Shown one piece after another: positions 1-64,000 of a DNA stretch of 64,000 nucleotides (positions are counted from its first letter, which is position 1; each line of letters opens with the position of its first letter). Origin of the DNA: a virus. Taxonomy: Duplodnaviria; Caudoviricetes. The DNA lies in the IMG/VR virus record IMGVR_UViG_3300043429_000212, positions 1,081 to 65,080 of that record; one strand, 5' to 3'. Position numbers and translations under genes: made by a program. The notes under the pieces were generated by a model. It was not told the DNA's origin, ran no database searches, and saw only the letters and a program-made list of their open reading frames with translations.

Positions 1-195
1 GTGCCGGTGAAGCCCATGCAGACTGTTCCGCTTCGCTACCTTCCGGCCCGGGCTCGGTCTCGTGTAAACGGTCAAGGTCAGCCTCGGCCTGGGCGAGTGC
101 ATCGAGCACGTCCCGCTGGCTCGCTCGACCCCGCTGCGGCCCAGGCTCGCCGTCCTTCCCTGTGGTTTTGTACATGGCTGTGTATCTGTCCAGTG

Positions 196-345
196 ATGTT
201 CACATTATCCACAGGATGTTCAAACAGGGCAAGTTATCCACAGCTGTGGATAAGCCTTAGATCTGCCTCATTTTTGAGCATTCACCTATGAAGCCCTGTG
301 GATAACTTTGTGAACAACTCGCTAGAAGCTCCGATCTATTTTTCT
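196..345. promoter_or_regulatory. oriC-like cluster of DnaA boxes
   Basis: Perfect TTATCCACA at 205-213 and 234-242; perfect TGTGGATAA at 245-253 and 297-305; degenerate boxes at 196-204 and 309-317; GATCTATTTTTCT at 333-345 resembles an E. coli oriC 13-mer. Confidence 0.8.
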
Positions 346-542
346 GAAGGGCAAGGTATGCCTGGACCCCTTGCGTCGATCCTGGGCCGTTCTAGCGCGT
401 TCTAGCGGCATGTACGTCCATACAGGTATAGCCCTTGGGTTTACTTGGTCATCTGTCCCTGCTACTCACGCGCGCGGGCGCACACGTTCGTTGGTCAGAG
501 CACCCGGCTCTGATCTGCTAGCCCTATCGACTCATCAGGGTA

Positions 543-571
543 TTGCACTAGCTCCCGTTTGCACGCACAAT
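543..571 (+). promoter_or_regulatory. sigma70-type promoter of left early operon
   Basis: TTGCAC-17 bp-CACAAT, followed by two short leader hairpins and RBS ACAGGAGG at 615-622. Confidence 0.55.
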
Positions 572-629
572 CGGGGCTCCCCGGTCGGGGACGCGCAGCA
601 CGGTGCTGCGACGGACAGGAGGTTCTGAG

Positions 630-1211
630 ATGACACGCGAAGACTGGCTTACCACCCTGATCGAAGAGGTCAGGCCCCTTTTCCCCGCCCACACTGGGCA
701 GTCCCTCCCCGCCCGCATCCGCGTCGCCTGCGGATTCCCCAGCAGCGCCCGCCGCAGCGGCGCGATTGGCGAGTGCTGGGCTGATGCCTCCAGCGCGGAC
801 GGCACGGTCGAGATCCTCATCTCGCCGGTCCTGGACGACGTCACCACGGTGGCGGCGACCCTGGTGCATGAACTCTGTCATGCCCTGCCGGGTTCGATGA
901 ACCACTCGAAGACCTTTGCGACCCACGCCGCCAACATGGGTCTGGCCCCCGGCGCCAAGGGCTGGAAAAGCACCGGCCCTGGCCCCGACTTCGACGCCCG
1001 CTATGGGGCGATCCTGGGCGCCCTGGGCGCCTACCCGCATGCGCAGTTGATCCTGTCGGCGAAGCCGGCGCAGACCACTCGCATGCTGAAGGCGACCTGC
1101 CCGTCTTGCGGGTTCACGATCAGGCTGACCCGCACCTGGGCCGAGAAAGGTCTGCCCATCTGCTCCCAGGATGGCGAGCAGTTCGTCCTTGAGTCCAACG
1201 ACGGAGAGTGA
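630..1211 (+). CDS. SprT-like zinc metalloprotease with C-terminal zinc ribbon
   Basis: LVHELCHA (HExxH) with downstream H, and CPSC..C; ATG 630 after a strong RBS. Confidence 0.75.
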   Translation: MTREDWLTTLIEEVRPLFPAHTGQSLPARIRVACGFPSSARRSGAIGECWADASSADGTVEILISPVLDDVTTVAATLVHELCHALPGSMNHSKTFATHAANMGLAPGAKGWKSTGPGPDFDARYGAILGALGAYPHAQLILSAKPAQTTRMLKATCPSCGFTIRLTRTWAEKGLPICSQDGEQFVLESNDGE

Positions 1212-1215
1212 CCCA

Positions 1216-2712
1216 ATGAACACCCGAGTCCTTCAGACCCTCCTAGCCCTGCCCGGGGCACAACTCGCCCGGGCCGCAAATGCCATCTGCGGACCTGCCG
1301 AGCGGACCAAGGTCGAGGCCGCGCAGGCCCTCGCGCAGAAGGTTTCACATGGAACAGTGAGCATGGACGACGTGCGGCTAGCGGCATCGAGCACGCCCCT
1401 CCAGCCGCCCGCCATGCCCGTCACCCTGGGCAAGCCGCAGCCCGCCTTCCAGCCGCCCCGCCCCTCCACTCCCCAGGCCGATCCCCGCATCGAGGCGACC
1501 GCCCAGGTCGCTGCCCGGACCGAGGCGGAGGTTCTCAGCCTCGCCACCGAGGTCCGGACGATCAAGGGAAATCTGGTCGGCGTCGCTCAGGCAGTGGCCC
1601 AGGCCAAGGTGCTGGCCGAGGCATCAGACCGCGCCTCGGCCACCATCATGGCCGGGATCAAGGCCGAGATCGAGGCACTGCGCGATGCTGGCCCGGAGAT
1701 CAGGACCGAGATCGCCGCCCAGGTGCGGACGGCACTCGCCCCCCTGATCGCCCAGGCCACGCCGGAGACGGCCCCGGCCATCGTCGCTGCCACTGCGGCG
1801 CCTATCGGTCGGGCTAGCTGCATGCATGCGTTCGGCGTCGACCTGCGCGACGCCCAGGGCGGACCAGTGATGGTCGATCTTTGGGACGACCCCGAGGCGG
1901 AGAGCATCGACCCCGCCTATATCTGGACCGAGTCCCTCCTGCGGCGCCTGATCCTGGGCACCGAGTCCAATGTGTGGCTAGGTGGCCCGAAGGGCACGGG
2001 CAAGAGCGAGGCCCTGCGCCAGTTCGCCGCCCGCACCGGGCGACGCTTTGTGCGGATCAACTTCCGCAAGTACAGCACCCAGGAGGACTACATCGGCGCC
2101 ACCGGCCTGGACGCGGGCAAGACGGGCTTCCAGCCCGGCCCCTTCCTGCGGGCCTACGTCCACCCGGGATGCGTGATCCTGTTGGACGAGGTCAGCAACA
2201 CCGACCCCGGCGAACTCGCCCCGCTCAACGGTCTTCTGGAGCCCCGCGCCGCCGTCACCATCGGCGGGTCAGTCTGGCGCCGCGCCTCGGGCGTGTTCAT
2301 CGCTGCCGCAGACAACACCCTCGGCACGGGTGACCAGTCGGGCCGCTATGCCGGCACTCGGGGGATGAACAGCGCCCTCATGGACCGGTTTGGGCTTGTC
2401 TCGCGCATGGACTACCTGCCGCGCAGGCTGGAGACGGACGCGCTGGTGCGCCATACAGGGTGCTCTCAGGCCCTCGCCGATCATGTGATGGACGCGATCC
2501 AGGTCTGCCGCGCCAAGGTCGATACCGGCGAGGTCATCGATGCACCGTCAATCCGCAGCGCGGTGGCATTCATTCGCGCCCTGCGACTGATGCCAGTAGA
2601 TGAAGCCTGGGCCGACACCATCGTGGCCCGCCAGCCGGTCGAGTCTCACCCGGCACTAGCAGCCGTTTACACGGCGACCATCAACCACGACACGATCAAG
2701 GGGGCACTGTGA
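1216..2712 (+). CDS. CobS/MoxR-like AAA+ ATPase
   Basis: Walker A GPKGTGKS, Walker B ILLDE, AADN sensor, ALMDRF arginine finger; adjacent to a vWA gene. Confidence 0.85.
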   Translation: MNTRVLQTLLALPGAQLARAANAICGPAERTKVEAAQALAQKVSHGTVSMDDVRLAASSTPLQPPAMPVTLGKPQPAFQPPRPSTPQADPRIEATAQVAARTEAEVLSLATEVRTIKGNLVGVAQAVAQAKVLAEASDRASATIMAGIKAEIEALRDAGPEIRTEIAAQVRTALAPLIAQATPETAPAIVAATAAPIGRASCMHAFGVDLRDAQGGPVMVDLWDDPEAESIDPAYIWTESLLRRLILGTESNVWLGGPKGTGKSEALRQFAARTGRRFVRINFRKYSTQEDYIGATGLDAGKTGFQPGPFLRAYVHPGCVILLDEVSNTDPGELAPLNGLLEPRAAVTIGGSVWRRASGVFIAAADNTLGTGDQSGRYAGTRGMNSALMDRFGLVSRMDYLPRRLETDALVRHTGCSQALADHVMDAIQVCRAKVDTGEVIDAPSIRSAVAFIRALRLMPVDEAWADTIVARQPVESHPALAAVYTATINHDTIKGAL

Positions 2713-4250
2713 TCGACACCATCAAAGCCCTGCTCGGGCGCCCGAGCATCCTGGGCTATCAGGCCCGGCACGGGCTGGAGACTTTCGCCCACGTCGCCTG
2801 CTCGGCCCTGGGTCTGCCACCCGTCCGGGTCCAGTGGGAGGCCGGCACCATGACTGCGGCAATCAACCGGCACGGGGATCTGATCCTGAGCGATATCCCC
2901 GACGATGCCCAGGTCGCCCGCAAGCAGTTCGCCCGCTGGGTCGGTTTTGTCGTGCATGAGTTGCTGCACAGGCGCTACACCGACTTCGGCGCCCACGACG
3001 GGCGTCAGTATGTTGACGCGCTGCACAACGCCATCGAGGACGCATGGATTGAGTCCCAGGCTATCCGCTCGGGACTGCTCGGCAATATCCGGGGGGTGTT
3101 GTCGGAACTGATCGACGGCATGACCACCGATGCCCTGGGGCAGGTGGCCGACTGGTCCGACCCTAAGCAGTACCCCTACAGCCTCGCCGTGTTTACACGC
3201 CCCCATGCGAGCATCAAGGCCCCGGTGCCTGGAACCCTGCTCCCCATTTGGCAGGAAGCCGCTCGCCGGGTCACCCAGGCGCAGAGCAGCGCCGATACCC
3301 TCGCCATCGCCCGATGGGTCTACGATCAACTGCGCCTCCCGCCGCACAAGCAGCAGCAGCAACAGCAGCAGCAAGCCGGCCAGGGCGACGGTCAAGGGGA
3401 CGGGCAGGGCGACGGGCAGGGGGACGGCCAGGAAAGCCCCCAGGCGCCTGATGCCGGGTCTGCCAAGGTGCCTTCCCCTGGGCAGGAAGCGGCTGACGTC
3501 GAGCCCGGCATGGAGGGTGGAGGCGGCGCCTCATTCGGGCCCACTGGGGTGCTGCCCCGCGCCGGCCTGACCAGCAGTGCCCGGTGGACCGATACATCCC
3601 CCGTGCCTGGGTCGCTGAGGTTTCAGATGCGCCGCCTCCTGGAGGCCAGCGCGACCGACGATATGGAGTCGCACCGACTGTCGGGAAACCTGGACACTCG
3701 CCGCCTCGCCGCCTCGGCCTGGACCGGGCGAGTCTTTGCCCGCCGCAGCGAAGAGGCGGGGATTGATGCCGCGGTGATCGTCCTGGTCGACATGTCCGGG
3801 TCAATGTCTGGCGAGCGGGCGAAGGTCGCGGTCCCCGCTGCAATGGCCCTGCTCGAAACAATCGAGTCTGCCCAGGCGCAGAGCATGGGGGTCGCGTTCG
3901 GGGACAACGTGGGCCCCTTCAAGACCTGGACCGAGACGGTACGCCGCATCGCCCCCCAGGCCGCCCGCCTCGCCATCGACGGCGGCACGAACGATGCTTT
4001 CTCGATCCGTTGGTGCCACGACCAACTGTTGCGCCACCCGGCGCCCAGGAAGGTGCTGATCGTCCTGACTGACGGCGTCGGTGATATGCGCGAGGCCCGC
4101 AACCAGATCAAGGCCGGCACTCGGCTCGGGATCCGGACCATTGGCATTGGGATCCAGGCCGACGTTCAGCAGGTGTACGGCCAGGGATCGCCCAACGTCG
4201 TCGCCCTGCCTGACCTTGCCAAGGTCGCCTTTCGGAGTGTCACCAAGTGA
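2709..4250 (+). CDS. CobT-like vWA-domain protein with N-terminal metallopeptidase-like domain
   Basis: VHELLH..NAIED at the N-terminus; MIDAS DMSGSM, GGT and LTDG at the C-terminus. Confidence 0.85.
   Translation: MIDTIKALLGRPSILGYQARHGLETFAHVACSALGLPPVRVQWEAGTMTAAINRHGDLILSDIPDDAQVARKQFARWVGFVVHELLHRRYTDFGAHDGRQYVDALHNAIEDAWIESQAIRSGLLGNIRGVLSELIDGMTTDALGQVADWSDPKQYPYSLAVFTRPHASIKAPVPGTLLPIWQEAARRVTQAQSSADTLAIARWVYDQLRLPPHKQQQQQQQQAGQGDGQGDGQGDGQGDGQESPQAPDAGSAKVPSPGQEAADVEPGMEGGGGASFGPTGVLPRAGLTSSARWTDTSPVPGSLRFQMRRLLEASATDDMESHRLSGNLDTRRLAASAWTGRVFARRSEEAGIDAAVIVLVDMSGSMSGERAKVAVPAAMALLETIESAQAQSMGVAFGDNVGPFKTWTETVRRIAPQAARLAIDGGTNDAFSIRWCHDQLLRHPAPRKVLIVLTDGVGDMREARNQIKAGTRLGIRTIGIGIQADVQQVYGQGSPNVVALPDLAKVAFRSVTK
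3351..3431 (+). repeat. coding low-complexity linker: poly-Gln followed by GDGQ x4
   Basis: CAG/CAA run followed by 12-bp imperfect tandem repeats. Confidence 0.9.
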
Positions 4251-4318
4251 ATGCTGACCGGGCCATGCTGGCCCTTTTCGTCCTGGTCCTGCTGCTGATG
4301 GTGGCAGGGATCATCTAA
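4247..4318 (+). CDS. 23-aa hydrophobic micropeptide MNADRAMLALFVLVLLLMVAGII
   Basis: GTGA start overlaps the upstream stop; fills the gap; single TM-like helix. Confidence 0.45.
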   Translation: MNADRAMLALFVLVLLLMVAGII

Positions 4319-4338
4319 CCCATCGAGGAGGTTTCCTG

Positions 4339-4683
4339 ATGTTCACGACCGATCTGTATGTGCGCCTGACGCACCACTTCGCCCCGGGATGGTCCGACCT
4401 GGACGACGACCGGCACGTAGGCATGGCCCGTCTTACCCCGTGGCGACTGGCCCGACCGTCTCAAGACTACGACGATGGTGGCGTTTACACGTCCACCGCC
4501 ACCGTCCGCACCCAGGACCGCCGCGCCGCCCGCGCCATCGAACGAGCCCTGGCCGATACCCTGGGGGGGTCGCGGTGCAGGCATGAGCACGACTGCTGCG
4601 GCTGCGCCTATCGACGGGTGGAGGCGAGGAGGGTCGGCAAGCACCGGTACGCGGTGCGTATGTCCGTCACGTTCAACTATTGA
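4339..4683 (+). CDS. hypothetical protein with CxHxHDCCGC motif
   Basis: RBS GAGGAGG; ORF in operon context. Confidence 0.7.
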   Translation: MFTTDLYVRLTHHFAPGWSDLDDDRHVGMARLTPWRLARPSQDYDDGGVYTSTATVRTQDRRAARAIERALADTLGGSRCRHEHDCCGCAYRRVEARRVGKHRYAVRMSVTFNY

Positions 4684-4704
4684 TTGTCAACAGGAGATGT
4701 AAAC

Positions 4705-5283
4705 ATGACACGTTACGAGATCGCCAAGCAGCAGCGGGTCGCCGTCCGCGCCGCCATCCGGGCACTGAACCTGCCCGGGGTCACGGTGGATGAGAACGAC
4801 TGCGGCTACATCCGAGTCGAGTCGCATGGGCAACTGTCCCTGCTTCCGATGTCCTTTGGACATCGGGATGAGTTCACCATCAGGGCTGACCACTACCGCG
4901 CCCGCCCCGGGCAGTACCCGCTGCGCGAAGGACAGTACAACCTGCCGGGGATCCTGCGGACGGTTCGCACCCTCGTGGAGCAGGCCCACGGTCGCAATCA
5001 AGCATGCGCTGCACGCTTGACAAAAGAAGAGTTGGAGGAGCACAACTACAAGGTTTCTGTTGCGTTGCTTCACGCAGTTGCATCGACGCATGGGTGGACC
5101 GTTAGCGTTGCTCTTGGGGAACCCCAGGTCTACATCAAGGGCTTGCGGATCACTGGCTCGCATGCCTACGCACACAGACTGCGCGTCCATTGGCTGGGTC
5201 AGGTGATCGCGGAGGCACGACCCGAGACGCTGCCCGCGTTCGTCGCAGCACTCGACAACTTCCTCAAGATGAATGAGGTGTAA
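4705..5283 (+). CDS. hypothetical protein
   Basis: RBS ACAGGAG, ATG 4705. Confidence 0.7.
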   Translation: MTRYEIAKQQRVAVRAAIRALNLPGVTVDENDCGYIRVESHGQLSLLPMSFGHRDEFTIRADHYRARPGQYPLREGQYNLPGILRTVRTLVEQAHGRNQACAARLTKEELEEHNYKVSVALLHAVASTHGWTVSVALGEPQVYIKGLRITGSHAYAHRLRVHWLGQVIAEARPETLPAFVAALDNFLKMNEV

Positions 5284-5285
5284 AC

Positions 5286-5657
5286 ATGAAGATCAAGACA
5301 GAAGACCTCCCCGGCCCCGCCCTTGACTGGGCGGTGGCGAAGTGTGAAGGCTGGGATAAATATCTGGAAAATGATTTGCCGGTTCGTTATGCGGATGCGG
5401 ATGGTCAGGACATAGCATGGAGCCCCTCAACCGACTGGTCCCAAGGTGGGCCGATCATCGAGCGCGAGGAGATCGGCATCCGGCGCAACGCCCCCTGCTC
5501 TGACGGCAGGCAATGGGAGGCGTTCGGCAGCATCACTGCCAAGGGTGCAGGGTATCGGTGGGGCTACGGTCCCACTCCCCTGGTCGCAGCCATGCGCTGC
5601 TACGTCGCAAGCAAACTAGGGGAAGAGGTTGAGATCCCCAACGAACTCATTGTGTAA
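5286..5657 (+). CDS. NinX/DUF2591-like phage protein
   Basis: LDWAVA, SPSTDWSQGGPIIERE and GPTPLVAAMRCYV motifs. Confidence 0.75.
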   Translation: MKIKTEDLPGPALDWAVAKCEGWDKYLENDLPVRYADADGQDIAWSPSTDWSQGGPIIEREEIGIRRNAPCSDGRQWEAFGSITAKGAGYRWGYGPTPLVAAMRCYVASKLGEEVEIPNELIV

Positions 5658-5671
5658 ACAGGAGAACAGAG

Positions 5672-6052
5672 ATGAACACGCACAAGCTCGCCATTGGGAT
5701 CATCCGCGAGGTGGCACTCGGGAAGCGGGAGGCATGGGATGTCCTCTGCCTTGTGGCGGAACATGAGCCCGACTCACTGTGCCGCGCCCTGGGGGTTTCG
5801 ATCCCCTCGGGCTGGACCCGTGCTGGGTCTGGCACTCATGCCAAGTGGGTGGACGACGTGATCACGGCCATGCCCCTCAATAAGGTCGAGGCTATCAAAA
5901 TCCTCCGAGCCAACCGGGGTCTCGGCTTGAAGGAAGCCAAGGATGTCTGTGACAAGGCGTCGGATCAGCACCGCATGGCGATGGATGCTTCCCTGATCAG
6001 GGAAACCATTGCCACCTGGAATGCCCCGAAGCCCAACGACATTCCTTTCTGA
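5672..6052 (+). CDS. protein with ribosomal protein bL12 (L7/L12) C-terminal-domain-like segment
   Basis: NKVEAIKILRANRGLGLKEAKDVCD matches the bL12 CTD signature; ends in NDIPF. Confidence 0.7.
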   Translation: MNTHKLAIGIIREVALGKREAWDVLCLVAEHEPDSLCRALGVSIPSGWTRAGSGTHAKWVDDVITAMPLNKVEAIKILRANRGLGLKEAKDVCDKASDQHRMAMDASLIRETIATWNAPKPNDIPF

Positions 6053-6285
6053 TGATCAAGACCATCAGCCACCATGCCCCTCAGTTTCTGAAGGAGGCAT
6101 GGCCCCTCCATCAGGAGTCCATCCTTCTGGTGCCGACCATTGACCACGTCCTGCCCGGCGAAGTGTTTATACAGTGGCAGGGCAAAGGCTACGGACTGTA
6201 TCGTCTGACAGAGGACCGGGCACCCAGGTATATCGGCCTGTACCGTGACCTGATGAGTGCCCTGTTCAAAGGGAAGCAGTTATGA
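6052..6285 (+). CDS. hypothetical protein
   Basis: Translationally coupled last gene of the operon. Confidence 0.55.
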   Translation: MIKTISHHAPQFLKEAWPLHQESILLVPTIDHVLPGEVFIQWQGKGYGLYRLTEDRAPRYIGLYRDLMSALFKGKQL

Positions 6286-6379
6286 GCCGAATATGAGCCG
6301 AATATGAGCCAAATATGATCCAAACATTTTGGCTCGCATTTAGCTCATAGGGACAGATATGAGCCAAACATGATCCAAC
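6280..6379. repeat. 11-bp tandem repeats ATATGAGCC(G/A)A with inverted copies (iteron-like)
   Basis: Four tandem copies 6280-6323, two degenerate inverted copies 6328-6349, two more direct copies 6357-6378. Confidence 0.85.
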
Positions 6380-6397
6380 GGGGCTTCGGCCCCGTTG
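6376..6397. terminator. hairpin between convergent operons
   Basis: CAACGGGGC-TTCG-GCCCCGTTG, a perfect 9-bp stem with cUUCGg loop; weak U tract. Confidence 0.65.
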
Positions 6398-6407
6398 TTC
6401 ATTGTCG

Positions 6408-6436
6408 GGAACGAACAGGAACGAACGGGACCGAAC
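6408..6436. repeat. 10-bp period repeat GGA(A/C)CGAAC x3
   Basis: Copies at 6408, 6418 and 6428. Confidence 0.75.
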
Positions 6437-6438
6437 GA

Positions 6439-8136
6439 TCAGAAGTTGTCCAGGTTCTCGACGTAGGTGCCTGATGTTCGGTTGAACAGGAGGGTAGTTT
6501 CCCCCTGCGTTCCGACCCACCGATACCGGCACTTCCACACTGCGACCTCTACATACCGCTCCTGACGGTGTACCGTCAGCCCACAGTCAGCCTTGGCCCA
6601 CCATGCCATCGACCCACTGATGCTCATGCCATCCGGCCTGGGTTGATCCGCGCCCGACCTCTGCATCTTTGACGGGTGCGCCACGAACCATGTGTGTACG
6701 TCTTGAGCCTTGCAGAACCTCTGGATCCTGGTCAGCATCTGACTGATAGCGTCCGTCTCTGTAGTGTCCTTGCGATCCAGGTCGATGTAGTTGTATGGGT
6801 CGATCACCATCCCTCGGATCCCCATACGCTTGACCGCAGCCCTGGCCCTGGTCAGGATGGAATCCAGGGTGTTGGGCTCTTCTCCCGCTGAGTCAATGAA
6901 TAGGAAGTGATCCTTGACCCATGTAAACGCTTCGTTCTTTTCCTCTTCGGACATTCGATCCCTGCCCTCGAAGAACCGCTTCCGCAGGTAGATTTCCATG
7001 AGCCTGCTGATATGGATCTCGGGGCTGTTCTCGAATGACGCGACCGCGAACTTCCAGTCGCTCTTCTGTGCGAGGTTGACCATTAGCTGATCAACGAAGT
7101 TCGACTTGCCCGAGGACGGATAGCCGGTGACCACGGTCAACTGACCCGGCGCCACCGTGTAGATGGAGTCGAGTGCCGGATACCCGGTGCTGAAACCCGA
7201 CCCCTGCCCTCGGGTATAGAGTTCGTTTACACGCTCTGCGAAGGTAGACGCATCCGACAGGCCGGCGATGGGGTACGGTTCCGCCGCCTCCACGATCCCC
7301 CGCACCTCCTCTTTGCCATTCCGAGAGGGGTCATTGAGGATCTCGTTGAAATCCTTTCCGTCGAACTTCGCAAGACGGCACTTGTCCTTGCCGATCCGGC
7401 GAGCCAACTCCTCGGCCAACGCTTGCCCAGGAGGGTCTTGGTCTGTAGCCAAGACAACGTATGGAACTGCATCCAAGAGTTCCCGTGCGTTCCATACAAA
7501 TGCGAACTTCTTGTCCTCAGATGGAAGAACTTTCCCATCTGCCACCTTCAGCGGCGCACCACCGGGCACGGAGACGACGTTATCGATGCCCGCCTCTCGT
7601 GCTGAGAGGACATCAATCTCTCCTTCGACTATGACCAGAGGCTTGGTCTTGTCTGCCCACTGCATGCCGAAGAAGTCATGCGCCCCTCCGGCATCCTGTG
7701 TAAATGCCTTCTCAGGTACAGCCCTGTACTTGGCCGCGACCATCGCTCCGTCCCGGAAGTACGGGAACCCAATGGCGTCCTCCTCCCGGTCTAGCTTGTT
7801 GAAGTACTTCCTCGTTGAGAAGAGCTTCGCATCGTCTGCCGTCAGCCTTGAGATGCCTCTGCCCTCAAGCCAAACGTAATGCTCTTCAGATAGCCTTGCG
7901 TCCTGTATCTTAGGAACAGCCTGCACGTATCTCTCCTTCCTGTGTTCTCTGTTATCCCTTGAAGGGACGATCCCGTTTACACCGCAGTGATGGCAAAAGT
8001 ACAGCACTGACCCGTCGTCTTTACGGGTCAAGGTCATGTCTTTGCTTCTTGTTTTCTTCCTGTCTCTGGTGCATTCAGGACAGGTTATGCGGGCGTGATC
8101 GTTGAAGTGTGTTTGCTCAAGGAGCGCTTCGATCAT
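6439..8136 (-). CDS. bifunctional DNA primase-helicase (T7 gp4/Twinkle-like)
   Basis: Zn finger CPEC..CHHC, TOPRIM IVEGEID and ATDQD, Walker A GYPSSGKS, IDPYN, VAHP. Confidence 0.92.
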   Translation of the reverse strand: MIEALLEQTHFNDHARITCPECTRDRKKTRSKDMTLTRKDDGSVLYFCHHCGVNGIVPSRDNREHRKERYVQAVPKIQDARLSEEHYVWLEGRGISRLTADDAKLFSTRKYFNKLDREEDAIGFPYFRDGAMVAAKYRAVPEKAFTQDAGGAHDFFGMQWADKTKPLVIVEGEIDVLSAREAGIDNVVSVPGGAPLKVADGKVLPSEDKKFAFVWNARELLDAVPYVVLATDQDPPGQALAEELARRIGKDKCRLAKFDGKDFNEILNDPSRNGKEEVRGIVEAAEPYPIAGLSDASTFAERVNELYTRGQGSGFSTGYPALDSIYTVAPGQLTVVTGYPSSGKSNFVDQLMVNLAQKSDWKFAVASFENSPEIHISRLMEIYLRKRFFEGRDRMSEEEKNEAFTWVKDHFLFIDSAGEEPNTLDSILTRARAAVKRMGIRGMVIDPYNYIDLDRKDTTETDAISQMLTRIQRFCKAQDVHTWFVAHPSKMQRSGADQPRPDGMSISGSMAWWAKADCGLTVHRQERYVEVAVWKCRYRWVGTQGETTLLFNRTSGTYVENLDNF

Positions 8137-8410
8137 CTATGTTCCCGTCAAAGAGGTCATGTTGGTTGCGAGCCTGTTCAACATGACTCTCGATGATATT
8201 CTTGATCTTCCTTTCCCAACTGCTCGGATACAGGGCAAAGCAATGACTTCCGCCACCATTGGTCTTTGGCCTGTTGTCCTTGGGAGGCTGCTCGCCAAAC
8301 TCTTTGAAGTAGATGGATGCCATCTCAGAGCCGATAGACCAAGCAGTCTTCTTGTCAAGCGTCACGCCCATATTGCGCGCCACTTGTGGAACAGTGATCC
8401 TTTGGTTCAC
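8117..8410 (-). CDS. hypothetical, possibly DNA-binding protein
   Basis: Coupled ORF; N-terminal HTH-like TVPQVARNMGV. Confidence 0.6.
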   Translation of the reverse strand: MNQRITVPQVARNMGVTLDKKTAWSIGSEMASIYFKEFGEQPPKDNRPKTNGGGSHCFALYPSSWERKIKNIIESHVEQARNQHDLFDGNIDDRSAP

Positions 8411-8643
8411 TTCATCGACCCATCCTTCCGCCTGGGGAAGCTGCGGTTCTTGGACGGGCTCATCAGCTTGTAGCCATCCTTGTTTGAACCGCCCTTGGAC
8501 AGCGCAACGGTGTGCGCCACATCCTTGCCCTTTCGATCCACTCCCTTCGCATCCAAGGCTCTCCTGGCCCTTTGACGCTCCATCCGAGAGGGGTGTTCAC
8601 CTCTCGCTTTCTGGGTCTCGTACTCCTGCTTGTAGTCTCTCAT
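8407..8643 (-). CDS. small basic HNH-like protein
   Basis: KDVAH..LSKGGSN..KNRS resembles minimal HNH-fold phage proteins. Confidence 0.6.
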   Translation of the reverse strand: MRDYKQEYETQKARGEHPSRMERQRARRALDAKGVDRKGKDVAHTVALSKGGSNKDGYKLMSPSKNRSFPRRKDGSMK

Positions 8644-8909
8644 TGCAGGCCCCCCGGGGCATCATGCACGATCTGTGCGGCTCGATCCGAGATCATGTCC
8701 AACGCCTGAGCCAGAGCATTGATGACACCGTCCGGGTTCGTGTTGAAACTGGAGACAGCGAGCTTGTAGCTCTCGTCGTCAATGTCATCGACGGTGATCA
8801 GGATGACTCTCTTCCTCAGAGAACCATCCCCCAGCTTGTCAACGATCTCGTTGAGATGCTCAATGCTGGCCTCGATCTCGCTCTTCGTAAGGTCTCTCAC
8901 TTGCTTCAT
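8640..8909 (-). CDS. hypothetical protein
   Basis: ATGA-coupled ORF. Confidence 0.6.
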   Translation of the reverse strand: MKQVRDLTKSEIEASIEHLNEIVDKLGDGSLRKRVILITVDDIDDESYKLAVSSFNTNPDGVINALAQALDMISDRAAQIVHDAPGGLQ

Positions 8910-9217
8910 TTCGATCTCCAGACGGGTTGTGCCCGCGCATGACTTTTGATCGAGCGGCTGCTCATGTACTCCCCCGTCTTCTCAATGAGCTTGAGCTTCG
9001 ACAGGTGTAAACAGACCGCTCCCCAGGCGTTCGGGGATGGTGGACTCGGGAAGCCGTTACGCTCGGCCCTCAATCTGACATCCTCGAACAGGGCACCTTT
9101 GTACCCTATGTCATGGAGGTATGCAAGTGCTATCTTTACTGCTTTGCTATGCCAATCTTCACCGGCATTGGACAGAGCTTGCTGAGCCCCAGCATCTCTC
9201 AGAGATTGACCGTCCAT
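8906..9217 (-). CDS. conserved phage protein, probable winged-helix DNA-binding fold
   Basis: RBS GAAGGAGG before ATG 9217; PNAWGA..SH.R..VW pattern. Confidence 0.65.
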   Translation of the reverse strand: MDGQSLRDAGAQQALSNAGEDWHSKAVKIALAYLHDIGYKGALFEDVRLRAERNGFPSPPSPNAWGAVCLHLSKLKLIEKTGEYMSSRSIKSHARAQPVWRSK

Positions 9218-9661
9218 CACTACCTCCTTCGCTTTAGGCAAGCCTCTGCCAAAGCCAGGGGTTGGGTGATCCCCCCTGTCTTGCTCTGTCCTTCCTGGAT
9301 GGAACCAAAGAAGAACTGTCTTCCTCCGTAATGCCTGTCATCCTCTGTATCGGATGCTGACCCATTGAGCAGGTGGGTAAGTCCTGCCGGCTGGTCCCTG
9401 CCGCCCCTACATCACCCTGTACGCATCGTTTGCTGCCTGTGCTGGAGGGCACATGCAGCCCGGTCCCCTGGATCACCGGCGTTGACAGGCTCGGGCACAT
9501 GCTCTGGCCCCGATGAGGTGTTTCTTGGGTTCGGCCCATGCAGGCCATCTGCTAACGCGCCCTGACGATCATCTGCACTGAACACCCCCGGCACCCGGAG
9601 CCAGAGGCTCAGTCTGGTTGTCCTGGGGTGAGAGCCCCGAGGGTGTTCGGTACAGACGATC
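9218..9661 (-). ncRNA. large structured non-coding RNA or 5' leader (~440 nt)
   Basis: Starts 6 nt after a predicted -10; 21-bp closing stem with G-U pairs favouring the - strand; many hairpins, a long-range 8-bp helix and an H-type pseudoknot; no credible ORF. Confidence 0.65.
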
Positions 9662-9666
9662 AGACC

Positions 9667-9717
9667 ATCCTACTGGATGTGATGGGGCTTTGCAAGCATG
9701 ATCTACTCGGCTACACT
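9667..9717. promoter_or_regulatory. divergent sigma70 promoters sharing a palindromic -35 (TTGCAA, 9690-9695)
   Basis: - strand TTGCAA-17-TAGGAT (-10 at 9672-9667); + strand TTGCAA-16-TACACT (-10 at 9712-9717). Confidence 0.65.
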
Positions 9718-9722
9718 GGCTT

Positions 9723-9803
9723 TCGCTCAGTTGCTTGAGCGATCTCCCTCCTGTGGCGCTGGGTAGCGCCTTTGACCCCGGCGGACACCGGGGTCTTTTT
9801 TTT
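9723..9803 (+). ncRNA. small RNA with exposed anti-Shine-Dalgarno tract and intrinsic terminator
   Basis: Hairpin TCGCTCA/TGAGCGA, single-stranded TCTCCCTCCTGT, hairpin GGCGCT/AGCGCC, terminator GACCCCGG/CCGGGGTC plus T8. Confidence 0.72.
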
Positions 9804-10167
9804 GCCCCGGCATCTCTGTGACCGTGATGACACAGCGAGGGCACTCCTTGTCTTGATGCCAGTAGATGTGCTTCTCCTTGACCTGCCTGTCGTTTAAATA
9901 GAGCTTTCCCTGGAGGAGGTCCAGGATCAGGCTCTCGTCAAGGTCTGGACGTCGGGAGGCGTACCAGATGTGGATCTCTACAGATACATCTAGTGCCGTG
10001 GGGTGACTGGCCGGGGCGCATTGCTGTTGAAACGACTCAGCGTAGGTCAGGGCCTTCTTGCTCTTGATGAGCCGGGACATGCTGCCGAACCGGACCAGCC
10101 TCCGGCTGTTGGCCTTGCTGGCGGGCTCTCCAAAAATTTCCCTTGTCTCGCAAAAAAGTGCTTGCAT
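9727..10167 (-). CDS. rusA: RusA-like Holliday junction resolvase
   Basis: GEPASKANSRR, RRPDLD and NDRQV motifs; start uncertain. Confidence 0.75.
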   Translation of the reverse strand: MQALFCETREIFGEPASKANSRRLVRFGSMSRLIKSKKALTYAESFQQQCAPASHPTALDVSVEIHIWYASRRPDLDESLILDLLQGKLYLNDRQVKEKHIYWHQDKECPRCVITVTEMPGQKKDPGVRRGQRRYPAPQEGDRSSN

Positions 10168-10190
10168 TCCTTCAGCACTAGCGATATGCT
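10162..10190 (+). promoter_or_regulatory. sigma70-type promoter of recombination operon
   Basis: TTGCAT-17 bp-TATGCT, then RBS ACAGGAGG at 10208-10215. Confidence 0.6.
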
Positions 10191-10220
10191 TTCTTCCGTC
10201 GCCACTCACAGGAGGTCTCC

Positions 10221-11096
10221 TTGAAGATCACAAACAACCACGGCGCACCAGCAACGCTGGTCGCTTTGGCGAACAAGAACCACTACTCGAAAGGGGCAGC
10301 AGACTACTCGATCACCGAGCTTCTGTCTCCCCCTCGTGTTCGCCGTTTGAGAGAACGGCACGATGCTCGCCTAGAGCAAGATGTCTCCGACATGCTTTGG
10401 TCCCTGCTCGGATCGGCACTCCATGTGGTTGCCGAGCGGGCCTCTGCGGATCAGCATGTCACAGAGGAGAGGATCTTTGCAGAAATCGACGGTGTCAAGG
10501 TGTCTGGCGCCATCGATCTGCAAGAGATGACCGAACAGGGAGTCATCATCACAGACTACAAGTTCACATCCGCCTACTCGGTGATGAACGAGAAGAAGGA
10601 GTGGGAAGAGCAACTCAACTTGTACAAGTGGCTGGTCGAGTCTAGGAAGCGAATTCCTGTGATCGGTCTACGGATCTGCGCCTTGATCCGTGACTTCTCC
10701 AGGCATGACCGCCGAGAGAACTACCCGGCCAGCCCCATCCACATGGTCGAGATCCCGATGTGGGACTCGGTCAAGGCCGAGGCGTTTGTGCGTGCCCGTT
10801 TACATCTGCACGCAGAAGCCAAGTTTGCCGATGCAATGGAAGAACCCCTTCCCCCTTGCAGCGACGAAGAGAGGTGGTTCTCTGAGACCACCTACGCCGT
10901 GAAGAAGGAGGGCAGGAAGACTGCCGTCCGTGTGTTCAAGACGATTGAAGAGGCCAAGGAGTTGGCCCAGAAGGAGAAAGGCTATGTCGAAACCCGAGCA
11001 GGAGAACCCCGCCGTTGCACCGGAAATTACTGCAACGTTGCCGAGTACTGCGATCAGTACCAATCAGAAGTCAGTGCAGGACTTGCTGAAACTTGA
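10221..11096 (+). CDS. PD-(D/E)XK (Cas4/RecB-like) exonuclease
   Basis: GSALH, SGAID, TDYK, QLNLY and C-terminal RC..YC..C; TTG start after a strong RBS. Confidence 0.8.
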   Translation: MKITNNHGAPATLVALANKNHYSKGAADYSITELLSPPRVRRLRERHDARLEQDVSDMLWSLLGSALHVVAERASADQHVTEERIFAEIDGVKVSGAIDLQEMTEQGVIITDYKFTSAYSVMNEKKEWEEQLNLYKWLVESRKRIPVIGLRICALIRDFSRHDRRENYPASPIHMVEIPMWDSVKAEAFVRARLHLHAEAKFADAMEEPLPPCSDEERWFSETTYAVKKEGRKTAVRVFKTIEEAKELAQKEKGYVETRAGEPRRCTGNYCNVAEYCDQYQSEVSAGLAET

Positions 11097-11769
11097 TGTC
11101 TCCAAGTTCATCGAGAAGAAGCAGGGCCTGAGCTATGTCTCTTGGGCTCATGCCTGGGCCGTGGCGCTCAACGCCGACCCTGCCGCCAACTTCCATGTCC
11201 ACATGTTCGATGAACGGTGCGTCATGTATGTAAACGGCACTGCGATGGTGTGGGTCGATGTGACCATGTTCGGCAAGACCGTCACCGCATGGCTTCCCGT
11301 GATGGATCACCGTAACAAGCCCATCCAGGATCCGGATGCGTTCCAGATCAACACGGCACTGATGCGGTGCCTCACCAAGGCATTGGGGTTCCACGGGATC
11401 GGACTCAACGTCTACGCAGGCGAGGATCTCCCTTTGGAAGTGCCGAGTGTGTTGGATGAGCAGCCTGAGAAAACTGCTCCCAAGCCCAGTATCAAGAAGG
11501 AGGCAAAGAAGGATCCTGTGAAGGAGCCCGTGCAGGATGTCCAGGAAGAGAAGAAGGAAGGAAGCAATGAAGATCCTCGGCTGTCTGCCGAGTTGTTCAC
11601 CGAGTCCTTTGTGGAATACATGATCGTGGTGAAGACTAACGACGGTTTGAACAGCTACTGGAAGAGCAATCAGTCCAAGCTGGACAAGCTGAAGTCTGGC
11701 TACCCCGATCTGTATGAGCGGTGCCTGTCTGTTGCCAAGGACCGGCGTCAACAACTGAGTAAGGAGTGA
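11074..11769 (+). CDS. Sak/DUF1071 single-strand annealing protein
   Basis: LSYVSWAHAW, LPVMDHRNK, INTALMRCLTKA, YAGEDLP; start uncertain (GTG 11074 or ATG 10984). Confidence 0.85.
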   Translation: MQDLLKLDVSKFIEKKQGLSYVSWAHAWAVALNADPAANFHVHMFDERCVMYVNGTAMVWVDVTMFGKTVTAWLPVMDHRNKPIQDPDAFQINTALMRCLTKALGFHGIGLNVYAGEDLPLEVPSVLDEQPEKTAPKPSIKKEAKKDPVKEPVQDVQEEKKEGSNEDPRLSAELFTESFVEYMIVVKTNDGLNSYWKSNQSKLDKLKSGYPDLYERCLSVAKDRRQQLSKE

Positions 11770-11771
11770 TC

Positions 11772-12053
11772 ATGGCATTTGAACAACGTCCCGACTCCGG
11801 GCGGCTGATGGCCGCTCAGAGCAAGCGCAGCGAGAAGGCACCCGACTACTGGGGAGAACTCGCCATCAACATCAAAGACCTGACCAACGCTCAGGTCGAG
11901 CAGGGTTTTGTGACCTTCAAGCTGTCTGGCTGGAAGAAGCAAAGCAAGAGCGGCGTGACCTACCTGAGCTTGGCGGTTGACCGTCGGGTTCCCCAGCAGG
12001 AAAGCCGTACTCCCCCCACCCGCCGTCAAAACGACGACGACATTCCGTTCTGA
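11772..12053 (+). CDS. single-stranded DNA-binding protein-like
   Basis: APDYWG, LSGWKK, YLSL and acidic DDDIPF tail; follows the annealase. Confidence 0.75.
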   Translation: MAFEQRPDSGRLMAAQSKRSEKAPDYWGELAINIKDLTNAQVEQGFVTFKLSGWKKQSKSGVTYLSLAVDRRVPQQESRTPPTRRQNDDDIPF

Positions 12054-12063
12054 AAGGAAAACC

Positions 12064-12429
12064 ATGAGCAAGACTCAGCAGGCACAGGAGATGTTCCGCG
12101 CCAACAACCAAGCCACGGCCAAGGAAGTGGCTGAGAAAGTTGGCATCTCTGTGGCCCACGCCTACACCATCCGCCGTGCGGTGGTTGGTCCGGTCTACCG
12201 CCACAAGAAGAAGCGCGCCCGCGTTCAAACGGAAGGCCAGAAGACTGTGATCCAACTGATCAAGACCGAGGCCAATGGGTCCGACGAGAAGGACAAGACC
12301 ATCAAGTCTCTCAACGACTCGATCATCCTTCTTCAGGCTCAACTGAGCGATGCACTCCGTCGAGTGGAAGAGGATCGCGCCGTCATCCGCTACCTGGAGC
12401 GGAAGATCGAAGATGCCGCTTCAGTTTGA
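12064..12429 (+). CDS. HTH plus coiled-coil protein
   Basis: TAKEVAEKVGISVAHAYTIR; RBS AAGGA. Confidence 0.65.
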   Translation: MSKTQQAQEMFRANNQATAKEVAEKVGISVAHAYTIRRAVVGPVYRHKKKRARVQTEGQKTVIQLIKTEANGSDEKDKTIKSLNDSIILLQAQLSDALRRVEEDRAVIRYLERKIEDAASV

Positions 12430-12790
12430 GGCGCGGAAAGTCGCCCTCAAGCAGGACAGGACAGGGTTCGTCTTGACCCTGTCCGTACACCCCGACGAAT
12501 TTCCGGCAGAACTTCTGCGGGATTTTGTCGGGGCTCGATATGCCTGTGTGATGGTCCGGATCAACGACGACGAGACGCCCGTCGCATACAACAACAGGGT
12601 TCAGAAAGCAGCCATGCTGTGCAAGAACCCATCGTTTCAACAACTGCTTGGAACCAAAGGAGAGGATGCCACAGCGAAAGCCTTGTGTGACCGCCTGGGG
12701 ATCGACTCCCGGACAGAACTCAATGGCAACTCACTGGCTCAATCCCTCTTCGATGACCTTGTGGCGGAGTTTGAAAATGAAGCCTTCTAA
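12413..12790 (+). CDS. conserved hypothetical phage protein
   Basis: ORF in operon context. Confidence 0.65.
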   Translation: MPLQFEARKVALKQDRTGFVLTLSVHPDEFPAELLRDFVGARYACVMVRINDDETPVAYNNRVQKAAMLCKNPSFQQLLGTKGEDATAKALCDRLGIDSRTELNGNSLAQSLFDDLVAEFENEAF

Positions 12791-13145
12791 TCTTCGACCG
12801 TTCTTTGCATACCTGAGCGAAGCCCAGTACTCGGCGTTGAAACACTTCTCTCAGAAGAATGGTGTGCCGATGACTCAGGTTGTCCGGGAGAGCATCGAGT
12901 CTCGACTTTCTTCCGGCGATCTGTTTGTCGCTGGCTACAACCAGGGCCTGCAAGACGCCATCTCCGCGATCAATCGCAACAACATCTCCAAGATGACATT
13001 TCCTTCAGGAAGGACTTTCGGTGAACTCATCATTGAAGACATCTCAGCCTGCATCCGAAACGATGGAGCAGGATCCGATCAGGTTCAACAAGAAGCGTCT
13101 CAAGAAGCCCAAGGGAACGCTTCCGAGCCCGGAGCAGCAGCGTGA
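12777..13145 (+). CDS. ribbon-helix-helix DNA-binding protein
   Basis: FFAYLSEAQYSALKHFSQKNGVPMTQVVRESIE fits an RHH pattern. Confidence 0.6.
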   Translation: MKPSNLRPFFAYLSEAQYSALKHFSQKNGVPMTQVVRESIESRLSSGDLFVAGYNQGLQDAISAINRNNISKMTFPSGRTFGELIIEDISACIRNDGAGSDQVQQEASQEAQGNASEPGAAA

Positions 13146-13339
13146 AGCACAGCGTCTCAAGGACGCAGCCATCAGAGCCTGGGCAGCAGATCGAGGCGTT
13201 GGAACTAAGCCCCCAACGTTCCCGGAACGTTGACAACTGGCCCTTCACCTTCTCCATCATCGATGGAGAGGTGGTGAAGAACATCTACCGTTTCAACAAG
13301 ATTGCCTTTCTCAAGGCACAAGAGGAGGCTTTGTTTTGA
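13142..13339 (+). CDS. hypothetical protein
   Basis: GTGA-coupled ORF; start uncertain. Confidence 0.45.
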   Translation: MKHSVSRTQPSEPGQQIEALELSPQRSRNVDNWPFTFSIIDGEVVKNIYRFNKIAFLKAQEEALF

Positions 13340-13551
13340 ATCCGATGGAACTCAACAGGGTCAACAAACGAGTCGAGCAGATTGCGTATGTCTTGAAGAA
13401 CATCACGTTCGTTCCGCATCACAAGCTGCGAGGTTCCTTCGTTGCACCCGGGCACAGCAAAGAGTCGCCCCGTATCTTCAATGAGAACCAACTCAAGATG
13501 ATGGGAGCGAAGAAAGTGAAACTCAATCTTTGGCCGAGGACATACGAATGA
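13336..13551 (+). CDS. hypothetical protein
   Basis: RBS GAGGAGG; coupled ORF. Confidence 0.6.
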   Translation: MNPMELNRVNKRVEQIAYVLKNITFVPHHKLRGSFVAPGHSKESPRIFNENQLKMMGAKKVKLNLWPRTYE

Positions 13552-13859
13552 TGACCTATCCAATCGTGGAGCTTGAGGTGATCCGCTGGGCAGAGGCCCG
13601 GGGGATCATCCCCAACGCGACCACCAAGTCCCAACTTCTCAAGGCAGTGTCTGAGCTTGGTGAGCTTGCTGACGCCGAAGGGAAGGGAGATGTAAACGCC
13701 ATCAAGGACGCCGTGGGCGATGTGATGGTGTGCCTCATCAACTACTGCGCTTTGCGAGACATCAATCTGGTGGAGTGCCTGAACCTTGCGTTTCAACAGA
13801 TCAAGGATCGCAAGGGCCGGCTGATGCCTGATGGCACCTTCGTAAAGGAAGCGCCGTGA
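13548..13859 (+). CDS. MazG-like nucleotide pyrophosphohydrolase
   Basis: QLLKAVSELGELADA..DAVGD..IKDRKG. Confidence 0.85.
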   Translation: MMTYPIVELEVIRWAEARGIIPNATTKSQLLKAVSELGELADAEGKGDVNAIKDAVGDVMVCLINYCALRDINLVECLNLAFQQIKDRKGRLMPDGTFVKEAP

Positions 13860-14005
13860 AGATCAAGATGCTGACCAAGGCCCGTCAACTCTGGAACACG
13901 GGCAACAGGCCCCTTGATCGCTACAACCAGAGAGCGTGGGTTCGTGCCATCCGTAAGCTGGGGGACAAGTGGCTCTTGGCAGCATACGTGGAGAGGAAGA
14001 CATGA
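13856..14005 (+). CDS. 49-aa hypothetical protein (not in the ORF track)
   Basis: GTGA/ATGA-coupled at both ends; RYNQRAWVRAIRKLGDKWLLA. Confidence 0.6.
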   Translation: MKIKMLTKARQLWNTGNRPLDRYNQRAWVRAIRKLGDKWLLAAYVERKT

Positions 14006-14271
14006 GCGGGGGTTACTTCGGTTATGCGCAGTACAAGATCGATCAGATCTCTGACCAGATATCTGAAATCATCCGCAACAACGACAGAACGGAGTTCCCC
14101 TTCTCCCCCGCCACCATCCAAAGATTTACAGAAGCCATCCGCGCCCTAGAGATTGCGTTCGTTTACGCACGACGGGTTGACTGGCTTGTCAGCGGTGACG
14201 ATAAAGAAGAGTTTTTCGAGGCAAAGCTGCTCCAAGACCTCGCCGAGGTGGACGAAGACCTAAAGGCATGA
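14002..14271 (+). CDS. hypothetical protein, paralogue of 14857-15117
   Basis: MSGGYFGY..RVDWLVSGDD. Confidence 0.7.
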   Translation: MSGGYFGYAQYKIDQISDQISEIIRNNDRTEFPFSPATIQRFTEAIRALEIAFVYARRVDWLVSGDDKEEFFEAKLLQDLAEVDEDLKA

Positions 14272-14272
14272 C

Positions 14273-14485
14273 ATGGAAAAGATGTACTGCATCAAGTTCT
14301 CCTCAGAGGGGAACATCCTCCCGACTACCCGCGTGGTCATCTCTGCCGCGTATCCGCATGAAGCCCTTGATGGCTTCTGGTGCTGGATGAGATTGCAGCC
14401 CTGGTACATGCACACATGGGTCTTGAACATCTCAATGGAAGAGATCCTTCGCATCGACAACCCGCCCAAGAACTACAGGATTTAA
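14273..14485 (+). CDS. hypothetical protein
   Basis: ORF tiling the operon. Confidence 0.55.
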   Translation: MEKMYCIKFSSEGNILPTTRVVISAAYPHEALDGFWCWMRLQPWYMHTWVLNISMEEILRIDNPPKNYRI

Positions 14486-14487
14486 AC

Positions 14488-14844
14488 ATGCCACAGCCGC
14501 CAAGCAACAAGGGCCGAAAGATCACCAAGATTGGTGCCCTGACCTTTTCCCAGCTTCTCAAGTACTTGAATGAGGGTTTGTACTCATGCAAGGAGCTATC
14601 AGAACTGACAGGATTGCACTATGTCACGGTGCTTGAGTACACGAGAGCTATGTACCAAGCCGGGGCAGTTCACATTGGGGCTTGGGAGGCTGACTCTCGT
14701 GGTCGGCACATCATCAAGATCTACAAGGTGGGTGCTGGTAAGGATGCAAAGCGGCAAAAGATCAGTGCATCAGAGAGAGCGATTGCTTACCGCACCAAGC
14801 AGAAGCAACTTAACACTCTCAGGAGGCTGAATGGACAGGCATGA
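14488..14844 (+). CDS. winged-HTH DNA-binding protein
   Basis: YSCKELSELTGLHYVTVLEY. Confidence 0.65.
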   Translation: MPQPPSNKGRKITKIGALTFSQLLKYLNEGLYSCKELSELTGLHYVTVLEYTRAMYQAGAVHIGAWEADSRGRHIIKIYKVGAGKDAKRQKISASERAIAYRTKQKQLNTLRRLNGQA

Positions 14845-14856
14845 AGGAGTTCAGAA

Positions 14857-15117
14857 ATGAGCGGCGGGTACTTCGACTACGTCCAGGACCGCATGTTCCG
14901 TGCGGCGGACAGGCTGGCGTCCCTCATTGAGACCGATGACCAGTACAGCCGGGAGACGCTCGAAGAGTTTGGCAAGGCACTCGCCATGCTTCGCGCTTCA
15001 GCGATCTACCTGCAACGCATTGATTGGCTCATCTCCGGTGATGACACCGAGGAGTCCTTCCACAAGTATTTGAAGGAAGAGTTGCTCTGCATTCCCAAGG
15101 AGAACAGCAATGACTGA
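14857..15117 (+). CDS. hypothetical protein, paralogue of 14002-14271
   Basis: MSGGYFDY..RIDWLISGDD; RBS AAGGAG. Confidence 0.7.
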   Translation: MSGGYFDYVQDRMFRAADRLASLIETDDQYSRETLEEFGKALAMLRASAIYLQRIDWLISGDDTEESFHKYLKEELLCIPKENSND

Positions 15118-15361
15118 AGACGTCTGCAAGCCGTCAACGACGGGAGAGCATGAGTGGAGGCCCTTCCTCTCCGGAGGATACAAGTGCGTCTATTGCGGGC
15201 AGGAATGGGTGCCGGTTGAGCCCTGCGTTGATCCCGACGAGATCGAAGCGCACAAGTACGTCGAGCCCGAGCCCGAGCCGCTGTGGCCGAAGGTTGTGGG
15301 CGTGGTCATTGCGATCATCCTGATCGGTCTGGTGTTCGGTCCTGTGGGGGTGATCAAGTGA
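15110..15361 (+). CDS. small protein with Zn-finger-like segment and C-terminal TM helix
   Basis: C..H..CVYC; VVGVVIAIILIGLVFG. Confidence 0.6.
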   Translation: MTEDVCKPSTTGEHEWRPFLSGGYKCVYCGQEWVPVEPCVDPDEIEAHKYVEPEPEPLWPKVVGVVIAIILIGLVFGPVGVIK

Positions 15362-15582
15362 AGCTCATCCTCTTGACAACGGTGCTGCTCATTGCAGGCT
15401 GCGCGCCCACAGGGTTTTACGAGTCGGAGACAACACCAAAAGGGTGGCGTGTGATTACTACACCCGGTAACAACTTCTCCTATATCGTGCCTGTGGTTAT
15501 GGACGATGGAACCCGTTGCATTGTGCTGTCCAGCAATAGCAGCGGCAGAGGCGGCATAACCTGCGATTGGGGGAAGAAATGA
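15358..15582 (+). CDS. putative lipoprotein
   Basis: Signal peptide MKLILLTTVLLIAG-C with lipobox. Confidence 0.65.
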   Translation: MKLILLTTVLLIAGCAPTGFYESETTPKGWRVITTPGNNFSYIVPVVMDDGTRCIVLSSNSSGRGGITCDWGKK

Positions 15583-15869
15583 CAAAGCTACGCGAGGCAG
15601 CAAAGCTGGCCCTTGAGTCTCTGCGAGGATACCGCCGTGAGCTTGATTGCTCCCAGCCTTGTGATGCAGAGCGAGCACTAGAGGCAGAGCTGGCGCAATA
15701 CGACAAGGATGTCCAGTGGCTGAAGGAACGCCAAGAGCATTGGTGTAAACAGAAGTCGCTTTGGGAGCGTGCTATGCATTCGCAATGCGCTCAGGGCTGC
15801 GAGTTCCTGGCGATGGAGCAGCGACTTAACGAGCGCGAGCACAGGCTCAAGGAAAGGGGATTTGAATGA
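15579..15869 (+). CDS. hypothetical protein
   Basis: ATGA-coupled ORF. Confidence 0.6.
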   Translation: MTKLREAAKLALESLRGYRRELDCSQPCDAERALEAELAQYDKDVQWLKERQEHWCKQKSLWERAMHSQCAQGCEFLAMEQRLNEREHRLKERGFE

Positions 15870-16423
15870 CCACCATCACCGTACCCCGCGCAGTGCTGGA
15901 GAAGGCGCAGGAGGCGTTGATCCACATGTGCCACAACACCTTTGCCGACAAAGGATACGACGGCCAACTCGTTCAAGACGCCATTGACGGTCTTAAAGGG
16001 GCGCTGGCGCAGCAGGGGCAGGAGCCGATAAAGCACAAACTGACTGAATGGGGCTTCTGTGGCGCGTGTGGTCACGACAAGATTCCCGGAGAGTCTTGCG
16101 CGCGTAGTGATTGCCCTGAAAAACCAGTCACCCACCCACCCCGGCGCGAGACGGAGCAAGAGCCGGTGGCGCGGGTTCTACAGACGGTCGGCCGGCACCA
16201 CACCGGCCGGTTCGTTGCCGAGGTTGAGGCAGTGCGCAGGCTGCGCATTGGCGAAATCCTCTATACCGCCCCACCCCGCCGCGAGTGGCAGTCGTTGAGC
16301 GAGGAGGAAATTGCCAAAGTTTGGTGCGGCGCTGTGATGGCGCAATCTACTAAGGAGCCAGGACTTGGGGTTATTGGCTTTGCCCGCGCCGTCGATGCCG
16401 CGCTAAAGGAGAAGAACTCATGA
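15866..16423 (+). CDS. modular hypothetical protein (QEPVA..PPRREWQSL family)
   Basis: Shares repeat blocks with 16420-16836. Confidence 0.7.
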   Translation: MTTITVPRAVLEKAQEALIHMCHNTFADKGYDGQLVQDAIDGLKGALAQQGQEPIKHKLTEWGFCGACGHDKIPGESCARSDCPEKPVTHPPRRETEQEPVARVLQTVGRHHTGRFVAEVEAVRRLRIGEILYTAPPRREWQSLSEEEIAKVWCGAVMAQSTKEPGLGVIGFARAVDAALKEKNS

Positions 16424-16836
16424 ATGACCAGGAACGAGCCGTAATGCAGAAGGCGCAGGAGGCGTTGGAAAAGGCAAGAGATACGACGCATAGCGACACG
16501 TTGTACGCCCAGTTTGAGGTTGCCATCACCGCCCTCCGCGCCGCGCTGGAGCAGCAGGAGCCGGGGCAGGGGCAGGAGCCGGTGGCGTGGGTAGATGAGG
16601 CGTCCATTGCGTGGTTGGCTGAACATCCTCGCGGGATCATCACTACGCGCCTTGTAAAGCAGAAATCGCCTGAGCGCCAGATGGCCATGTATGCCGAACC
16701 ACCCCGCCGCGAGTGGCAGTCGCTGAGCGAGGAGGAGATCAACGAGTTGTCGCACACGATGGTCAAAGGGCACAAGTCAGTGAACTGGCTTGCCCGCGCC
16801 ATCGAGGCCGCGCTGAAGGAGAAGAACAATGGCTGA
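16420..16836 (+). CDS. modular hypothetical protein (QEPVA..PPRREWQSL family)
   Basis: Shares repeat blocks with 15866-16423. Confidence 0.7.
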   Translation: MNDQERAVMQKAQEALEKARDTTHSDTLYAQFEVAITALRAALEQQEPGQGQEPVAWVDEASIAWLAEHPRGIITTRLVKQKSPERQMAMYAEPPRREWQSLSEEEINELSHTMVKGHKSVNWLARAIEAALKEKNNG

Positions 16837-17200
16837 CAAACCTACCGCACTGCGGCTGGCTGGATATTGGGCAGCCAAAAATGACCAAGGCGAGTACCTG
16901 TACTCAAGTTTGCGCTTTCGAGAAGAAACCGCAGCCGAACTGCGCCGGCTGGTTGCCGAGAACGAGCGACTGCACCAGATCAACCAGTCCCACGAGATGA
17001 AGCTGTCTGTGCGCGGGTACGAAATACAGATTGCGGATCTGAAGGCGGTGAACCAGGAACTTCTGGAGGTGTTGCGCCTAACGAGCATTGACTGCCAGTA
17101 CTTGCATCATGCCCACAAAGATCGGCATTTGCTTTTCGAAGAATGTCCTGTTGTGGCGCGAATCAACGCCGCCATCGCCAAAGCAGAGGGGCAAGCATGA
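16829..17200 (+). CDS. hypothetical protein
   Basis: KPTALRLA, AAELRRL, NQELLE and AAIAKAEG blocks. Confidence 0.65.
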   Translation: MADKPTALRLAGYWAAKNDQGEYLYSSLRFREETAAELRRLVAENERLHQINQSHEMKLSVRGYEIQIADLKAVNQELLEVLRLTSIDCQYLHHAHKDRHLLFEECPVVARINAAIAKAEGQA

Positions 17201-17280
17201 AACTCCGCGCCTTTCTGCGCGGCTTCGTCAACGGATTGACGCTGTTGCCGCTGTGGCGGTGGCTTAGGAGGAAGAAATGA
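17197..17280 (+). CDS. 27-aa cationic amphipathic micropeptide MKLRAFLRGFVNGLTLLPLWRWLRRKK
   Basis: ATGA-coupled at both ends; fills the gap exactly. Confidence 0.55.
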   Translation: MKLRAFLRGFVNGLTLLPLWRWLRRKK

Positions 17281-17519
17281 AGTTCCGCAAAAAGCCTGTG
17301 GTCATCGAGGCCACGCAGTGGTTCAAGAACGGTGATCACCCGATGGTTTACACAAAACATGGCAGCGCCAGCGACTTATGGGGGTATATCAAGACGCTAG
17401 AGGGGGAGCACATTGTCACCCCCGGCGACTGGATCATCACGGGCATCAAGGGTGAGCACTATCCCTGCAAGCCCGACATCTTCGCAGCGACCTATGAGCC
17501 GGTGGAGGAGCAGAAATGA
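17277..17519 (+). CDS. conserved phage protein (KKPVVIEA..TLEG..PCKPDIF family)
   Basis: Recognisable widespread phage motif set. Confidence 0.75.
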   Translation: MKFRKKPVVIEATQWFKNGDHPMVYTKHGSASDLWGYIKTLEGEHIVTPGDWIITGIKGEHYPCKPDIFAATYEPVEEQK

Positions 17520-17749
17520 AACACACCCCGTGGTTCCCCGCCAGCGTAAAGCCTGTCAGGGCGGGGGTGTATGAGGTCAAGGAAGGCCGCCTGCCGGTTT
17601 GGTATCGGTATTGGGACGGGCAGTTTTGGTACGCAGGAGGCCCAAGTCCGTGGAGCGCCCGAAATTGGATTTTGATGCCCATAGGGGTCAAGGAAGCAGG
17701 AAGGTTACTTGCAGCGCCTTGGCGCGGCCTCGCGGAGGAACCGAAATGA
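17516..17749 (+). CDS. Trp-rich hypothetical protein
   Basis: TPWFPASVKPVRAGVYE..WRGL; coupled. Confidence 0.65.
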   Translation: MKHTPWFPASVKPVRAGVYEVKEGRLPVWYRYWDGQFWYAGGPSPWSARNWILMPIGVKEAGRLLAAPWRGLAEEPK

Positions 17750-17976
17750 CCACATGGCACAAAGGCCCGCCGCCTTCTGTCGGCTGGTGGCCGGCGAGTA
17801 CAACGCGTAGTCCAAATATGCTACGGTGGTGGAATGGAAAGTGGTGGAGTTGCGGTTGTGTTGAGCGCTATTCGGCGCAAACTGTGGCAAAAGTTGCCAC
17901 GGAGAAATCTCGGTATCAAAACGAAATCGAATGGACCGACAGGCCCGCATCGTGGCCGGAAAGGAGTAGGACATGA
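17746..17976 (+). CDS. Trp-rich hypothetical protein
   Basis: WHKGPPPSVGWWPAS; coupled. Confidence 0.65.
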   Translation: MTTWHKGPPPSVGWWPASTTRSPNMLRWWNGKWWSCGCVERYSAQTVAKVATEKSRYQNEIEWTDRPASWPERSRT

Positions 17977-18188
17977 CCAACGCCGAACTTGACACCATGT
18001 GGTTCCAAGCGCAGCACGACGCCATCAAGGCGGGTGAGGATTTCACTCGGTATCGTTTCGCCGCCCTCGTCGCCGCAGTAGAGCGTGAGGCGTGTGCGAA
18101 GGTGTGCGAAACCACAGACGAACCACTGGACCCTTCAGCGGCGGGAGGTGTCTTCGCCGCAGCCATCCGCGCAAGGGGGAACAAATGA
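17973..18188 (+). CDS. modular hypothetical protein (EREACAKVC..AIRARG family)
   Basis: Repeat blocks shared with neighbours. Confidence 0.65.
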   Translation: MTNAELDTMWFQAQHDAIKAGEDFTRYRFAALVAAVEREACAKVCETTDEPLDPSAAGGVFAAAIRARGNK

Positions 18189-18511
18189 CCCGAGAAGACA
18201 TCCTCAAGCTGGCGCGGGTGGTTGGATTGCGTAGTGCAGTTTTGCTGCACATATACGATGGCAAAGAAGGGGCGCTGACGGACCAAGAACTGGCCGAGTT
18301 GCAGAGGCTTGAACGCTTCTTCCGGCTGGCCTACGAGTCCGGTGCCGCAGCAGAGCGCGAGGCAATCAGCGACGAATACGCTGCCCGTTTACAGGGTGAT
18401 CTGGAGAACGGTGTCCGCCGGCTGAATGAGGCGGCTGCATCGGAGTTCCACAAGAAGTACCCGCAGCTTGCCAGCTTCAACGCATGGCTGAATGAAAGGG
18501 GGAACACATGA
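18185..18511 (+). CDS. hypothetical protein
   Basis: MTREDI..AAAEREA; coupled. Confidence 0.6.
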   Translation: MTREDILKLARVVGLRSAVLLHIYDGKEGALTDQELAELQRLERFFRLAYESGAAAEREAISDEYAARLQGDLENGVRRLNEAAASEFHKKYPQLASFNAWLNERGNT

Positions 18512-18789
18512 CCCAAGAAGACCTAGAACGCTTCGCCGCCATCGTCGCCGCAGCCCAACGCGAGAAAGTCGCCCACTGGATGCGCAGCATGGGCTATGCC
18601 ACCGGGCATGGCGACACGATAGAGGATCTGCTGGACCACCTCGGCACGCAGATTGCGGAGGGGTTGCTGACGGAGCGTGAGGCGTGTGCGAAGGTGTGTG
18701 AAGACACCACTGCGGCATGGACACAGCCTGTCTACAACGGAGCATGTATGGATTGCGCCGCCGCCATCCGCGCGAGGGGGAACAAATGA
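18508..18789 (+). CDS. modular hypothetical protein (EREACAKVC..AIRARG family)
   Basis: GYATGHGDTIEDLL plus repeat blocks. Confidence 0.65.
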   Translation: MTQEDLERFAAIVAAAQREKVAHWMRSMGYATGHGDTIEDLLDHLGTQIAEGLLTEREACAKVCEDTTAAWTQPVYNGACMDCAAAIRARGNK

Positions 18790-19025
18790 AGGAATCAATT
18801 ACCAAAGCCTTGGAGCAAGGGTTTGCAGATCAACGATGGAGTATCGTTGGTTATGGCGGTTCTTGGGCTAGGGCCATAGCCCCGCTACAGCAATACATTG
18901 AACACAAGGTGCGTAAGGCAGTGATGGCAGAGCGCAAGGCGTGCGCCGACATCTGCGACCAGCACGCCAGCATCGAGGGTATTGCGCAAAAGTGCGCAGC
19001 AGAAATCAGAGCGAGGAACAAATGA
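18786..19025 (+). CDS. modular hypothetical protein (ERKACADIC..EIRAR)
   Basis: Degenerate member of the same family. Confidence 0.6.
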   Translation: MKESITKALEQGFADQRWSIVGYGGSWARAIAPLQQYIEHKVRKAVMAERKACADICDQHASIEGIAQKCAAEIRARNK

Positions 19026-19195
19026 GACGCCGCATTCGCAGGATCAAAGACCACCTGTATCCCTGGTACATCTACGCCGCAAGGCGGCGCAAAGCGTGGG
19101 CAAAAGCATGGGGCAGCTACAAGACCCTGAGCGAGGCACTGCGCGAGGCGCATGAGGCATACACGAGGAGCAGGAATGAACTACCTCCCCAATGA
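19022..19195 (+). CDS. small basic hypothetical protein
   Basis: Coupled ORF. Confidence 0.45.
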   Translation: MRRRIRRIKDHLYPWYIYAARRRKAWAKAWGSYKTLSEALREAHEAYTRSRNELPPQ

Positions 19196-19373
19196 CACAG
19201 CCCGCTGCGCCGGGGCACACAAGACTGAGTGCGAAGACTGTCTGAGAAACATCAAGGTCAGCCCGCTGCACCCCGACGCATTCCGCTCTGTTTGGATTGG
19301 CCCGTGGGTGATGGATACGCCTTGTATTTCCAAGTTGACCAAGGAAAGAGAGAAATATGAGCAGCCACGCTGA
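19176..19373 (+). CDS. small Cys-rich hypothetical protein
   Basis: LPNDTARC..CEDCLR. Confidence 0.55.
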   Translation: MNYLPNDTARCAGAHKTECEDCLRNIKVSPLHPDAFRSVWIGPWVMDTPCISKLTKEREKYEQPR

Positions 19374-19602
19374 TAACTTCATTGATGAAGGCGTAGTAAA
19401 GGCCATCAAGCACTACGCACAATCACCAATCGGGACTGTCGCGGTGCTGTCCGAAGAAGTTGGAGGGCTTGTCCTCGTGGGCAAGTGGATATCAGCTAAC
19501 AAACTTGGACCGCCGTTTGAGTTTGTGAGTAAGGACGAATGGAAAAACCTGCAAGCGCCGGACACACCCAGCATATCCAAAATGGAGGACAAAAAGAAAT
19601 GA
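19357..19602 (+). CDS. hypothetical protein
   Basis: ORF tiling the operon. Confidence 0.5.
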   Translation: MSSHADNFIDEGVVKAIKHYAQSPIGTVAVLSEEVGGLVLVGKWISANKLGPPFEFVSKDEWKNLQAPDTPSISKMEDKKK

Positions 19603-19868
19603 ACCAAGAAAATATATCTGCCAAGTTAAATGCTTGGCAACAAGCAAACCCCTGGTTTGGTAAAGATATAAAAGCTACACATATAGTTTTATCTTTTCAC
19701 CTCGGGCTACTAGAGTCTGGCATAGAGGCCGACAGTGATGAGTACTTCAGCAAACTTGATATTCAAATAAGCCTAGCGAAACAGCTAGGCATCTTAAAGA
19801 TAAAGCAGCCCAGTAATCGATCTCAGACAAATCGCAGACCACGAAAAAAAAGGTGCAAAGCAGCGTGA
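19599..19868 (+). CDS. stand-alone homologue of the scaffold C-terminal domain
   Basis: AWQQANPWFG..H..L..G..SDEYF..LD aligns with scaffold AWQEANPWFG..H..L..G..SEEYF..ID. Confidence 0.7.
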   Translation: MNQENISAKLNAWQQANPWFGKDIKATHIVLSFHLGLLESGIEADSDEYFSKLDIQISLAKQLGILKIKQPSNRSQTNRRPRKKRCKAA

Positions 19869-20104
19869 GATGTCCGCACTGCAACAAGGAAGGTAAGTCA
19901 ACGGTTCTAGAGAGCCGTCCTTACGATGGGCAGGTCTGGCGCAGGCGCATGTGTCCCAAGTGTTTAAAGACGTTTGTTTCATGTGAAACAGCGTCGCCGG
20001 ACATGAAGATGCCGGCACAGACCCAGTCCAAACACAGGCTGAAAGACCGGAAGATTAAGCCGGAACAGCACAACCTTAGATGGAGAAGCAATGAGCGCGA
20101 ATAA
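19865..20104 (+). CDS. NrdR-like zinc-ribbon protein
   Basis: RCPHC..STVLESR..RRRMCPKC..F. Confidence 0.7.
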   Translation: MRCPHCNKEGKSTVLESRPYDGQVWRRRMCPKCLKTFVSCETASPDMKMPAQTQSKHRLKDRKIKPEQHNLRWRSNERE

Positions 20105-20414
20105 CAGTGGCCCCAGCCACTACAAGGACAAGACCATACAGCCGTGGGACTTCATCATCGCCCTGAACCTCAACTACCTTGAGGGGAACGTCGTCAAGTA
20201 TGTCTGTCGGTGGAGGCAGAAGAACGGCATCGATGATTTAAACAAGGCAAAGCACTACCTTGAGAAGCTCATCGAGGTAGAGTCCAAGAAGCCAAAGTCC
20301 AAGAAGACCGTCGCAAAAGCCAATGAACAACAAGCTAAACGCCGCCGAAAGAGAGCATCTCCAAAGGATCAAGGAGATGCCGTGCGAGGTCTGCGGGGCA
20401 CATGGGCCATCTGA
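20091..20414 (+). CDS. DUF3310 (SaV-like) protein
   Basis: SHY..IQPWDFI..EGNVVKYVCR..KNGIDDLNKAKHYL. Confidence 0.85.
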   Translation: MSANNSGPSHYKDKTIQPWDFIIALNLNYLEGNVVKYVCRWRQKNGIDDLNKAKHYLEKLIEVESKKPKSKKTVAKANEQQAKRRRKRASPKDQGDAVRGLRGTWAI

Positions 20415-20583
20415 TGCTCATCACATCAAGCAGGGGCTCCAGTACCTGTGCATACCCTTGTGTAGAGACTGCCATCAGGGCAGTTTCAACGGCATTCATG
20501 GGCAGGCCAGGATCTGGGCCGTCTACAAGAAGGACGAGATGTCCGTCTTGAATGACGTCATTGCCCGCTTGACATCTTCTTGA
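20323..20583 (+). CDS. Ref/DUF968-like HNH-family nuclease
   Basis: PCEVCG..DAHHI..IPLCRDCH. Confidence 0.7.
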   Translation: MNNKLNAAEREHLQRIKEMPCEVCGAHGPSDAHHIKQGLQYLCIPLCRDCHQGSFNGIHGQARIWAVYKKDEMSVLNDVIARLTSS

Positions 20584-23500
20584 TTTGCTGGATGTTGGAG
20601 GCCAACTGGTTCTCCAACGTCGTGATGTTGAGGATGATGTCCTTCTTCTGATCCGCATCCATGTTGGACGCCCGGACGAAGTTCTTCATCTCCCGGTACT
20701 GCTTCATGGACTTCTCAAGATCGAGGACGTAGTCCTTGACAGCGAACAGTCCCTTGTTCTCCTGGAAGTACTCACCCCACTCCTGGGGTTGCATGTTCCT
20801 CTCCAGGAGGTTGACCGTTCTCACTGCCTCATCTACGGAGTTCTTCAACTCATAGAAGGCAGTGACCTGTCCTCGTGCCTGGGGATCTACCAGGAACCTC
20901 TTGATCACCGGCATCTGTTCAAACCGCTTTGCCGCCTTCGGGGCATCGCTGTTCATGTCGTAGATGGCGTCGAACAGATCCACCATGTATCCACCGATAG
21001 TGCCGGTGTATCCATTGATGAGTTGGTCCAGCTTCACCGGGGAGATCTGAATGCCTGTGGGCAAGTCCTTCGTTGCCCCGCCGATCAGTTGAGACAACCG
21101 AGATGTCGTGGGTCCAACCTGATAGGCCGGGGCCACATCCTCCAGGCCCTGAGACACGATAGGTCTCGTGGTGAAGAAGGAGAAGTTCGTCGCGTACTCG
21201 ATGACCGGCAGAGCCGTCTGAGGGATCGGGTTAAACGCAAGGGTGCTCATCAACTGCCGGGTCATGGACTTCATAAAGTCCTTCCCGGTGTCGTCACCAA
21301 AGCTGTACTCAAGGATCCGCTCCGGGATGACCTTGAACAGCACACCGATTTCAAACGGGATGGGGATCTTCACACCCAGAGACGGGATCAGCCAGTAGTT
21401 GTCCCGGGTCTCCTGCTCTTGCCTCTTCCACTCATCATCGTCGCTAGCAAGCATCCAGTACATGGTTGACAATGCTGCGATGGTCATGCCACGGACGAAG
21501 AACCTCTTCTGCACTTCCTTCGGATCAATGTCAGATCCCTTGGCGAATGCCGCCCGGTACAGGACATCAAGACCCTGCATCCGGGCATTCAAGAAGGGAA
21601 CCGCTGCGGTGAGAACCCGGACCATCGGGTTGCTGCCCTTGCGGTTGAAGTTCATCACCTCCAGGGCTCTGAAGATGGCTTCTGTCTCGTTCCCAGTCTC
21701 AGCCAGGGTCTTCTTGTAGATCTCCATCCGGGTTGCCGCATCAGATGCGGTAGTTCCCTTCTCCAGGGCATCCCAGAGCGAGGTGAACGGACGGGTCAGC
21801 CTCTCAGTGGTCGTGTAAACATTAGCTTCCTTGCGAAGCTCCCTGTTGAAGCGATTGGCACTGATCTCTACTCCCTGGGAGTAGTCGTACCCTCCGATGA
21901 CGCCGGAGTTCAGGAGTGCCGCGTACTCAGGGTTCTGTCCTCTCAGAGCCTTGCCAAAATTTGTCAATGTATCGACCAGCGGTGTCATGTTTACACCGGA
22001 GGACACCCAGGCAGACATGGAGTCCCGCATCATGTTGGCAAGCATGAAGGCGGGATCCTTGGTGACCAGACTTCTCAGCAGGTTGGCTGGGGCAGACAGA
22101 AGACCAATGAACGGCAGGTCTCCCAGGTTCAGGCTCTTCAACGCATCGATGAACAGAGGATCCTGAGATGAGTAGTAGGTGGCCTTGCCCTTCTCCAGGA
22201 TCTTGACCACGTTCGGGGCAGAGGACACGTAGTTGAGCCTCTGAACCTGATTGATGGCCTGGGCGACGTTGACGGCCTTCTGAGCCGCAGCGTTCTTCAT
22301 GCCCGCTTCGATGGAGTACTGGACGTTACGGATGACAGTCTCAAGGAACTCCCCGAGAGGTGCCTCTGATCCCTTGGTCTTCTTGGGAGGCTTCACCCCG
22401 GCAAGAGATGCAAAGATCTGCGGGCCGACCGTCTGCTCCCCGTCGATCTGACGATAGAAGGGAATGTAGTCGGAGTACTTCACAAACTCCTTGGCAGCAT
22501 CCTCCGTCAATACCCCGGTGTCCAGCAGATACTTGACGAGACCGTTATTGAACTCGATCCATTCCTTCTGGATGCCGTCAAACTCAGGATGGTCTTGCAG
22601 GATCTTTGCAGCTTCCGCCTGATCAGCCGGGGTGATGAACTTCGGATCCCGTCCTTGACCATACAGCCGCAGACCTCTGTTTACAGCAGCCCAGAACTGA
22701 TACTTCTGGTAGATGAAGGGATCGTTGTACTTCGCCAGCGGGGCGAAGATGGCGAGCGGACCCTTGACCGTGTTGTTGTTGTTGACAACCTCGGTGCGCC
22801 CGTTGATGTAGACCGGGATACCACCGACCCGGTCATGCACCCCCATAGCTGCGGCCAGAACACCGGCACTCATATCAGACATGAGAGCAGCAGCCTCTGC
22901 GCTTGAGTCGGCAAGTAAAGGTGCCCCGCCCATCTGGCGGACAAGCTCCTTGTCATACTCGCCCAGACGGTTGTAGCGGTTGAGGAACATCGCCCGGAAA
23001 TGAGAGGCACTCTTCGGGAAGATGGCCTCCGTGATCCGCTGTATAAACGTCTTCTCTTCTCGGGGCGTGGTAGTTTGATCAATGCGAGCCCGGGTGGCAG
23101 GATCGGTCTGATCCCGCAGGTTCATGCGCGGGCCTTCACGCAGGCTTGGCTTGGCAATCGGGATAACCTTCTTGCCTTGCTTGATCTTTTCCTGATCTCG
23201 GATGATGACGGTGTCTCCGTCGCGCTGACGGTCGTAGTCAACGAAGAACCCGTCGTACCTGATGGCAGCATCCTCTGGCCGGCCAGTCCTGTCCTTGTTG
23301 GTCAGGCCAATGATCATGCCCTTGTTGAACAGGTTTTCCTTCTGACCGGGCCTCGGGTCAAGGAAACGAGCGTCGTAGTTGTCTCCGTTCCAGACCTGGA
23401 ACTTCTCACCAGTCTTCTCATCCAGCAGAAAATCTGGCATGTCTTTCTTGCTGGTGAAAGCCATCGCCACGTTGAAGCCGTTGTTTAGACGCTTGATCAT

Positions 23501-26500
23501 GGCGTTCCAGTTGGAGCCAAGACCCACCGTCTTTCCTTCGACCACCTGAGCGACACCATCCGAGCTATAGGTCAGATGGTGGTTGTCTGCAATCGGACGC
23601 GGCGTTGCCAGCTTGGTGTAGTCATAGAACCTTACGTCCGGGAAGCCATTGATCAGCGGGGCCAGCATCTTCGGCGGGAAGTCGCTGGTCACGTTCAGCC
23701 GGATAGCTGGGGTGTAGACCTGCTTTTTAACGCGACTTTTTTTCCCTTTCTCATCCGTGACGGTCTCGAAGCCCTTGTCGCTCTTGGCCCACGCCTCAAA
23801 CCGCTTGATCTCCTCATACAGGACAATGCCGAAGTCCTCCGGGTGCATCACCAAGGCTTCAGTCTTCAAGTACTGAGACAGGCGCGGGCCGGCGCGGAAC
23901 GGACCTTCCCCACCATACAGTTCGTTCTGGCCGCTGGTCTCGCCCAGGCACAGACTCTCGCACCGGGCAGAGTTGGGACAGGTAGACAGGTTGTTCTCGT
24001 TGATCTTCTGGGCACTTGCCAAGCCAAGACCAAGAGAAGCAACGCTGTTCTCGATGTCCTCTGGAAGCTGGTATTCGTTTAGACGGGTCTTCTGTAGCTT
24101 GCCGTTCTCTCCAAGAAGAGTGCCGACGTTGTGCTCTTCCTTGAGGACTTGTCGAGCCTGGGCCAGCCTAGCCCTGCGCTGCTCCGGCGACATCTTGCGA
24201 TAGGCATCAATGCCAGACTCCAGGCCCTTGCCGATATCGCCGATGGTCGTGGTCTTGGTGACAGCCTCGCTGCGCGGCTTGTAGAGCGTGAACAGCTTGG
24301 TCATCTTCATCTTCTCGGCAAAGGCGTTACCCTCCGCGAGTTGGATGAAGAAGTCCTTGCGTCCGTCTGCGTGCTCCATGTCGAACTGAAGCAGTTCAGG
24401 CCGAACATGAACCATCACGTTGGCTTCGACCGGGCCTTGATCGATGTTCCCAAGCCTACCCCGAACAGCCGCAGGGCTGGATTCGTTGGTCAGGTAGATC
24501 CGGTTGGCAGTCGGATTGACTGCCTTGAGCCTCTTGGTCTTCGCCACCTCACGCGCACTGGCGTTGTTGGTCGGGAAGTACAAGGTCACAGTGCCATTGG
24601 CATTCAACGGCACTCCAAGGATCGGATGGTTCTCCTTGCCCTTGGCTAGCTTGCGCTCCGAATATGGAGCCTTGATGGAAGCCTTGGGCGTTTCAACGGG
24701 AACATCGATCTGGCCGGCGGAGGTGTAAGGAAGAATGCCGTTCTGATCCTCGTAAGCCTCTGCCTGCTCCTTCTCCTCGGTCGTCTCCTTCCAGACGTTG
24801 GGAGCAACCTCCCGCCCGCGAAGCTCTCCCCTCTCAGCCTTGCGGAAGATCCGCTCGGCATCAGGCTCAGCACCGAACGCTTCCTTGATGGCCTGGAAGA
24901 AGTTACGTATCTTCTTCAGAAGAGCCTGGAGCATCCCAGGAGGAGCCTTGGTCGCATCGAAGTCAGCGAACGCATCAGCGATAGCCTCTTCAATGACAGC
25001 CTCTTCATCCCCGCCGTACAGCCTCATGTAGGCGTCGTACCGGGATGTCTGTCCTTCTTTCAGAGGCTGTCTGTTTACATTCTTCTGCTTCAGGTACTGA
25101 TCGATCCACTTCTCTTTGGCTTGTCTCTCAAGAGCCGTCCACTGCTGATCAGAGAAGAGCCCAAGAACCTTCATGGCATGGATGGACTCATGCCTCAAAG
25201 CCACTACAGGATCTTCCGCATCGAGTGCCAAACTGATGACCCGGGCAGAGTACTCACCCTCTGCCTTGAGATCAGCCACTAGCTTGAGGGCAACATCCTT
25301 CAAGCCATAACGCGACATAATCCTGGTGAGAGCCTTGCCCAGAATGTCAATCTTGGCCTGGGTCTCAGGAGAAACCTTCTTGGGTTCTGAAACCTCTCGG
25401 ACGGAAGCCTTCTCTGCCGGGGCCATCTCCTTGCGGATCTCTTCCACAAGATCCGAAGAACTGGTCCAGTTGTCCCATGCGGCCTTCTGCTGACGAAGCT
25501 CCTTCTCCCGCTTCTTGAGTGCCTCGGGATCCTTGATGTCGATCCCTTCCTTCTTGGCAATCTCAGGTCTGCGGCTGGCCCCGGAGATAGCTGCCAACCT
25601 CTGAGCGATCTGGTTCTGCTTGAGGGTGGCGATCCTCGCCATGTCCTCGGCTTCCTTCATGGCCGAGTCATCGAACCCGAAGAGATCACCACCATCAGAA
25701 GGCGGCTGGTCCTTGGAGATCGTTTGAACAGCCTTGATAAGGTTTACAGCAGCAAGAGGACTCTTGCCCTCTTGGATAGCCTTCAGGCCAACGGCTTGGA
25801 GTCGGGAGTCTCCAGGGGCTGCGTTGGCGATTGCTGCTGCTCCTGCATCAGAGATGACATCGGCACGATGCGCCGCAACAAGCTCTGGACTACCTCTGGT
25901 GGCGATTGCGAAACCTTGCTTTCCCGGAGCCCGCGCCAGAAGTCCTCTTGACTCGGCATCTGCTTCTGAGATTCCTGCGTTTTCGAAGTAGGCGACATAG
26001 TCTTTTACCTTTCCTTGCTGATCCCGGATGTTCAGTTCAGCATCCAGCATCGCCGCCTGCTTGGCATCGAAACCAGTAGCCTCTTCATGGATCTGCGCAG
26101 GGATGGTCGTCTCCCCGCTGCGTCGCGCCAGATCCAACCTGTGCCGGCCAGAGATAACCTCCATCCGGCCATCGTTTCGCTTCCAGACCTGAATAGGAGC
26201 AACACCGCGCCGGTCGAACGTGCCTCCAAGAGGCTCTACAACTCCCTTGGTATCAGCGTCAGACTTGAACTGCGGGACATCCTTGGAAAGGATCAACTCA
26301 GACAGAGGCGCTTCAATGACCGGAAGCCCGCTCATGGCAGATTGCTCAGGCTTCTTTTCAGCCTGGAGCGCATCTTGCGCAGCCTCTTCCTCCTCCTTGG
26401 TGACAGCCTGTGCAGACTCAACAGGCTTCTCCTCGGGCTTTTCCTCCGCAGGCTTTAGCTCTTCAGTAGGCTTTACCTCTTCGGCAGGCTTCTCTTCCGG

Positions 26501-27868
26501 CTTCTCGCCGGCAGGCTGTGTAAACAAATCTTCCGGAGCAGCCTGCTCTTTGGTGATCTTGCTTGACTGGATCTGTTGCAGCACAGCCATCCGCTGTTCC
26601 GGAGGGACAGACATGGCGTAGGCTTTTGCCTGATCCAAAGTGCCTGCTGTTCCATCCGGGAGACGGTAGAGATCCTCTCCCTCCGTCCCGGCTGGGACGA
26701 CTGTCGGAGCGGTAGGCTCGGCTATCGGTTGCGTCAGGGGATTGGGAATCTGCTCCCGCTGGCGGGCAGCATCGATCTCACGGCTCAGACGCCTTGCGAA
26801 ATCAGCATCAGACTCACCGACCTTCTGGCCGGGAAGCAGGTTGCCTGCCGGCCTTGGAGCGGAAAGACCACCGCCCAGGACCGCCCCGGCAGCACCTTCC
26901 ATAGCAGCCGCACCAAACACACCCTGGAACAGAGGAACATCAAACCCCTCGTTCCTCAGAGCAATGTTCTCTGCGAGCTTGGACTGACCAGCCTGGGCAA
27001 ACTCAGGGGCACCTTCCCTAAACGCACCCAGGCCAACCCTTGAGGCAAACCCACGCTCTGCTTCTCTGAGAGCCTGAAGCTCTGCCGCCTCGGATGCGGC
27101 ACGCTTGCTCAGCATCCCCGCCAGAGGCTTCTCGATACCCATCCCGCCGGCCAGTGCCCCAAGACCACCAGCAACAGCCATTGACGGAAGGTTGGCACTG
27201 CTGTAAGCCTGGGCTTCCTGAGCCTTGGCTTCAGCTACCTCGTCAGAGGCGCCCTTCTGTTTATACGCTTCCTTGACGGATTCGTAGATGGATCCCTTGA
27301 CCTCACCAACGCCCATAGCAGCGCCGATGGCAGGCATGGCAACGGCACCAACACGGGCAGTGCCAAGCAAAGCACCAACAGGACCAGATGCCAACCCGGC
27401 AATGACGACCGGGGCAGTGGATCCAAGGGCTTGGGACAGCGTGTCTACGGGAGCAGTAAGGAATGCCTGGAAGCCAGCCTTGACCTGATCCAGAACACCC
27501 TTGTCTTCAGCATCCTTCAGGATCTGAGCAACCTGCCGCTGGTCATTCTTGGCCTGCGCGGACAGAAGATCTGCCAGCCATGTGTCGGCACTCTTCAGTG
27601 CCTCTGAGGCAGAGGATCCAGCCCCGAAGACGTCAGCCAGCATCCGAATGCCGCCGACCATACCCCGAGAAACCTGGACAGGAACGTCCAGGACTTGACG
27701 GAAGAAACCACTTTGCTCAGGCTGCGGGACAGGCGGGGCAGTGACGGTCTGAGGCGTATCCTGCATACGCGCCTGGATCGCCCGGATGACCTGCTCTCGC
27801 GTAGCCCCGGGAGGACCTTCAATGGAATACGTCTTGCCGTCAGGCCCTTGGATGCTGTACAGGGGCAT
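20558..27868 (-). CDS. large polyvalent (probably ejected) protein: ParB-like, zincin HExxH, ART-like, GP88-like and LPD38 domains
   Basis: PIQVW..ISGRHRL (ParB), LRHESIH, VTLYFPT..IYLT (ART-like), CPNSARCESLC/RLNVTSD/FYDYTK/GDNYDARF (GP88-like), KIPIPFEIG (LPD38). Confidence 0.8.
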   Translation of the reverse strand: MPLYSIQGPDGKTYSIEGPPGATREQVIRAIQARMQDTPQTVTAPPVPQPEQSGFFRQVLDVPVQVSRGMVGGIRMLADVFGAGSSASEALKSADTWLADLLSAQAKNDQRQVAQILKDAEDKGVLDQVKAGFQAFLTAPVDTLSQALGSTAPVVIAGLASGPVGALLGTARVGAVAMPAIGAAMGVGEVKGSIYESVKEAYKQKGASDEVAEAKAQEAQAYSSANLPSMAVAGGLGALAGGMGIEKPLAGMLSKRAASEAAELQALREAERGFASRVGLGAFREGAPEFAQAGQSKLAENIALRNEGFDVPLFQGVFGAAAMEGAAGAVLGGGLSAPRPAGNLLPGQKVGESDADFARRLSREIDAARQREQIPNPLTQPIAEPTAPTVVPAGTEGEDLYRLPDGTAGTLDQAKAYAMSVPPEQRMAVLQQIQSSKITKEQAAPEDLFTQPAGEKPEEKPAEEVKPTEELKPAEEKPEEKPVESAQAVTKEEEEAAQDALQAEKKPEQSAMSGLPVIEAPLSELILSKDVPQFKSDADTKGVVEPLGGTFDRRGVAPIQVWKRNDGRMEVISGRHRLDLARRSGETTIPAQIHEEATGFDAKQAAMLDAELNIRDQQGKVKDYVAYFENAGISEADAESRGLLARAPGKQGFAIATRGSPELVAAHRADVISDAGAAAIANAAPGDSRLQAVGLKAIQEGKSPLAAVNLIKAVQTISKDQPPSDGGDLFGFDDSAMKEAEDMARIATLKQNQIAQRLAAISGASRRPEIAKKEGIDIKDPEALKKREKELRQQKAAWDNWTSSSDLVEEIRKEMAPAEKASVREVSEPKKVSPETQAKIDILGKALTRIMSRYGLKDVALKLVADLKAEGEYSARVISLALDAEDPVVALRHESIHAMKVLGLFSDQQWTALERQAKEKWIDQYLKQKNVNRQPLKEGQTSRYDAYMRLYGGDEEAVIEEAIADAFADFDATKAPPGMLQALLKKIRNFFQAIKEAFGAEPDAERIFRKAERGELRGREVAPNVWKETTEEKEQAEAYEDQNGILPYTSAGQIDVPVETPKASIKAPYSERKLAKGKENHPILGVPLNANGTVTLYFPTNNASAREVAKTKRLKAVNPTANRIYLTNESSPAAVRGRLGNIDQGPVEANVMVHVRPELLQFDMEHADGRKDFFIQLAEGNAFAEKMKMTKLFTLYKPRSEAVTKTTTIGDIGKGLESGIDAYRKMSPEQRRARLAQARQVLKEEHNVGTLLGENGKLQKTRLNEYQLPEDIENSVASLGLGLASAQKINENNLSTCPNSARCESLCLGETSGQNELYGGEGPFRAGPRLSQYLKTEALVMHPEDFGIVLYEEIKRFEAWAKSDKGFETVTDEKGKKSRVKKQVYTPAIRLNVTSDFPPKMLAPLINGFPDVRFYDYTKLATPRPIADNHHLTYSSDGVAQVVEGKTVGLGSNWNAMIKRLNNGFNVAMAFTSKKDMPDFLLDEKTGEKFQVWNGDNYDARFLDPRPGQKENLFNKGMIIGLTNKDRTGRPEDAAIRYDGFFVDYDRQRDGDTVIIRDQEKIKQGKKVIPIAKPSLREGPRMNLRDQTDPATRARIDQTTTPREEKTFIQRITEAIFPKSASHFRAMFLNRYNRLGEYDKELVRQMGGAPLLADSSAEAAALMSDMSAGVLAAAMGVHDRVGGIPVYINGRTEVVNNNNTVKGPLAIFAPLAKYNDPFIYQKYQFWAAVNRGLRLYGQGRDPKFITPADQAEAAKILQDHPEFDGIQKEWIEFNNGLVKYLLDTGVLTEDAAKEFVKYSDYIPFYRQIDGEQTVGPQIFASLAGVKPPKKTKGSEAPLGEFLETVIRNVQYSIEAGMKNAAAQKAVNVAQAINQVQRLNYVSSAPNVVKILEKGKATYYSSQDPLFIDALKSLNLGDLPFIGLLSAPANLLRSLVTKDPAFMLANMMRDSMSAWVSSGVNMTPLVDTLTNFGKALRGQNPEYAALLNSGVIGGYDYSQGVEISANRFNRELRKEANVYTTTERLTRPFTSLWDALEKGTTASDAATRMEIYKKTLAETGNETEAIFRALEVMNFNRKGSNPMVRVLTAAVPFLNARMQGLDVLYRAAFAKGSDIDPKEVQKRFFVRGMTIAALSTMYWMLASDDDEWKRQEQETRDNYWLIPSLGVKIPIPFEIGVLFKVIPERILEYSFGDDTGKDFMKSMTRQLMSTLAFNPIPQTALPVIEYATNFSFFTTRPIVSQGLEDVAPAYQVGPTTSRLSQLIGGATKDLPTGIQISPVKLDQLINGYTGTIGGYMVDLFDAIYDMNSDAPKAAKRFEQMPVIKRFLVDPQARGQVTAFYELKNSVDEAVRTVNLLERNMQPQEWGEYFQENKGLFAVKDYVLDLEKSMKQYREMKNFVRASNMDADQKKDIILNITTLENQLASNIQQIKKMSSGQ

Positions 27869-27876
27869 GTTTGTTC

Positions 27877-29508
27877 CTATTTGGCTGGCGTTGCTTCAAC
27901 TTTAACGTCGGCGCCCCATTGACTTAGATCCAAATCCCCCGGCATACCGGCTTCTCTACGCAAGGCTCCGATGGCGTTGTCAAGATTTGCTGCACGTTGA
28001 TTGAACTGCCTATCAAAATCTCTTTGTGCGTTTTGCCACGCCGTGACAGCCGCTGGGTTGGCCTTATCACCCATCGCATTTATTTGGAGAGTTTTGATTG
28101 GCATTGTATTTAGCCATTCTTCCTTGGCCTTGTTGTAAGCCGCTTCTCTTTGTCTCTCCAAATTTGCCAGTCCGGTCAATGCGTTGGTTCTTTGTCGAAC
28201 TCGCGCATCCTCCCTTGAGGCCCCAGCAGCTTGCTTTTTGGCTTCAGCCTCTTCAAGGGTTGCCCGGATAGATGCTTGCGTCTTGCGCACATCCATCATC
28301 ACCTTGGCGCCCTCGATCTCTGCGTTGCGCCGTCCTTCGATGTCTCCGGTAAGGATGGAGTACTTCCTCTGCTCCTCCAGTGCCGCAGCCTCTTGGTACT
28401 GGGAGTTGAGAAGACGAATCTTCTCGTTGAGGTTAAAGATACCTTCCTCTGCCTTCTCTGCCTGAGCCCTGCGGTTCGCAAGAACATTGGAAATGCCCGA
28501 GGCCAACGACCCAATCACCTTGCCCTTCTGGGGGTTGATGGCAGCAGCCATAGCCAGAAGACCTTCTGCATCCTCGATCAAAGGCATCTTGGCACGGTCA
28601 AGCCTGCCCTGAAGCTGGCGGATGCCCTCTTCACGGATCTTGCCGATGTCCTGCTGACCTTGCTCAAGCTGTCTGGCCCGGGCCTGCTCCACCCTTGACC
28701 TAGCCGCAGCCATTTCTGGCGTGACTTCGCCTCGCTTCTTGGTTAGCGCTACCAGCTTCTCTGCTTCCGTCTGAAGAGCTTGCTCATACGGAGTCTTGCC
28801 CCTGAAACCCTCAAGAGCGGCAAGGCCAGCCGGTTCCGCAGTCGGCTCTGGCTTCGTTTCTCTGCGAGGTTCAGTTTGACGTCCACTGGTAGCAGTGCCG
28901 GCTTCACTTCGTGAAACTGCTGGCTTATTGGGCGTCGGCGGAGTTTCTTGTTTCAACCAGGGGTGCTCATTGAGCATCCGTTGCACTGCTGGCTCAGACC
29001 CAGCGTTTTGAACAAATTCAAATTGCTGTCGAATCCTTTGACGGCGCTTTTGTTCTTCTTGAGACTCTCTGTCCTCCTCGCTAAATCCCACTCCACCTTC
29101 AGGGCTAAGCTGAGCAACAATGTCGTCGTCAATATCTTCAACATCTCCGCCTAGCTTATACGCCCTCATCTCTCCGCCGTTCGCAGCCATGACGGACATG
29201 ACCTGATCAGCAACGGGAGGCTGTTGCTGTTCCTGGGAGTTCTGTGCCATAGCCTGCTGACCCTGCATACCACGTTGCAGGGCACGCGCCTTCATGGCAT
29301 CAGCATAAGCAGAAGCAACGGCCCACTTGGGCCGCAGATCGTTGGGATCGTTGTAGAGCCTGATCAGATCTTCTGGGGGAAGCTGTTTCAACGACCTTGT
29401 GTACTCGACAGGATTCCTACCCTGCTGGGCCGGCATGACCGAGAACGCACCGGCCTGCCCGGGCATCTGTCCTGTTTGCATCAGGGTTTGGAGTCCAGCC
29501 ATGATCAC
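27877..29508 (-). CDS. internal virion / DNA ejection protein
   Basis: Ala/Gln/Glu-rich coiled coil; position in the ejection cluster. Confidence 0.6.
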   Translation of the reverse strand: MIMAGLQTLMQTGQMPGQAGAFSVMPAQQGRNPVEYTRSLKQLPPEDLIRLYNDPNDLRPKWAVASAYADAMKARALQRGMQGQQAMAQNSQEQQQPPVADQVMSVMAANGGEMRAYKLGGDVEDIDDDIVAQLSPEGGVGFSEEDRESQEEQKRRQRIRQQFEFVQNAGSEPAVQRMLNEHPWLKQETPPTPNKPAVSRSEAGTATSGRQTEPRRETKPEPTAEPAGLAALEGFRGKTPYEQALQTEAEKLVALTKKRGEVTPEMAAARSRVEQARARQLEQGQQDIGKIREEGIRQLQGRLDRAKMPLIEDAEGLLAMAAAINPQKGKVIGSLASGISNVLANRRAQAEKAEEGIFNLNEKIRLLNSQYQEAAALEEQRKYSILTGDIEGRRNAEIEGAKVMMDVRKTQASIRATLEEAEAKKQAAGASREDARVRQRTNALTGLANLERQREAAYNKAKEEWLNTMPIKTLQINAMGDKANPAAVTAWQNAQRDFDRQFNQRAANLDNAIGALRREAGMPGDLDLSQWGADVKVEATPAK

Positions 29509-30347
29509 TTCCCTTGACCAAACAACAGGTTATACATCCCCAGGCCACCAAGACCACCCTGGAAGATATTGCCGATGGCAGACGTTCCGGGGTCATAAGG
29601 CCGAGCGTTGATAGGCATCCCGCTCACGATGTCTCGCATGAAGGTAAGCTGTTTATACGGATAGTTCATGGACTCAGACCAGTCCTTGTACCCGATGTCC
29701 AGAGGTGCCTGTTCGATGCCACGCTGGAGAGTGCCGGCCTTCATCTGCTCTTGGATGGTCTTCAGATCCTGACCGGCGCCGAACTGACGCGATGCCTCAC
29801 CAAGACGCTGACCTTCGAGCCCGAGCGTTGCCTCTCCGAGGCGCTGCTTCTGAGCCTGCTCAAACGCGGCCATGAGACCCTTGGCCTGGATGTCACCGAT
29901 CTGGGTTCCCAGGTTGCGCTGACGCTCGGCCTCCATGATGGCCTGCCTGCTGCCGCCGTAGGCACCAGCCTGGGCAAGGCGAGCTTGTTCCGACTGCCGA
30001 CCAATGTCAGCCTGTCTGCGAGCTTCCCGAGCCTGGATGTCAACGACATTCTGTAGGTACGGGTTCATGTAGTCCTGAACGGACCCGACCGGACCAAGGC
30101 CCGTGTTGAACTGCCCAGCCTGATACGTGCCGGTGTTCGCTAGGCCAGTGAATGCCTGCTGCTCCAGAGGAGAGTAGCCCGCCTTGGCCTGTCCCGTGGT
30201 GGGATCAGTGGTTTCAAACGCAGTCCGCTGGCCGGTATAAGGCTGGAACTGCTGTTGAGACAACCCCCATGCCCTATTGAGCATGTCCGTGAGGTAGCCC
30301 TCAAACCCTGGGGCGACGGTGCCGCTCGGATCGATATTACTCATCAT
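29505..30347 (-). CDS. DNA ejection (pilot) protein
   Basis: YMNPYLQNVVD, GAYGGSRQAI and Gly-rich hydrophobic C-terminus. Confidence 0.7.
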   Translation of the reverse strand: MMSNIDPSGTVAPGFEGYLTDMLNRAWGLSQQQFQPYTGQRTAFETTDPTTGQAKAGYSPLEQQAFTGLANTGTYQAGQFNTGLGPVGSVQDYMNPYLQNVVDIQAREARRQADIGRQSEQARLAQAGAYGGSRQAIMEAERQRNLGTQIGDIQAKGLMAAFEQAQKQRLGEATLGLEGQRLGEASRQFGAGQDLKTIQEQMKAGTLQRGIEQAPLDIGYKDWSESMNYPYKQLTFMRDIVSGMPINARPYDPGTSAIGNIFQGGLGGLGMYNLLFGQGK

Positions 30348-31078
30348 GCGCTCCTTTGAAGCTGGTGCATCAGAGCGTACAAAGCGCGAGCACCACCGGC
30401 CCGATCAACCTGGGCCTTGGGAACATACATCTCGCCGTTAGACACGCGGGCAGGAGTGTTGCCGGCGATTGTCGCAGGGATGTTGTCACTTGTACCAGTC
30501 CCCGGGCCACGGATCAGTTGAGCCTGGGGGAGAAGCTGTCGGATACCCTGCGGGGTTCCATTACGAACAGCATCTGCCGTCAGGACAAACCCACCGTGCT
30601 CCATAGGAAGCGGGTTCTGCTTGGTGCCGGTGACAGTACCGCCGCTGGCATATGCCTGCATGAGACCGCCGTTGGCTGCGAACTCATGGACGGTGGTTGG
30701 ACCATACCGACCCTGCGAAGTCTTGCGGGTAACCTTGGACGGAGAGAGGTTCAGCTTGATACCGCCACTCGCCTTCTGCCTGTCTTGAAGGCCACCGAGC
30801 AGCATCCCCAGAAGACCGGCAAGCCCTCGCGGAGATGTCAGTCCTTGGCCCAAGGCTGCAAGGCTTTTGCCAATCGTGCCTGCAAAGCTGTTGTTTGAAA
30901 CGCCAGGAGTCCACGGGTCGCTTCCGACCCCGTAAGTTGAATAGTCTCCGGGGCTGGTTAGATATGCTTCCTCCTCTGAGGAAGGTATATATCCAGCGGC
31001 AGACCCTGAAAGACTGCTTGGGTTCAGTAGGATGTCGTAATCATCATAGTATTCGCCCATATCACGCTCCAAACTCAT
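30344..31078 (-). CDS. internal virion protein
   Basis: GPGTGTSDNIPA..ARVSNGEMYVP motif. Confidence 0.6.
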   Translation of the reverse strand: MSLERDMGEYYDDYDILLNPSSLSGSAAGYIPSSEEEAYLTSPGDYSTYGVGSDPWTPGVSNNSFAGTIGKSLAALGQGLTSPRGLAGLLGMLLGGLQDRQKASGGIKLNLSPSKVTRKTSQGRYGPTTVHEFAANGGLMQAYASGGTVTGTKQNPLPMEHGGFVLTADAVRNGTPQGIRQLLPQAQLIRGPGTGTSDNIPATIAGNTPARVSNGEMYVPKAQVDRAGGARALYALMHQLQRSA

Positions 31079-32054
31079 ATTCCATCAGGGGGCCATAGCG
31101 TCCTGCGGTCATCTGCGAGGACCACTCGGGCTGCTTGGGTTCTTGCGCTGCCTGTTCTATCGCTGCCAGGACAGAATAGGCGTCTGCGTTGATACCTGTG
31201 TCGCCGTAGGTGTTGCCTGTGGGGGCCGACGAAGTGGAGGGTACACCTGCCCCGCCAAACAGTCCACCCAGGCCACCAGACTTCGTCCCACCTACAGCTT
31301 CTGACGCTGCCCTGCCGACTGCTGGACCAAGCGTTGAGCTTGCCAAAGCACCGGCCAATGGGTTGCCTGTGAGGCCACCTACGAGAGCGCCAAGCCCTGC
31401 TTGCGCACCGGAGCCTACGGCTTTGCCAAGATCGTTAGTGAGGATGCCTTCGACGATACCGGAAGGAATCCCAGTCCTCGCACCAACCAACCCCGCAACC
31501 AGCCCCGGCACAACTTCCGCAGGGGACAGCCTGCCCGTCATCAGGCCGTGGATGTTTGCAATGCCCTTGCCAAGCGCGGACACCGTGCCGTAGCCAGGAA
31601 CCAGACTGGCAAGCGCGGGAGCAGCGTAGTTCAGGACGTTGTGGACGTTCTGTGCGGCGAGGGCTTGCTCTATGTTTTGGGTGAATCCCGGGACATCCAT
31701 CTTCCCGAGTCCTGCTTGCGCAAGTGTATTCAGATCCGCGTAGCTGACCCCAGAGGAATGTTGCGGAGACATCACCCCGGCAAGGTCAACATTTGCCTTG
31801 TCGGTAAGGTTCATCCCCTGAACAGCCGCAGCCAACTCCGCAAAAGAAGTCGGCGCCATGAAATCTTGGACATGTGCAGGCGCGGACGCAAGCGCGGCGT
31901 CCATTACCGCCGTATTCGCTGCCGTTTGATCTGCTTCTCCGGGGCTACTATAGCCGTCGTTAAACCCCCCGCCTTGACCGGAGCCATCCCCATAGCCGCT
32001 AAAGTCCCCACCTCCGGTATCAAAATGCACTACACCGTCTTTATCGACTCTCAC
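31062..32054 (-). CDS. Gly/Ala-rich internal virion / ejection protein
   Basis: Hydrophobic Gly-rich helices; cluster position. Confidence 0.55.
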   Translation of the reverse strand: MRVDKDGVVHFDTGGGDFSGYGDGSGQGGGFNDGYSSPGEADQTAANTAVMDAALASAPAHVQDFMAPTSFAELAAAVQGMNLTDKANVDLAGVMSPQHSSGVSYADLNTLAQAGLGKMDVPGFTQNIEQALAAQNVHNVLNYAAPALASLVPGYGTVSALGKGIANIHGLMTGRLSPAEVVPGLVAGLVGARTGIPSGIVEGILTNDLGKAVGSGAQAGLGALVGGLTGNPLAGALASSTLGPAVGRAASEAVGGTKSGGLGGLFGGAGVPSTSSAPTGNTYGDTGINADAYSVLAAIEQAAQEPKQPEWSSQMTAGRYGPLMEYEFGA

Positions 32055-32069
32055 GGCATCCCTCCAATA

Positions 32070-33710
32070 TCACTGAGTCAAGTCCCAGAACGACAGCGAG
32101 CCCACGGCATCGCCTGTGGTCGCCCCGGAGACCGTGCGGATCTGCACGGTGTAGATGTCGCTGACGTTCGCAAGCGACGCCCCAAGCTGCAAGTCCCAGT
32201 TGTACCCCGCAGGATCAGCCAGAGGGTTGTTCCCGCCGCTGCCGCTGGATGTAACGTAGTCCGTTTGAACGATGGTGCCACCGGAGATGGCTATGGCCGA
32301 TACGTCGTACTGGACGTTGGAGTCAGTGGGGACTGACAACCAAGCAGAGTTGCTGATCTCATACGTAGTAACAACCGCTGCCCCACCGCCCGCCGCAACA
32401 GTAGCGGTCGCATTGGTGGATGCTGTGATGGTGTAAGTGTTAACGCCCAGAACGGTGATCTGATACCGACCGTTCAGGGTTAGACCGCCTACCGCAGCAG
32501 CGCCGGAATAGTTTACGTAGTCCCCCGTTGTCCCGCCGTGTCCTGTATCGGTCACTGTAACGGTTGCAGATCCGTTAACAGTGGCAAACGGGTTGTTGAG
32601 TGTTACCGTTCTACGGATCAGGGTCGGGTTCTTGACCAGTGCCACCTCGTAGTTCTGGCTGGTGGTAGGCAGTACCTGGACCCGCTGCGGCAGGACAACT
32701 GCACCCAGCGCCGAGGAAGACAGCCTGATAGACACCAGCGGCAGGAAGGTCGAACCAATCGTGCCGAGGATCGATGTGCGCCTCGCCACATGACCTGGGG
32801 AGTACTGCTCATACCCGCCTTCGGAGATCACCGAAGAGCAGATAGATTTCATGGACGCAGCAATCCCAGTGGAAGAGATGATCTCGTAACGCACCGGCAG
32901 GATCGCCGTTGTCATGTAAACGCTGGTGATATCGTTGGCGTTGTGGAAGGTGTGGCAGACGATGTACTCACCGTTGATGATGAACCCACACCGCACCGAG
33001 CCCACACCCAGCCATTCAAAGTCGATCCACAGGATCTGCGCCTTGGACGGGTCCAACGTGTAGCCGCTCAGCCCGGTGCCGTCCAGCTTGTCGCCGTTCC
33101 AACTTGACTGCGGAACAGTACGCACATCACTGGGCGTGCCCGGGGTAGGGGTAGAACTAGACCGCAAGACGAAGGAGTAGACCCCGTCCACTCGCTGGAA
33201 GAACACCCCGTTGCCTGTGTTGTAGTAGCCAACCCGCTGCGTCAGGCTTGTGCTTGCGCTGCTGTCCATCACAAAGGTGGCGAGGACAAGCAGGCCCTTC
33301 CCAGGCTGATACGGGAGTGAACGGTAGCTCTGCCGGATGACAGAACCCGCACCGCCAGAAGTGACCTCCATCTTGACGGCGGCTTCATTGGACAGGAAAG
33401 ATGTTGTTCCTGTGCCTGTCGTTGCAACATCAAACTGATTGTCTGCGGCGTAGCGGTTCTGGCTGTCGAAGAGCGTGTAGGGTGCGCTGATCCTCAGACG
33501 GCCAAACGCATCGACGTTGGTGCCGCCGATTGATACCGGGACGGTTGTCGAGGATGCGTCCACGATGCGCTCCAGAAGATTGTCTAGCTGGTTGAAGTAG
33601 ATCCGCAGGATGCTCAGCAGCTTGTCAAAGTACTGTGCGTCATAGGTGCGCGTTGGAAGAGGCAAGGCCGGAGCCCGGAACCTCTTGATGATGTTTGCCC
33701 AGATGGTCAA
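32070..33710 (-). CDS. tail-associated structural protein
   Basis: N-terminal LRIYFNQLD helix, DAFGRLRIS motif, beta-rich body. Confidence 0.65.
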   Translation of the reverse strand: MTIWANIIKRFRAPALPLPTRTYDAQYFDKLLSILRIYFNQLDNLLERIVDASSTTVPVSIGGTNVDAFGRLRISAPYTLFDSQNRYAADNQFDVATTGTGTTSFLSNEAAVKMEVTSGGAGSVIRQSYRSLPYQPGKGLLVLATFVMDSSASTSLTQRVGYYNTGNGVFFQRVDGVYSFVLRSSSTPTPGTPSDVRTVPQSSWNGDKLDGTGLSGYTLDPSKAQILWIDFEWLGVGSVRCGFIINGEYIVCHTFHNANDITSVYMTTAILPVRYEIISSTGIAASMKSICSSVISEGGYEQYSPGHVARRTSILGTIGSTFLPLVSIRLSSSALGAVVLPQRVQVLPTTSQNYEVALVKNPTLIRRTVTLNNPFATVNGSATVTVTDTGHGGTTGDYVNYSGAAAVGGLTLNGRYQITVLGVNTYTITASTNATATVAAGGGAAVVTTYEISNSAWLSVPTDSNVQYDVSAIAISGGTIVQTDYVTSSGSGGNNPLADPAGYNWDLQLGASLANVSDIYTVQIRTVSGATTGDAVGSLSFWDLTQ

Positions 33711-35884
33711 CTCTTTCTCCCATCCGACCGGAGATCAATCCGGAACTTGCCCAACTGCCACTGAACACCAATACCCGTGGACTTCACCTTGACCGCCATC
33801 TGCCTGCCACGCACGCGGATGTAGAGGTTCCCTTGATATGGCGTCACGGTCCCAGAGAATCGCTCGATGCTGCTGTCCGCATCTCTCTGGATAGTACGCT
33901 CGCTCTGAAGAGCCACAGACATATTGGCATTCTCAGAGACGTTGTTTACACCACGGGTGTAGCCAGAGCCTGCGTTCTGCATGGGCAGCAGTGACATGCT
34001 GATCGACTGGTTGGCTATGTCTGCGGTGGACCCGGCAAAGGTCACATCCGGCAGAACCCGCGTGACAAACCCGAAGTTGTGCCCGTCCTCGATATCAAAC
34101 TCTGAAGAGATGATGTAGGAGTCGATAGCAAGGGTTTCGGTGGTTGCCTTGTTGTCGCAGCCCTTCTCATGCTCGATCAAGCTACCGTTGTAGTCCGCAG
34201 CGATGGGGAAGTCTGAGTAAACGCTGGCATCAACCCAGGCCGTGCGAGCCAGAGTCCCGTAGTACCAGACCTTCTCAAGGTAGTTGTACACCACGTAGCG
34301 GTCTACCGTCGTGGAGTTTGCAGAGCAGTAGAACCACCAGATCTCGTTGAACTGCTCAACGGTGGAGGCAAAGACCTGGAGGTTCTGGGTCGTGTTGAAG
34401 TCATCGAAGATGAACTTGCGGATGTCGCATGGCAGCGTGGCCGTGCGACCGTCGAACACGTAGAACTTCTGATCCCCCATCCAGTACACCACGCCCGCCG
34501 CAACAGCCCAGGCACGATCACTGGCAATGGTGGTGTTGTCAGCCAGGATCTGCGAGCCCCACACAATAGGCGGGCCAAGGTACTGCATAGAGTACAGAGC
34601 AGTGTCCGTCCAGACCAGAAGCTCCTGCCGGGTCTGTGCCACAGCCTTGATCTCTGATCCGTGAGACAGAAGCAAACTCCCAGCCTGGGTGGTGGCAGAA
34701 GGCGTCCAGTTGGATGCTGACTCCTGGTCCGACCAACGAATCAGCATGGGGTTTAGATCTGTTGACCCGTAGTCAGTCGTTCCAAAGGCAAGGACAAAAC
34801 GAGAGGCGTCCGACACAATACGGAAGTTGGTCTTGCTCGGGGTGTCACTTGCCCCGGGCAGCGTGGATATGTTTACACCACGAGTGGTCAGCCCGCCAGA
34901 GGTCCAGTAGTACGTCCCACCACCCTTGGGACCGTAGATCAGATCGTTGCCAAAGTTGTAGGCGTTCCACAGACCGATCTGCGTGGGATTCCCAACGGTG
35001 TACGCGCCCGCTCCACCCCAGCCTCCACTGCCCCACCCGCCACTACCCCAGCCCGTGCCGAAGGTAGAAGGAGCCGTGTACTGGATAGTAGACCCAACGC
35101 TCACCTGATACGCAGCCGTGATGCCTGATCCGGTTGCCGAAGAGGTTGCATTGATGGGCAGACCCGTGCTGGGGTTCCTTGCCTGGATGAAGTAGGTTGC
35201 GGCGTTCTCCACGCCAAGCTGCGTCCCTGCTGGAACCGCAGGAGATGGAGTGCCGCTGAGTGTGTAGGAGCCGGTTGTCCCGGTCCCAGTTATCGTGTAG
35301 TCCGTGCCATTGATGTTGATGGTGGCACCACTGACGATGATCCCATCAGAGGTGACGGCACTGACCGTCAGCGTCGATCCGCTGGTCGAACAAGTAATCA
35401 GCGTGACGTTGGAGACAATCACATACTCGGCAGTGCCGTTTACACCAGAGGTGGCGAAGTCAATACCGCCAATCGTCCCCGGCGTGGTGAACGTGACGTA
35501 GCTGCCAACCGTCAGTTCCCCCGTAGCAAAAGACCCAACCCCGGCGCCAGCATCAGAGACCGCCGCGTAGGAGAAGCCGTTGTACGTTGAGATCGCGGCA
35601 ACCGCGCTGGTCACGCGAACCGGCGTGATGTCGTAGTACGCGCCGTAGTAGACGTAGTACTTCAGATTGGTCCCGACGCCCATGTAAATGGACCAGGGCC
35701 ACAGAGAACGTGCAACACCTTGGAACGGATCGGCATCAAGGTTGATGTTCTCCCAGCCTCCAATCTTCTCCGGCTGACCCATCCGGAAACGGATCTTGTC
35801 GCACTCATACCAGCCGTTCTCGGCTGCGTAGCGAGTGTTCTCCCGGAAGATCCCGGGGCGAAGTTGGAGTGTCTTCAGCGGCAT
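33707..35884 (-). CDS. tail nozzle / packaged-DNA stabilisation protein (tubular protein B-like)
   Basis: KIRFR..PEKIGGW, IRWSDQE, FNEIWWFY, ARTAW, RVRGRQ. Confidence 0.75.
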   Translation of the reverse strand: MPLKTLQLRPGIFRENTRYAAENGWYECDKIRFRMGQPEKIGGWENINLDADPFQGVARSLWPWSIYMGVGTNLKYYVYYGAYYDITPVRVTSAVAAISTYNGFSYAAVSDAGAGVGSFATGELTVGSYVTFTTPGTIGGIDFATSGVNGTAEYVIVSNVTLITCSTSGSTLTVSAVTSDGIIVSGATININGTDYTITGTGTTGSYTLSGTPSPAVPAGTQLGVENAATYFIQARNPSTGLPINATSSATGSGITAAYQVSVGSTIQYTAPSTFGTGWGSGGWGSGGWGGAGAYTVGNPTQIGLWNAYNFGNDLIYGPKGGGTYYWTSGGLTTRGVNISTLPGASDTPSKTNFRIVSDASRFVLAFGTTDYGSTDLNPMLIRWSDQESASNWTPSATTQAGSLLLSHGSEIKAVAQTRQELLVWTDTALYSMQYLGPPIVWGSQILADNTTIASDRAWAVAAGVVYWMGDQKFYVFDGRTATLPCDIRKFIFDDFNTTQNLQVFASTVEQFNEIWWFYCSANSTTVDRYVVYNYLEKVWYYGTLARTAWVDASVYSDFPIAADYNGSLIEHEKGCDNKATTETLAIDSYIISSEFDIEDGHNFGFVTRVLPDVTFAGSTADIANQSISMSLLPMQNAGSGYTRGVNNVSENANMSVALQSERTIQRDADSSIERFSGTVTPYQGNLYIRVRGRQMAVKVKSTGIGVQWQLGKFRIDLRSDGRKS

Positions 35885-35888
35885 GTGC

Positions 35889-36392
35889 TTACCTCAAGAA
35901 CAGCGCACGCTCATCTCTGCGCCGCTTGACAAGACCCGGGAGTTCCTTGCCGCCAGCCTTGGTCCATTGCATGAACGCATCTGCGGCACCTTCGATGTCA
36001 TCACGGTTTGCCTTCATGCGGATCTGGCTGCGTTGAAGATTCCCTAGCCCTGCGTTGTACGCAAAAGAGACCAGAGCGTCGAAGCGCCCTTGATGACCAG
36101 CACAGCCGGGAACCAGACGAAGAACACCTCGTTCAAAAGCAGCGATGTCCACCTCGAATAGTCTCTCGATCTCTTCCTTGGACCAGACACGGTTGTGTTC
36201 TGGACGGAGAGGATAGTCCTTTCTGATGAACCCGGCATATCCATCCTTGCGAGTCATAGGCAGACGGATTTGGTCCTGATACAGGACATGTCCGTACCCA
36301 ATAGTCCAGATGTGCGCAGGGCACAAGTAGGGCTTTGTCCTGTAGCCCTCATACCTGTGCATCAAAGCGGCGCCCTCTGGACTCAGCTTCAC
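35889..36392 (-). CDS. endolysin, GH24 lysozyme
   Basis: EG..PYLCPAHIWTIGYGH, FDALVSFAYNAG, GLVKRRRDE. Confidence 0.92.
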   Translation of the reverse strand: MKLSPEGAALMHRYEGYRTKPYLCPAHIWTIGYGHVLYQDQIRLPMTRKDGYAGFIRKDYPLRPEHNRVWSKEEIERLFEVDIAAFERGVLRLVPGCAGHQGRFDALVSFAYNAGLGNLQRSQIRMKANRDDIEGAADAFMQWTKAGGKELPGLVKRRRDERALFLR

Positions 36393-36892
36393 TTCTTGCT
36401 CCACTGCCTGCTGCCAAACCAGAACCCGATGATCCCGCCCAGCATGGCCATCTCATCTTCACTGAAGATGATCGCGGTAACACGGATCAGATCATCCACC
36501 GACAGGATCAGGCCCGGGTGCTTCCAGACGTACAGCGTCAGCGCAGCGTTGATCAGCACCAACTCGATGATGAAAATATAGGTCACCGTCGGGCGCACCG
36601 TGCCGACATAGTTTGCCACCCAGCGGCTGGCTTTCTCCAGCACCTTCTCATCGTGCCTGAGCGCGGCCTCGGTCATCTGCGCCTCAGTCTGCATCGCAAC
36701 TTGCTCGACGCGGATCTCCTCCATCTTGGCCTGGGAAGCGTACCCCTGGGCCGCAAGCTGGAGTTCACGCTCGGTCTGAAGCCGCGCCAGGGCAATCTCG
36801 TGCTTCTGATCGGACTTGTTCTGGAAGAACTCCAGCAGCTTTGGGAGACCGCTGATCAGCAGACCACCGAGGGTAGACAGAAGCGACAGCAT
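36389..36892 (-). CDS. holin-like membrane protein
   Basis: Several TM segments, VRPTVTY, IIGFWFGSR; adjacent to the endolysin. Confidence 0.7.
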   Translation of the reverse strand: MLSLLSTLGGLLISGLPKLLEFFQNKSDQKHEIALARLQTERELQLAAQGYASQAKMEEIRVEQVAMQTEAQMTEAALRHDEKVLEKASRWVANYVGTVRPTVTYIFIIELVLINAALTLYVWKHPGLILSVDDLIRVTAIIFSEDEMAMLGGIIGFWFGSRQWSKK

Positions 36893-37167
36893 TACTTGGT
36901 CCCCTTCACAAACTTCTCGCGCTCCTCAAGGAGCTTGACCTTGACCTGGAGGTCATTGATGTGGAGCATCAACTGCTCTTTCATAATGGCCCTGCGCTCG
37001 GCAGAAAGCGGGCTGTCGGTAGGAATCCCTTCCTTGGTGATCAAGGCGGGCATGTGCCCTTCGATCTTGGTCAGACGTTCGGAAAAGGAGTTGACCTGCC
37101 CCAGCAGCCATGCGAGGCACATGACGACGATGGGGATGACTGCTTTGAGAACGTCTGCCCAGGCCAT
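36892..37167 (-). CDS. small membrane protein of the lysis cluster
   Basis: N-terminal TM plus coiled coil. Confidence 0.55.
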   Translation of the reverse strand: MAWADVLKAVIPIVVMCLAWLLGQVNSFSERLTKIEGHMPALITKEGIPTDSPLSAERRAIMKEQLMLHINDLQVKVKLLEEREKFVKGTK

Positions 37168-37181
37168 GATGGCTCCTTAGC

Positions 37182-38096
37182 TCACGCTGTCCGTTTCCAC
37201 ATGTAAACGGTGATGTACGGCTGGTAGTTGGCGTTTGTACCGCTAGACCCCGCCGTGTTCACGCTGATGCCGGTCGTTGCGGTGGAGGAGGTTATGGTCG
37301 AACTGGTGCCGGCGCTGTTCGTTGAGTACAAAGACTGTGCGCTATTGCCAACCGCCGAAGTCGGGATAGTCGTCGTGTGCGAGTGCCCGGGATCAGTGAT
37401 CGTGTGCGTGTGGCTGACCACCACGGCGTCCGCAGAACCCCCAGTTTCTTCGGCTGTATCAAACAGGACGTTTGTGGAGTCGAAGCCAACAGGAACCCGC
37501 CCGGCACCGAATGCAACCCAAGTGCCAAACCCGAGCAACGTGCCAGGATTGGTTGCGTTGGTGGCGTTGATGTAGATAGACCCAACAGGATGCAACGCCT
37601 GTAGAGCGGCCTGTACAAAAGCGGTTGTAGCAAGCTGGGTTGTGTTCGTTCCAAAGCTCGCGGTTGCAGCCGTTGGCGTTCCCGATATATGACCAATAGT
37701 CTCTTCTACATCAGTGCCCGTCACCCGCAGGATCATGGACTTGCCCGCCGGGACAACAACTCCCGTGCCCCCTGCTGTGATGGTCACAGCATCGCTGGCG
37801 GTGTTCTTGACGAAATACAGCTTGTAGTTGTCAGTCGCCCCGGCAGGCACCGTCAATGAAGCGGGAGAGGCAAGCGTCCCGGTCAAGACAATGAACTGAT
37901 TCCGCGCCTCTGACGACACGCCGTTCGCAATGCTGCCGAGCGTGTTGGGACCGGCCACCGTGACGGCCTTGGTAACGACGCCCGTCATGGCCTGCTCCAC
38001 CATAGCGGTGAAGCCGTTGTTGATCGAGGTGCCCCACCCAGCATCACCCAGAGCAGGCTGGTTGAACTTCAGGAGGGAGGTGTAGGAAGAAGCCAT
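37182..38096 (-). CDS. tail fibre/collar protein
   Basis: TTQLATTAFV, HPVGSIYI..GTWVAFGAGRV, QPYITVYMWKRTA. Confidence 0.75.
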   Translation of the reverse strand: MASSYTSLLKFNQPALGDAGWGTSINNGFTAMVEQAMTGVVTKAVTVAGPNTLGSIANGVSSEARNQFIVLTGTLASPASLTVPAGATDNYKLYFVKNTASDAVTITAGGTGVVVPAGKSMILRVTGTDVEETIGHISGTPTAATASFGTNTTQLATTAFVQAALQALHPVGSIYINATNATNPGTLLGFGTWVAFGAGRVPVGFDSTNVLFDTAEETGGSADAVVVSHTHTITDPGHSHTTTIPTSAVGNSAQSLYSTNSAGTSSTITSSTATTGISVNTAGSSGTNANYQPYITVYMWKRTA

Positions 38097-38104
38097 GATG
38101 CCCC

Positions 38105-41100
38105 TCAAGTTTGGATTTCAACCCAGCCCGGGGACTGGGTATCGTTGATCTCGACCCAGGTCGTGGACGGCGCGGTCACAACATTCTGCCAGTTCGGGGT
38201 CTGGCTGTCATCTATTGGAGTCCAGAGGTAGTTGCCAGCCACAAGGTCCGTGATAGCTCCGGCGTCGCTGAACGAGACATTGAACGTGCCGCCCGCAGTG
38301 GGGGTATCCAATGCCTGGGCTGTGTCAGAGAAGCTCGCGCCAAAGATCGAACCTGCAACAACAAAAGCATCTGTCCCTGTGGCTGTATCTGAGAAAGATA
38401 CCGCGAATGAGCCGGTAGCGGAAATTGAATCTGCGCCGGTAGCCGTGTCAGAGAAGAACACTCCGAACGAACCACTGGCAGAGATCGCATCCGCGCCCGT
38501 AGCGGTTTCAGAAACAGATACACCGAACGAACCAGTAGCAGATACAGAATCAGATCCCGTGGCTGAGTCAGAGAACGCTACGCTGAAGGCAAAGCTCGAT
38601 GAAACAGCATCAGAGCCGGTTGCCGAGTCAGAGAAGGATGCGTTAAACGCAAAGCTCGATGAGATGGCGTCTGAGCCTGTAGCGGTGTCGCTGAAGGACA
38701 CGCTATACGTCGTGCCGCCCGCCGATTCAAACAGCCAGCCCAGTGACCCGTTGTTGGTCGAGTTTGCCCCGGCGTACCACGTTGTGGTCAGCGCATAGGC
38801 ACGTACACCCGTAATCGTCAGGTAGTCCGGCGAGGTCACCGTACCGGAGGTCAGGACCAGTGTTGCGGGTGAAGACGCAGATGTGCCCGTCAGCGTCAAT
38901 ACCCTACCAGCTTCACCAGCAGCGGTGAAACTACCAACCGTCTGCGTTGTGGTGCCAAGAGCAATGGTGGTGGCACCAGTGGCTTTGTAGGTGTTGGTGA
39001 TGTTGGCGAAGGCGTTGTTTCCGGTGATGGTCAACGTGCCTGCGCCGCCTTGGTTGAGGGTGATGCCGCTGTAGGAGGCGCTGCCGCCTGCGAAGGTCTT
39101 GGCAGATGCAGAGGTGAGGCTGATGGTGCCGGTGCCGGTGCCGGTGACGGCGAGTATTCCTGCGCTATTATTAAAGGCAGATGCCCCAGCCGCTGCAAGC
39201 GTGAAAGTACCTGTACCTAGCGCAAGTGTCTTTGGCAAAACACCAGACGCAGTAAATGATGAACTAGAAGAGCTAGTTAAAACATACCCATTAACATCCA
39301 ATGTCCCAGCAACCAGTGTAAGAGAGTCAGAAGTTGTCAGTGCGTCTTGTAATGTCACTGAACCAGAAGGGGAGTTGACGGAAAGAGCCTGCGTAAACGT
39401 CTTCCCCGCACTCGTAATTGTCTGACTACCACGCCCAGCAAAAGTCATCGCCCCCGTGCCCGTCAGCGTAGTGCCTGTGCCATTGATCCAATTTCCGTAA
39501 ATAAAAATGTTTTGGCTACAAGCCAGCGTCATCGTATTCGTCGTCCTAGCCGACATGTCGATGGTGCCGATGTTGTAATTCTGGTTGACGGTGACGGTGG
39601 CTCCGCTGTTCAACCCTGTAGCTTCAAAGAAGCATGTGTCTTGCGCCAGAGGGAAATTGTTGACCGCAGGGGAGCCACCACTGCTTGTTGCCCAGCCTGT
39701 TGCAGACCAGTTGCCCCCACCGGCAAGATTCCAATACTTGTTCGCCGCAGCCGTGAACGTGATGCCGCTATTGCCCTTGCAGTCCCCGATGCGCGTGCCT
39801 GTCGCTGGCGCTGCTGCACCGGCTATGGTGATGTCTCTGAAGTCAACGTCTGTCAAGGATACGGCAGCGGCTGTGATGGTGCGGGTGGTGCCGAGAGTGT
39901 CAGAGCGAACGAAGTGACGCATCGTGGCGTTAGTGCCTGCCGAGCAGGTAAGGGTGCCTGTGACGGTCTGATTGGCTGTGACGGCGATGTTCTTCAGACC
40001 AGCAGATATAAGGCCGGTGAAAGACAGGTTGTTGAAGCTGTTGGCGCCGTTGATAACGACGGTGCTTATGGAGGTGCTGGTGAAAGCGACGTTGTAGAAC
40101 GTTTTGCCATTACCGTCAAATGTTGGGCTTGCAGCCGTACAGTTTATTTGCGCCGTGCCAGCAACGACCGTCAAATTAGCCGCTTCTGTTTCAGCACTTC
40201 CGATGCCACTGAAAAACTGCAAACCGCCGGTCAAGTTAATCGTGCCAGAACCAAAATCTATGGTTCTACTGCTGGCGCCATTGCTAAAAATGCTACTCGT
40301 TGTCAGGTTATATGTACTAGCTTTAAATACCCCGTAGTCTACGTAAAAAGCACTTGCGCCGTTATCCAGCGCGCTGCCAAGCGTCCATTCAGAATCCATT
40401 CCATATATTTGGACATACCCTCCAAGGGTCACTCCGTTTGTCGTGATGGTTTTCCCGGTGGTGGAGCCAGACAGTATCAGTCCTCCTGTAAAAGTTCTTG
40501 TGAGCCCCGTTGCAGGGAAGGTCACATTGCCGTGGCAGATGAGGACAGAAGATCCGGCCAGAGTCACGTTGCCGCTCGCAGGACCAGCGATGGTGAGCGC
40601 GTTACAGCGACTGGTGGCGTTTACCGTCGATGTGTAGGCAGTGGCATTTGATGCACTATTGAAGATGACGTCGTCTAGGCTTGTCGGAAGCGCGGCCCCG
40701 CCACCACCTCCGGAGGAGGTAGACCAACGCGCAGTATCGTTCCAGTTGCCCGTGCCACCTACCCAGTAGAGCGTTCTGGCCGCAGGCGGGGCCGTGCGGT
40801 AGACCGGAGCCCCTGCCGTACCTGTGCTGTTGGCGCCAGCATAGAACTCGCCTGCACTGAACGTGCTGTTAAAGCCGATGCTACCCATTGCAAGGTAGTC
40901 AATACCTGACGTAGCGGCACCAACCAAGACGTGACTGGTTCCTGTGCCGGTCAGGGTGACGACATTACCAACCGTGCCCGTCACCGTCCACTTGCCGAAG
41001 GTCTGCGTTGTGGCGCCAAGGGCAATGGTATGAGCTACCGTTTTGGTCGAGGCAAGCTCGGTGAAGGTGTTGTTGCCCGTGATGGTGAGCGTGCTGGTGC

Positions 41101-43828
41101 CGGTGGTGCCGCCGATGGTGAGCTTGTTATAGGAAAGGCCCGCCCCCAAAAATGATCTTGAGCTTGTGCCGGTATTGGACAAAACAATGTTAGCGGTGCC
41201 TTTATAAAAGTTCAGACCAGTGGTAAAACAATCCCAAACATTTCCGGTTGACCCAGACAAGGTCCAGGTGCCTGAACCCATTTTGATAGTTTTGACACCA
41301 AAACCAAACGTCACAAATCCCACTGTGACGTTATACGTTAAGGCATCAAATGTCCCTGTAAAAAAAGTTAATGTGCGTGCAGCGATAAGTGTCAAGGCGT
41401 CAGCAAGCTGAACAGTTCCTGTAACACAATCAACGGTTATAGCACCGCTCCATGTATTCCCTGCGCTTGTGATTGTTTGCGTACCGCGTCCCGCGAATGT
41501 AGATATTCCGATTGTGCCTGGAGTGACCCCACTGCCCAGCAAAACGTTGCCGTGGATAAAAGGGCCTCCATTTGACCAGTCAATCGTGCAAGCAGAAGTG
41601 CGCGCTGACATATTCAGCGTACCAATGTTCCATGCTGCCTGCACCGTCACCGTCCCTACGCTGCCCGTGTTGTCAAACACAGCCGTGTCTTGCGCCAGCG
41701 GGAAGTTGTTGATGTCAGGCGTGCCGCCAGAAGACGGAGCCCAGGCTGTAGCAGACCAGTTCTGAGTGCCTGCGAGGTTCCAGTAGACGGTCTTGGCCGC
41801 AGGGAACGTGATGCCGCTGTTGCCGCCACAGTTGCCTGCGCGGGTCGGAGAAGAGCCCGCAGCAGCCCCTGCAATGGTGATGTCGCGGAAGTCGCAGTCT
41901 GTGGCGCTGAGCGTGCCTACGGTGAGAGTGCGGGTGGTGCCGAGCGTGTCAGAGCGGACGAAGACGCGACGGACGGCTGTGGCACCGGCGACGGTGAGGG
42001 TGCCGGTGATGGTGTCGTTACCCCCAAATACGAGCGTTGAAATGCCTGCAGCGGCAGGTGCCGTAACCGTCAAGTTATTAAACCCACCACCGTTTACTGG
42101 TCCTAAAACAGATACTGTAGTGATTGCCGTGCCGGTAAATGAAAGATTGTAAAGGAGCTTTGCTCCGGGGGTGATCGTTGCCGTGTTACTGGAGCAGTTT
42201 ATCTGGGAGGTGCCAGGATTGGTTGTAAGATTTAATGATTGCGTAAATACAATAGGTGTTGTTCCACTCAACGCCACCGTACTTGACCCCAATGTTATCG
42301 TCCTGACGTTACCGTTGGTGGACGACAGAGAGTCTGCGGTGACGTTGAAGTTCTTGGTGTCGAAGGTGCCGTTGGTGACGGTGAGGGTGTTGGAGCCAAT
42401 GTTCAGAGCGTCAGCAAGCTCGACGGAGCCGCCGTAGGAGTCAACGGTGATGCCGCCAGAGAACGTCTTACCCGCACTAGTAATTGTCTGCGTGTTGCGT
42501 CCAGAGAACGTTAGCGTTTGTGCTCCGCTCAGCGTTGTTCCTGAGCCATTGGTCCAGTTGCCGTAGATGGTGCAGCCCGGCGACAAACTCAGCGTCATCG
42601 CGTTTGTGCGCGTAGACATCGTAACCGCGCCTGTGTAGGCGATGACGTTGTCCATCGTCACCGTAGCCGACGTATTCAGCCCCGTGTTCTCGATGACAGC
42701 CGTGTCCTGCGCCAGCGGGAAGTTGTTCGTGCTGACAGCGCCGCCAGAGCTTGCAGCCCAGTTGTTGCCGCTCCAGTTCCCGCCAGCGGCTTGGTTCCAG
42801 TAGACGGTCTTGGGCGTGCTGAAGGTGATGCCTCTGCAGCCTCTCAAGTCGCCAACGCGCGTGCCGCTGATGGGCGCGGCTGTGCCGATGACGTAGATGT
42901 CTCGGAAGTCTGCGTCGGTCAGGCTGGGTGTGGCGTTGACGGTGAGGGTTTGGGCGATGCCGTAAGTGACGCCGCTGAACCAGACTCTGCGGTTGCCTGC
43001 TGTACCTGTGGTAGAAAGGGTGCCACTGATGGTTTGACGGGAATCAAAGGTAACTTGCACAACACCTTCCGAACTAATCGGCGCTGTGACTGAAAAATTG
43101 TTGTACGTGCTGGCGCCTCTAATGTTTATAAATTGCCCTCCGGTTCCCCCTGAAAAAACCACATTATAGAAAGTAACTCCTACTCCTCCCGCAGGGCCTG
43201 TATTAAAGTTGTAGTTGAAGCCCGCGGTCGTGGTTATCGTGGACGTGCCTGCATTAAATGTTAAATTTGAATTGGTACTGAAATTTACGCCTTGTCGCAG
43301 CGTTACCAAAGATGATCCAAGATTGATTGTACGAGTAACGGCGCCAGTAGAAGTCAATGTATTGGCCGTAACAGCATAGTTGTCAGTATTAAAAGTTCCG
43401 GCAGTAACTGAAAGCGCAGCGCTACTAGTTAGTGTCAAATCTCCCGCAAGTGTGACCGTAATGGTGGAATTGTTAATTGTCACAGGGCCAAGCGTCTTGC
43501 CAGCGCTGGTCAGAGTTCCTGTTCCCAAAAATGACAGCGTTCCTGTATATGTTACCGTCATCCCTGCCACAAGCGTGACACTACCGGATACGCTGATAGA
43601 AGCGGTTCCTGCCAATGTTCCCGTGAACCCTGTACAGGTGATGGACTGCGCCCCGGTATTGCCGAGAGAGATGGTGACGGTATTGGTCCCGGACAGTGCG
43701 GTAAAGAACACTGCATCAGCAGATGTAGGCACACTGGCCCCGCCTGCACCACCATCAGTGGTGGCCCACTTGGTTCCCGCATTGCCGTCCCAGGCTGCTG
43801 TACCGCCGACCCAGTACCTATCGGCCAT
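38105..43828 (-). CDS. giant repetitive tail fibre / adhesin-like protein (1907 aa)
   Basis: Thr/Gly-rich; five ~340-aa repeats starting YW..GG.W; C-terminal 20-aa repeats. Confidence 0.75.
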   Translation of the reverse strand: MADRYWVGGTAAWDGNAGTKWATTDGGAGGASVPTSADAVFFTALSGTNTVTISLGNTGAQSITCTGFTGTLAGTASISVSGSVTLVAGMTVTYTGTLSFLGTGTLTSAGKTLGPVTINNSTITVTLAGDLTLTSSAALSVTAGTFNTDNYAVTANTLTSTGAVTRTINLGSSLVTLRQGVNFSTNSNLTFNAGTSTITTTAGFNYNFNTGPAGGVGVTFYNVVFSGGTGGQFINIRGASTYNNFSVTAPISSEGVVQVTFDSRQTISGTLSTTGTAGNRRVWFSGVTYGIAQTLTVNATPSLTDADFRDIYVIGTAAPISGTRVGDLRGCRGITFSTPKTVYWNQAAGGNWSGNNWAASSGGAVSTNNFPLAQDTAVIENTGLNTSATVTMDNVIAYTGAVTMSTRTNAMTLSLSPGCTIYGNWTNGSGTTLSGAQTLTFSGRNTQTITSAGKTFSGGITVDSYGGSVELADALNIGSNTLTVTNGTFDTKNFNVTADSLSSTNGNVRTITLGSSTVALSGTTPIVFTQSLNLTTNPGTSQINCSSNTATITPGAKLLYNLSFTGTAITTVSVLGPVNGGGFNNLTVTAPAAAGISTLVFGGNDTITGTLTVAGATAVRRVFVRSDTLGTTRTLTVGTLSATDCDFRDITIAGAAAGSSPTRAGNCGGNSGITFPAAKTVYWNLAGTQNWSATAWAPSSGGTPDINNFPLAQDTAVFDNTGSVGTVTVQAAWNIGTLNMSARTSACTIDWSNGGPFIHGNVLLGSGVTPGTIGISTFAGRGTQTITSAGNTWSGAITVDCVTGTVQLADALTLIAARTLTFFTGTFDALTYNVTVGFVTFGFGVKTIKMGSGTWTLSGSTGNVWDCFTTGLNFYKGTANIVLSNTGTSSRSFLGAGLSYNKLTIGGTTGTSTLTITGNNTFTELASTKTVAHTIALGATTQTFGKWTVTGTVGNVVTLTGTGTSHVLVGAATSGIDYLAMGSIGFNSTFSAGEFYAGANSTGTAGAPVYRTAPPAARTLYWVGGTGNWNDTARWSTSSGGGGGAALPTSLDDVIFNSASNATAYTSTVNATSRCNALTIAGPASGNVTLAGSSVLICHGNVTFPATGLTRTFTGGLILSGSTTGKTITTNGVTLGGYVQIYGMDSEWTLGSALDNGASAFYVDYGVFKASTYNLTTSSIFSNGASSRTIDFGSGTINLTGGLQFFSGIGSAETEAANLTVVAGTAQINCTAASPTFDGNGKTFYNVAFTSTSISTVVINGANSFNNLSFTGLISAGLKNIAVTANQTVTGTLTCSAGTNATMRHFVRSDTLGTTRTITAAAVSLTDVDFRDITIAGAAAPATGTRIGDCKGNSGITFTAAANKYWNLAGGGNWSATGWATSSGGSPAVNNFPLAQDTCFFEATGLNSGATVTVNQNYNIGTIDMSARTTNTMTLACSQNIFIYGNWINGTGTTLTGTGAMTFAGRGSQTITSAGKTFTQALSVNSPSGSVTLQDALTTSDSLTLVAGTLDVNGYVLTSSSSSSFTASGVLPKTLALGTGTFTLAAAGASAFNNSAGILAVTGTGTGTISLTSASAKTFAGGSASYSGITLNQGGAGTLTITGNNAFANITNTYKATGATTIALGTTTQTVGSFTAAGEAGRVLTLTGTSASSPATLVLTSGTVTSPDYLTITGVRAYALTTTWYAGANSTNNGSLGWLFESAGGTTYSVSFSDTATGSDAISSSFAFNASFSDSATGSDAVSSSFAFSVAFSDSATGSDSVSATGSFGVSVSETATGADAISASGSFGVFFSDTATGADSISATGSFAVSFSDTATGTDAFVVAGSIFGASFSDTAQALDTPTAGGTFNVSFSDAGAITDLVAGNYLWTPIDDSQTPNWQNVVTAPSTTWVEINDTQSPGWVEIQT
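38250..38712 (-). repeat. 60-bp (20-aa) coding tandem repeat x8, SFSDTATGxD
   Basis: Visible in the translation and as a 60-nt periodicity. Confidence 0.85.
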
Positions 43829-43830
43829 GT

Positions 43831-44064
43831 TTACACCTTCACGTAGCGAACGCCGTTGATCTCGATGTATTCAGGCTCAGGCACAGGCTCCGGCGCAGGC
43901 TCGACTTCCACCGGAGGTGCTGTCACGATGGCGATCCAGTTGTCCCGCCGCTGTTCCTTCATCGCCTGGATCTCTTCGTCCGTGAAGGCGTGATCATCAG
44001 GCAGATGGAGAGCGTCTGCGAACTTGCCGTGAGGGGTCTCGAATTGGAAGTCGATTTTGATCAT
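43831..44064 (-). CDS. hypothetical protein of tail cluster
   Basis: FADALHLPDDH; TAAACATG junction with the fibre gene. Confidence 0.65.
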   Translation of the reverse strand: MIKIDFQFETPHGKFADALHLPDDHAFTDEEIQAMKEQRRDNWIAIVTAPPVEVEPAPEPVPEPEYIEINGVRYVKV

Positions 44065-44074
44065 GGCTTTAAAG

Positions 44075-44104
44075 CAAAACACCCGCCAAGACGGGTGTCT
44101 TTTT
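44075..44104. terminator. possible bidirectional intrinsic terminator
   Basis: ACACCCG-6-CGGGTGT flanked by AAAA and TTTTT. Confidence 0.5.
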
Positions 44105-44120
44105 GAAGAGTTACCGCAGA

Positions 44121-44639
44121 TCAGGCTGCATCAAGGCTGAAGGTGTAGGTGACGTTCAACGTGTCTCCATTGACAACAGATCGATCACCTGGGGCGGCAA
44201 AATCTGCGGCAGAGAACAAGGTGCCGGTAGTCCCGCCCTTGGTATTGTTGGAGGTCAGGAACGCCCCGCCGATGGTGGCCGAAGCGTTGATGTTGAACGC
44301 AGCAGGAGACGCGCTGTTCGTGATCACCGAAGGATCTGCCGTCGTGGCCGTACCAAAGGTGCAGGTAGGACGGTTGGCATTGCTATAGCCCGTCTGCTCC
44401 GTCCAACCAATGTGGCTGGACATCGTGTCGCCCGCAGCGGGGTTGTTGCTTGATGCAGCGCCATATAGGCCGATGTACCAAGTCGTGATCTGCGTGGCAG
44501 CAGAGAAGTACACCGCGTTCATGGACTGCAACCCCTGGTTCACCACGAGGTTGTGGGACTCAGCTTCCCACTTGAGATTGCCATCCTTGTCGATGCACTG
44601 GATCTTGAAGACGCCGCCAGCCTTAGACTTGTTCAGCAT
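44121..44639 (-). CDS. virion structural protein
   Basis: HNLVVNQG, GTLFSAADF, GDTLNVTY. Confidence 0.7.
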   Translation of the reverse strand: MLNKSKAGGVFKIQCIDKDGNLKWEAESHNLVVNQGLQSMNAVYFSAATQITTWYIGLYGAASSNNPAAGDTMSSHIGWTEQTGYSNANRPTCTFGTATTADPSVITNSASPAAFNINASATIGGAFLTSNNTKGGTTGTLFSAADFAAPGDRSVVNGDTLNVTYTFSLDAA

Positions 44640-44648
44640 GATGATTTC

Positions 44649-45065
44649 CTATGCGAAGCGCAACAGCGCTGTCGTGGCGGTTGCTGTTGGGAGTTGGATG
44701 GTGAATGTACCGGAGGCTGTTTTGTCAGCACCGAAGTCCAGCACAGCGATGGCGCGGTTGGCCTTGGTCTCGTTGTAGATCAAACCGCCCCGGCAGGTGA
44801 AAGATGCGTTGGCAAATACAGGGTTGTTGAACGTCACGTATGCAGTGGTGCCGGAGAGCAAGACTTGGACACCAGTGAGCGGGATCCCGCCCGGGAGGTA
44901 GCCTGCACCAACAACTTCGCCTGTTTGTGTGTAAACAGTCGTGGCTTGGCTGAGATTTGCTGATGCCGTATAAAGCGCCAGCTTGAGCGTGTCCACAGGA
45001 AGGTTGTGGATGCCTTGCCAAGACTCCTGTTTGAACGAGGAGCACATTCCCTGGAGGATAGGCAT
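44649..45065 (-). CDS. virion structural protein
   Basis: CSSFKQE, LKLALYT, GLIYN, VLDFGADKT. Confidence 0.7.
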   Translation of the reverse strand: MPILQGMCSSFKQESWQGIHNLPVDTLKLALYTASANLSQATTVYTQTGEVVGAGYLPGGIPLTGVQVLLSGTTAYVTFNNPVFANASFTCRGGLIYNETKANRAIAVLDFGADKTASGTFTIQLPTATATTALLRFA

Positions 45066-45719
45066 TTACTTCACCGGGTTCCTGACCTGACCGCTGCGGT
45101 AGGCGTCTTGACGGTTCTTGCCGTCGCCCAGGTTCTTCAGCAGCAGGATCGAATCGTTGAACTGGCTGGTGTACAACTGAACGATGTCCTGCTCAGCCTT
45201 CATAAACCGCGCCGCCTCCACCATGACAGCGTTAAACAGGACACTGTCAAAGTTGTCGCCCAGCCACGTAGTACCCGCCGTGACGATGCTCTGCGGGTAG
45301 TAGAAGTAGTGCAGTTCTGCGGTAAGACCTGCAGACGGTGTCGGACCCAGGATGAACGTCAACTCCGTTGGCACGTTGTATACCGGGCCAAACAGAGCGT
45401 AGTACTTGGGCACACCTTGCGTCGTGGGGTTTGGATACGACTCTCTGATGAAGTTCACATCCTTGTTCAGGAGGTATGTGTAATCTCCACCAGCAGTGGG
45501 AAACACCGCCAAACTGAAGACCGACAAGAAGTCCGTAGGCGTGGTCAGATACTGATTGCCCTGACTCAACGTCCCCGTGACGTTCTTGCGTAGCGCTGGA
45601 AGCTGTACCGTGTTGTAGATCTTCTGCTCCGCCAGATCCGTCATCGTGGCGAAGTCAGTCGCCGAGAACGTGTTCTCGACGTAATCCTCAACAGCGGCCT
45701 TCAGTTGGGTGTAGTTCAC
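45066..45719 (-). CDS. head-tail adaptor-like protein
   Basis: MNYTQLK, AEQKIY, GVPKYYA, GPTP. Confidence 0.7.
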   Translation of the reverse strand: MNYTQLKAAVEDYVENTFSATDFATMTDLAEQKIYNTVQLPALRKNVTGTLSQGNQYLTTPTDFLSVFSLAVFPTAGGDYTYLLNKDVNFIRESYPNPTTQGVPKYYALFGPVYNVPTELTFILGPTPSAGLTAELHYFYYPQSIVTAGTTWLGDNFDSVLFNAVMVEAARFMKAEQDIVQLYTSQFNDSILLLKNLGDGKNRQDAYRSGQVRNPVK

Positions 45720-45892
45720 GCCATCGGTCCCCGGGCCATAGTGCCCTTGGTGGCTGCACCAGTCCCACGGATCTTGATCCCCGAGGTCTTGGCCGGGGGC
45801 GTCGCAGCGGAAGCAATGTTGCCCACCACCATGCGCGGCATGGGCGCATCAGCGTTCACGACCGGAGTCGGAACAGGCTTGGCCTTCATCAT
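45716..45892 (-). CDS. 58-aa basic protein (not in the ORF track)
   Basis: KTSGIKIRGTGAATKGTMARGPMA; coupled to the next gene. Confidence 0.65.
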   Translation of the reverse strand: MMKAKPVPTPVVNADAPMPRMVVGNIASAATPPAKTSGIKIRGTGAATKGTMARGPMA

Positions 45893-45893
45893 G

Positions 45894-46067
45894 TCACTTC
45901 CCCTTGCGCCCGACCGGGCCTTGGTTCGCCACGCGGGCCATGTTGCGGCCCATCTTCTGGGACATCTTGGTGGTCACACCACCCTTGGCGAGCTTGGCGC
46001 CAGGACCATGCGCCGCACTGGCGGGCTTCTTGGCATGTGCCCGGAGGGCCTGCATTGCGTTTTTCAT
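45894..46067 (-). CDS. 57-aa basic protein (not in the ORF track)
   Basis: RBS AAGGAG; KLAKGGVT..MGRNMARVANQ. Confidence 0.65.
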   Translation of the reverse strand: MKNAMQALRAHAKKPASAAHGPGAKLAKGGVTTKMSQKMGRNMARVANQGPVGRKGK

Positions 46068-46118
46068 GTCGAACTCCTTCGGGCTGTGCCCATCTGAATG
46101 ATACCGTTGACCGGCGGG

Positions 46119-47387
46119 TTAGGGAATGGGCTGCCAGTAGGCAATTTTGACCGCGCCATTAGCGCCACTTCCACCTGTAGCCACTACACCCCCCGCACCA
46201 ACAACTATGGTGTACGTCGCGCCCAAAGTTGTGGTTACAAATGTCCAACGAAGCGCGCCCCCACCGCCGGCACCAGAGTTAAATCTTACGCTCCCGCCGC
46301 CACCGCCGCCATAAAGACCGCCTGTGGCGCCATATGCAGGAAACCCGTTGACGGCTGTACCGTTTGCTCCGCCAGAACCGCCGCCGCCGCTGGGGCTGTA
46401 AGCGGTAATATCGGTTGGTGACCTGAAGCCCCCTGCACCGTTTGCACCGAGTCCGGACAAGCCGACTCCGCCACCGCCAGCAGCACCCATCTCAAAGTCA
46501 AACCACCCGTACCCGCCGCCGCCCGCGCCGCCAGTGCCCGCCTGCCCCGGAATACGTGTTACGGAATCTATTCCGCCTGCACCCCCGGCACCTGCGTACC
46601 CACCTGCACCGCCACCACCTCCGCCCGCGAACGGAGTGCCTGTGCCACCCGCTCCGCCATCACCACCAAAAACAGTTGCGCTTAGCGCAGTGCCTGCACC
46701 GCCCGCTCCGCCGTCACCAAACCCAGTAAACGGGTCTGGGGGTTTTCCGCCTTTACCGCCACCAGCCGTCAAAGCGGCTCCGAACGCAGAATCGCCCCCG
46801 TCTACTCCGTCCGTACCTATACCCAACACTGAATGCCCACTGGAGCCGCCGCCACCTACGCACAACACGTAAATCTGATTGGTACTCGTAGGCGCAGTCC
46901 AGGGGTACGTTCCCGGCGTCGTGTACAGAACTTCGACAAGCGTGAACTGAGGGGTTCCAGTATTGCCGATAGTCACCTGACCAACTTCACCCACGCCCAC
47001 CAAGGTGTTTGGCGTGAGCGGTGCATCAAAGCCCTGAGAGCCTCCAATAGGGTTCCATCCCCATTGGATGACCAGCATGCCCTCGCCAGGAAAGCCCTCT
47101 TGCAAGGGGCCGGTGCCTGACACCGTGTCAGTTTGGAGGCCGTTCGTTCCGGACTGATACCACGTATTTGTGTCCGGGCGGGGGTCACGGATGGCCTGGG
47201 GGTCGGCCACCGGGTACATGCCCAACTGCAACTGCGGCTGGTCCGGAGTCCAGCACTGAGGGCACGCCTTGATCTGCGTCTGCTTGGTCTTGACGACGAG
47301 GTTCTTGAGCTTCTTCAGGTCGAAACGAAACCCACAGACGTCGCAGAACCCGAACGCCTTTCTTCCGTTTGCAAACCTGTTAGCCAT
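46119..47387 (-). CDS. Zn-ribbon late protein fused to a glycine-rich domain
   Basis: CDVCGF..CPQCW..PQL N-terminus; GGGGGG-rich C-terminal ~280 aa. Confidence 0.7.
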   Translation of the reverse strand: MANRFANGRKAFGFCDVCGFRFDLKKLKNLVVKTKQTQIKACPQCWTPDQPQLQLGMYPVADPQAIRDPRPDTNTWYQSGTNGLQTDTVSGTGPLQEGFPGEGMLVIQWGWNPIGGSQGFDAPLTPNTLVGVGEVGQVTIGNTGTPQFTLVEVLYTTPGTYPWTAPTSTNQIYVLCVGGGGSSGHSVLGIGTDGVDGGDSAFGAALTAGGGKGGKPPDPFTGFGDGGAGGAGTALSATVFGGDGGAGGTGTPFAGGGGGGAGGYAGAGGAGGIDSVTRIPGQAGTGGAGGGGYGWFDFEMGAAGGGGVGLSGLGANGAGGFRSPTDITAYSPSGGGGSGGANGTAVNGFPAYGATGGLYGGGGGGSVRFNSGAGGGGALRWTFVTTTLGATYTIVVGAGGVVATGGSGANGAVKIAYWQPIP

Positions 47388-47389
47388 GT

Positions 47390-48130
47390 TCAGCCTATGA
47401 ACATCTGCCGGGGCACGAACCGTACCGCAGCCTTCTCACGGTCTTCGCTCGATGCACGGTCCCAGTCTTCGTCGTACTGAGCCTTCAGGATCTGGAGCCT
47501 CTCCATGCCGCCCGGGATCTTCATGCTCAGGTAATACGCCAGACCAGAGACCAAGCAAGGGATGAAGCGGAAGGGCACATCCTGGGTGGTGTCTCCACTC
47601 GCTCCCGCGTCCTGGATACGACGCAGATACCAGTAGACAAACTGATAGACACCCGTCTGATCAGGTGTAGGCCACACAGTGATGCTTGGCAGTGCCGTGG
47701 CGCTCGGGGAATAGCTGCTGGATGCCGGGTACGTCGCACCAGAGTTGCGGTTGACCAGCACCTGGATCGGACGAGCCTGTTGCAGCTTGTTCGGGATGGA
47801 CGAGTAGGTGCTGATGCTGATCCGCGTGATGGTCAGATCCACCTGAGTAGAGACGTTGCCCGCGCCCGTGCGGATGACATGCTCAAGGAGATCGACAGTG
47901 TCAGACGGGAGCGTGTAAGTGTTTGTGCCCTGCACCAGGGGAATCATCCCTTGGTTGAAGGTCCACATGTTTACACCACGGTTCGCCCAGTCTGCGAACA
48001 GCAGGTTCAGGGACCGCCGAGCCGTGCGCAGGTCATAGCCCGTGCGAAGCTCTGCACCGCAGCGTTCAAACGCTTCCTCGACCACTTCATTGAGGTCAAG
48101 GTTGAAGGTGGTGGTCCCTGAAGTCGGCAT
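47390..48130 (-). CDS. head-tail connector / tubular protein A-like
   Basis: EEAFERCG, ARRSLNLLFADWANRG, VWPTPD, PFRFIPCLVSGLAYYL. Confidence 0.7.
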   Translation of the reverse strand: MPTSGTTTFNLDLNEVVEEAFERCGAELRTGYDLRTARRSLNLLFADWANRGVNMWTFNQGMIPLVQGTNTYTLPSDTVDLLEHVIRTGAGNVSTQVDLTITRISISTYSSIPNKLQQARPIQVLVNRNSGATYPASSSYSPSATALPSITVWPTPDQTGVYQFVYWYLRRIQDAGASGDTTQDVPFRFIPCLVSGLAYYLSMKIPGGMERLQILKAQYDEDWDRASSEDREKAAVRFVPRQMFIG

Positions 48131-48304
48131 TTAAGCCTCCTGCGGCGCCTCGGGGGCAACCTCCGGAGCGGCTTCGGGGGCAGTCAGACGCTCGATCAGC
48201 ACCGAGATATCCGAATCAGCGGCACCGAACGCAGCGATTTGCCGCGCTTGCAGCGACAACAGCGCCGAATGGATCAGCACCAGTTCTTCTTCAGTAAACG
48301 TCAT
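48131..48304 (-). CDS. hypothetical protein
   Basis: Short ORF abutting the next start. Confidence 0.45.
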   Translation of the reverse strand: MTFTEEELVLIHSALLSLQARQIAAFGAADSDISVLIERLTAPEAAPEVAPEAPQEA

Positions 48305-48358
48305 TTCCTGAGCCCCTTCAAAGTTTGTGCGAGACATGCCCGCTTCTCATCTCGACCA

Positions 48359-48592
48359 TCACCGATATCTTGCTGTCTTCGATGCAACCTTGGGAGGTTG
48401 CTTCACAAACTGCTGACCTTTGGCTTTGCCTGCCCGCTTTGCCCGGGTTGTAGCTGCATACTCAGCAGGAGACAAAGCGTTGATCGCAGCCTCGGGCAGA
48501 TACCGCTCCCCCGTCTTTGAAGACGGCTTCCCTGACTTGGTCCGCCATTTCTGAGCGGTCCAGTCCTTCAGGGACTGCTGCGGGGCTTTCAC
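48359..48592 (-). CDS. small basic conserved phage protein
   Basis: QQSLKDWTAQKWRTKSGKPS..ERYLP. Confidence 0.7.
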   Translation of the reverse strand: MKAPQQSLKDWTAQKWRTKSGKPSSKTGERYLPEAAINALSPAEYAATTRAKRAGKAKGQQFVKQPPKVASKTARYR

Positions 48593-49056
48593 GCTTTCAC
48601 TCCAACATGCTCAACCTTGTTTTGCTCAATGTATAAGGCCGCTTTGCGCAACAAGTTTGCGTTGTCCTTCATTAAGCCGAGACCGCGATTGCAGTTAGGG
48701 CACAGCAACCCCCGTATTTTTCCAGTCTCATGGTCGTGGTCAATACACAGCCATGCAAATTTTTCTTCCGGCTCATTGCAGAGAGCACAGCAGCCTTTTT
48801 GGGCTTCATACATCTCGTCGTACATCTGCTGAGTTGCGCCACGTCGGCGCAACCTACGGTTTGCGGTCAGCCAATTGTTGCGTTGCCAATCATTTAGATG
48901 ATCACGGTTCTGGTCTGCCCATTCCTGCCTTTTGGCCTGCATGCACAACTTGCACTGCGACTTGTACAGATGCGCCAAATTACCGCCTCGGCTGAAAAAC
49001 TCAGTCAGCGGCTTGGTTTGCTTGCATCCAGTGCAGGTCTTAGTCACGGTATCCAC
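48589..49056 (-). CDS. endonuclease VII-family homing endonuclease
   Basis: CALC..IDHDHETGKIRGLLCPNCNRGLG; lower GC. Confidence 0.88.
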   Translation of the reverse strand: MDTVTKTCTGCKQTKPLTEFFSRGGNLAHLYKSQCKLCMQAKRQEWADQNRDHLNDWQRNNWLTANRRLRRRGATQQMYDEMYEAQKGCCALCNEPEEKFAWLCIDHDHETGKIRGLLCPNCNRGLGLMKDNANLLRKAALYIEQNKVEHVGVKA

Positions 49057-49321
49057 CGCCCCGAGCCTTATATTGCTTAGCTAACAGTTGACTTTTGCGG
49101 GCACTCCACTGGCCTGCCGCCGTGCCCTGCGTGGCCTGCCCCTTGATCTTCTCAAAGAGGCCCTTGCGCATCCCAGGCTTGGTGTAGTTGCCCGCCTCGT
49201 TCACGCGGCTCTCGCCACCTTCAGCATAGAGCTTGACAGGCTCCAGGGCGTCCTTACGCAGGATCTTCCTGGGCTTCTTCAACTCCGGGCGGATGGCGCC
49301 CATGCCGCGTGAAGTCCTCAT
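49040..49321 (-). CDS. small basic conserved phage protein
   Basis: NYTKPGMRK..GQWSARKSQLLAKQYKARGGGY. Confidence 0.7.
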   Translation of the reverse strand: MRTSRGMGAIRPELKKPRKILRKDALEPVKLYAEGGESRVNEAGNYTKPGMRKGLFEKIKGQATQGTAAGQWSARKSQLLAKQYKARGGGYRD

Positions 49322-50253
49322 ACCATCCTGCACTTCTTGACACCGCGTTGGGCAATGCCTGCACCGCGCACAGAACCACCCTTGGCGTAAGCCTTGGTCT
49401 TACCGCCCTTCTTGAACTCGACATCCTCATCTGAGTCCCGGGTGCGAGAACGCGGTGTTTCCTTGGCCTTGTCGGTGCGCAGAACGGGCTTCTCAGCCTT
49501 GGCTGCTGCTGCGGCTTGAGAACGGCCAGTGCGTGCCTCTTGGACTTCCCGGCGACCCACAGAACCACGCATGGCAGAGGTTGCAGCCTCCATCTCTTGT
49601 TCCGGCCTGAACCTGCGTCCGGTATCAGAGGTGGTGGTTGCAGCAGACCTCATGGGAGCGCTACGTGCCCCAATCGATGCAGAGCCAATGTCTTCTGCAA
49701 GAGCCTTGGCAAGCCCTTCCTTGGTCGTGCCACCGGGCAGGGCAACAGTGCCAGGGTAAGCATCATCGATCTGCTTGACGATCTGTTGCCACTTGGCAGG
49801 ATCTGCGCCTTCCGGGGGCCTGGAACGCCATCCGGTCTCTGCGGCTTTCGCCCCAGACATGGCACGAGCGCCCTTCATTGCCGCACCAATCGCAGGCCCA
49901 GCAGCAACAGAGGCAAGCATACCGAGCGAATCCATCGTCCGCTCTTTGGCCTCATCACGCTCCTGCTCAGGGCTCTTCGACGGCGGAAGACGCTTGATCC
50001 GGTCCATCACCTCTTGCGAGCTTGGGCTGGAAGCGCTCGCACGCCGACCAAGGGCCGTTGAAACATCCGCAGCCCTACCCGACCGTGATGGGGGCCGCCC
50101 GGTGCGATCTGCATTCAACAGATCGCGGAGCGTCTTGTCTTGCCCATATTGGCGACGGAAGTCTGCAAGCTCTTCTTTGGAGACGTCAGCCATCCCATCC
50201 ACAACCTTGCGGTTGGGGTTTGGCCCGGTGTAGGTAGTGCGGTTAAACGCCAT
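49318..50253 (-). CDS. basic low-complexity protein, probable capsid-internal
   Basis: C-terminal FKKGGKTKAYAKGGSVRGAGIAQRG. Confidence 0.6.
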   Translation of the reverse strand: MAFNRTTYTGPNPNRKVVDGMADVSKEELADFRRQYGQDKTLRDLLNADRTGRPPSRSGRAADVSTALGRRASASSPSSQEVMDRIKRLPPSKSPEQERDEAKERTMDSLGMLASVAAGPAIGAAMKGARAMSGAKAAETGWRSRPPEGADPAKWQQIVKQIDDAYPGTVALPGGTTKEGLAKALAEDIGSASIGARSAPMRSAATTTSDTGRRFRPEQEMEAATSAMRGSVGRREVQEARTGRSQAAAAAKAEKPVLRTDKAKETPRSRTRDSDEDVEFKKGGKTKAYAKGGSVRGAGIAQRGVKKCRMV

Positions 50254-50254
50254 G

Positions 50255-50572
50255 TCACACCATCTTTCCCTTGGTATGGCCCTTGCTGACGCAGCCATCG
50301 GCACGGGTCACGCCGCCCTTGGCATACTTCTTGGTCATGCCGCCCTTGCGGTAACCTGCTTGGTTGTACGCTGCGCCTTCACGCGCAGCAGCAGGAACCG
50401 ACTCCATCATCTTCTTGGCGGCGCGTTGATCGTCCCGGGCAGACTTCGCCATCGTGGGGGAGATCTTGGACATGAAGTCCTTCTCTCCTGCAATGCCCTT
50501 CTGCATCATCTCGCGGGACTTGTCCATCTTGGCAGACTCTTCTGCCGTGGGGGTCCGATAGTTCCGTGCCAT
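50255..50572 (-). CDS. small basic protein
   Basis: YAKGGVTRADGCVSKGHTKGKMV. Confidence 0.65.
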   Translation of the reverse strand: MARNYRTPTAEESAKMDKSREMMQKGIAGEKDFMSKISPTMAKSARDDQRAAKKMMESVPAAAREGAAYNQAGYRKGGMTKKYAKGGVTRADGCVSKGHTKGKMV

Positions 50573-50583
50573 GTTCGTTCTCC

Positions 50584-50889
50584 TCAGCAGGCTTTGCCGC
50601 CGTATGCCATCTTCTTCGCCGCGCCGCCCTTGGCGAACGGCTTGCCCTTGGGCGTGCCTTTGGCTTCCGCCTTCTCATGCTTGATCATGGCCTTGGGCGC
50701 ACCCTTGGCCTTCATAAAGGCGAGTTCCTTCTTGACCATCTTGGGAGATTCTTTCACGGGGCCTCCTTCGGCCTTATGGGCTTCGAACTTCAGGCCAACG
50801 GCCTGGGGGATGCCCACCTTCTTGGCGAAGCCTGGGCTGTGCGCGACGGCCCGCATGAGCCGCTCTTGCTTGGGAGAACTATACGGCAT
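50584..50889 (-). CDS. small basic protein
   Basis: KQERLMRAVAHSPGFAKKVGIPQ; FAKGG..MAYGG. Confidence 0.65.
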   Translation of the reverse strand: MPYSSPKQERLMRAVAHSPGFAKKVGIPQAVGLKFEAHKAEGGPVKESPKMVKKELAFMKAKGAPKAMIKHEKAEAKGTPKGKPFAKGGAAKKMAYGGKAC

Positions 50890-51124
50890 GGGGCTTGCTT
50901 CGTAGATTGTCGATCTTCGACTCAATTCTGTCAAAGCGTTCGATCAACTCTTTCATGTCCTGCCGGAACTCTGAGCGGGTGATGTGATCCCGGGCCACTT
51001 CCTCTCGCGTTCTGTTGAGCAGAATGCTGATACGGTCGAGTTCTTTGAACTTGGCTGACATGAAGAACCCCACAATCGCCAAGAGAACCGTAAGGACGGC
51101 ATTCCATACCGCAACAAGATCCAT
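50879..51124 (-). CDS. small membrane-anchored coiled-coil protein
   Basis: N-terminal TM, ILLNRTREEVAR, RIESKID. Confidence 0.65.
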   Translation of the reverse strand: MDLVAVWNAVLTVLLAIVGFFMSAKFKELDRISILLNRTREEVARDHITRSEFRQDMKELIERFDRIESKIDNLRSKPHAV

Positions 51125-51127
51125 ACG

Positions 51128-51637
51128 TCACCACACCTTGCATACCACTTTGTGCTTGCCGACGATCTCACCAGACGCCCGCATGGCTTTTACTTTTGCC
51201 TGAGCCGCCGCTTGCATAGCCATGTTTTTTGCTTTGTCCGCAATACACGGATGAAGCAAACCATGCTCACGCGCAGACAAAATACGTAGATTTGTCCAGT
51301 GATTGTTTTGATGATCGCCGTCTATGTGGTCTACATGACAGCCTTCAAACAGTTCACCAACAAAAGCCTGAGCAACCAAACGATGGACAAGGAATGCTCT
51401 TGAACCAACATCTCTAGGCGCTCCGTCCCGCAAACGGACCTCTACGTAAGGAAGCGTTCTGCCGCTTGCGCTGCGCTTCTTTGGCTTAAGCGCCATGATT
51501 CGTTCCTGAACCGACACAAGGCACCCAGATTTGCCGCGACGAAAGCGTTGCACCGATTTCATGCGACCGCAGTCACTGACTTCGTACATGCCTTCATAGC
51601 CCCTTACTGGGGCCCACCGCTCGGTCAGCAGTTCCAT
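51128..51637 (-). CDS. NUMOD4-HNH homing endonuclease
   Basis: WAPVRGYEGMYEVSDCGR, VHRLVAQAF, VDHIDGD..NNHWTNL. Confidence 0.9.
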   Translation of the reverse strand: MELLTERWAPVRGYEGMYEVSDCGRMKSVQRFRRGKSGCLVSVQERIMALKPKKRSASGRTLPYVEVRLRDGAPRDVGSRAFLVHRLVAQAFVGELFEGCHVDHIDGDHQNNHWTNLRILSAREHGLLHPCIADKAKNMAMQAAAQAKVKAMRASGEIVGKHKVVCKVW

Positions 51638-51888
51638 GCTTTCCTCGCCTTGCGTAGCCGGCTGTTCGGATCTTTGGCGGCTTCTGGGAACATCTTAGCC
51701 TGTCCTGCAGATCTTGCGCAAAATGACTTCCGCCGCGCCGCGTCCTTTTCTGTCTTTGGATTTGGAGCCGGAGGCTTCAACCCAGGCTTTCCGGGGTTGG
51801 CTTTGTTGTAGCTGGCGCGGCCTTTGGCGTTGAGTCCACCGGACTCAGACTTGCCCTCTTTGCGTTGCCATGCAGGGGTTTTGGCCAT
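51625..51888 (-). CDS. small basic conserved phage protein
   Basis: AWQRKEGK..GGLNAKGRASYN..RRKSFCAR..DPNSRL..WNC. Confidence 0.75.
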   Translation of the reverse strand: MAKTPAWQRKEGKSESGGLNAKGRASYNKANPGKPGLKPPAPNPKTEKDAARRKSFCARSAGQAKMFPEAAKDPNSRLRKARKAWNC

Positions 51889-51895
51889 GTTGACC

Positions 51896-52075
51896 TCAGT
51901 CCGTCAACCCTGCGGAGACAGGTTCCTGTGCCGCTTTGATTTGCGCTTCGCCCTGTTGCTTCAGCCGCATCCAGAGGTCAACGGTGGCCTCCAGTGGCAG
52001 CTTGCCCAGGCCCGCCATGATCAGATTGACGTCGTTGACGGACAGGTCGGTCAGGGTGATCTTGATGTCGTTCAT
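51896..52075 (-). CDS. 59-aa hypothetical protein (not in the ORF track)
   Basis: VNLIMAGLGKLP..LKQQGEAQ; fills the gap. Confidence 0.6.
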   Translation of the reverse strand: MNDIKITLTDLSVNDVNLIMAGLGKLPLEATVDLWMRLKQQGEAQIKAAQEPVSAGLTD

Positions 52076-52076
52076 G

Positions 52077-52415
52077 TCAGGCTTGGGTAGTTGCCCACGG
52101 CAGCGGGGGCATGATGACCGGCGGGTTGATCTGATTGTCGATCTGTTGCTGCACCGCAGCTTCGGTCGCGGCTTGATTGACGCCGTTGGCCCAGCACCAG
52201 CCCAGCACTTGGTCTTGCGTCAGGTCGGCGTAGGGCGTGAAAGAGCCGTCAGCTTCAGCGGCTTGGGTGAAAGAACAGGTGGAGTACACCGTGCCAATGT
52301 AGGCCCCGTCAGTGCCCGTGCAGCGCCAGCCGCATTCAATGACGTATTCCGGCGGGGTTGCGGTGGTGGGGGTGGTGCGAAGCCACTCGATAACCCACTT
52401 ATTTTGCGTTGTCAT
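52077..52415 (-). CDS. tail fibre-associated protein
   Basis: FTPYADLTQDQVLGW..PLPW. Confidence 0.7.
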   Translation of the reverse strand: MTTQNKWVIEWLRTTPTTATPPEYVIECGWRCTGTDGAYIGTVYSTCSFTQAAEADGSFTPYADLTQDQVLGWCWANGVNQAATEAAVQQQIDNQINPPVIMPPLPWATTQA

Positions 52416-52569
52416 TTTTCACCTCTTTCGGTTGTTGCGGAACATGCGTGACCTTGGTTGTCACGCCGTCTTTGCTTTGCGTAATGGATCCACCGGGCTT
52501 GAGTTGAATGCTGCCGCCCCACGTTTGCGGCTTGGTCAGGTCTACCGGCTTGCCGTCAATAAAGATCAT
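52399..52569 (-). CDS. 56-aa hypothetical protein
   Basis: RBS AAGGA; MIFIDGKPVDLTK. Confidence 0.4.
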   Translation of the reverse strand: MIFIDGKPVDLTKPQTWGGSIQLKPGGSITQSKDGVTTKVTHVPQQPKEVKNDNAK

Positions 52570-52581
52570 GGTGTTGTCCTT

Positions 52582-53067
52582 TCAGATCTTGGCATATTTG
52601 CCGTGGTGCAAAGAGCGAGCTTCAGTTGCAACAAGCCCAGCCAACTCTATGTCTTTGAAGTATTGTTGAAACACGGTTTTGCCGTTCTTCATCACACGCA
52701 CCAGCCACGCCTTGCTCTTCTTGTGCCAAGAAACGCCGGGGTAGCCTGATGTGTTGTTTGCCAACGCAAAGCGGTTGCATTGGTTCTCGCTACGGTTGGC
52801 AGCGCGTAGGTTTTCAATCCGGTTGTCTGCGCGGTCGCCGTTGATGTGATCAACCTCTTGCGGCATGTAGCCGTGATGCAGCATGAAGATCAACCTGTGA
52901 GCTTTTTGGACTTTGCCTTGCCATGTGATGTGGCGGTAGCCGGTCTTGTGCATTGAACCAGCAGGTTTGTCCAACAGGTACTGTTTGTTTGGATGGCTTG
53001 CGCCTTTCCAATACAAGTACCCATCACGGTACTCGAAGCAATCTGCGATGGCATGTTGCGTAATCAT
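52582..53067 (-). CDS. HNH homing endonuclease with AP2-like domain
   Basis: AHRLIF, VDHINGDRADNRIENLR, NTSGYPGVSW. Confidence 0.9.
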   Translation of the reverse strand: MITQHAIADCFEYRDGYLYWKGASHPNKQYLLDKPAGSMHKTGYRHITWQGKVQKAHRLIFMLHHGYMPQEVDHINGDRADNRIENLRAANRSENQCNRFALANNTSGYPGVSWHKKSKAWLVRVMKNGKTVFQQYFKDIELAGLVATEARSLHHGKYAKI

Positions 53068-54272
53068 GCGTTTGCAATCGTAGTAACGGTGCCAGAAGAA
53101 CCTTTGTATTTCAAAGCACCGGATTCAACGTACAACACGCCGCCGCTAGTTGGCGTTCCAGGAACACTTGCGGTGTTGGCAATGTAAAACGCATTTGCGC
53201 CACCTGGATCATTGGTGCCGCCAAGCAAAAGATTTGATGCTGCGGTGAGTGTGAGCGCCTGCGTGAAAGGAGCGGTCGCTCCTGCGCCAGAAGTGTTATT
53301 GGGGGCGTTATGCCAAGAATGTGTTCCGTTTTGCTGGTTGTAAAAAGTTGCCAGTCCGTTTGCTACGTAGCGCAGTGATCCAGAACCATAGTAAAAATTA
53401 ACGCCAAATGATGCGTTATTTGCATTGTCTGTTCGACCGGACAATGACGCAGAACCCGCGCCAGTACCAATCTGAAAGGTGCGGTAAATCGCTGTATCCC
53501 AAGCACTCGGCGTCACCCCCAATCCGAGGTTTCCGGAGGAGTCGAGCGTTGCCCGTAGCGCCCCAGCCGTGTAAAACTGCATCGGCGTGGCGTTGCTGTT
53601 GTAAAGAATTGCGGCGTATGCCGTGGAACTTGAAAAAAATGCACCCCCCGTGGCGGATTCCGTTCCAATGTAGAAATCTCCGCCCGTACTTTGAAAACGA
53701 ATAAAAGATTGCGCTGTGCTGACTGCGTCAATCGGGTTGGCGTTGAGGCCAATACGCGAAAGAGCAGCGCTGCCTGATACCGTCAGCTTACTGGTCGGCG
53801 AACTCGTCCCAATCCCCAGACCGGTGCTGGTGAGGCGCATTTGTTCGGAGCCGTTGGCACCAAAAGCCAAAGACACGCCGCTTCGGGCCATCAGCGTAAA
53901 CAGTGATGCGCTGTCAATGCCTGTATAAAAAGTGTTTGCGCCGTTGTAGGCGTATTCGATGCGGCCATCATTTGCTGCGCCTGTATCAAACCCTGCAAAT
54001 GCGCCTGTACCTTTGACTGCAAAACAAGTGCCGTTTGTCCCCCCGTTGATGGACAAGAGCATCCCATCAAACGTCAACCCACTCCCGCTCGTCACCACCT
54101 TGCTGCCGTTGAGGTAGAGCACGCCGTTGGCGGTGCCCGAAGGCACCGTGCCGGTCAGAAGTGCTGCTGCCGTCGTTTGCTTCGTCGTCGCGCCCTGGAC
54201 AATAGGGACAAGCTCCGTACCCGCCAAAGGCGTGGTAGCTACGGGCAACTGGGAGATTTTGAGATCAGCCAT
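53064..54272 (-). CDS. tail fibre protein
   Basis: MADLKISQLP, GTANGVLYLNGSK, GLGIGTSSP, GNLGLGVTPSAW. Confidence 0.75.
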   Translation of the reverse strand: MADLKISQLPVATTPLAGTELVPIVQGATTKQTTAAALLTGTVPSGTANGVLYLNGSKVVTSGSGLTFDGMLLSINGGTNGTCFAVKGTGAFAGFDTGAANDGRIEYAYNGANTFYTGIDSASLFTLMARSGVSLAFGANGSEQMRLTSTGLGIGTSSPTSKLTVSGSAALSRIGLNANPIDAVSTAQSFIRFQSTGGDFYIGTESATGGAFFSSSTAYAAILYNSNATPMQFYTAGALRATLDSSGNLGLGVTPSAWDTAIYRTFQIGTGAGSASLSGRTDNANNASFGVNFYYGSGSLRYVANGLATFYNQQNGTHSWHNAPNNTSGAGATAPFTQALTLTAASNLLLGGTNDPGGANAFYIANTASVPGTPTSGGVLYVESGALKYKGSSGTVTTIANA

Positions 54273-54414
54273 TGTTGGCCTCCAAACCGATCTTTGAACC
54301 GTCTTCTTGCAGGAGGAAACTACCGTCCTCGATCAGCAAAAATGAATACGGGGGCGCGTAAGCCCCCGCTCTGTAGGTCCACGCAGGTAGTGTAAACCCG
54401 TAAGAGAAGGCCAT
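54265..54414 (-). CDS. 49-aa protein with LLxEDG repeats (not in the ORF track)
   Basis: TAATG-coupled; FLLIEDGSFLLQEDGS. Confidence 0.55.
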   Translation of the reverse strand: MAFSYGFTLPAWTYRAGAYAPPYSFLLIEDGSFLLQEDGSKIGLEANNG

Positions 54415-54677
54415 TAAAACACTCGCACAAGGTTTGTTGCCGTAGTGCCAGTTGTCCAGACACGACGCACTTGCACCGGAATAACCGCCCCCGGCGGGAC
54501 CCCTAGAAACGTGACCTCAGTGCCCTGAGCCGTGGTTACCTTCACCGCTCCCGTAGTGCCAAAAGCCCCTACGTAAATAATAGAGATTTCAGGCAGGTCT
54601 TGCGTATCACTGGTCGTGACAGCAGCCGCATCCCCGGGAAACATGGGGAAAGTGGGGGAGTACTGAGTCTTGGCCAT
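54414..54677 (-). CDS. small virion structural protein
   Basis: IYVG..G.VKVTT..PVQVRRVWTTGTTA. Confidence 0.65.
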   Translation of the reverse strand: MAKTQYSPTFPMFPGDAAAVTTSDTQDLPEISIIYVGAFGTTGAVKVTTAQGTEVTFLGVPPGAVIPVQVRRVWTTGTTATNLVRVF

Positions 54678-54688
54678 GCGAGGCTCCT

Positions 54689-54714
54689 ACAAGAAGGGGG
54701 CCGAAGCCCCCTTC
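54689..54714 (-). terminator. intrinsic terminator
   Basis: GAAGGGGGC-TTCG-GCCCCCTTC-TTGT. Confidence 0.7.
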
Positions 54715-54715
54715 A

Positions 54716-55210
54716 TCAGTTCTGGAAGGTGGTCGGTGCTTGAGCGCCATCGTCCGCACGTTGGATGTATTCCACCGTCACCACTACCGCACCAGCAGTG
54801 GGGTTACCGCCCGCCGCAGTGAACGTACCCGTCACCACCACATCAGTTGTACCAATGTTGTTGGTAGCCGAAGATACCAGCGCGGCGTCCAACGTGGCCC
54901 GAGCAGTCTGCGCCGTGGTCAAACCGATGTCAATCGTGGTCTGATACGCATTGGCAGTGCCGCTCTTACCAAAGGTCGTATTCACCGCACTGACCGAACC
55001 GCCAGAAATAGCCGTCGTCTTCTCAACCGTGAAACGCAAGATCTTGGAACCTGCCGGGAGAGTGAACAGATTTTGCGCCGTGGGCGACCCGGTCATCACA
55101 GAGGAGGCAACGTTGGCTGATTGCGTCAGAACCGGCAGACCGGTGTTCGTGCCAGCACCGTAGCGTTGCGTGCCCGCGCGGATCGGGCCAGAGAAGGTCG
55201 AAAAGCTCAT
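54716..55210 (-). CDS. capsid decoration-like protein
   Basis: STFSGPIRAG, TLPAGSKI; downstream of the capsid gene. Confidence 0.6.
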   Translation of the reverse strand: MSFSTFSGPIRAGTQRYGAGTNTGLPVLTQSANVASSVMTGSPTAQNLFTLPAGSKILRFTVEKTTAISGGSVSAVNTTFGKSGTANAYQTTIDIGLTTAQTARATLDAALVSSATNNIGTTDVVVTGTFTAAGGNPTAGAVVVTVEYIQRADDGAQAPTTFQN

Positions 55211-55310
55211 GGTTTTTCCTCAATCTGCACCCGCCGTCCTTGAGGGAGGTCTGCCGAGTCAGTCGGCGGGCTGTGATGGTTCTCGGGCGCCCGTTCGGGC
55301 TATGCCCGAG
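55211..55310 (-). promoter_or_regulatory. pseudoknotted cis-regulatory RNA leader covering the RBS
   Basis: Crossing helices CCGAG/CTCGG, CCCGCCG/CGGCGGG and CCTCAA/TTGAGG. Confidence 0.5.
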
Positions 55311-55328
55311 CCTAACATATTGGAGGAC

Positions 55329-55357
55329 AAAAGAAAAGGCCCGCCGAAGCGAGCCTT
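55329..55357 (-). terminator. intrinsic terminator after the major capsid gene
   Basis: AAGGCTCGC-TTCG-GCGGGCCTT-TTCTTTT. Confidence 0.8.
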
Positions 55358-55413
55358 GAGTAACCCGACTGGTGCGCTTCTTCGAGAGGCGTGTCGGGTG
55401 TTCTTGCGCTTGA

Positions 55414-56322
55414 TCAGGCGCCCGGGGAACCGAAGGCACCCAGCGGGTCCGAGACGCCGAAGCTGTAACGCTCACGGGCCTTGTAGCGGCTGTTGCCGGT
55501 GTCGAAGTCAGCGTCCATGCTGGTTGCCAGGGGCACCCGCACGAAGTGCTTCAGACCGTTCGGAACGTCCGTCGTCAGGAACCAGCCGTTGGGGTCCGTC
55601 AACCAGTGGTTGATGGTGTAGCCTTCCGGCACCGACCCGTTGTTCTTCAGGGCGTTGATGTCGTTGTCGGTGGTGCCAACACGGAGGTTGGTTTCCAACA
55701 GACGAGTGGCAACGAACTGGAGAGCCGGCGGGACGATCAGCTTCCGGGGCTTGGCGGCGATAAGCAGATTACGCTCATCCGTCCAACCAGCGATCTGGAT
55801 CACAGCCGCTTCGAGGGACGTTTCGTTCAGGTCAGCATTCGTCGCAGGACGGTTGCTGTTGAAGCCACCAGACACCAGCGGGTGAGTGGTGCTGAACAGA
55901 GGCTGACCGTCGCCGTAGGTCACGGCGCTGGAGAAGCCCTGGTTCAGGATGGCGGCGGCCTTGACCTGCTTGGTGTACGCCATTGCCCGGGCGAGGGCCT
56001 TGGTGTACCGCCCCGACAGACTGTCGTACAGGTTGTCTTCCATCGCCTCTTCGGTGATGGAGAAACCCATAGCGATGGTCTCGTGGTTGTAACGAGCGGT
56101 CCAGGCTTCCTGCGCATTGTCATACGCGATGGCTTGGCCTTCGTTCTTCACCGGGGCAGCGCTGAAGCCGGAGAGCTTGGTCTCCTCTTCAAACGAGCGC
56201 TCGGAGGTCTCCGTTTCGTAGATCTCCTTGTGCTCTTCGCCGTAGCGCTTGTACTCCAGACCGAACAGGGCATTCAGACCCGGGAGGAGTTCCTTGAGTA
56301 GTTGGGCACGAGAAATAGTCAT
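55414..56322 (-). CDS. major capsid protein
   Basis: ISRAQLLKELLPGLNALFG, LIVPPALQF, RYKARERYSFG..DP; position after the scaffold. Confidence 0.85.
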   Translation of the reverse strand: MTISRAQLLKELLPGLNALFGLEYKRYGEEHKEIYETETSERSFEEETKLSGFSAAPVKNEGQAIAYDNAQEAWTARYNHETIAMGFSITEEAMEDNLYDSLSGRYTKALARAMAYTKQVKAAAILNQGFSSAVTYGDGQPLFSTTHPLVSGGFNSNRPATNADLNETSLEAAVIQIAGWTDERNLLIAAKPRKLIVPPALQFVATRLLETNLRVGTTDNDINALKNNGSVPEGYTINHWLTDPNGWFLTTDVPNGLKHFVRVPLATSMDADFDTGNSRYKARERYSFGVSDPLGAFGSPGA

Positions 56323-56334
56323 TTCAGGTACTCC

Positions 56335-57210
56335 TTAGAACGGGGTGGCGTTGTAGTACTCGTGATTGCTGAAGTTCAGCTTCACGAGCACCTCGGGGTA
56401 CTGGGTGAACACCAGCACGGTGCCTGCGGAGAACGCAGTACCCGTAGCCGCCGTACCGCCAGCGCCGACCACGCCGTATTGGGCGTTGAGGGACACAGAG
56501 GTAGTACCGGCAGCAGCCGACGCCGTCACAAACGAACCCGTCTGGACCAACTGACCGTTGGGAGCCAGGAAGGAAACATCCGTGCCGACAGGCAGCGTCT
56601 GGGTCAGCGCCGTCGCCAGCGTGATGGACGTCGTGCCCGAACTCCACGTTGCCGTACCCAGGGGCACAGCCGTGTCGCGCACCACATCGATCACACGGAA
56701 CGGGAACGCCGCCGTGTTGATGGTGGCCGAGTACAACAGCGCGTTGAGCGAGTTGCCGGTATTGGCGTTGCCGGTGTTGTCGATGCCTTGGTAGTTCTGA
56801 CCCACCATTGCAAGACTTGCCGACGCCAGCGTGGTGGTCGCAGAGCAGACCACAGCCTTGAACACCGTGTCCGGGTCATCAGTCACAACCGCCACCGCAT
56901 CACCAGCCAGCGTGTTTGCGGGCCAGAACTGCGAGAAGCGCTTCTGCTTGGTGACAGGATCGGTGAACGAGCACCCGAGGAAGACGCCGACCATACCGGA
57001 GCCGGGACCACCCGTGGGGGCGGTAGCACCAGTGGTCGTCACCAGACGGGTGACAAAGCCACGGACCAGACCAACGACGTCACCGTAGAAGATGTTGGTG
57101 CCGTAGTTGTACTGGATCGGAAGGTTTCGAGTAGACCCGGCGAAGACCTGTCCACCGATCAGATTGATCGGCTTTAGACCGTACGGGCCGTCAACAACAG
57201 GATAGGGCAT
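56335..57210 (-). CDS. capsid-associated structural protein
   Basis: PYGLKP, IFYGDVV, VGVFLGC, TDDPD. Confidence 0.65.
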   Translation of the reverse strand: MPYPVVDGPYGLKPINLIGGQVFAGSTRNLPIQYNYGTNIFYGDVVGLVRGFVTRLVTTTGATAPTGGPGSGMVGVFLGCSFTDPVTKQKRFSQFWPANTLAGDAVAVVTDDPDTVFKAVVCSATTTLASASLAMVGQNYQGIDNTGNANTGNSLNALLYSATINTAAFPFRVIDVVRDTAVPLGTATWSSGTTSITLATALTQTLPVGTDVSFLAPNGQLVQTGSFVTASAAAGTTSVSLNAQYGVVGAGGTAATGTAFSAGTVLVFTQYPEVLVKLNFSNHEYYNATPF

Positions 57211-57224
57211 TTGAGGCTCCTAGT

Positions 57225-57674
57225 TCATTGACCGCGTCCGAACGACACTTCGGAACGACGCTGTTTGAACAGCGGCATCCGGGGATCGTTCTCGCGCATG
57301 AAGGTGTTGTCCACAGACTCCATCTGCCCCGTCGCCTGACCGGTGTAGAAGGCATTCCGTTGATCAACGAGTTCTTTGGGGGTTCGGCAAAGCAGCAGGC
57401 CACCAACCTCAATACTGCCAGGAAGACGAGGCTTGTCGTCGCACTGGTGAGCATATTCAGGATGATCTGCAACCTTGACAGGTTCCCAGCCTTCGCGGAT
57501 CTTGGAGGAAATGTTCCGAGGGTCGGCTACACCCAGGGTGCTGACACGAATCCAGCGGTATGCGTAGTTGGGATCCTTGGGAGGTTCCGGCAACAGGTCA
57601 GCAGGCATCCACGTCTTGGGACGTTCTGCCTTGGCACGCGACTCAAGTTCGCGGGGGGTTCGTTGGTCAGCCAT
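57225..57674 (-). CDS. conserved head-cluster protein
   Basis: YRWIRVS, REGWEPV, VGGLLLC. Confidence 0.7.
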   Translation of the reverse strand: MADQRTPRELESRAKAERPKTWMPADLLPEPPKDPNYAYRWIRVSTLGVADPRNISSKIREGWEPVKVADHPEYAHQCDDKPRLPGSIEVGGLLLCRTPKELVDQRNAFYTGQATGQMESVDNTFMRENDPRMPLFKQRRSEVSFGRGQ

Positions 57675-58593
57675 TTTCTTTCCTCATCTGTTCCGCTACT
57701 GCCCGGGCGTACTGTTCGGGGGTAAGCCCGAGACGCTTGGCGACGTTGACCTGGGACTGCGTCAGCACGATCTTTTTGGGCGCTGTGCTTCGCGTTGCCG
57801 GGGCAACTACAGATGACTTCCTCTTCTCCTGGGGGTACGCACCAGGAAAAATGGACTTCATCTCTGAGTCGATACGGTTGAAATACTCCTCGCTGCCGAG
57901 GGGCATCCCATCCCTTTCAAGCTCATTGTGAATTTCCATAGCCACAGCGGTCATCCGCTTGTTAGACCCAAACCACGGATTGGCTTCTTGCCACGCACGG
58001 GTTTTGGCATCTAGCTGCGGCGCCGCAGGCTGCGGGGGCGTTTGTACAACATTTTGTTCCTGCTGTAAAGGCACAGGGCGGAACGCGGCGAGTTTCTCGG
58101 CCTTCAGCTTGGCAGAGAAAAGCTCTTCCTGAGCAGCGAGGATTGCTTTTGCATCCCCGTCCTCATAAGCCTTCTCATACTTCTTCCGGGCGGATTCCAA
58201 CTCACCTTCGACAGCCTTCTTGGCCTGCTCCACTGCCACTTGCTGGCTTTGACCAGCCGACTTCTGGAGCTTCTGGTTCTCTTCCAGGAGTTTCTGGGTG
58301 AGACGAAGTGCCTCCTCCCTCTCCCGAAGAGCAGCCTCTTTGGCCCGCCGCTCCTCGTGGTAGCCCTTGGAGAAATGCTGGATGCGCTGTTTGACGCTCT
58401 CGCTGTACTTGGACAGTTCGTCGTCGGTGACATCCGCCGGGGCCTCCTTCATGGGGGCTCGGTTTTTGTCTGCGCTGGGGGTGTCATCCACCACCTCGAC
58501 CTCGGTATCGTTGTTCTCGATCTCGAAATCGACCTTCTCTTCCTTGGTGTTCACCGGCACTTCGTCCGGGAACTTGAAATCTTCTTTGTCCAT
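57667..58593 (-). CDS. capsid scaffolding protein
   Basis: Acidic coiled coil, NPWFG, AKRLGLTPEQYA C-terminus; between portal and capsid. Confidence 0.7.
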   Translation of the reverse strand: MDKEDFKFPDEVPVNTKEEKVDFEIENNDTEVEVVDDTPSADKNRAPMKEAPADVTDDELSKYSESVKQRIQHFSKGYHEERRAKEAALREREEALRLTQKLLEENQKLQKSAGQSQQVAVEQAKKAVEGELESARKKYEKAYEDGDAKAILAAQEELFSAKLKAEKLAAFRPVPLQQEQNVVQTPPQPAAPQLDAKTRAWQEANPWFGSNKRMTAVAMEIHNELERDGMPLGSEEYFNRIDSEMKSIFPGAYPQEKRKSSVVAPATRSTAPKKIVLTQSQVNVAKRLGLTPEQYARAVAEQMRKENG

Positions 58594-58595
58594 GT

Positions 58596-58994
58596 TTAAA
58601 CCCTCTGCAACCCACGCGGGTCTTGGATAACGGCCTCAACGCTGTCGTCGTTGATGATGCGGAACTCCCGCCCGTGGATCTTCAGTCGAGTGCCGCTGTT
58701 CGGGCGGACAAGGATGAAGTCGCCCACCTTGCAGGACGGGCCGGAGGGGAAGCGGATCGGGTCTTTGTAGCAATCCGGACCCATCTTGACGACGAACAGG
58801 ACGGGAGACAGCACTTCCTCGAAGTGCATCGTCTGTCCAGACTTGAGAATGCCGCTCTCAAAGGACTCCTCGGCCTCTGGAAGCATGCACAGGAGGTGGT
58901 AGGTCACCGGATCTGGGACTTGCCTTGCCTTTTCCTCTGCGGTTTCAGGCAAAACGGACTCTGACGTTCCATCAGACAGGATCAGTTCACTCAT
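58596..58994 (-). CDS. GroES-like co-chaperonin
   Basis: ESGIL, VVKMGPD, KVGDFIL, FRIINDDSVEAVI. Confidence 0.8.
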   Translation of the reverse strand: MSELILSDGTSESVLPETAEEKARQVPDPVTYHLLCMLPEAEESFESGILKSGQTMHFEEVLSPVLFVVKMGPDCYKDPIRFPSGPSCKVGDFILVRPNSGTRLKIHGREFRIINDDSVEAVIQDPRGLQRV

Positions 58995-59184
58995 CTTCAT
59001 CCTTCTTGAGTTTGTCTACGAGGTCATTGATGTACATATGAGCCTGCGATAGACCTCTTATCTCGCCGGTCATGGACTTGTACTCTGAGAAGTCCCGCGC
59101 AGCGCCGGAGATGAGGGCTTCGGCAATCGCTTGCCGCCTGTCTTCTATCTCTTTCAGCACCACGGAGAACGCAGTGGTTGCCAT
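58987..59184 (-). CDS. conserved small head-cluster protein
   Basis: DFSEYKSMTGEIRGL; RBS AAGGAG. Confidence 0.7.
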   Translation of the reverse strand: MATTAFSVVLKEIEDRRQAIAEALISGAARDFSEYKSMTGEIRGLSQAHMYINDLVDKLKKDEDE

Positions 59185-59244
59185 CTAAGCTCCTTTCGGA
59201 GTGGTTTTTGGTGTCCGTTTCGGTCTTTTCGGACTTTTCGGACC

Positions 59245-61656
59245 TTACTGGGTGGGTTTTGGTGCCTGTTTGGGCTGAGACGGCCTGACCATCGTCTTCA
59301 CAAGGTCAGTACGTAACTTTTTATCCGTTTGAACAGCACTGGACCGCAATCTGGCCTGTTCCTTGAGCATTTCTGCCTTGATTCGCTCTTGCTCAAGGGC
59401 GATCTTCTGCTGGGCAATCTGGAAATCCCGTTGGCTGTCGGCCTCCTTTCGTTGAAGTTCCTGGGCTCGGAGTTGCAGTTCTGCCTGTTGAAGCTGCATT
59501 TCCGGGTTTTGTGCCTGCTGTTGAGCCTGCTGCTGGGCAAACATGGCTTGGTTCTGCACCATCGTCCTCTGTGCTGCTGCTGCGATGAGCGGAGCCAGGG
59601 CTTTTTCGTCCTCCGGGGCGATGGGAGCGTTGTCTTCCTCGTCCAGTTCAGGCAGAGGCACACCCAACTGCATCTCAACCTGCGCCCGATAGGCAAACGC
59701 GGCATGTTCTGCCATGTGAGCCATCAGGGCAGACATCATTTGCTGGGACATGGGGTTCTGACCCAGGATCGCAGCGATGTTTGGGTCTTGCATGAATGCC
59801 TGATGGGTTGCCATGTGGGCCTGATGGTCCTGGTAGGCAAACGCCTTGATGGGCTGCAACCTCAGAACAGCCATGTTTTCCGATACAGGATCCCTGGGCT
59901 TCTGATCCTCAGAGGTCGGAACCAGTTTTTCTGCGTCCTTGATCCCGAGAACCTCCAACATCTGTCTGTGAAGTTTGGGAAGGTCATAGATCTGCGGGGC
60001 ACCTTGGGCCAGTTGGAGGGCCGCTTGGTACTGCATGATCCGCTGGGCCATCGTGGCGGCGTTCGGATCACTGACCGGGATCACCTCGACAAGGTCATAG
60101 TCAGCCTGCTTGACCGCCCTGTTCCCACCTTCCGGGGTGTAGGAATAGTTTTTGGGCATGAAGTCCCGGATGATCTTCTTCAGGAGCTTGAACTCCATCC
60201 GAAGACTCGCATGGACCCGGGCCTGGACGGCAGACATGGTCTTGAGTTGACGCTCAAGAATAGCCAGCGTCGTGCCGACAGGTGCCTGGGCAGACATGTC
60301 ACTGACCTTCAGATCAGCAATCGCAGCCAGCCTGCGGCCTTCTTCTGTGATGCGCTCCAGCAATGCCGCCAGAACCTGTGAAGGCTCCTTGTACGGCAGA
60401 GCCATCACGTTCTCTTTCAGCGTCCCGCTGGCGATGTCAACATCCCTGAACTCTCCAGGAGCCACAGGGGTGTCGTCACCCTTGATGCGTAGACCTTTGG
60501 TCTTCAGACCTCCGGGGAGGTTGGACAGGGTTCCCGCATCTACAAGCTGTCTGATGATGGAAGTGCCTGCCCGAGCATATCCACCGATCAGATGGATGTA
60601 GCCAAGGCCATACGCACCGAACCCGGGGATGTAGGTGTACTGGACGAAATGCTGGCGCTTCTGCTTGCGCTCATCATCCTCTTCCCAGTTCCGCCGGATG
60701 GACAGAACCTTGTTGGTTCCCCTCTCAATCGAGATCACATAAGGAAGAGCAACGTCCTCCTCATACCCGGGAAGGTCATAGTCCACATGGATTTCCATGA
60801 CCCGGTAGCGCTCATCATCCTGAAGGCTGAACCCTTGCTCCTCTGCCTTCTTCTTCTCAATGTCAGAGAAGAAGGTCACCGGCTCTCCCAGTTCAATGTC
60901 CCGGTAGAACCCAGACGCCTGGAGCTTCCTGATCTCGTTCTTGGTCTTGCGCATCACATGGGTGACACGCTCTGCCGTGTAAACGTTGGAAGCCCCATAG
61001 GGAATGATCAGATCTTCTGCCGGGATGAACGGAGCGGCGGGGAGTTTGGTGCCCTCGTCCGGGTAGATCTTCTTGAATGCCGCGCCGGACAGTCCAAGGG
61101 AATACAGAAGACGCTCATGCTCTGAGCGGTAGTCGATCATCTTCTCGGTCAGGGTGACGTTCATGTCCTCCCGAACCCGATCAGCAACCTCTTCTTTGAT
61201 CCGGGTGATCTCACCAATGATCTGTGTCTTGACCGGACCCTGGGCAGGGAACGTTTCAACGATCATCTCTGACTGGAACCTGACGGCAGCTTCCGTCAAG
61301 AGGGGGCTGTAAACGCCACAAGCCCCAGACCAAGGCTCCGTCCTCTCTTCATACTTCATACCAAGGACTTCCAAGCCCTTGATGTACATCTCCGTCCAGT
61401 CCTTGCGGGAGTTGATGTCCGAATCCACCAGTTCCGCAAGATCTGAAGCAATGCCATCTAGCTCTCCCTCGTCCATGTACTCGGCGAGGTTGGCATCGAA
61501 CTCCTCTGGACCCTCTTCTTCCTTCTCCAGGACAACCTGTAGACCACCCACACCGATGGCAACACTGTCAGGGTTCTCGATCTCTATCTCCAGAGCAGGC
61601 TCCGACTCCATAGAAATCGCAGCAGGGATAAGTGCCCGGTCGATATTGGTTGCCAT
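59245..61656 (-). CDS. portal protein
   Basis: SRKDW, EAAVRFQ, GAAFKKIY, RQLVDAGTLSNLPGG, LPYKEPS; downstream of the terminase. Confidence 0.88.
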   Translation of the reverse strand: MATNIDRALIPAAISMESEPALEIEIENPDSVAIGVGGLQVVLEKEEEGPEEFDANLAEYMDEGELDGIASDLAELVDSDINSRKDWTEMYIKGLEVLGMKYEERTEPWSGACGVYSPLLTEAAVRFQSEMIVETFPAQGPVKTQIIGEITRIKEEVADRVREDMNVTLTEKMIDYRSEHERLLYSLGLSGAAFKKIYPDEGTKLPAAPFIPAEDLIIPYGASNVYTAERVTHVMRKTKNEIRKLQASGFYRDIELGEPVTFFSDIEKKKAEEQGFSLQDDERYRVMEIHVDYDLPGYEEDVALPYVISIERGTNKVLSIRRNWEEDDERKQKRQHFVQYTYIPGFGAYGLGYIHLIGGYARAGTSIIRQLVDAGTLSNLPGGLKTKGLRIKGDDTPVAPGEFRDVDIASGTLKENVMALPYKEPSQVLAALLERITEEGRRLAAIADLKVSDMSAQAPVGTTLAILERQLKTMSAVQARVHASLRMEFKLLKKIIRDFMPKNYSYTPEGGNRAVKQADYDLVEVIPVSDPNAATMAQRIMQYQAALQLAQGAPQIYDLPKLHRQMLEVLGIKDAEKLVPTSEDQKPRDPVSENMAVLRLQPIKAFAYQDHQAHMATHQAFMQDPNIAAILGQNPMSQQMMSALMAHMAEHAAFAYRAQVEMQLGVPLPELDEEDNAPIAPEDEKALAPLIAAAAQRTMVQNQAMFAQQQAQQQAQNPEMQLQQAELQLRAQELQRKEADSQRDFQIAQQKIALEQERIKAEMLKEQARLRSSAVQTDKKLRTDLVKTMVRPSQPKQAPKPTQ

Positions 61657-61665
61657 GATGTGTCC

Positions 61666-62409
61666 TTAAATCAACTTCACGTTGCCGCCGCCGTTGAAGC
61701 CCAACGATTTTTTCGTTTTCTCAAGCAGCGATTGTGCAGTACTTTTCTCAGGCTGCCGTGTGTACGGAGGCAGATCACGCGGATCAAGCCGCGTTTGGCG
61801 AAGCCCTGTGATGGCGTTATACGTTTCGCGCACAGCGCGGTCTTTGAACAGCGTTTTGCGCAGTTCGGGATCTTTCGTCAGGTCCACACCAAGCGTCTGC
61901 TCTGCCGCAGCCAAAGACGCAAGCTGCTCGTACAGAAGGACTTCCGGTGAATTGCGCTTGAGCAAGTTCTTATTGAAATACGCGCTGGAAATGCCGTATT
62001 TAGATTTCAAATACGGTGCGGCGTCCATAGCCGCGAGCACAAAGCTTCCGCGAGCATCGGGCTTGTTGACCAGCTCATCAAACTTTTCGTTTATGAGTGC
62101 CGGATCCCCTAGCTGCTTTTTCGCCATCGCATGCTCAGCTTCATGCGCAAAAGTGTCTGGTTTGGCGTCCGGTGAAGCAAAGATGGCTCCACGCGCTGCA
62201 CGATTCTTCTCCGTTTGGGAAATGCGTGGGTCGGCCACCACGAAGCCCAGCGCGTTTGTATTCCGCAATTCAGGCACAGTGTAGGCAACAAGATCCGCAA
62301 TGCCCGCAGTGTTGGCAGGCATCCCTTTCGTAGAGATCTCGCTCAACCTCGCGGGCGAAACGCCTGCTTTGGCGAGCAGGGCCAGCGTTTGAGCGTCAAG
62401 TTTGTCCAT
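61666..62409 (-). CDS. putative zincin-like metallopeptidase
   Basis: FAHEAEHAM with downstream E; codon usage differs from neighbours. Confidence 0.55.
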   Translation of the reverse strand: MDKLDAQTLALLAKAGVSPARLSEISTKGMPANTAGIADLVAYTVPELRNTNALGFVVADPRISQTEKNRAARGAIFASPDAKPDTFAHEAEHAMAKKQLGDPALINEKFDELVNKPDARGSFVLAAMDAAPYLKSKYGISSAYFNKNLLKRNSPEVLLYEQLASLAAAEQTLGVDLTKDPELRKTLFKDRAVRETYNAITGLRQTRLDPRDLPPYTRQPEKSTAQSLLEKTKKSLGFNGGGNVKLI

Positions 62410-62432
62410 GATGTGTCATCCTTTAAACGCTG

Positions 62433-63929
62433 TCAATAATAACCGACACGCCTGCGGACGATCTGCTCGTCCTGCTCGTCGGTAGCAATGGAGATGAACC
62501 CACCCTTACGGAACCTCATAAGGGCCTGGGATGCCGAGTCGGTCAAGTCATCATGCTCCCCATAAGGGAACTCCGCCATCTCTTCAGCAACCTCCTCTGC
62601 CCACCTCCGGTCAGGTCTCCAGACCATCCCAGAGGCAAACAGATCCACTATCGAGTTCACCCGGGCAATCTTGTCCTGTCCCTTGTAAGGGGTGTACTCC
62701 GACACCGGAACACCCACCTTGCGTAGCTCATAGACCAAAGGAGCCCCAGCAGCCCTCTTCTCAATGATGGTGGTGTCCGGGTTCCATTCCTTGTACATCT
62801 CCACCGCCTTCCTCTTCAGATCCGGGAACTCCATCCGCTCCTTCAAGGCATCCAAAAGGATGATGTTCGGAACCATGTTCCCGTGCCTGTCCTCCCTGTT
62901 AAAGACTCCCCAGGTGGTACACGCAGAGTAGTCCGCCCTGTTAGAGGTCTCAAAAGCAGTGTCCCAGGACTGGATGATGTACTCACAAGACGGAGGAGAC
63001 TCCCCCTCCCATATCTTCCAGTACTCCCGCTTTACTATCGCCCCCTCTTCAGAGGTCGGGTTCTGCTGGTACTGAGCCTCCCACTTCGATACAGGAAGCT
63101 CAGCCTTCAAAGACTCAAGTGCCTCCTTAGACCAGAACCCCGGCCAAAGAGGAGTGCCAGACGGCAAGATGGCCGGGAACTCGATGATCTCCCAGTCATC
63201 AGTGCCATCTTTAGAAGAGTTCTTCAGGATCTGCCCGGTCAAGTCCTTCTTAGACCACCGGGTCATCACAACAATGATGGCACCCCCTGGCTGCAACCGC
63301 TGTCTCGGTCCAGACGTGTACCACTCATACACAGAGTCATACACCGCAGGATTCCCCTGCTTTGCCTCCTGCTCGCTGTGAGGATCATCAATGATCAACA
63401 GATCCGCACCCTTACCGGTAACCGCTCCACCAACACCAATAGCAAAGTAGTCCCCACCCTTGTCCGTGTTCCACCTCCCCGCAGCCTTTGAATCACTAGA
63501 CAACTTGGTGGAAAACACCTTCCCATAGTCCTCCGACGACACAAGGTTTCTAACCTTCCGTCCAAACCCCACCGCCAACTCAGCGGTATGTGCCGTCTGA
63601 ATGATCTTCTTCTCAGGAAACTTCCCAAGGAACCACGCCGGAAGCAAGAACGAAGCAAACTCACTCTTCGTGTGTCTCGGAGGCATGTTGATGATCAACC
63701 TCTTCAACTCCCCGTTCGCCACCCTCTCAAAAGCATCAGCCATGATCTGATGATGCTTCCCCGAGATAAACACCGGCCACATCTGCCTGACAAAGAACAA
63801 GAAGCTCTCCCGGCACCTCTGTACCCTGTCCATCTCCAGCAAAGCCTTGATCTTCTTCCTGTCCGCCTCCGACACCTTGTCCACTATCTGTAGATAGCTC
63901 GTCAACTCCTGCTTGGACAACAACGTCAT
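62433..63929 (-). CDS. terL: terminase large subunit
   Basis: INMPPRHTKS, LLIIDDP, VMTRW, QYQQNP, SWDTA, HDDLTDS. Confidence 0.95.
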   Translation of the reverse strand: MTLLSKQELTSYLQIVDKVSEADRKKIKALLEMDRVQRCRESFLFFVRQMWPVFISGKHHQIMADAFERVANGELKRLIINMPPRHTKSEFASFLLPAWFLGKFPEKKIIQTAHTAELAVGFGRKVRNLVSSEDYGKVFSTKLSSDSKAAGRWNTDKGGDYFAIGVGGAVTGKGADLLIIDDPHSEQEAKQGNPAVYDSVYEWYTSGPRQRLQPGGAIIVVMTRWSKKDLTGQILKNSSKDGTDDWEIIEFPAILPSGTPLWPGFWSKEALESLKAELPVSKWEAQYQQNPTSEEGAIVKREYWKIWEGESPPSCEYIIQSWDTAFETSNRADYSACTTWGVFNREDRHGNMVPNIILLDALKERMEFPDLKRKAVEMYKEWNPDTTIIEKRAAGAPLVYELRKVGVPVSEYTPYKGQDKIARVNSIVDLFASGMVWRPDRRWAEEVAEEMAEFPYGEHDDLTDSASQALMRFRKGGFISIATDEQDEQIVRRRVGYY

Positions 63930-64000
63930 ACCACCCTCTATTCTTAGATATATAACCTTTTGTACTCAGATCATGCACAAGCCTGTACGTGCCGCCACAT

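Follow-up and report, generated by a model that had tools for sequence, protein, structure and literature searches.

Earlier large classes of structured RNA proved to be ribozymes, riboswitches or RNA-only assemblies. The put element of HK022 represents another type, that of processive antitermination. RNA classes of the size reported here that carry two pseudoknots and near-invariant junctions and come in hundreds of variants are rare. In leaders of the preQ1-II and SAM-II type, a complex fold lies 5' of the Shine-Dalgarno sequence and acts in cis. GOLLD, ROOL and raiA RNAs are large, rich in pseudoknots and invariant at their junctions; they are phage-borne, occur in lake-type metagenomes and have no known function. 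Candidate viral RNAs have also been collected in bulk, and a 2023 catalogue built from IMG/VR contains 10,006 of them (PMC10690425).

We found that a gap of 444 nt (9661-9218, - strand) in the window encodes a non-coding structured RNA, and we hold this with near certainty. The window is the whole stretch of DNA analysed, 64 kb of a 65,080-bp IMG/VR virus record, and all positions are positions in it. We searched the entire window with Rfam 15 (4227 models, including those for group I and II introns, RNase P, tmRNA, riboswitches, GOLLD, ROOL, raiA, C4 and pRNA), and the gap had no match at the gathering threshold. At E <= 10, the best scores in 9000-9900 were 13-22 bits, compared with cut-offs of 34-290. 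ARAGORN found no tRNA or tmRNA in the window or in seven loci of the family described below. These searches agree with the first-pass annotation, made from the letters alone, which had seen no group I intron, RNase P, tmRNA or tRNA. Ten family loci gave no Rfam 15 match (0/10), and locus L042, searched at E <= 10, gave one match at 15.4 bits. The sole match in the window at the gathering threshold was abiF, at 55363-55398. Full-text literature searches found no matching RNA, and the supplements of PMC10690425 may still list a candidate; the text consulted in that paper and in bioRxiv 10.64898/2026.09.22.753630 does not mention the RNA family. The family is apparently uncatalogued and is matched by no Rfam model. 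The initial call of an undescribed large structured ncRNA is borne out by this lack of an Rfam match and by strong covariation, wide conservation and contigs from RNA libraries.

The gap lies between a RusA-like gene upstream (10209-9727, - strand; Pfam RusA, PHROG 34) and the first gene of an operon downstream. This first gene (8906-9217, - strand) encodes a 103-aa protein of the unknown-function family phrog_27658, and tblastn homologues confirm its reading frame. By reading of the sequence, its Shine-Dalgarno AAGGAGG is at 9229-9223 and its ATG at 9217-9215, both on the - strand. Three small ORFs without informative matches follow on the same strand, and at the end of this series is a Toprim + DnaB_C primase-helicase (8136-6439, - strand; Pfam and PHROGs). 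The primase-helicase had been recognized at first reading and was confirmed, as was RusA. The same reading had called small downstream proteins wHTH-like and HNH-like, and those names were not upheld, as Pfam and PHROGs give unknown-function families or no match. There is a small terminator-like hairpin on the + strand near the gap. We found no iterons in the region, only two 2-copy repeats of 10-12 nt.

We found that the - strand of the gap folds more strongly than expected from its composition. The minimum free energy (MFE) of the 444 nt was -195.1 kcal/mol (z = -3.33), and none of 100 shuffles equalled it; the + strand of the same 444 nt had z = -1.49. Eight IMG/VR loci share the whole region (85-91% identical), and in each of them the gene that follows is again the one for the 103-aa protein. 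The window and six of the eight relatives were aligned (L007 and L008, with the same score as L009, were left out). In this 7-sequence alignment, the helices proposed at first reading and two family helices were paired in 94.0% of 602 cells, compared with 38-46% in slid-partner controls. Changes on both sides occurred at 8/88 pairs. Three were in a rod at the head of the transcript, one was in the GGCC hairpin (P2, below), one and two were in the clade-specific hairpins CCGGU/ACCGG (9479-9460, - strand) and GCUGC-UGUGC/GCACA-GCAGC (9459-9432, - strand), and one was in GCAGG/CCUGC (9387-9369, - strand), where the second pair occurs as C-G, U-A and A-U. The two clade-specific hairpins were 100% paired.

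Other helices of the first-pass annotation fared less well. GCCTGTCA/TGACAGGC, CATCC/GGATG and CAGGGG/CCCCTG are present, but they are invariant in all seven sequences and therefore carry no information on pairing. The stem GCAGG/CCUGC was kept, but the H-type pseudoknot drawn from its loop (ACCCA:TGGGT) was not: all five pairs are kept in the window only, and the G opposite the last C becomes C or U in 6/7 sequences, uncompensated. The last hairpin before the ribosome-binding site (9255-9231, - strand) is a variable, clade-specific spacer hairpin and is poorly kept, with 73% of cells paired.

The start of the transcript probably lies at the base of the rod. A -35-like hexamer TTGCAA (9695-9690, - strand) and a -10-like hexamer TAGGAT (9672-9667, - strand) are invariant in 7/7 clade members, and the 17-nt spacer between them drifts while the hexamers stay fixed. 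From this conserved TTGCAA-N17-TAGGAT we infer a start near 9661, the position predicted at first reading. A consensus promoter scan of the window did not call the site, which scores 8/12. The rod is a 95-nt hairpin (9567-9661, - strand) that had also been proposed initially; it is contained in the MFE structure, and its 24 pairs are paired in 92.3% of cells in the seven sequences, in addition to its compensatory changes. The rod of the window has no U-run and abuts the family core; it corresponds to the rod that precedes a U-run in other members of the family.

We found that the gap does not behave as coding sequence. Two ORFs overlie it, of 104 aa (9234-9548) and 60 aa (9412-9594). The earlier description of the gap as ORF-free was therefore loose, but its non-coding character held, as neither frame is conserved: the 60-codon frame is open in 1/7 sequences, and frameshifting indels and stops break the 104-codon frame in 5/7 clade members. 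A conserved ORF at 9234-9548 had been named in advance as evidence against an RNA; we looked for it, and the frame is open in only 2/7 sequences. Variable columns were spread over codon positions 1, 2 and 3 as 22/22/18 (7 sequences), 1-nt indels fall inside the most conserved core hairpin, and Pfam gave no match for the gap ORF.

Contigs assembled from metatranscriptomes cover the region in four RNA-library runs from three studies, with DNA carry-over possible. The contig of run X19 is 292 nt long and matches 9256-9547 with 0 differences at a depth of 9.8, with neither flank covered. Another RNA-library contig matches 9325-9557 with 0 differences. Absence of RNA-contig cover elsewhere in the window does not amount to silence there.

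We found that the window copy belongs to a larger family. A blastn search of GenBank phages gave a single match of 54 nt, in the metagenome-assembled podovirus MW202484, where it lies under a 'hypothetical protein'; this was the sole GenBank phage record with the element. Between the window phage and MW202484 there are just 4 matches at the level of ORFs, and the element accounts for one of these. The window and MW202484, a complete genome, each carry a single copy of the element. In IMG/VR, a 22-mer pattern of one form of the 5' core (class A) occurs in at least 119 stretches, and a scan with the family 3' motif found at least 120. Most of the new loci from the 3'-motif scan that had enough upstream sequence lacked the class-A core (69/76). 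We extracted 163 full elements, of which 134 are distinct: 76 with a class-A core, 52 with class B, 4 with class C and 2 others. Elements are 230-403 nt long (median 279). The family 5' core was defined by helix P1 followed by the junction C-R-C-G-W-U-A-G, and the window has both. P1 itself varies across the family (GGG/CCC, GAG/CUC, UCCA/UGGA, UGACU/AGUCA, GACG/CGUC and GCGA/UCGC). A 16-mer scan of genomes gave at least 120 stretches, a subset of which was then screened by nhmmer. Among the loci so screened, L173, from a Betaproteobacteria MAG, proved to be a full member and L216 a partial one; the rest were chance matches. The 16-mer matches being mostly chance, the scan is no measure of host range.

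Covariation across the family supports a common fold with two pseudoknots. We tested a structure model on 54 of 64 representatives; four window-clade sequences (the window, L003, L005 and L006) were left out, as were six with large insertions or aberrant ends. The model consists of five helices (P1, P2, P4, hairpin P6 and, of P3, the outer pairs), a pseudoknot PK1 between the P4 loop and a strand about 60 nt downstream, after GGAUGA/GAAU, and a pseudoknot PK2 between the loop GGUGR and a 3' YCACC. Its pairs form in 99.6% of 1499 cells, compared with 24-45% in slid controls, and 0/500 shuffles match the score of the model. Compensatory changes were found at 20/28 pairs, in 247 cells: at 3/3 pairs of P1, 3/4 of P2 and 6/6 of PK1, the last being 100% paired. 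The variable pair of PK2 is especially clear, with GGUG-G facing C-CACCC in 45 representatives and GGUG-A facing U-CACCC in 11, and no exception among the 56 parsed. RNAalifold independently recovered P1, P2, PK1, P5 and P7, the closing pairs of a variable hairpin. The frequent G-U pairs, of which a single P2 pair has 36, fix the strand as well, since the complementary strand would have A-C in their place. An all-versus-all listing of column covariation was dominated by clade effects and was not used.

Candidates for switch helices are weak. A local 3' hairpin is paired in 81.6% of cells, and a helix CAAGG:CCUUG in 88.9%. The one compensatory pair of the latter occurs in 5 sequences, which may form a single clade; either helix might serve as a switch. 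The two loop-tail pairings, GGUGR:YCACC and CAAGG:CCUUG, are ordered such that their joint formation in one molecule would be awkward, which suggests alternative states or intermolecular pairing. We also considered a helix of 5' CCCAAG with a mid-element CUUGGG (CCCACA/UGUGGG in L143), but it is absent from class-B cores and hence not general. A likeness of the 3' tail to the 3' end of 16S rRNA had no supporting covariation and was set aside.

The window copy of the element, about 310 nt on the - strand (9567 to about 9256), shows most of these parts. It begins with a class-A 5' core, CGUCAGGGCGCGUUAGC (9567-9551), which includes the 5' strand GGG of P1. P1 (9562-9560 with 9529-9527) encloses J1/2 and P2 (9546-9543 with 9536-9533; loop UGCAUG). 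The conserved junction AAGAAACACC (9526-9517), whose columns are near-invariant in the 54-sequence alignment, is followed by P3, a hairpin CGGG...CCCG (9512-9492); relatives have CGAUCA...UGAUCG at the same position (by eye), and P3 is paired in 62.5% of cells in the clade count, alignment gaps included. An 8-bp long-range helix of the MFE structure, GCCUGUCA (9490-9483) with UGACAGGC (9340-9333), is invariant in 7/7 sequences and has no covariation. Because of the conserved words that flank it (AGCCUGUCA... and GGAUGA...), this helix may be a register-shifted counterpart of PK1 with extra hairpins in between; the clade-specific hairpins add about 70 nt to the window copy. The loop homologous to the family loop GGUGG-N-CAAGG holds GGGUGAU (9417-9411) and UAGGGG (9409-9404). 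The former would pair with AUCACCC (9270-9264), which matches the family 3' motif YCACCC, to give PK2 with 7 bp in its A:U state. The latter would pair with CCCCUG (9261-9256), so that the second loop-tail pairing is changed yet complementary. Both 3' strands and CAGGGG (9278-9273), also in the 3' end of the element, are invariant in the clade.

The family profile matched the window by nhmmer with E = 5.1e-18 over 9567-9483, and a second search gave E = 4.8e-15. By its class-A core, P1, P2, AAGAAACACC junction, P3 and PK2, the window copy is, at the level of sequence and predicted structure, a member of the family. It is a divergent and expanded one, since it has lost a fixed spacing of Shine-Dalgarno and AUG (see below): the ATG of the window (9217) follows the C of CACCC (9268) at a distance of 52 nt, with the variable hairpin in between. 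No start was found 16 nt after the motif in the window clade, as the UUG at this place is not a credible start.

We found that the element usually ends in a translation start. An AUG at exactly +16 from CACCC is present in 50/64 representatives, preceded by a Shine-Dalgarno GGAG or GGGG directly 3' of the PK2 strand. Half of these 50 AUGs open ORFs of at least 50 codons, and the other 25 open mini-ORFs of 3-43 codons that often overlap or couple to the next start. The first codons, NCU RAA, are conserved along with the element even when fused to unrelated proteins. A search on the strand of the element found a downstream ORF of at least 60 codons for 52/55 representatives that have the 3' motif. 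The next genes are unrelated: the 29 sampled include DpdA-like transglycosylases, major head proteins, YbcO/HNH nucleases, ParB-like and Mom-like proteins, PAPS reductase and ART-bearing polyvalent giants, with matches to replication-initiator PHROGs in 4/29. Upstream genes also differ between family members. The 103-aa gene of the window also has 27 more distant homologues, none of which is preceded by the element.

Upstream of the element, a T-run of at least 4 occurs within 55 nt, after a stable fold, in 44/58 representatives; the median stability of the upstream fold is -44.7 kcal/mol per 110 nt. L004 is the sole window-clade representative among the 44, and its T-run stems from the 3' arm of the rod itself. 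Sigma-70-like matches of at least 9/12 at -260 to -80 were found in 20/54 representatives, compared with 6/54 in a control region and 9/54 in shuffles. A promoter and terminator scan missed both the leader promoter and the rod in 2/2 loci, L044 and L063. These results point to a cassette made of a promoter-like site, a rod with a U-run, the element, and a Shine-Dalgarno and AUG at +16, with weaker evidence for the promoter and the rod. In one subgroup there is by eye a promoter-like TTGACA-N17-TATAAT between the element and a capsid gene. A T-arm-like GGTTCGAnTCC in some spacers had raised the idea of an adjacent tRNA, which was dropped after ARAGORN found none in 7/7 loci.

We favour the notion that the RNA is a cis-acting 5' leader that gates expression of what lies downstream, a reading to which we give an even chance. 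The - strand would be transcribed from the promoter-like site, starting at or near 9661, and the product would be a long 5' leader of the replication operon, from the 103-aa protein to the primase-helicase. This leader would consist of the 95-nt rod and then the RNA of about 310 nt, with P1, P2, P3, the long-range or pseudoknot helix and GGGUGAU:AUCACCC. The pseudoknot strand YCACC-CUUGG lies next to the Shine-Dalgarno or extends into it, and the fold, this strand above all, would set the translated share of a transcript made from a strong promoter; it may also set survival of the transcript or read-through of the rod and U-run. The trigger could be some host or phage factor, and the ribosome, RNA polymerase, a protein and a ligand are all candidates. 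Within the window clade, the ribosome-binding site has shifted to about 45 nt away, so control there would be less direct and might act through mRNA stability, processing or standby binding.

A cis-acting leader is favoured because the fold ends in a translation start at a fixed spacing and the cassette faces a gene. Several observations argue against it. The conserved AUG leads into no more than a mini-ORF in 25/64 representatives, the window clade no longer has the fixed spacing of Shine-Dalgarno and AUG, and the candidate switch helices are weak. The new promoter-like site after the element in one subgroup means that the element may not control the next gene there. A fold of the aptamer kind with covariation was found (54 representatives), as is expected of a riboswitch, and no shared pathway pointing to a ligand was found among the downstream genes sampled; they have no common function, unlike those of classical riboswitch regulons.

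The main rival, which we consider possible and clearly less probable than the leader, is a stable trans-acting ncRNA cut from the leader, be it a ribozyme, a self-assembling or protein-bound particle, or a host-factor decoy. Its place in front of genes would then be incidental, as for a moron-like RNA gene with its own promoter. The element resembles large ncRNAs of unknown function in its size, its two pseudoknots and its near-invariant junctions, and it moves as a unit among unrelated phages and gene contexts, single-copy in each genome. Run X19 covers the element alone and leaves the flanks bare, which a stable processed RNA would explain no worse than a leader; the promoter-like site 3' of the element in one subgroup (by eye) and the awkward order of GGUGR:YCACC and CAAGG:CCUUG, which could mean intermolecular pairing, point the same way. 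However, there is no terminator after the element, its 3' end runs into the Shine-Dalgarno and the AUG at fixed spacing with NCU RAA conserved, which would hardly be expected of a free RNA, and we saw no sign of cleavage sites or partners. A scaffold for an RNP with the small downstream proteins, as suggested in the first-pass annotation, is unlikely, since different family members have different proteins encoded next to the element. Processive antitermination of the HK022 put type, in which the nascent RNA binds RNA polymerase and downstream terminators are read through, would suit an element that heads long operons, immediately behind a promoter-like site, with terminator-like rods and U-runs in the cassette. 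We doubt it, since the rod and U-run are upstream of the element, which cannot help polymerase pass them. There is also one copy per genome, the link to a start codon at fixed distance is not expected of such an element, and no likeness in sequence or structure to any Rfam family was found.

The first-pass annotation had leaned towards a replication primer or origin RNA that takes the place of a protein initiator, by the logic of ColE1 RNA II. In the window the element does head the primase-helicase operon, the + strand has a terminator-like hairpin nearby, and the next gene matches replication-initiator PHROGs in a few representatives. Against this, other members precede genes for major head, Mom-like, DpdA-like, PAPS-reductase, ParB-like, nuclease and polyvalent giant proteins, the RNA of most members ends in a ribosome-binding site and start codon, the 27 distant homologues of the downstream gene lack the element, and the region has no iterons. 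We therefore regard a primer as very improbable, and the element is probably a portable control element instead. Least credible of all, and practically discounted, is a protein-coding gene, either the ORF at 9234-9548 or the 'hypothetical protein' of MW202484. The 104-codon ORF is open in the window, and MW202484 annotates a CDS over its copy; the unconserved frame, the even spread of variable columns over codon positions, the indels in the core hairpin and the lack of a Pfam match all speak against coding. The annotation of MW202484 is corrected accordingly: its 'hypothetical protein' is a copy of the RNA element.

We propose, tentatively and with less confidence than in the cis-acting leader, that the family is a new large RNA class, whether sensor, catalytic or self-assembling, that unrelated freshwater phages exchange as an expression cassette. 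If so, the cassette would tie the gene behind it to a host signal or a host machine, be it a defence factor, the ribosome or RNA polymerase, and the two poorly coexisting loop-tail pairings would be a switch or an intermolecular contact. The element is the best-conserved stretch common to otherwise unrelated phage genomes, placed where early, replication or structural operons are controlled. It provides a handle on the timing of gene expression in uncultured freshwater phages and may serve as a compact, portable regulatory part.

Compared with known systems, the element is like the preQ1-II and SAM-II type leaders in that a complex fold lies 5' of the Shine-Dalgarno, in cis, and a pseudoknot strand, here YCACC-CUUGG, abuts or overlaps it. 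It differs in being three to five times larger, in the lack of a common function among the next genes, and in carrying a promoter-like site and a rod; no Rfam riboswitch model matches it. The resemblance to GOLLD, ROOL and raiA lies in the features listed at the outset. In contrast to those RNAs, the element has no similarity to an Rfam model, is smaller (230-400 nt), mostly ends in a translation start and has no adjacent tRNA (7/7 loci). With ColE1 RNA II it has in common a long structured RNA upstream of replication functions in the window, but the family occurs beside genes of other kinds as well, runs into a start codon and has no origin features. Finally, the cassette resembles the lambda PR'-6S RNA-tR' leader in its promoter-like site, a U-run hairpin within 100-170 nt and the long operon that follows. 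No Q-like partner was identified. Unlike the lambda leader, the cassette has variable upstream genes and carries a further conserved RNA of 250 nt 3' of the rod.

We found natural rearrangements of the leader-RNA element at three of the IMG/VR loci that carry it. L116 is a deletion variant in which approximately 170 nt of the element are gone, and the conserved 5' core (ending in GAACCCGA) is fused directly to the 3' motif (UCCACCCUUGG, followed by the AUG). L058 and L061 contain a tandem duplication of the 5' domain (core, P2 and junction), followed by the remaining element.

At nine loci (L042, L047, L048, L054, L086, L104, L107, L110 and L111), a near-consensus promoter-like sequence, TTGACA-N17-TATAAT, was found 10-60 nt 3' of the element, accompanied by a further conserved hairpin (GGGCCAUGGACAACCGCAAGGCCCAUG). 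Both are located between the mini-ORF of the element and a major capsid gene, and a scaffold-like gene is present upstream. This region between the mini-ORF and the capsid gene may be a second regulatory RNA. The spacer 5' of the element in L107, L110, L046 and L149 contains a T-arm-like hairpin (GGTTCGAnTCC); no tRNA was detectable with this hairpin in these four spacers.

MW202484 is a metagenome-assembled podovirus and the only GenBank phage record with the element. Its GenBank annotation includes a probably mis-annotated "hypothetical protein" CDS (33533-33892), which lies entirely on the element. The same record has large gaps without annotation at 34157-34842 and 35677-37294.

Across the whole window, the sole Rfam match to reach the gathering score was an abiF RNA motif at 55363-55398 on the - strand (37.7 bits; cut-off, 37). 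The GC content of positions 1-4700 is 62-68%, in contrast to 54-60% across the remaining window. This high-GC segment may be host flank or a foreign module, and its nature would bear on the possible prophage status of the virus. Two very long ORFs are on the - strand, at 20558-27868 (2436 codons) and 38105-43828 (1907 codons). In other family members, giant ART-bearing "polyvalent" proteins are encoded 3' of the element.

On the + strand, a terminator-like hairpin with a T8 tract (9774-9795) is contained in the RusA ORF, in its 3' tail. Two small hairpins 5' of it have, by eye, compensatory variation among relatives. The -35-like hexamer TTGCAA (9690-9695) is palindromic and could also be used by a + strand promoter. 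The region containing these hairpins (9725-9803, +) possibly encodes an oop-type small antisense RNA. Its likeness to Rfam anti-hemB is weak and sub-threshold (22.2 bits, below the 49.5 cut-off).

Follow-up and report, generated by a model that had tools for sequence, protein, structure and literature searches.

A probable family of small RNAs in freshwater phages, matched to the ribosome sites of recombination and replication genes

A few temperate model phages are known to turn small RNAs on genes of their own. Lambda OOP and P22 sar are short phage RNAs with their own promoter and terminator and are known to act only on the transcript that they overlap. The c4 RNA (immI), similar in size to the element described here, is excised from the transcript that it controls, blocks translation and serves prophage immunity. 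In phage T4, the endoribonuclease RegB inactivates phage mRNAs at GGAG ribosome sites, timing their expression. The c4 RNAs of P1 and P7 pair around the ribosome site of a phage mRNA and differ between the two phages (PMC12197685). Alphaproteobacterial cuckoo RNAs consist of two to four adjacent hairpins with CCUCCUCCC in each loop, a CU-rich anti-Shine–Dalgarno (anti-SD) motif that is thought to occlude ribosome sites (PMC4615179). A 2023 catalogue drawn from IMG/VR holds 8,495 candidate structured RNAs and mentions six candidates upstream of RusA genes (PMC10690425). Here we describe a locus that, judged by sequence comparison, probably represents a real and new family of phage small RNAs that would repress translation of replication and recombination genes.

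The element lies in virus record IMGVR_UViG_3300043429_000212 (65,080 bp, rated 100% complete), of which we analysed bases 1081–65080, a stretch of 64,000 nucleotides referred to below as the window. The DNA runs that contain the small RNA (sRNA) stretch are freshwater or lake metagenomes. Host labels of the ten related loci from binned genomes are contradictory (two betaproteobacteria, three Bacteroidetes/Bacteroidales, one archaeon and others), and the exonuclease is 39.7% identical to those of the nearest cultured phages; Planktothrix phage Pag-Yong1 carries a rusA-like gene that is missing from its annotation, and lacks such an RNA unit. No tyrosine integrase (PF00589) was found in the whole 65-kb record. 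A rightward block at 630–6285, encoding a phrog_6361 protein, a cobS-like ATPase, a cobT-like protein and small ORFs, is preceded by a 338-nt gap before ATG 630 of the phrog_6361 gene; a leftward block runs from a RusA-like gene (9727–10167) to a primase–helicase gene (8136–6439); and a second rightward block carries recombination genes, the exonuclease gene first. The genes and promoter-like site nearest the element are as follows.

9727–10167, minus strand: RusA-like gene with probable ATG at 10167, within ORF 9727–10209 (Pfam RusA, 9.1e-06)
10162–10190, plus strand: putative promoter-like site of the exonuclease operon, TTGCAT, 17-nt spacer, TATGCT (read by eye)
10221–11096, plus strand: PD-(D/E)XK exonuclease gene (Pfam PDDEXK_1, 6.9e-08)
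after the exonuclease gene, plus strand: gene for a Sak-type single-strand annealing protein (Pfam SSAP_Sak, 3e-36)

The Pfam RusA match scored 26.7 bits (cut-off 22.8) and covers residues 27–130 of 160. The promoter-like site of the exonuclease operon is absent from the promoter-scan list and would imply a 5′ leader of about 23 nt.

Between the blocks, on the plus strand, a compact series of features points to a small transcript.

9690–9717, plus strand: promoter-like site, TTGCAA (9690–9695), 16-nt spacer, TACACT (9712–9717) (read by eye)
9723–9803, plus strand: predicted small RNA of about 78–81 nt, with inferred ends (fold; covariance model)
9723–9742, plus strand: hairpin 1, which carries CAGUUGCU (fold)
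9743–9754, plus strand: unpaired CU-rich seed of 12 nt, UCUCCCUCCUGU (fold)
9755–9770, plus strand: hairpin 2, GGCGCU / GGGU / AGCGCC (fold)
9774–9803, plus strand: intrinsic terminator with an 8-bp stem, a 6-nt loop and U8 (fold and terminator scan)

The element is present as a single copy in the 65,080-bp record. Positions 9723–9803 fold with a minimum free energy of −37.8 kcal/mol (z = −3.66), and 1 of 200 shuffled sequences was equally stable. Hairpins 1 and 2 have the loops UUGC and GGGU, and the seed between them has an unpaired probability of about 0.99, with an opening energy of 0.05 kcal/mol for CCUCCUGU. The terminator stem (9774–9795) comprises eight pairs, seven of them G–C, followed by the tail TTTTTTTT, with U8 at 9796–9803; upstream of it there is no plus-strand gene for a terminator to serve. 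An initial reading made from the letters of this DNA alone (hereafter the sequence-only reading) had described a promoter, a hairpin, an unpaired stretch, a second hairpin and a terminator ending in U8, and fold prediction and the terminator scan place the hairpins, the unpaired stretch and the terminator where they had been seen. Both promoter hexamers are also there, though weak: the sigma-70-like site matches the consensus at 8 of 12 positions and is missing from the promoter scan because the threshold of that scan was 9 of 12. Contigs from four metatranscriptome runs, a form of data that cannot show a small RNA, were aligned to 8000–12000 and leave 9608–10009 uncovered. The possibility that the RNA encodes a short peptide was rejected, as it has neither an ATG nor a ribosome site and shows indels among relatives.

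The element also occurs in eight related viral contigs, giving five distinct sequences altogether. Across these five, every one of the 100 pair cells holds a standard pair, and 4 of the 20 pairs have changed on both sides, with at least one such pair in each of the three helices: one pair of hairpin 1 went from A–U to U–G, two pairs of hairpin 2 changed (G–C to A–U, and U–A to C–G or U–G), and the terminator stem shows one A–U to G–C change and is kept whether its loop has 6 or 12 nt. The paired percentage and the covariation score were matched by none of 500 shuffles and the count of pairs changed on both sides by 26 of 500; when the partners were slid out of register, pairing fell to 34–50%. 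In the alignment of the nine sequences, TTGCAAG of the −35 region is invariant and the −10 hexamer is TACACT or TATCCT, and the seed and the U-run are invariant over the five distinct sequences while loop lengths vary. A covariance model, R2, scored 96–107 bits in the window and the eight related loci; on more distant relatives with the same type of RNA (type 1, below) its scores were weak (14–27 bits), yet the hits fell at the syntenic place. Searches with the hairpin-1 pattern gave chance matches in a metagenome scan (none of the 120 loci fetched had a T-run within 90 nt) and 29 loci in viral contigs, of which the real ones were only the eight contigs already known. Together, the covariation of its structure and its conserved promoter-like site and terminator make the element look like a stand-alone small-RNA gene.

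As the sequence-only reading had noted, the RNA is antisense to the 3′ end of the RusA-like gene. The overlap spans the last 27–30 codons of ORF 9727–10209 on the minus strand and lies beyond the Pfam match. This tail is not conserved, its frames differ among the window and loci L002, L003 and L006, and the RusA-like ORF of seven other clades stops at or before the terminator. The conservation of the element is not protein-coding, because indels shift the frame of the overlapping RusA tail.

The seed is complementary to ribosome-binding sites (RBSs) elsewhere in the same genome, for which the window offers one principal and three lesser candidate targets.

10207–10223, plus strand: exonuclease start region, CACAGGAGG at 10207–10215 and TTG start at 10221 (9-nt complement of 9747–9755)
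615–632, plus strand: candidate second target, ACAGGAGG followed by ATG 630 (8-mer complement)
4690–4707, plus strand: weak candidate target, ACAGGAG before ATG 4705 (7-mer match)
5658–5674, plus strand: weak candidate target, ACAGGAG before ATG 5672 (7-mer match)

The sequence-only reading had proposed that the RNA matches the RBS of the first gene of each plus-strand operon. Indeed, CCTCCTGT (9747–9754) is the exact complement of ACAGGAGG at 615–622 and at 10208–10215, before ATG 630 and TTG 10221, respectively, and CCUCCUGUG of the RNA pairs 9/9 with CACAGGAGG of the exonuclease leader; ACAGGAG does stand ahead of the genes at 4705 and 5672. Judged from this genome only, the shared 8-mer could be a chance event: ACAGGAGG occurs six times in the window against 2.90 expected (s.d. 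1.54), and 5 of 100 shuffles contained at least six copies. Strong SD sites will, moreover, pair with a CU-rich tract of any kind. When 187 crude start regions were ranked by their match to the seed only, the exonuclease came 8th, the gene at 630 10th, and the genes at 5672 and 4705 only 37th and 68th. Predicted net pairing energies are modest (−6 to −10 kcal/mol), with only about −6 kcal/mol for the favoured pairing. Its ninth pair requires the opening of hairpin 2 at a cost of 3.5 kcal/mol. A duplex scan with the whole pre-terminator RNA (6-mer prefilter, no accessibility term) was rejected as a measure: it returned many better-scoring sites, because the G+C-rich arms of the hairpins pair with anything. 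The complement of the conserved CAGUUGC motif was not enriched (11 found, 13 expected).

Comparison within the window's clade separated the candidate sites. The exonuclease match is kept in 9 of 9 contigs (over 8 nt rather than 9 in L007), and the 17 nt preceding the exonuclease start are identical clade-wide but for one base in L007, while the leader further upstream differs among the contigs. At the left operon, ACAGGAGG before ATG 630 is kept in L100 and L102–L104, but the L002 contig retains only CAGGAGG and the L006 contig only AGGAG, even though the seed is identical in both, and no match was found at this site in more distant clades. The start of the window's own primase–helicase gene has a weak ribosome site and no seed match. 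The idea that the target is the first gene of each plus-strand operon thus gains comparative backing at the exonuclease and loses ground at the left operon, where 615–622 is only partly kept; the proposed extension of the pairing through CGCC is absent from the leaders of relatives and would need hairpin 2 to be open. For the window's phage, comparative support extends only to the exonuclease site.

We surveyed 80 loci around relatives of the exonuclease (47–88% identity). In 61 of 81 sources, a simple terminator scan detected a terminator-ended unit that lies on the exonuclease strand and ends 395–520 nt ahead of that gene; a Rho-independent 3′ terminator, one mark of trans-acting sRNAs, is present in the window and kept in these 61. 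By eye, the unit was also recognized in 5 of the 13 sources that the scan had missed (L015, L016, L017, L047 and L064) and was not seen in L040 or L079–L081; three further loci were too short. In L026, L032, L034, L072 and L074–L076, a unit lies on the other strand. A TAnnnT hexamer agreeing with the −10 consensus at four or more of six positions precedes the terminator stem by 29–74 nt in 24 of 27 representatives, compared with 24% of random 65-nt windows drawn from the same loci; with at least five of six positions required, the figures were 13 of 27 and 3.9%. The RNAs fall into two types. Type 1, which includes that of the window, runs from a hairpin and CAGUUG(C/U) through a CU-rich stretch, followed in some cases by a second hairpin, to the terminator, and the CAGUUGCU of hairpin 1 is a motif also conserved in type-1 RNAs of other clades. 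Type 2 (L040–L077) has a 5′ stretch with AGCCUCC or AGCCCCC, the hairpin GACC-AGUA-GGUC and a terminator. The RNA would belong to a broad, undescribed family of small RNAs that occupies the same site in related phages. Rfam 15 lacks this family, and our literature searches turned up no description of it; the catalogue PMC10690425 may list the element as an unnamed candidate.

If the RNAs act through their seeds, seed and target should change together, and the sequence-only reading had named covariation of seed and RBS across related phages as a check. For each clade, the last 60 nt ahead of the terminator were set against exonuclease start regions (−25 to +3) from the same clade or from other clades, and the assignment was permuted. 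One representative per cluster was picked by hand and not blind, with clustering as a rough control of relatedness, and start regions were taken from tblastn edges and a crude start-codon rule rather than a gene finder. Seed and target do change together: among 15 type-1 clusters, the longest perfect complement to the exonuclease start was 6.47 nt for the RNA's own clade and 5.28 nt for foreign clades (p = 3e-4); over all 26 clusters, the same test gave p = 2e-5. By duplex energy, the cognate advantage had p = 0.001 when confined to type 1 and p = 5e-5 across 22 clusters. In 5 of the 15 type-1 clusters the perfect match was 5 nt or shorter. The clearest case is L037, in which the seed CUACUCCUGUG pairs 11/11 with CACAGGAGUAG before the exonuclease start. 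When all crude start regions of a locus were ranked, the exonuclease had a mean fractional rank of 0.36 (n = 20, p = 0.017), a weak effect; its start was uncalled in five loci. Type-2 RNAs taken alone were not clade-specific for the exonuclease start (p = 0.30; p = 0.075 by energy), and minus-strand units had no cognate advantage towards the exonuclease gene (11 clusters, p = 0.45). Two loci, L074 and L076, whose sole such unit is on the opposite strand, still have an 8-nt match to the exonuclease start (CACUGGAG), a finding in keeping with a match at the RNA level but not with an inverted DNA repeat or with a role as cis-antisense only.

Type-2 seeds match a different gene, and these relatives add to the credibility of the proposed mechanism. 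Their perfect complementarity to the start region of the primase–helicase gene reaches 8–13 nt, with means of 10.8 nt for the RNA's own clade and 7.9 nt for foreign clades (9 clusters, p = 1e-4; p = 5.6e-4 by energy); this test omitted L046 and L070, near-copies of L041 and L067. Examples are UCGGAGGCUAAUC in L041–L046, AGGAGGCUUAAU in L066, L067 and L070, and UGGAGGCUCAAU in L047; the match in L046 is 13 nt long, and L048 has a G-rich variant. The seeds vary between UUAGCC, UAAGCC, UGAGCC and GCCCCC, and the targets vary with them, reading GGCUAA, GGCUUA, GGCUCA and GGGGGC, respectively: where the target has A, U or C after GGCU, the seed has U, A or G, and the G-rich targets GGGGGC and GAGGGGC are met by GCCCCC. 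For type-1 seeds, the corresponding comparison with the primase–helicase start gave p = 0.079 (the start lay within the locus in 11 of 15 representatives). The 9-mer that matches the type-2 seed is present in 4–6 copies per 30–46-kb record, compared with none for a reversed control. Beyond the RNA gene and the two start regions, five of six further copies that we checked precede a start codon with an ORF of at least 30 aa, as do three of four variant 9-mers in two other records, the fourth being on the antisense strand of the RNA gene. Among the ORFs behind these extra sites are small ones and one homologous to the cobS-like gene of the window, suggesting that type-2 phages may have several targets. 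The accessible seed of the window's RNA, and the conserved, co-changing complementarity of seeds to their targets in the family, are a further mark of trans-acting sRNAs.

We favour, with moderate confidence, the reading that 9723–9803 on the plus strand is a stand-alone sRNA gene of about 80 nt, whose product pairs with the SD region of the exonuclease and lowers its translation. The comparisons show the structure, its conservation, the covariation of the stems, the accessibility of the seed and the clade-specific complementarity of seed and target; that the gene is transcribed, that its RNA pairs inside the cell and that the outcome is repression are what we infer, repression rather than activation because the match sits on the ribosome site. 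Host RNA polymerase would initiate at the sigma-70-like promoter, a weak one, and come off at the U8 terminator, and the two hairpins would keep the 12-nt CU-rich stretch single-stranded. The exposed stretch could then pair with the SD region CACAGGAGG in the exonuclease mRNA, whose gene is the first of the divergent recombination operon, 420 nt away. Pairing would exclude the 30S subunit, so that initiation would be blocked and less exonuclease made, and output of the annealing protein encoded behind it would probably be lowered too. Across the family, seeds would be directed at the starts of the phage's own recombination genes, replication genes and a few others. A leftward read-through transcript could be cut by pairing with the RNA, or could soak it up. 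The earlier proposal of an RNA repressor of phage operons survives in this form, carried by the sRNA gene and the exonuclease match and weaker for the left operon and the genes at 4705 and 5672. The role in immunity or a carrier state that the sequence-only reading also raised gains no support from the record, in which no tyrosine integrase was found, and its suggested silencing of host mRNAs is conjectural.

The main rival is that the RNA works chiefly in cis, in the manner of lambda OOP, on the leftward transcript from RusA to the replication genes, through cleavage or transcriptional interference, and that the match to the exonuclease RBS is a by-product of its CU-rich stretch. The RNA gene is convergent to the RusA-like gene and overlaps its 3′ tail, and has its own promoter-like site and terminator, as in OOP-type cis-antisense RNAs; this arrangement makes the RNA fully complementary to leftward read-through transcripts. 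Such read-through is likely, given that the scan lists no terminator for leftward transcription from 9500 to 9800, and the convergent arrangement recurs in the 61 of 81 sources. However, an action in cis would leave unexplained why seeds co-change with exonuclease or primase–helicase starts. The units on the other strand (L026, L032, L034, L072 and L074–L076) are unable to be antisense to leftward transcripts, and L074 and L076 retain the exonuclease-start match despite their strand; moreover, the RusA-like ORF of seven clades does not extend past the terminator. We consider a role mainly in cis unlikely, although it is compatible with pairing in trans, and cis effects may be part of the circuit.

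A general anti-SD RNA, which would bind numerous strong ribosome sites on host mRNAs, phage mRNAs or both and serve as a host shut-off or global switch instead of controlling particular phage genes, seems improbable to us. The seed, which presumably resembles the 3′ end of 16S rRNA, contains CCUCC and can pair with any GGAGG, and ACAGGAG(G) stands in four start regions of the window; in type-2 phages, too, the matching site is common to several genes, and the best sub-threshold Rfam matches to the element are Burkholderia CU-rich sRNA families. Against such generality, the complementarity reaches past the SD core into flanks that are clade-specific and covary, and the matching 9-mers are rare, at 4–6 per record. 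That there is no functional RNA at all, only a terminator with chance hairpins in a spacer or an inverted DNA repeat bound by a protein, plus a chance RBS match, is very improbable. In its favour are the weak, scan-unlisted promoter and an 8-mer count within chance; against it are compensatory changes in all three stems with no broken pair, a promoter-like hexamer in 24 of 27 clades, the want of an upstream plus-strand gene needing a terminator, and complementarity that survives a switch of the unit to the opposite strand, something not expected of an inverted DNA repeat.

Trans-acting repression of the exonuclease could be part of a more elaborate arrangement, which we put forward tentatively and think rather unlikely. 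RNA and sites drift together between clades, such that an RNA could hit only the replication–recombination module of its own kind; one sRNA would match, as a key its lock, a clade-specific signature RBS on a few genes and shut down its own kind only. The genes bearing the signature may comprise those for the exonuclease and the primase–helicase, the cobS-like gene and small ORFs. If true, this would be a timing device made of RNA only, or a means of excluding co-infecting relatives, in phages that seemingly have no lysogeny module. More broadly, uncultured freshwater phages would here show the principle known from model phages in a family that is syntenic and widespread and has recombination and replication genes as its targets. 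Natural compensatory variants are ready-made controls of specificity, and the predicted pairing, if true, would provide a set of orthogonal pairs of RNA and ribosome site and a handle on the timing of early genes in lytic environmental phages.

How does the element compare with RNAs already described? Rfam 15, searched as the sequence-only reading had suggested, contains no family that fits it at gathering thresholds, and none of the 18 matches that 9650–9850 gave at E values of 10 or below is to the C4 family. Of these, anti-hemB / Burkholderia RNA 7 (RF02837) reached 22.2 bits (E = 0.0026; gathering threshold 49.5), Betaproteobacteria toxic sRNA (RF02278) 19.5 bits (E = 0.067; 9741–9802, plus strand; threshold 50) and ncS54 (RF02871) 17.5 bits (threshold 43). 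Like the element, the Burkholderia CU-rich sRNAs have a CU-rich anti-SD stretch followed by a terminator, but they are chromosomal genes of bacteria, whereas the element is a phage gene. Set against the description of cuckoo RNAs in PMC4615179, the element differs in having a single CU-rich stretch, of other sequence, in a linker rather than in hairpin loops. The betaproteobacterial toxic sRNAs and the cuckoo RNAs, both raised by the sequence-only reading as known relatives in kind, are thus not families to which it belongs. With lambda OOP and P22 sar it shares a position antisense to the end of a neighbouring gene, or to the junction after it, but the covarying match of its family is to start regions 0.4–2 kb off, on other transcripts. 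T4 RegB is a protein nuclease, whereas the agent proposed here is an RNA and the sites are longer and clade-specific. The c4 RNA of P1 and P7 appears closest in working principle. Unlike c4, the element has its own promoter-like site and terminator and its putative targets are recombination and replication genes, in a phage in which no integrase was found; like c4, it is a phage RNA whose exposed sequences would pair at the RBS of an mRNA made elsewhere in the genome region, and whose specificity differs from one related phage to another as changes in the RNA are matched by changes in the target.

The start region of the exonuclease gene (TTG 10221), the proposed target of the predicted small RNA at 9723-9803 (+), contains a near-palindrome, AGGAGGTCTCCT, at window positions 10207-10224, as a result of which AGGAG occurs there on both strands. 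The Shine-Dalgarno bases of this region could form a 4-bp hairpin. We also considered GTG 10209 (-), which lies behind the mirrored AGGAG site, as a start codon; this reading is probably wrong, because the codons that follow the GTG are not conserved in relatives. Elsewhere in the window, GCAGGAGGCTTAAATG, the 'signature' ribosome site of type-2 phages (relatives with a second kind of small RNA, whose seed matches the primase-helicase start region), is found in the start region of one gene, a 246-aa ORF at 48130 (-), and pairing of the CU-rich seed alone with 187 crude start regions gave this one the top duplex score in the window.

A different palindrome, GTTTAAAC, recurs in the related loci fetched around exonuclease relatives (L009-L077), with 2-13 copies per locus of around 4-7 kb. 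Copies often lie a few bases 5' of a ribosome site or close to small-RNA promoters, and placing can be fixed, as at the site around 180-190 nt ahead of the exonuclease gene. The window has a single copy in 64 kb (58594-58601), and the loci of its own clade (L002-L008) have none. The palindrome could be a promoter, an operator or a processing signal.

Base composition sets apart the cobS/cobT-like block at window 1-6000, with a G+C content of 62-68% versus 54-60% elsewhere in the phage; the proteins of this block match phage families. In Planktothrix phage Pag-Yong1 (OL906435.1), the annotation leaves a 390-nt gap (L321:3068-3455) upstream of the Cas4-family exonuclease gene; on inspection by eye, a RusA-like protein that the annotation lacks appears to be encoded in this gap on the opposite strand.

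In type-2 phages, the first terminator-ended unit is accompanied by a second one, which is arranged back to back with it on the opposite strand. In many of these second units, a hairpin loop is CU-rich and the motif GCAGUUGCC of type 1, the RNA type of the window, is present; a clade-specific match of the minus-strand unit to the start region of either the exonuclease or the primase-helicase gene was absent (P = 0.45). A further Rfam family, Betaproteobacteria-1 RNA (RF02932), scored 65-88 bits, above its gathering score of 49.4, on the leftward strand of 9 of 18 related loci.

Features upstream of the exonuclease gene in related loci
Around 575-710 nt upstream, minus strand: second type-2 unit (L041-L049, L054-L070, L077)
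L027:1964-2089 (-): RF02932 match (Rfam)
L077:2138-2256 (-): RF02932 match (Rfam)
L041:1031-1146 (-): RF02932 match (Rfam)
L070, L047, L067, L066, L045 and L054: further RF02932 matches (Rfam)

In the window, the Rfam search did not find RF02932; a borderline match to the abiF RNA motif was obtained at 55363-55398 (-) (37.7 bits, E = 0.0031; gathering score 37). The spacer region of the small-RNA units holds a tRNA gene in one relative (L018:2284-2355 (-), 61.4 bits). The RF02932 matches precede the exonuclease gene by around 750-900 nt and adjoin the small-RNA units, hinting at a non-coding RNA gene cluster in these phages, and the presence of this RNA in the relatives hints at betaproteobacterial hosts.
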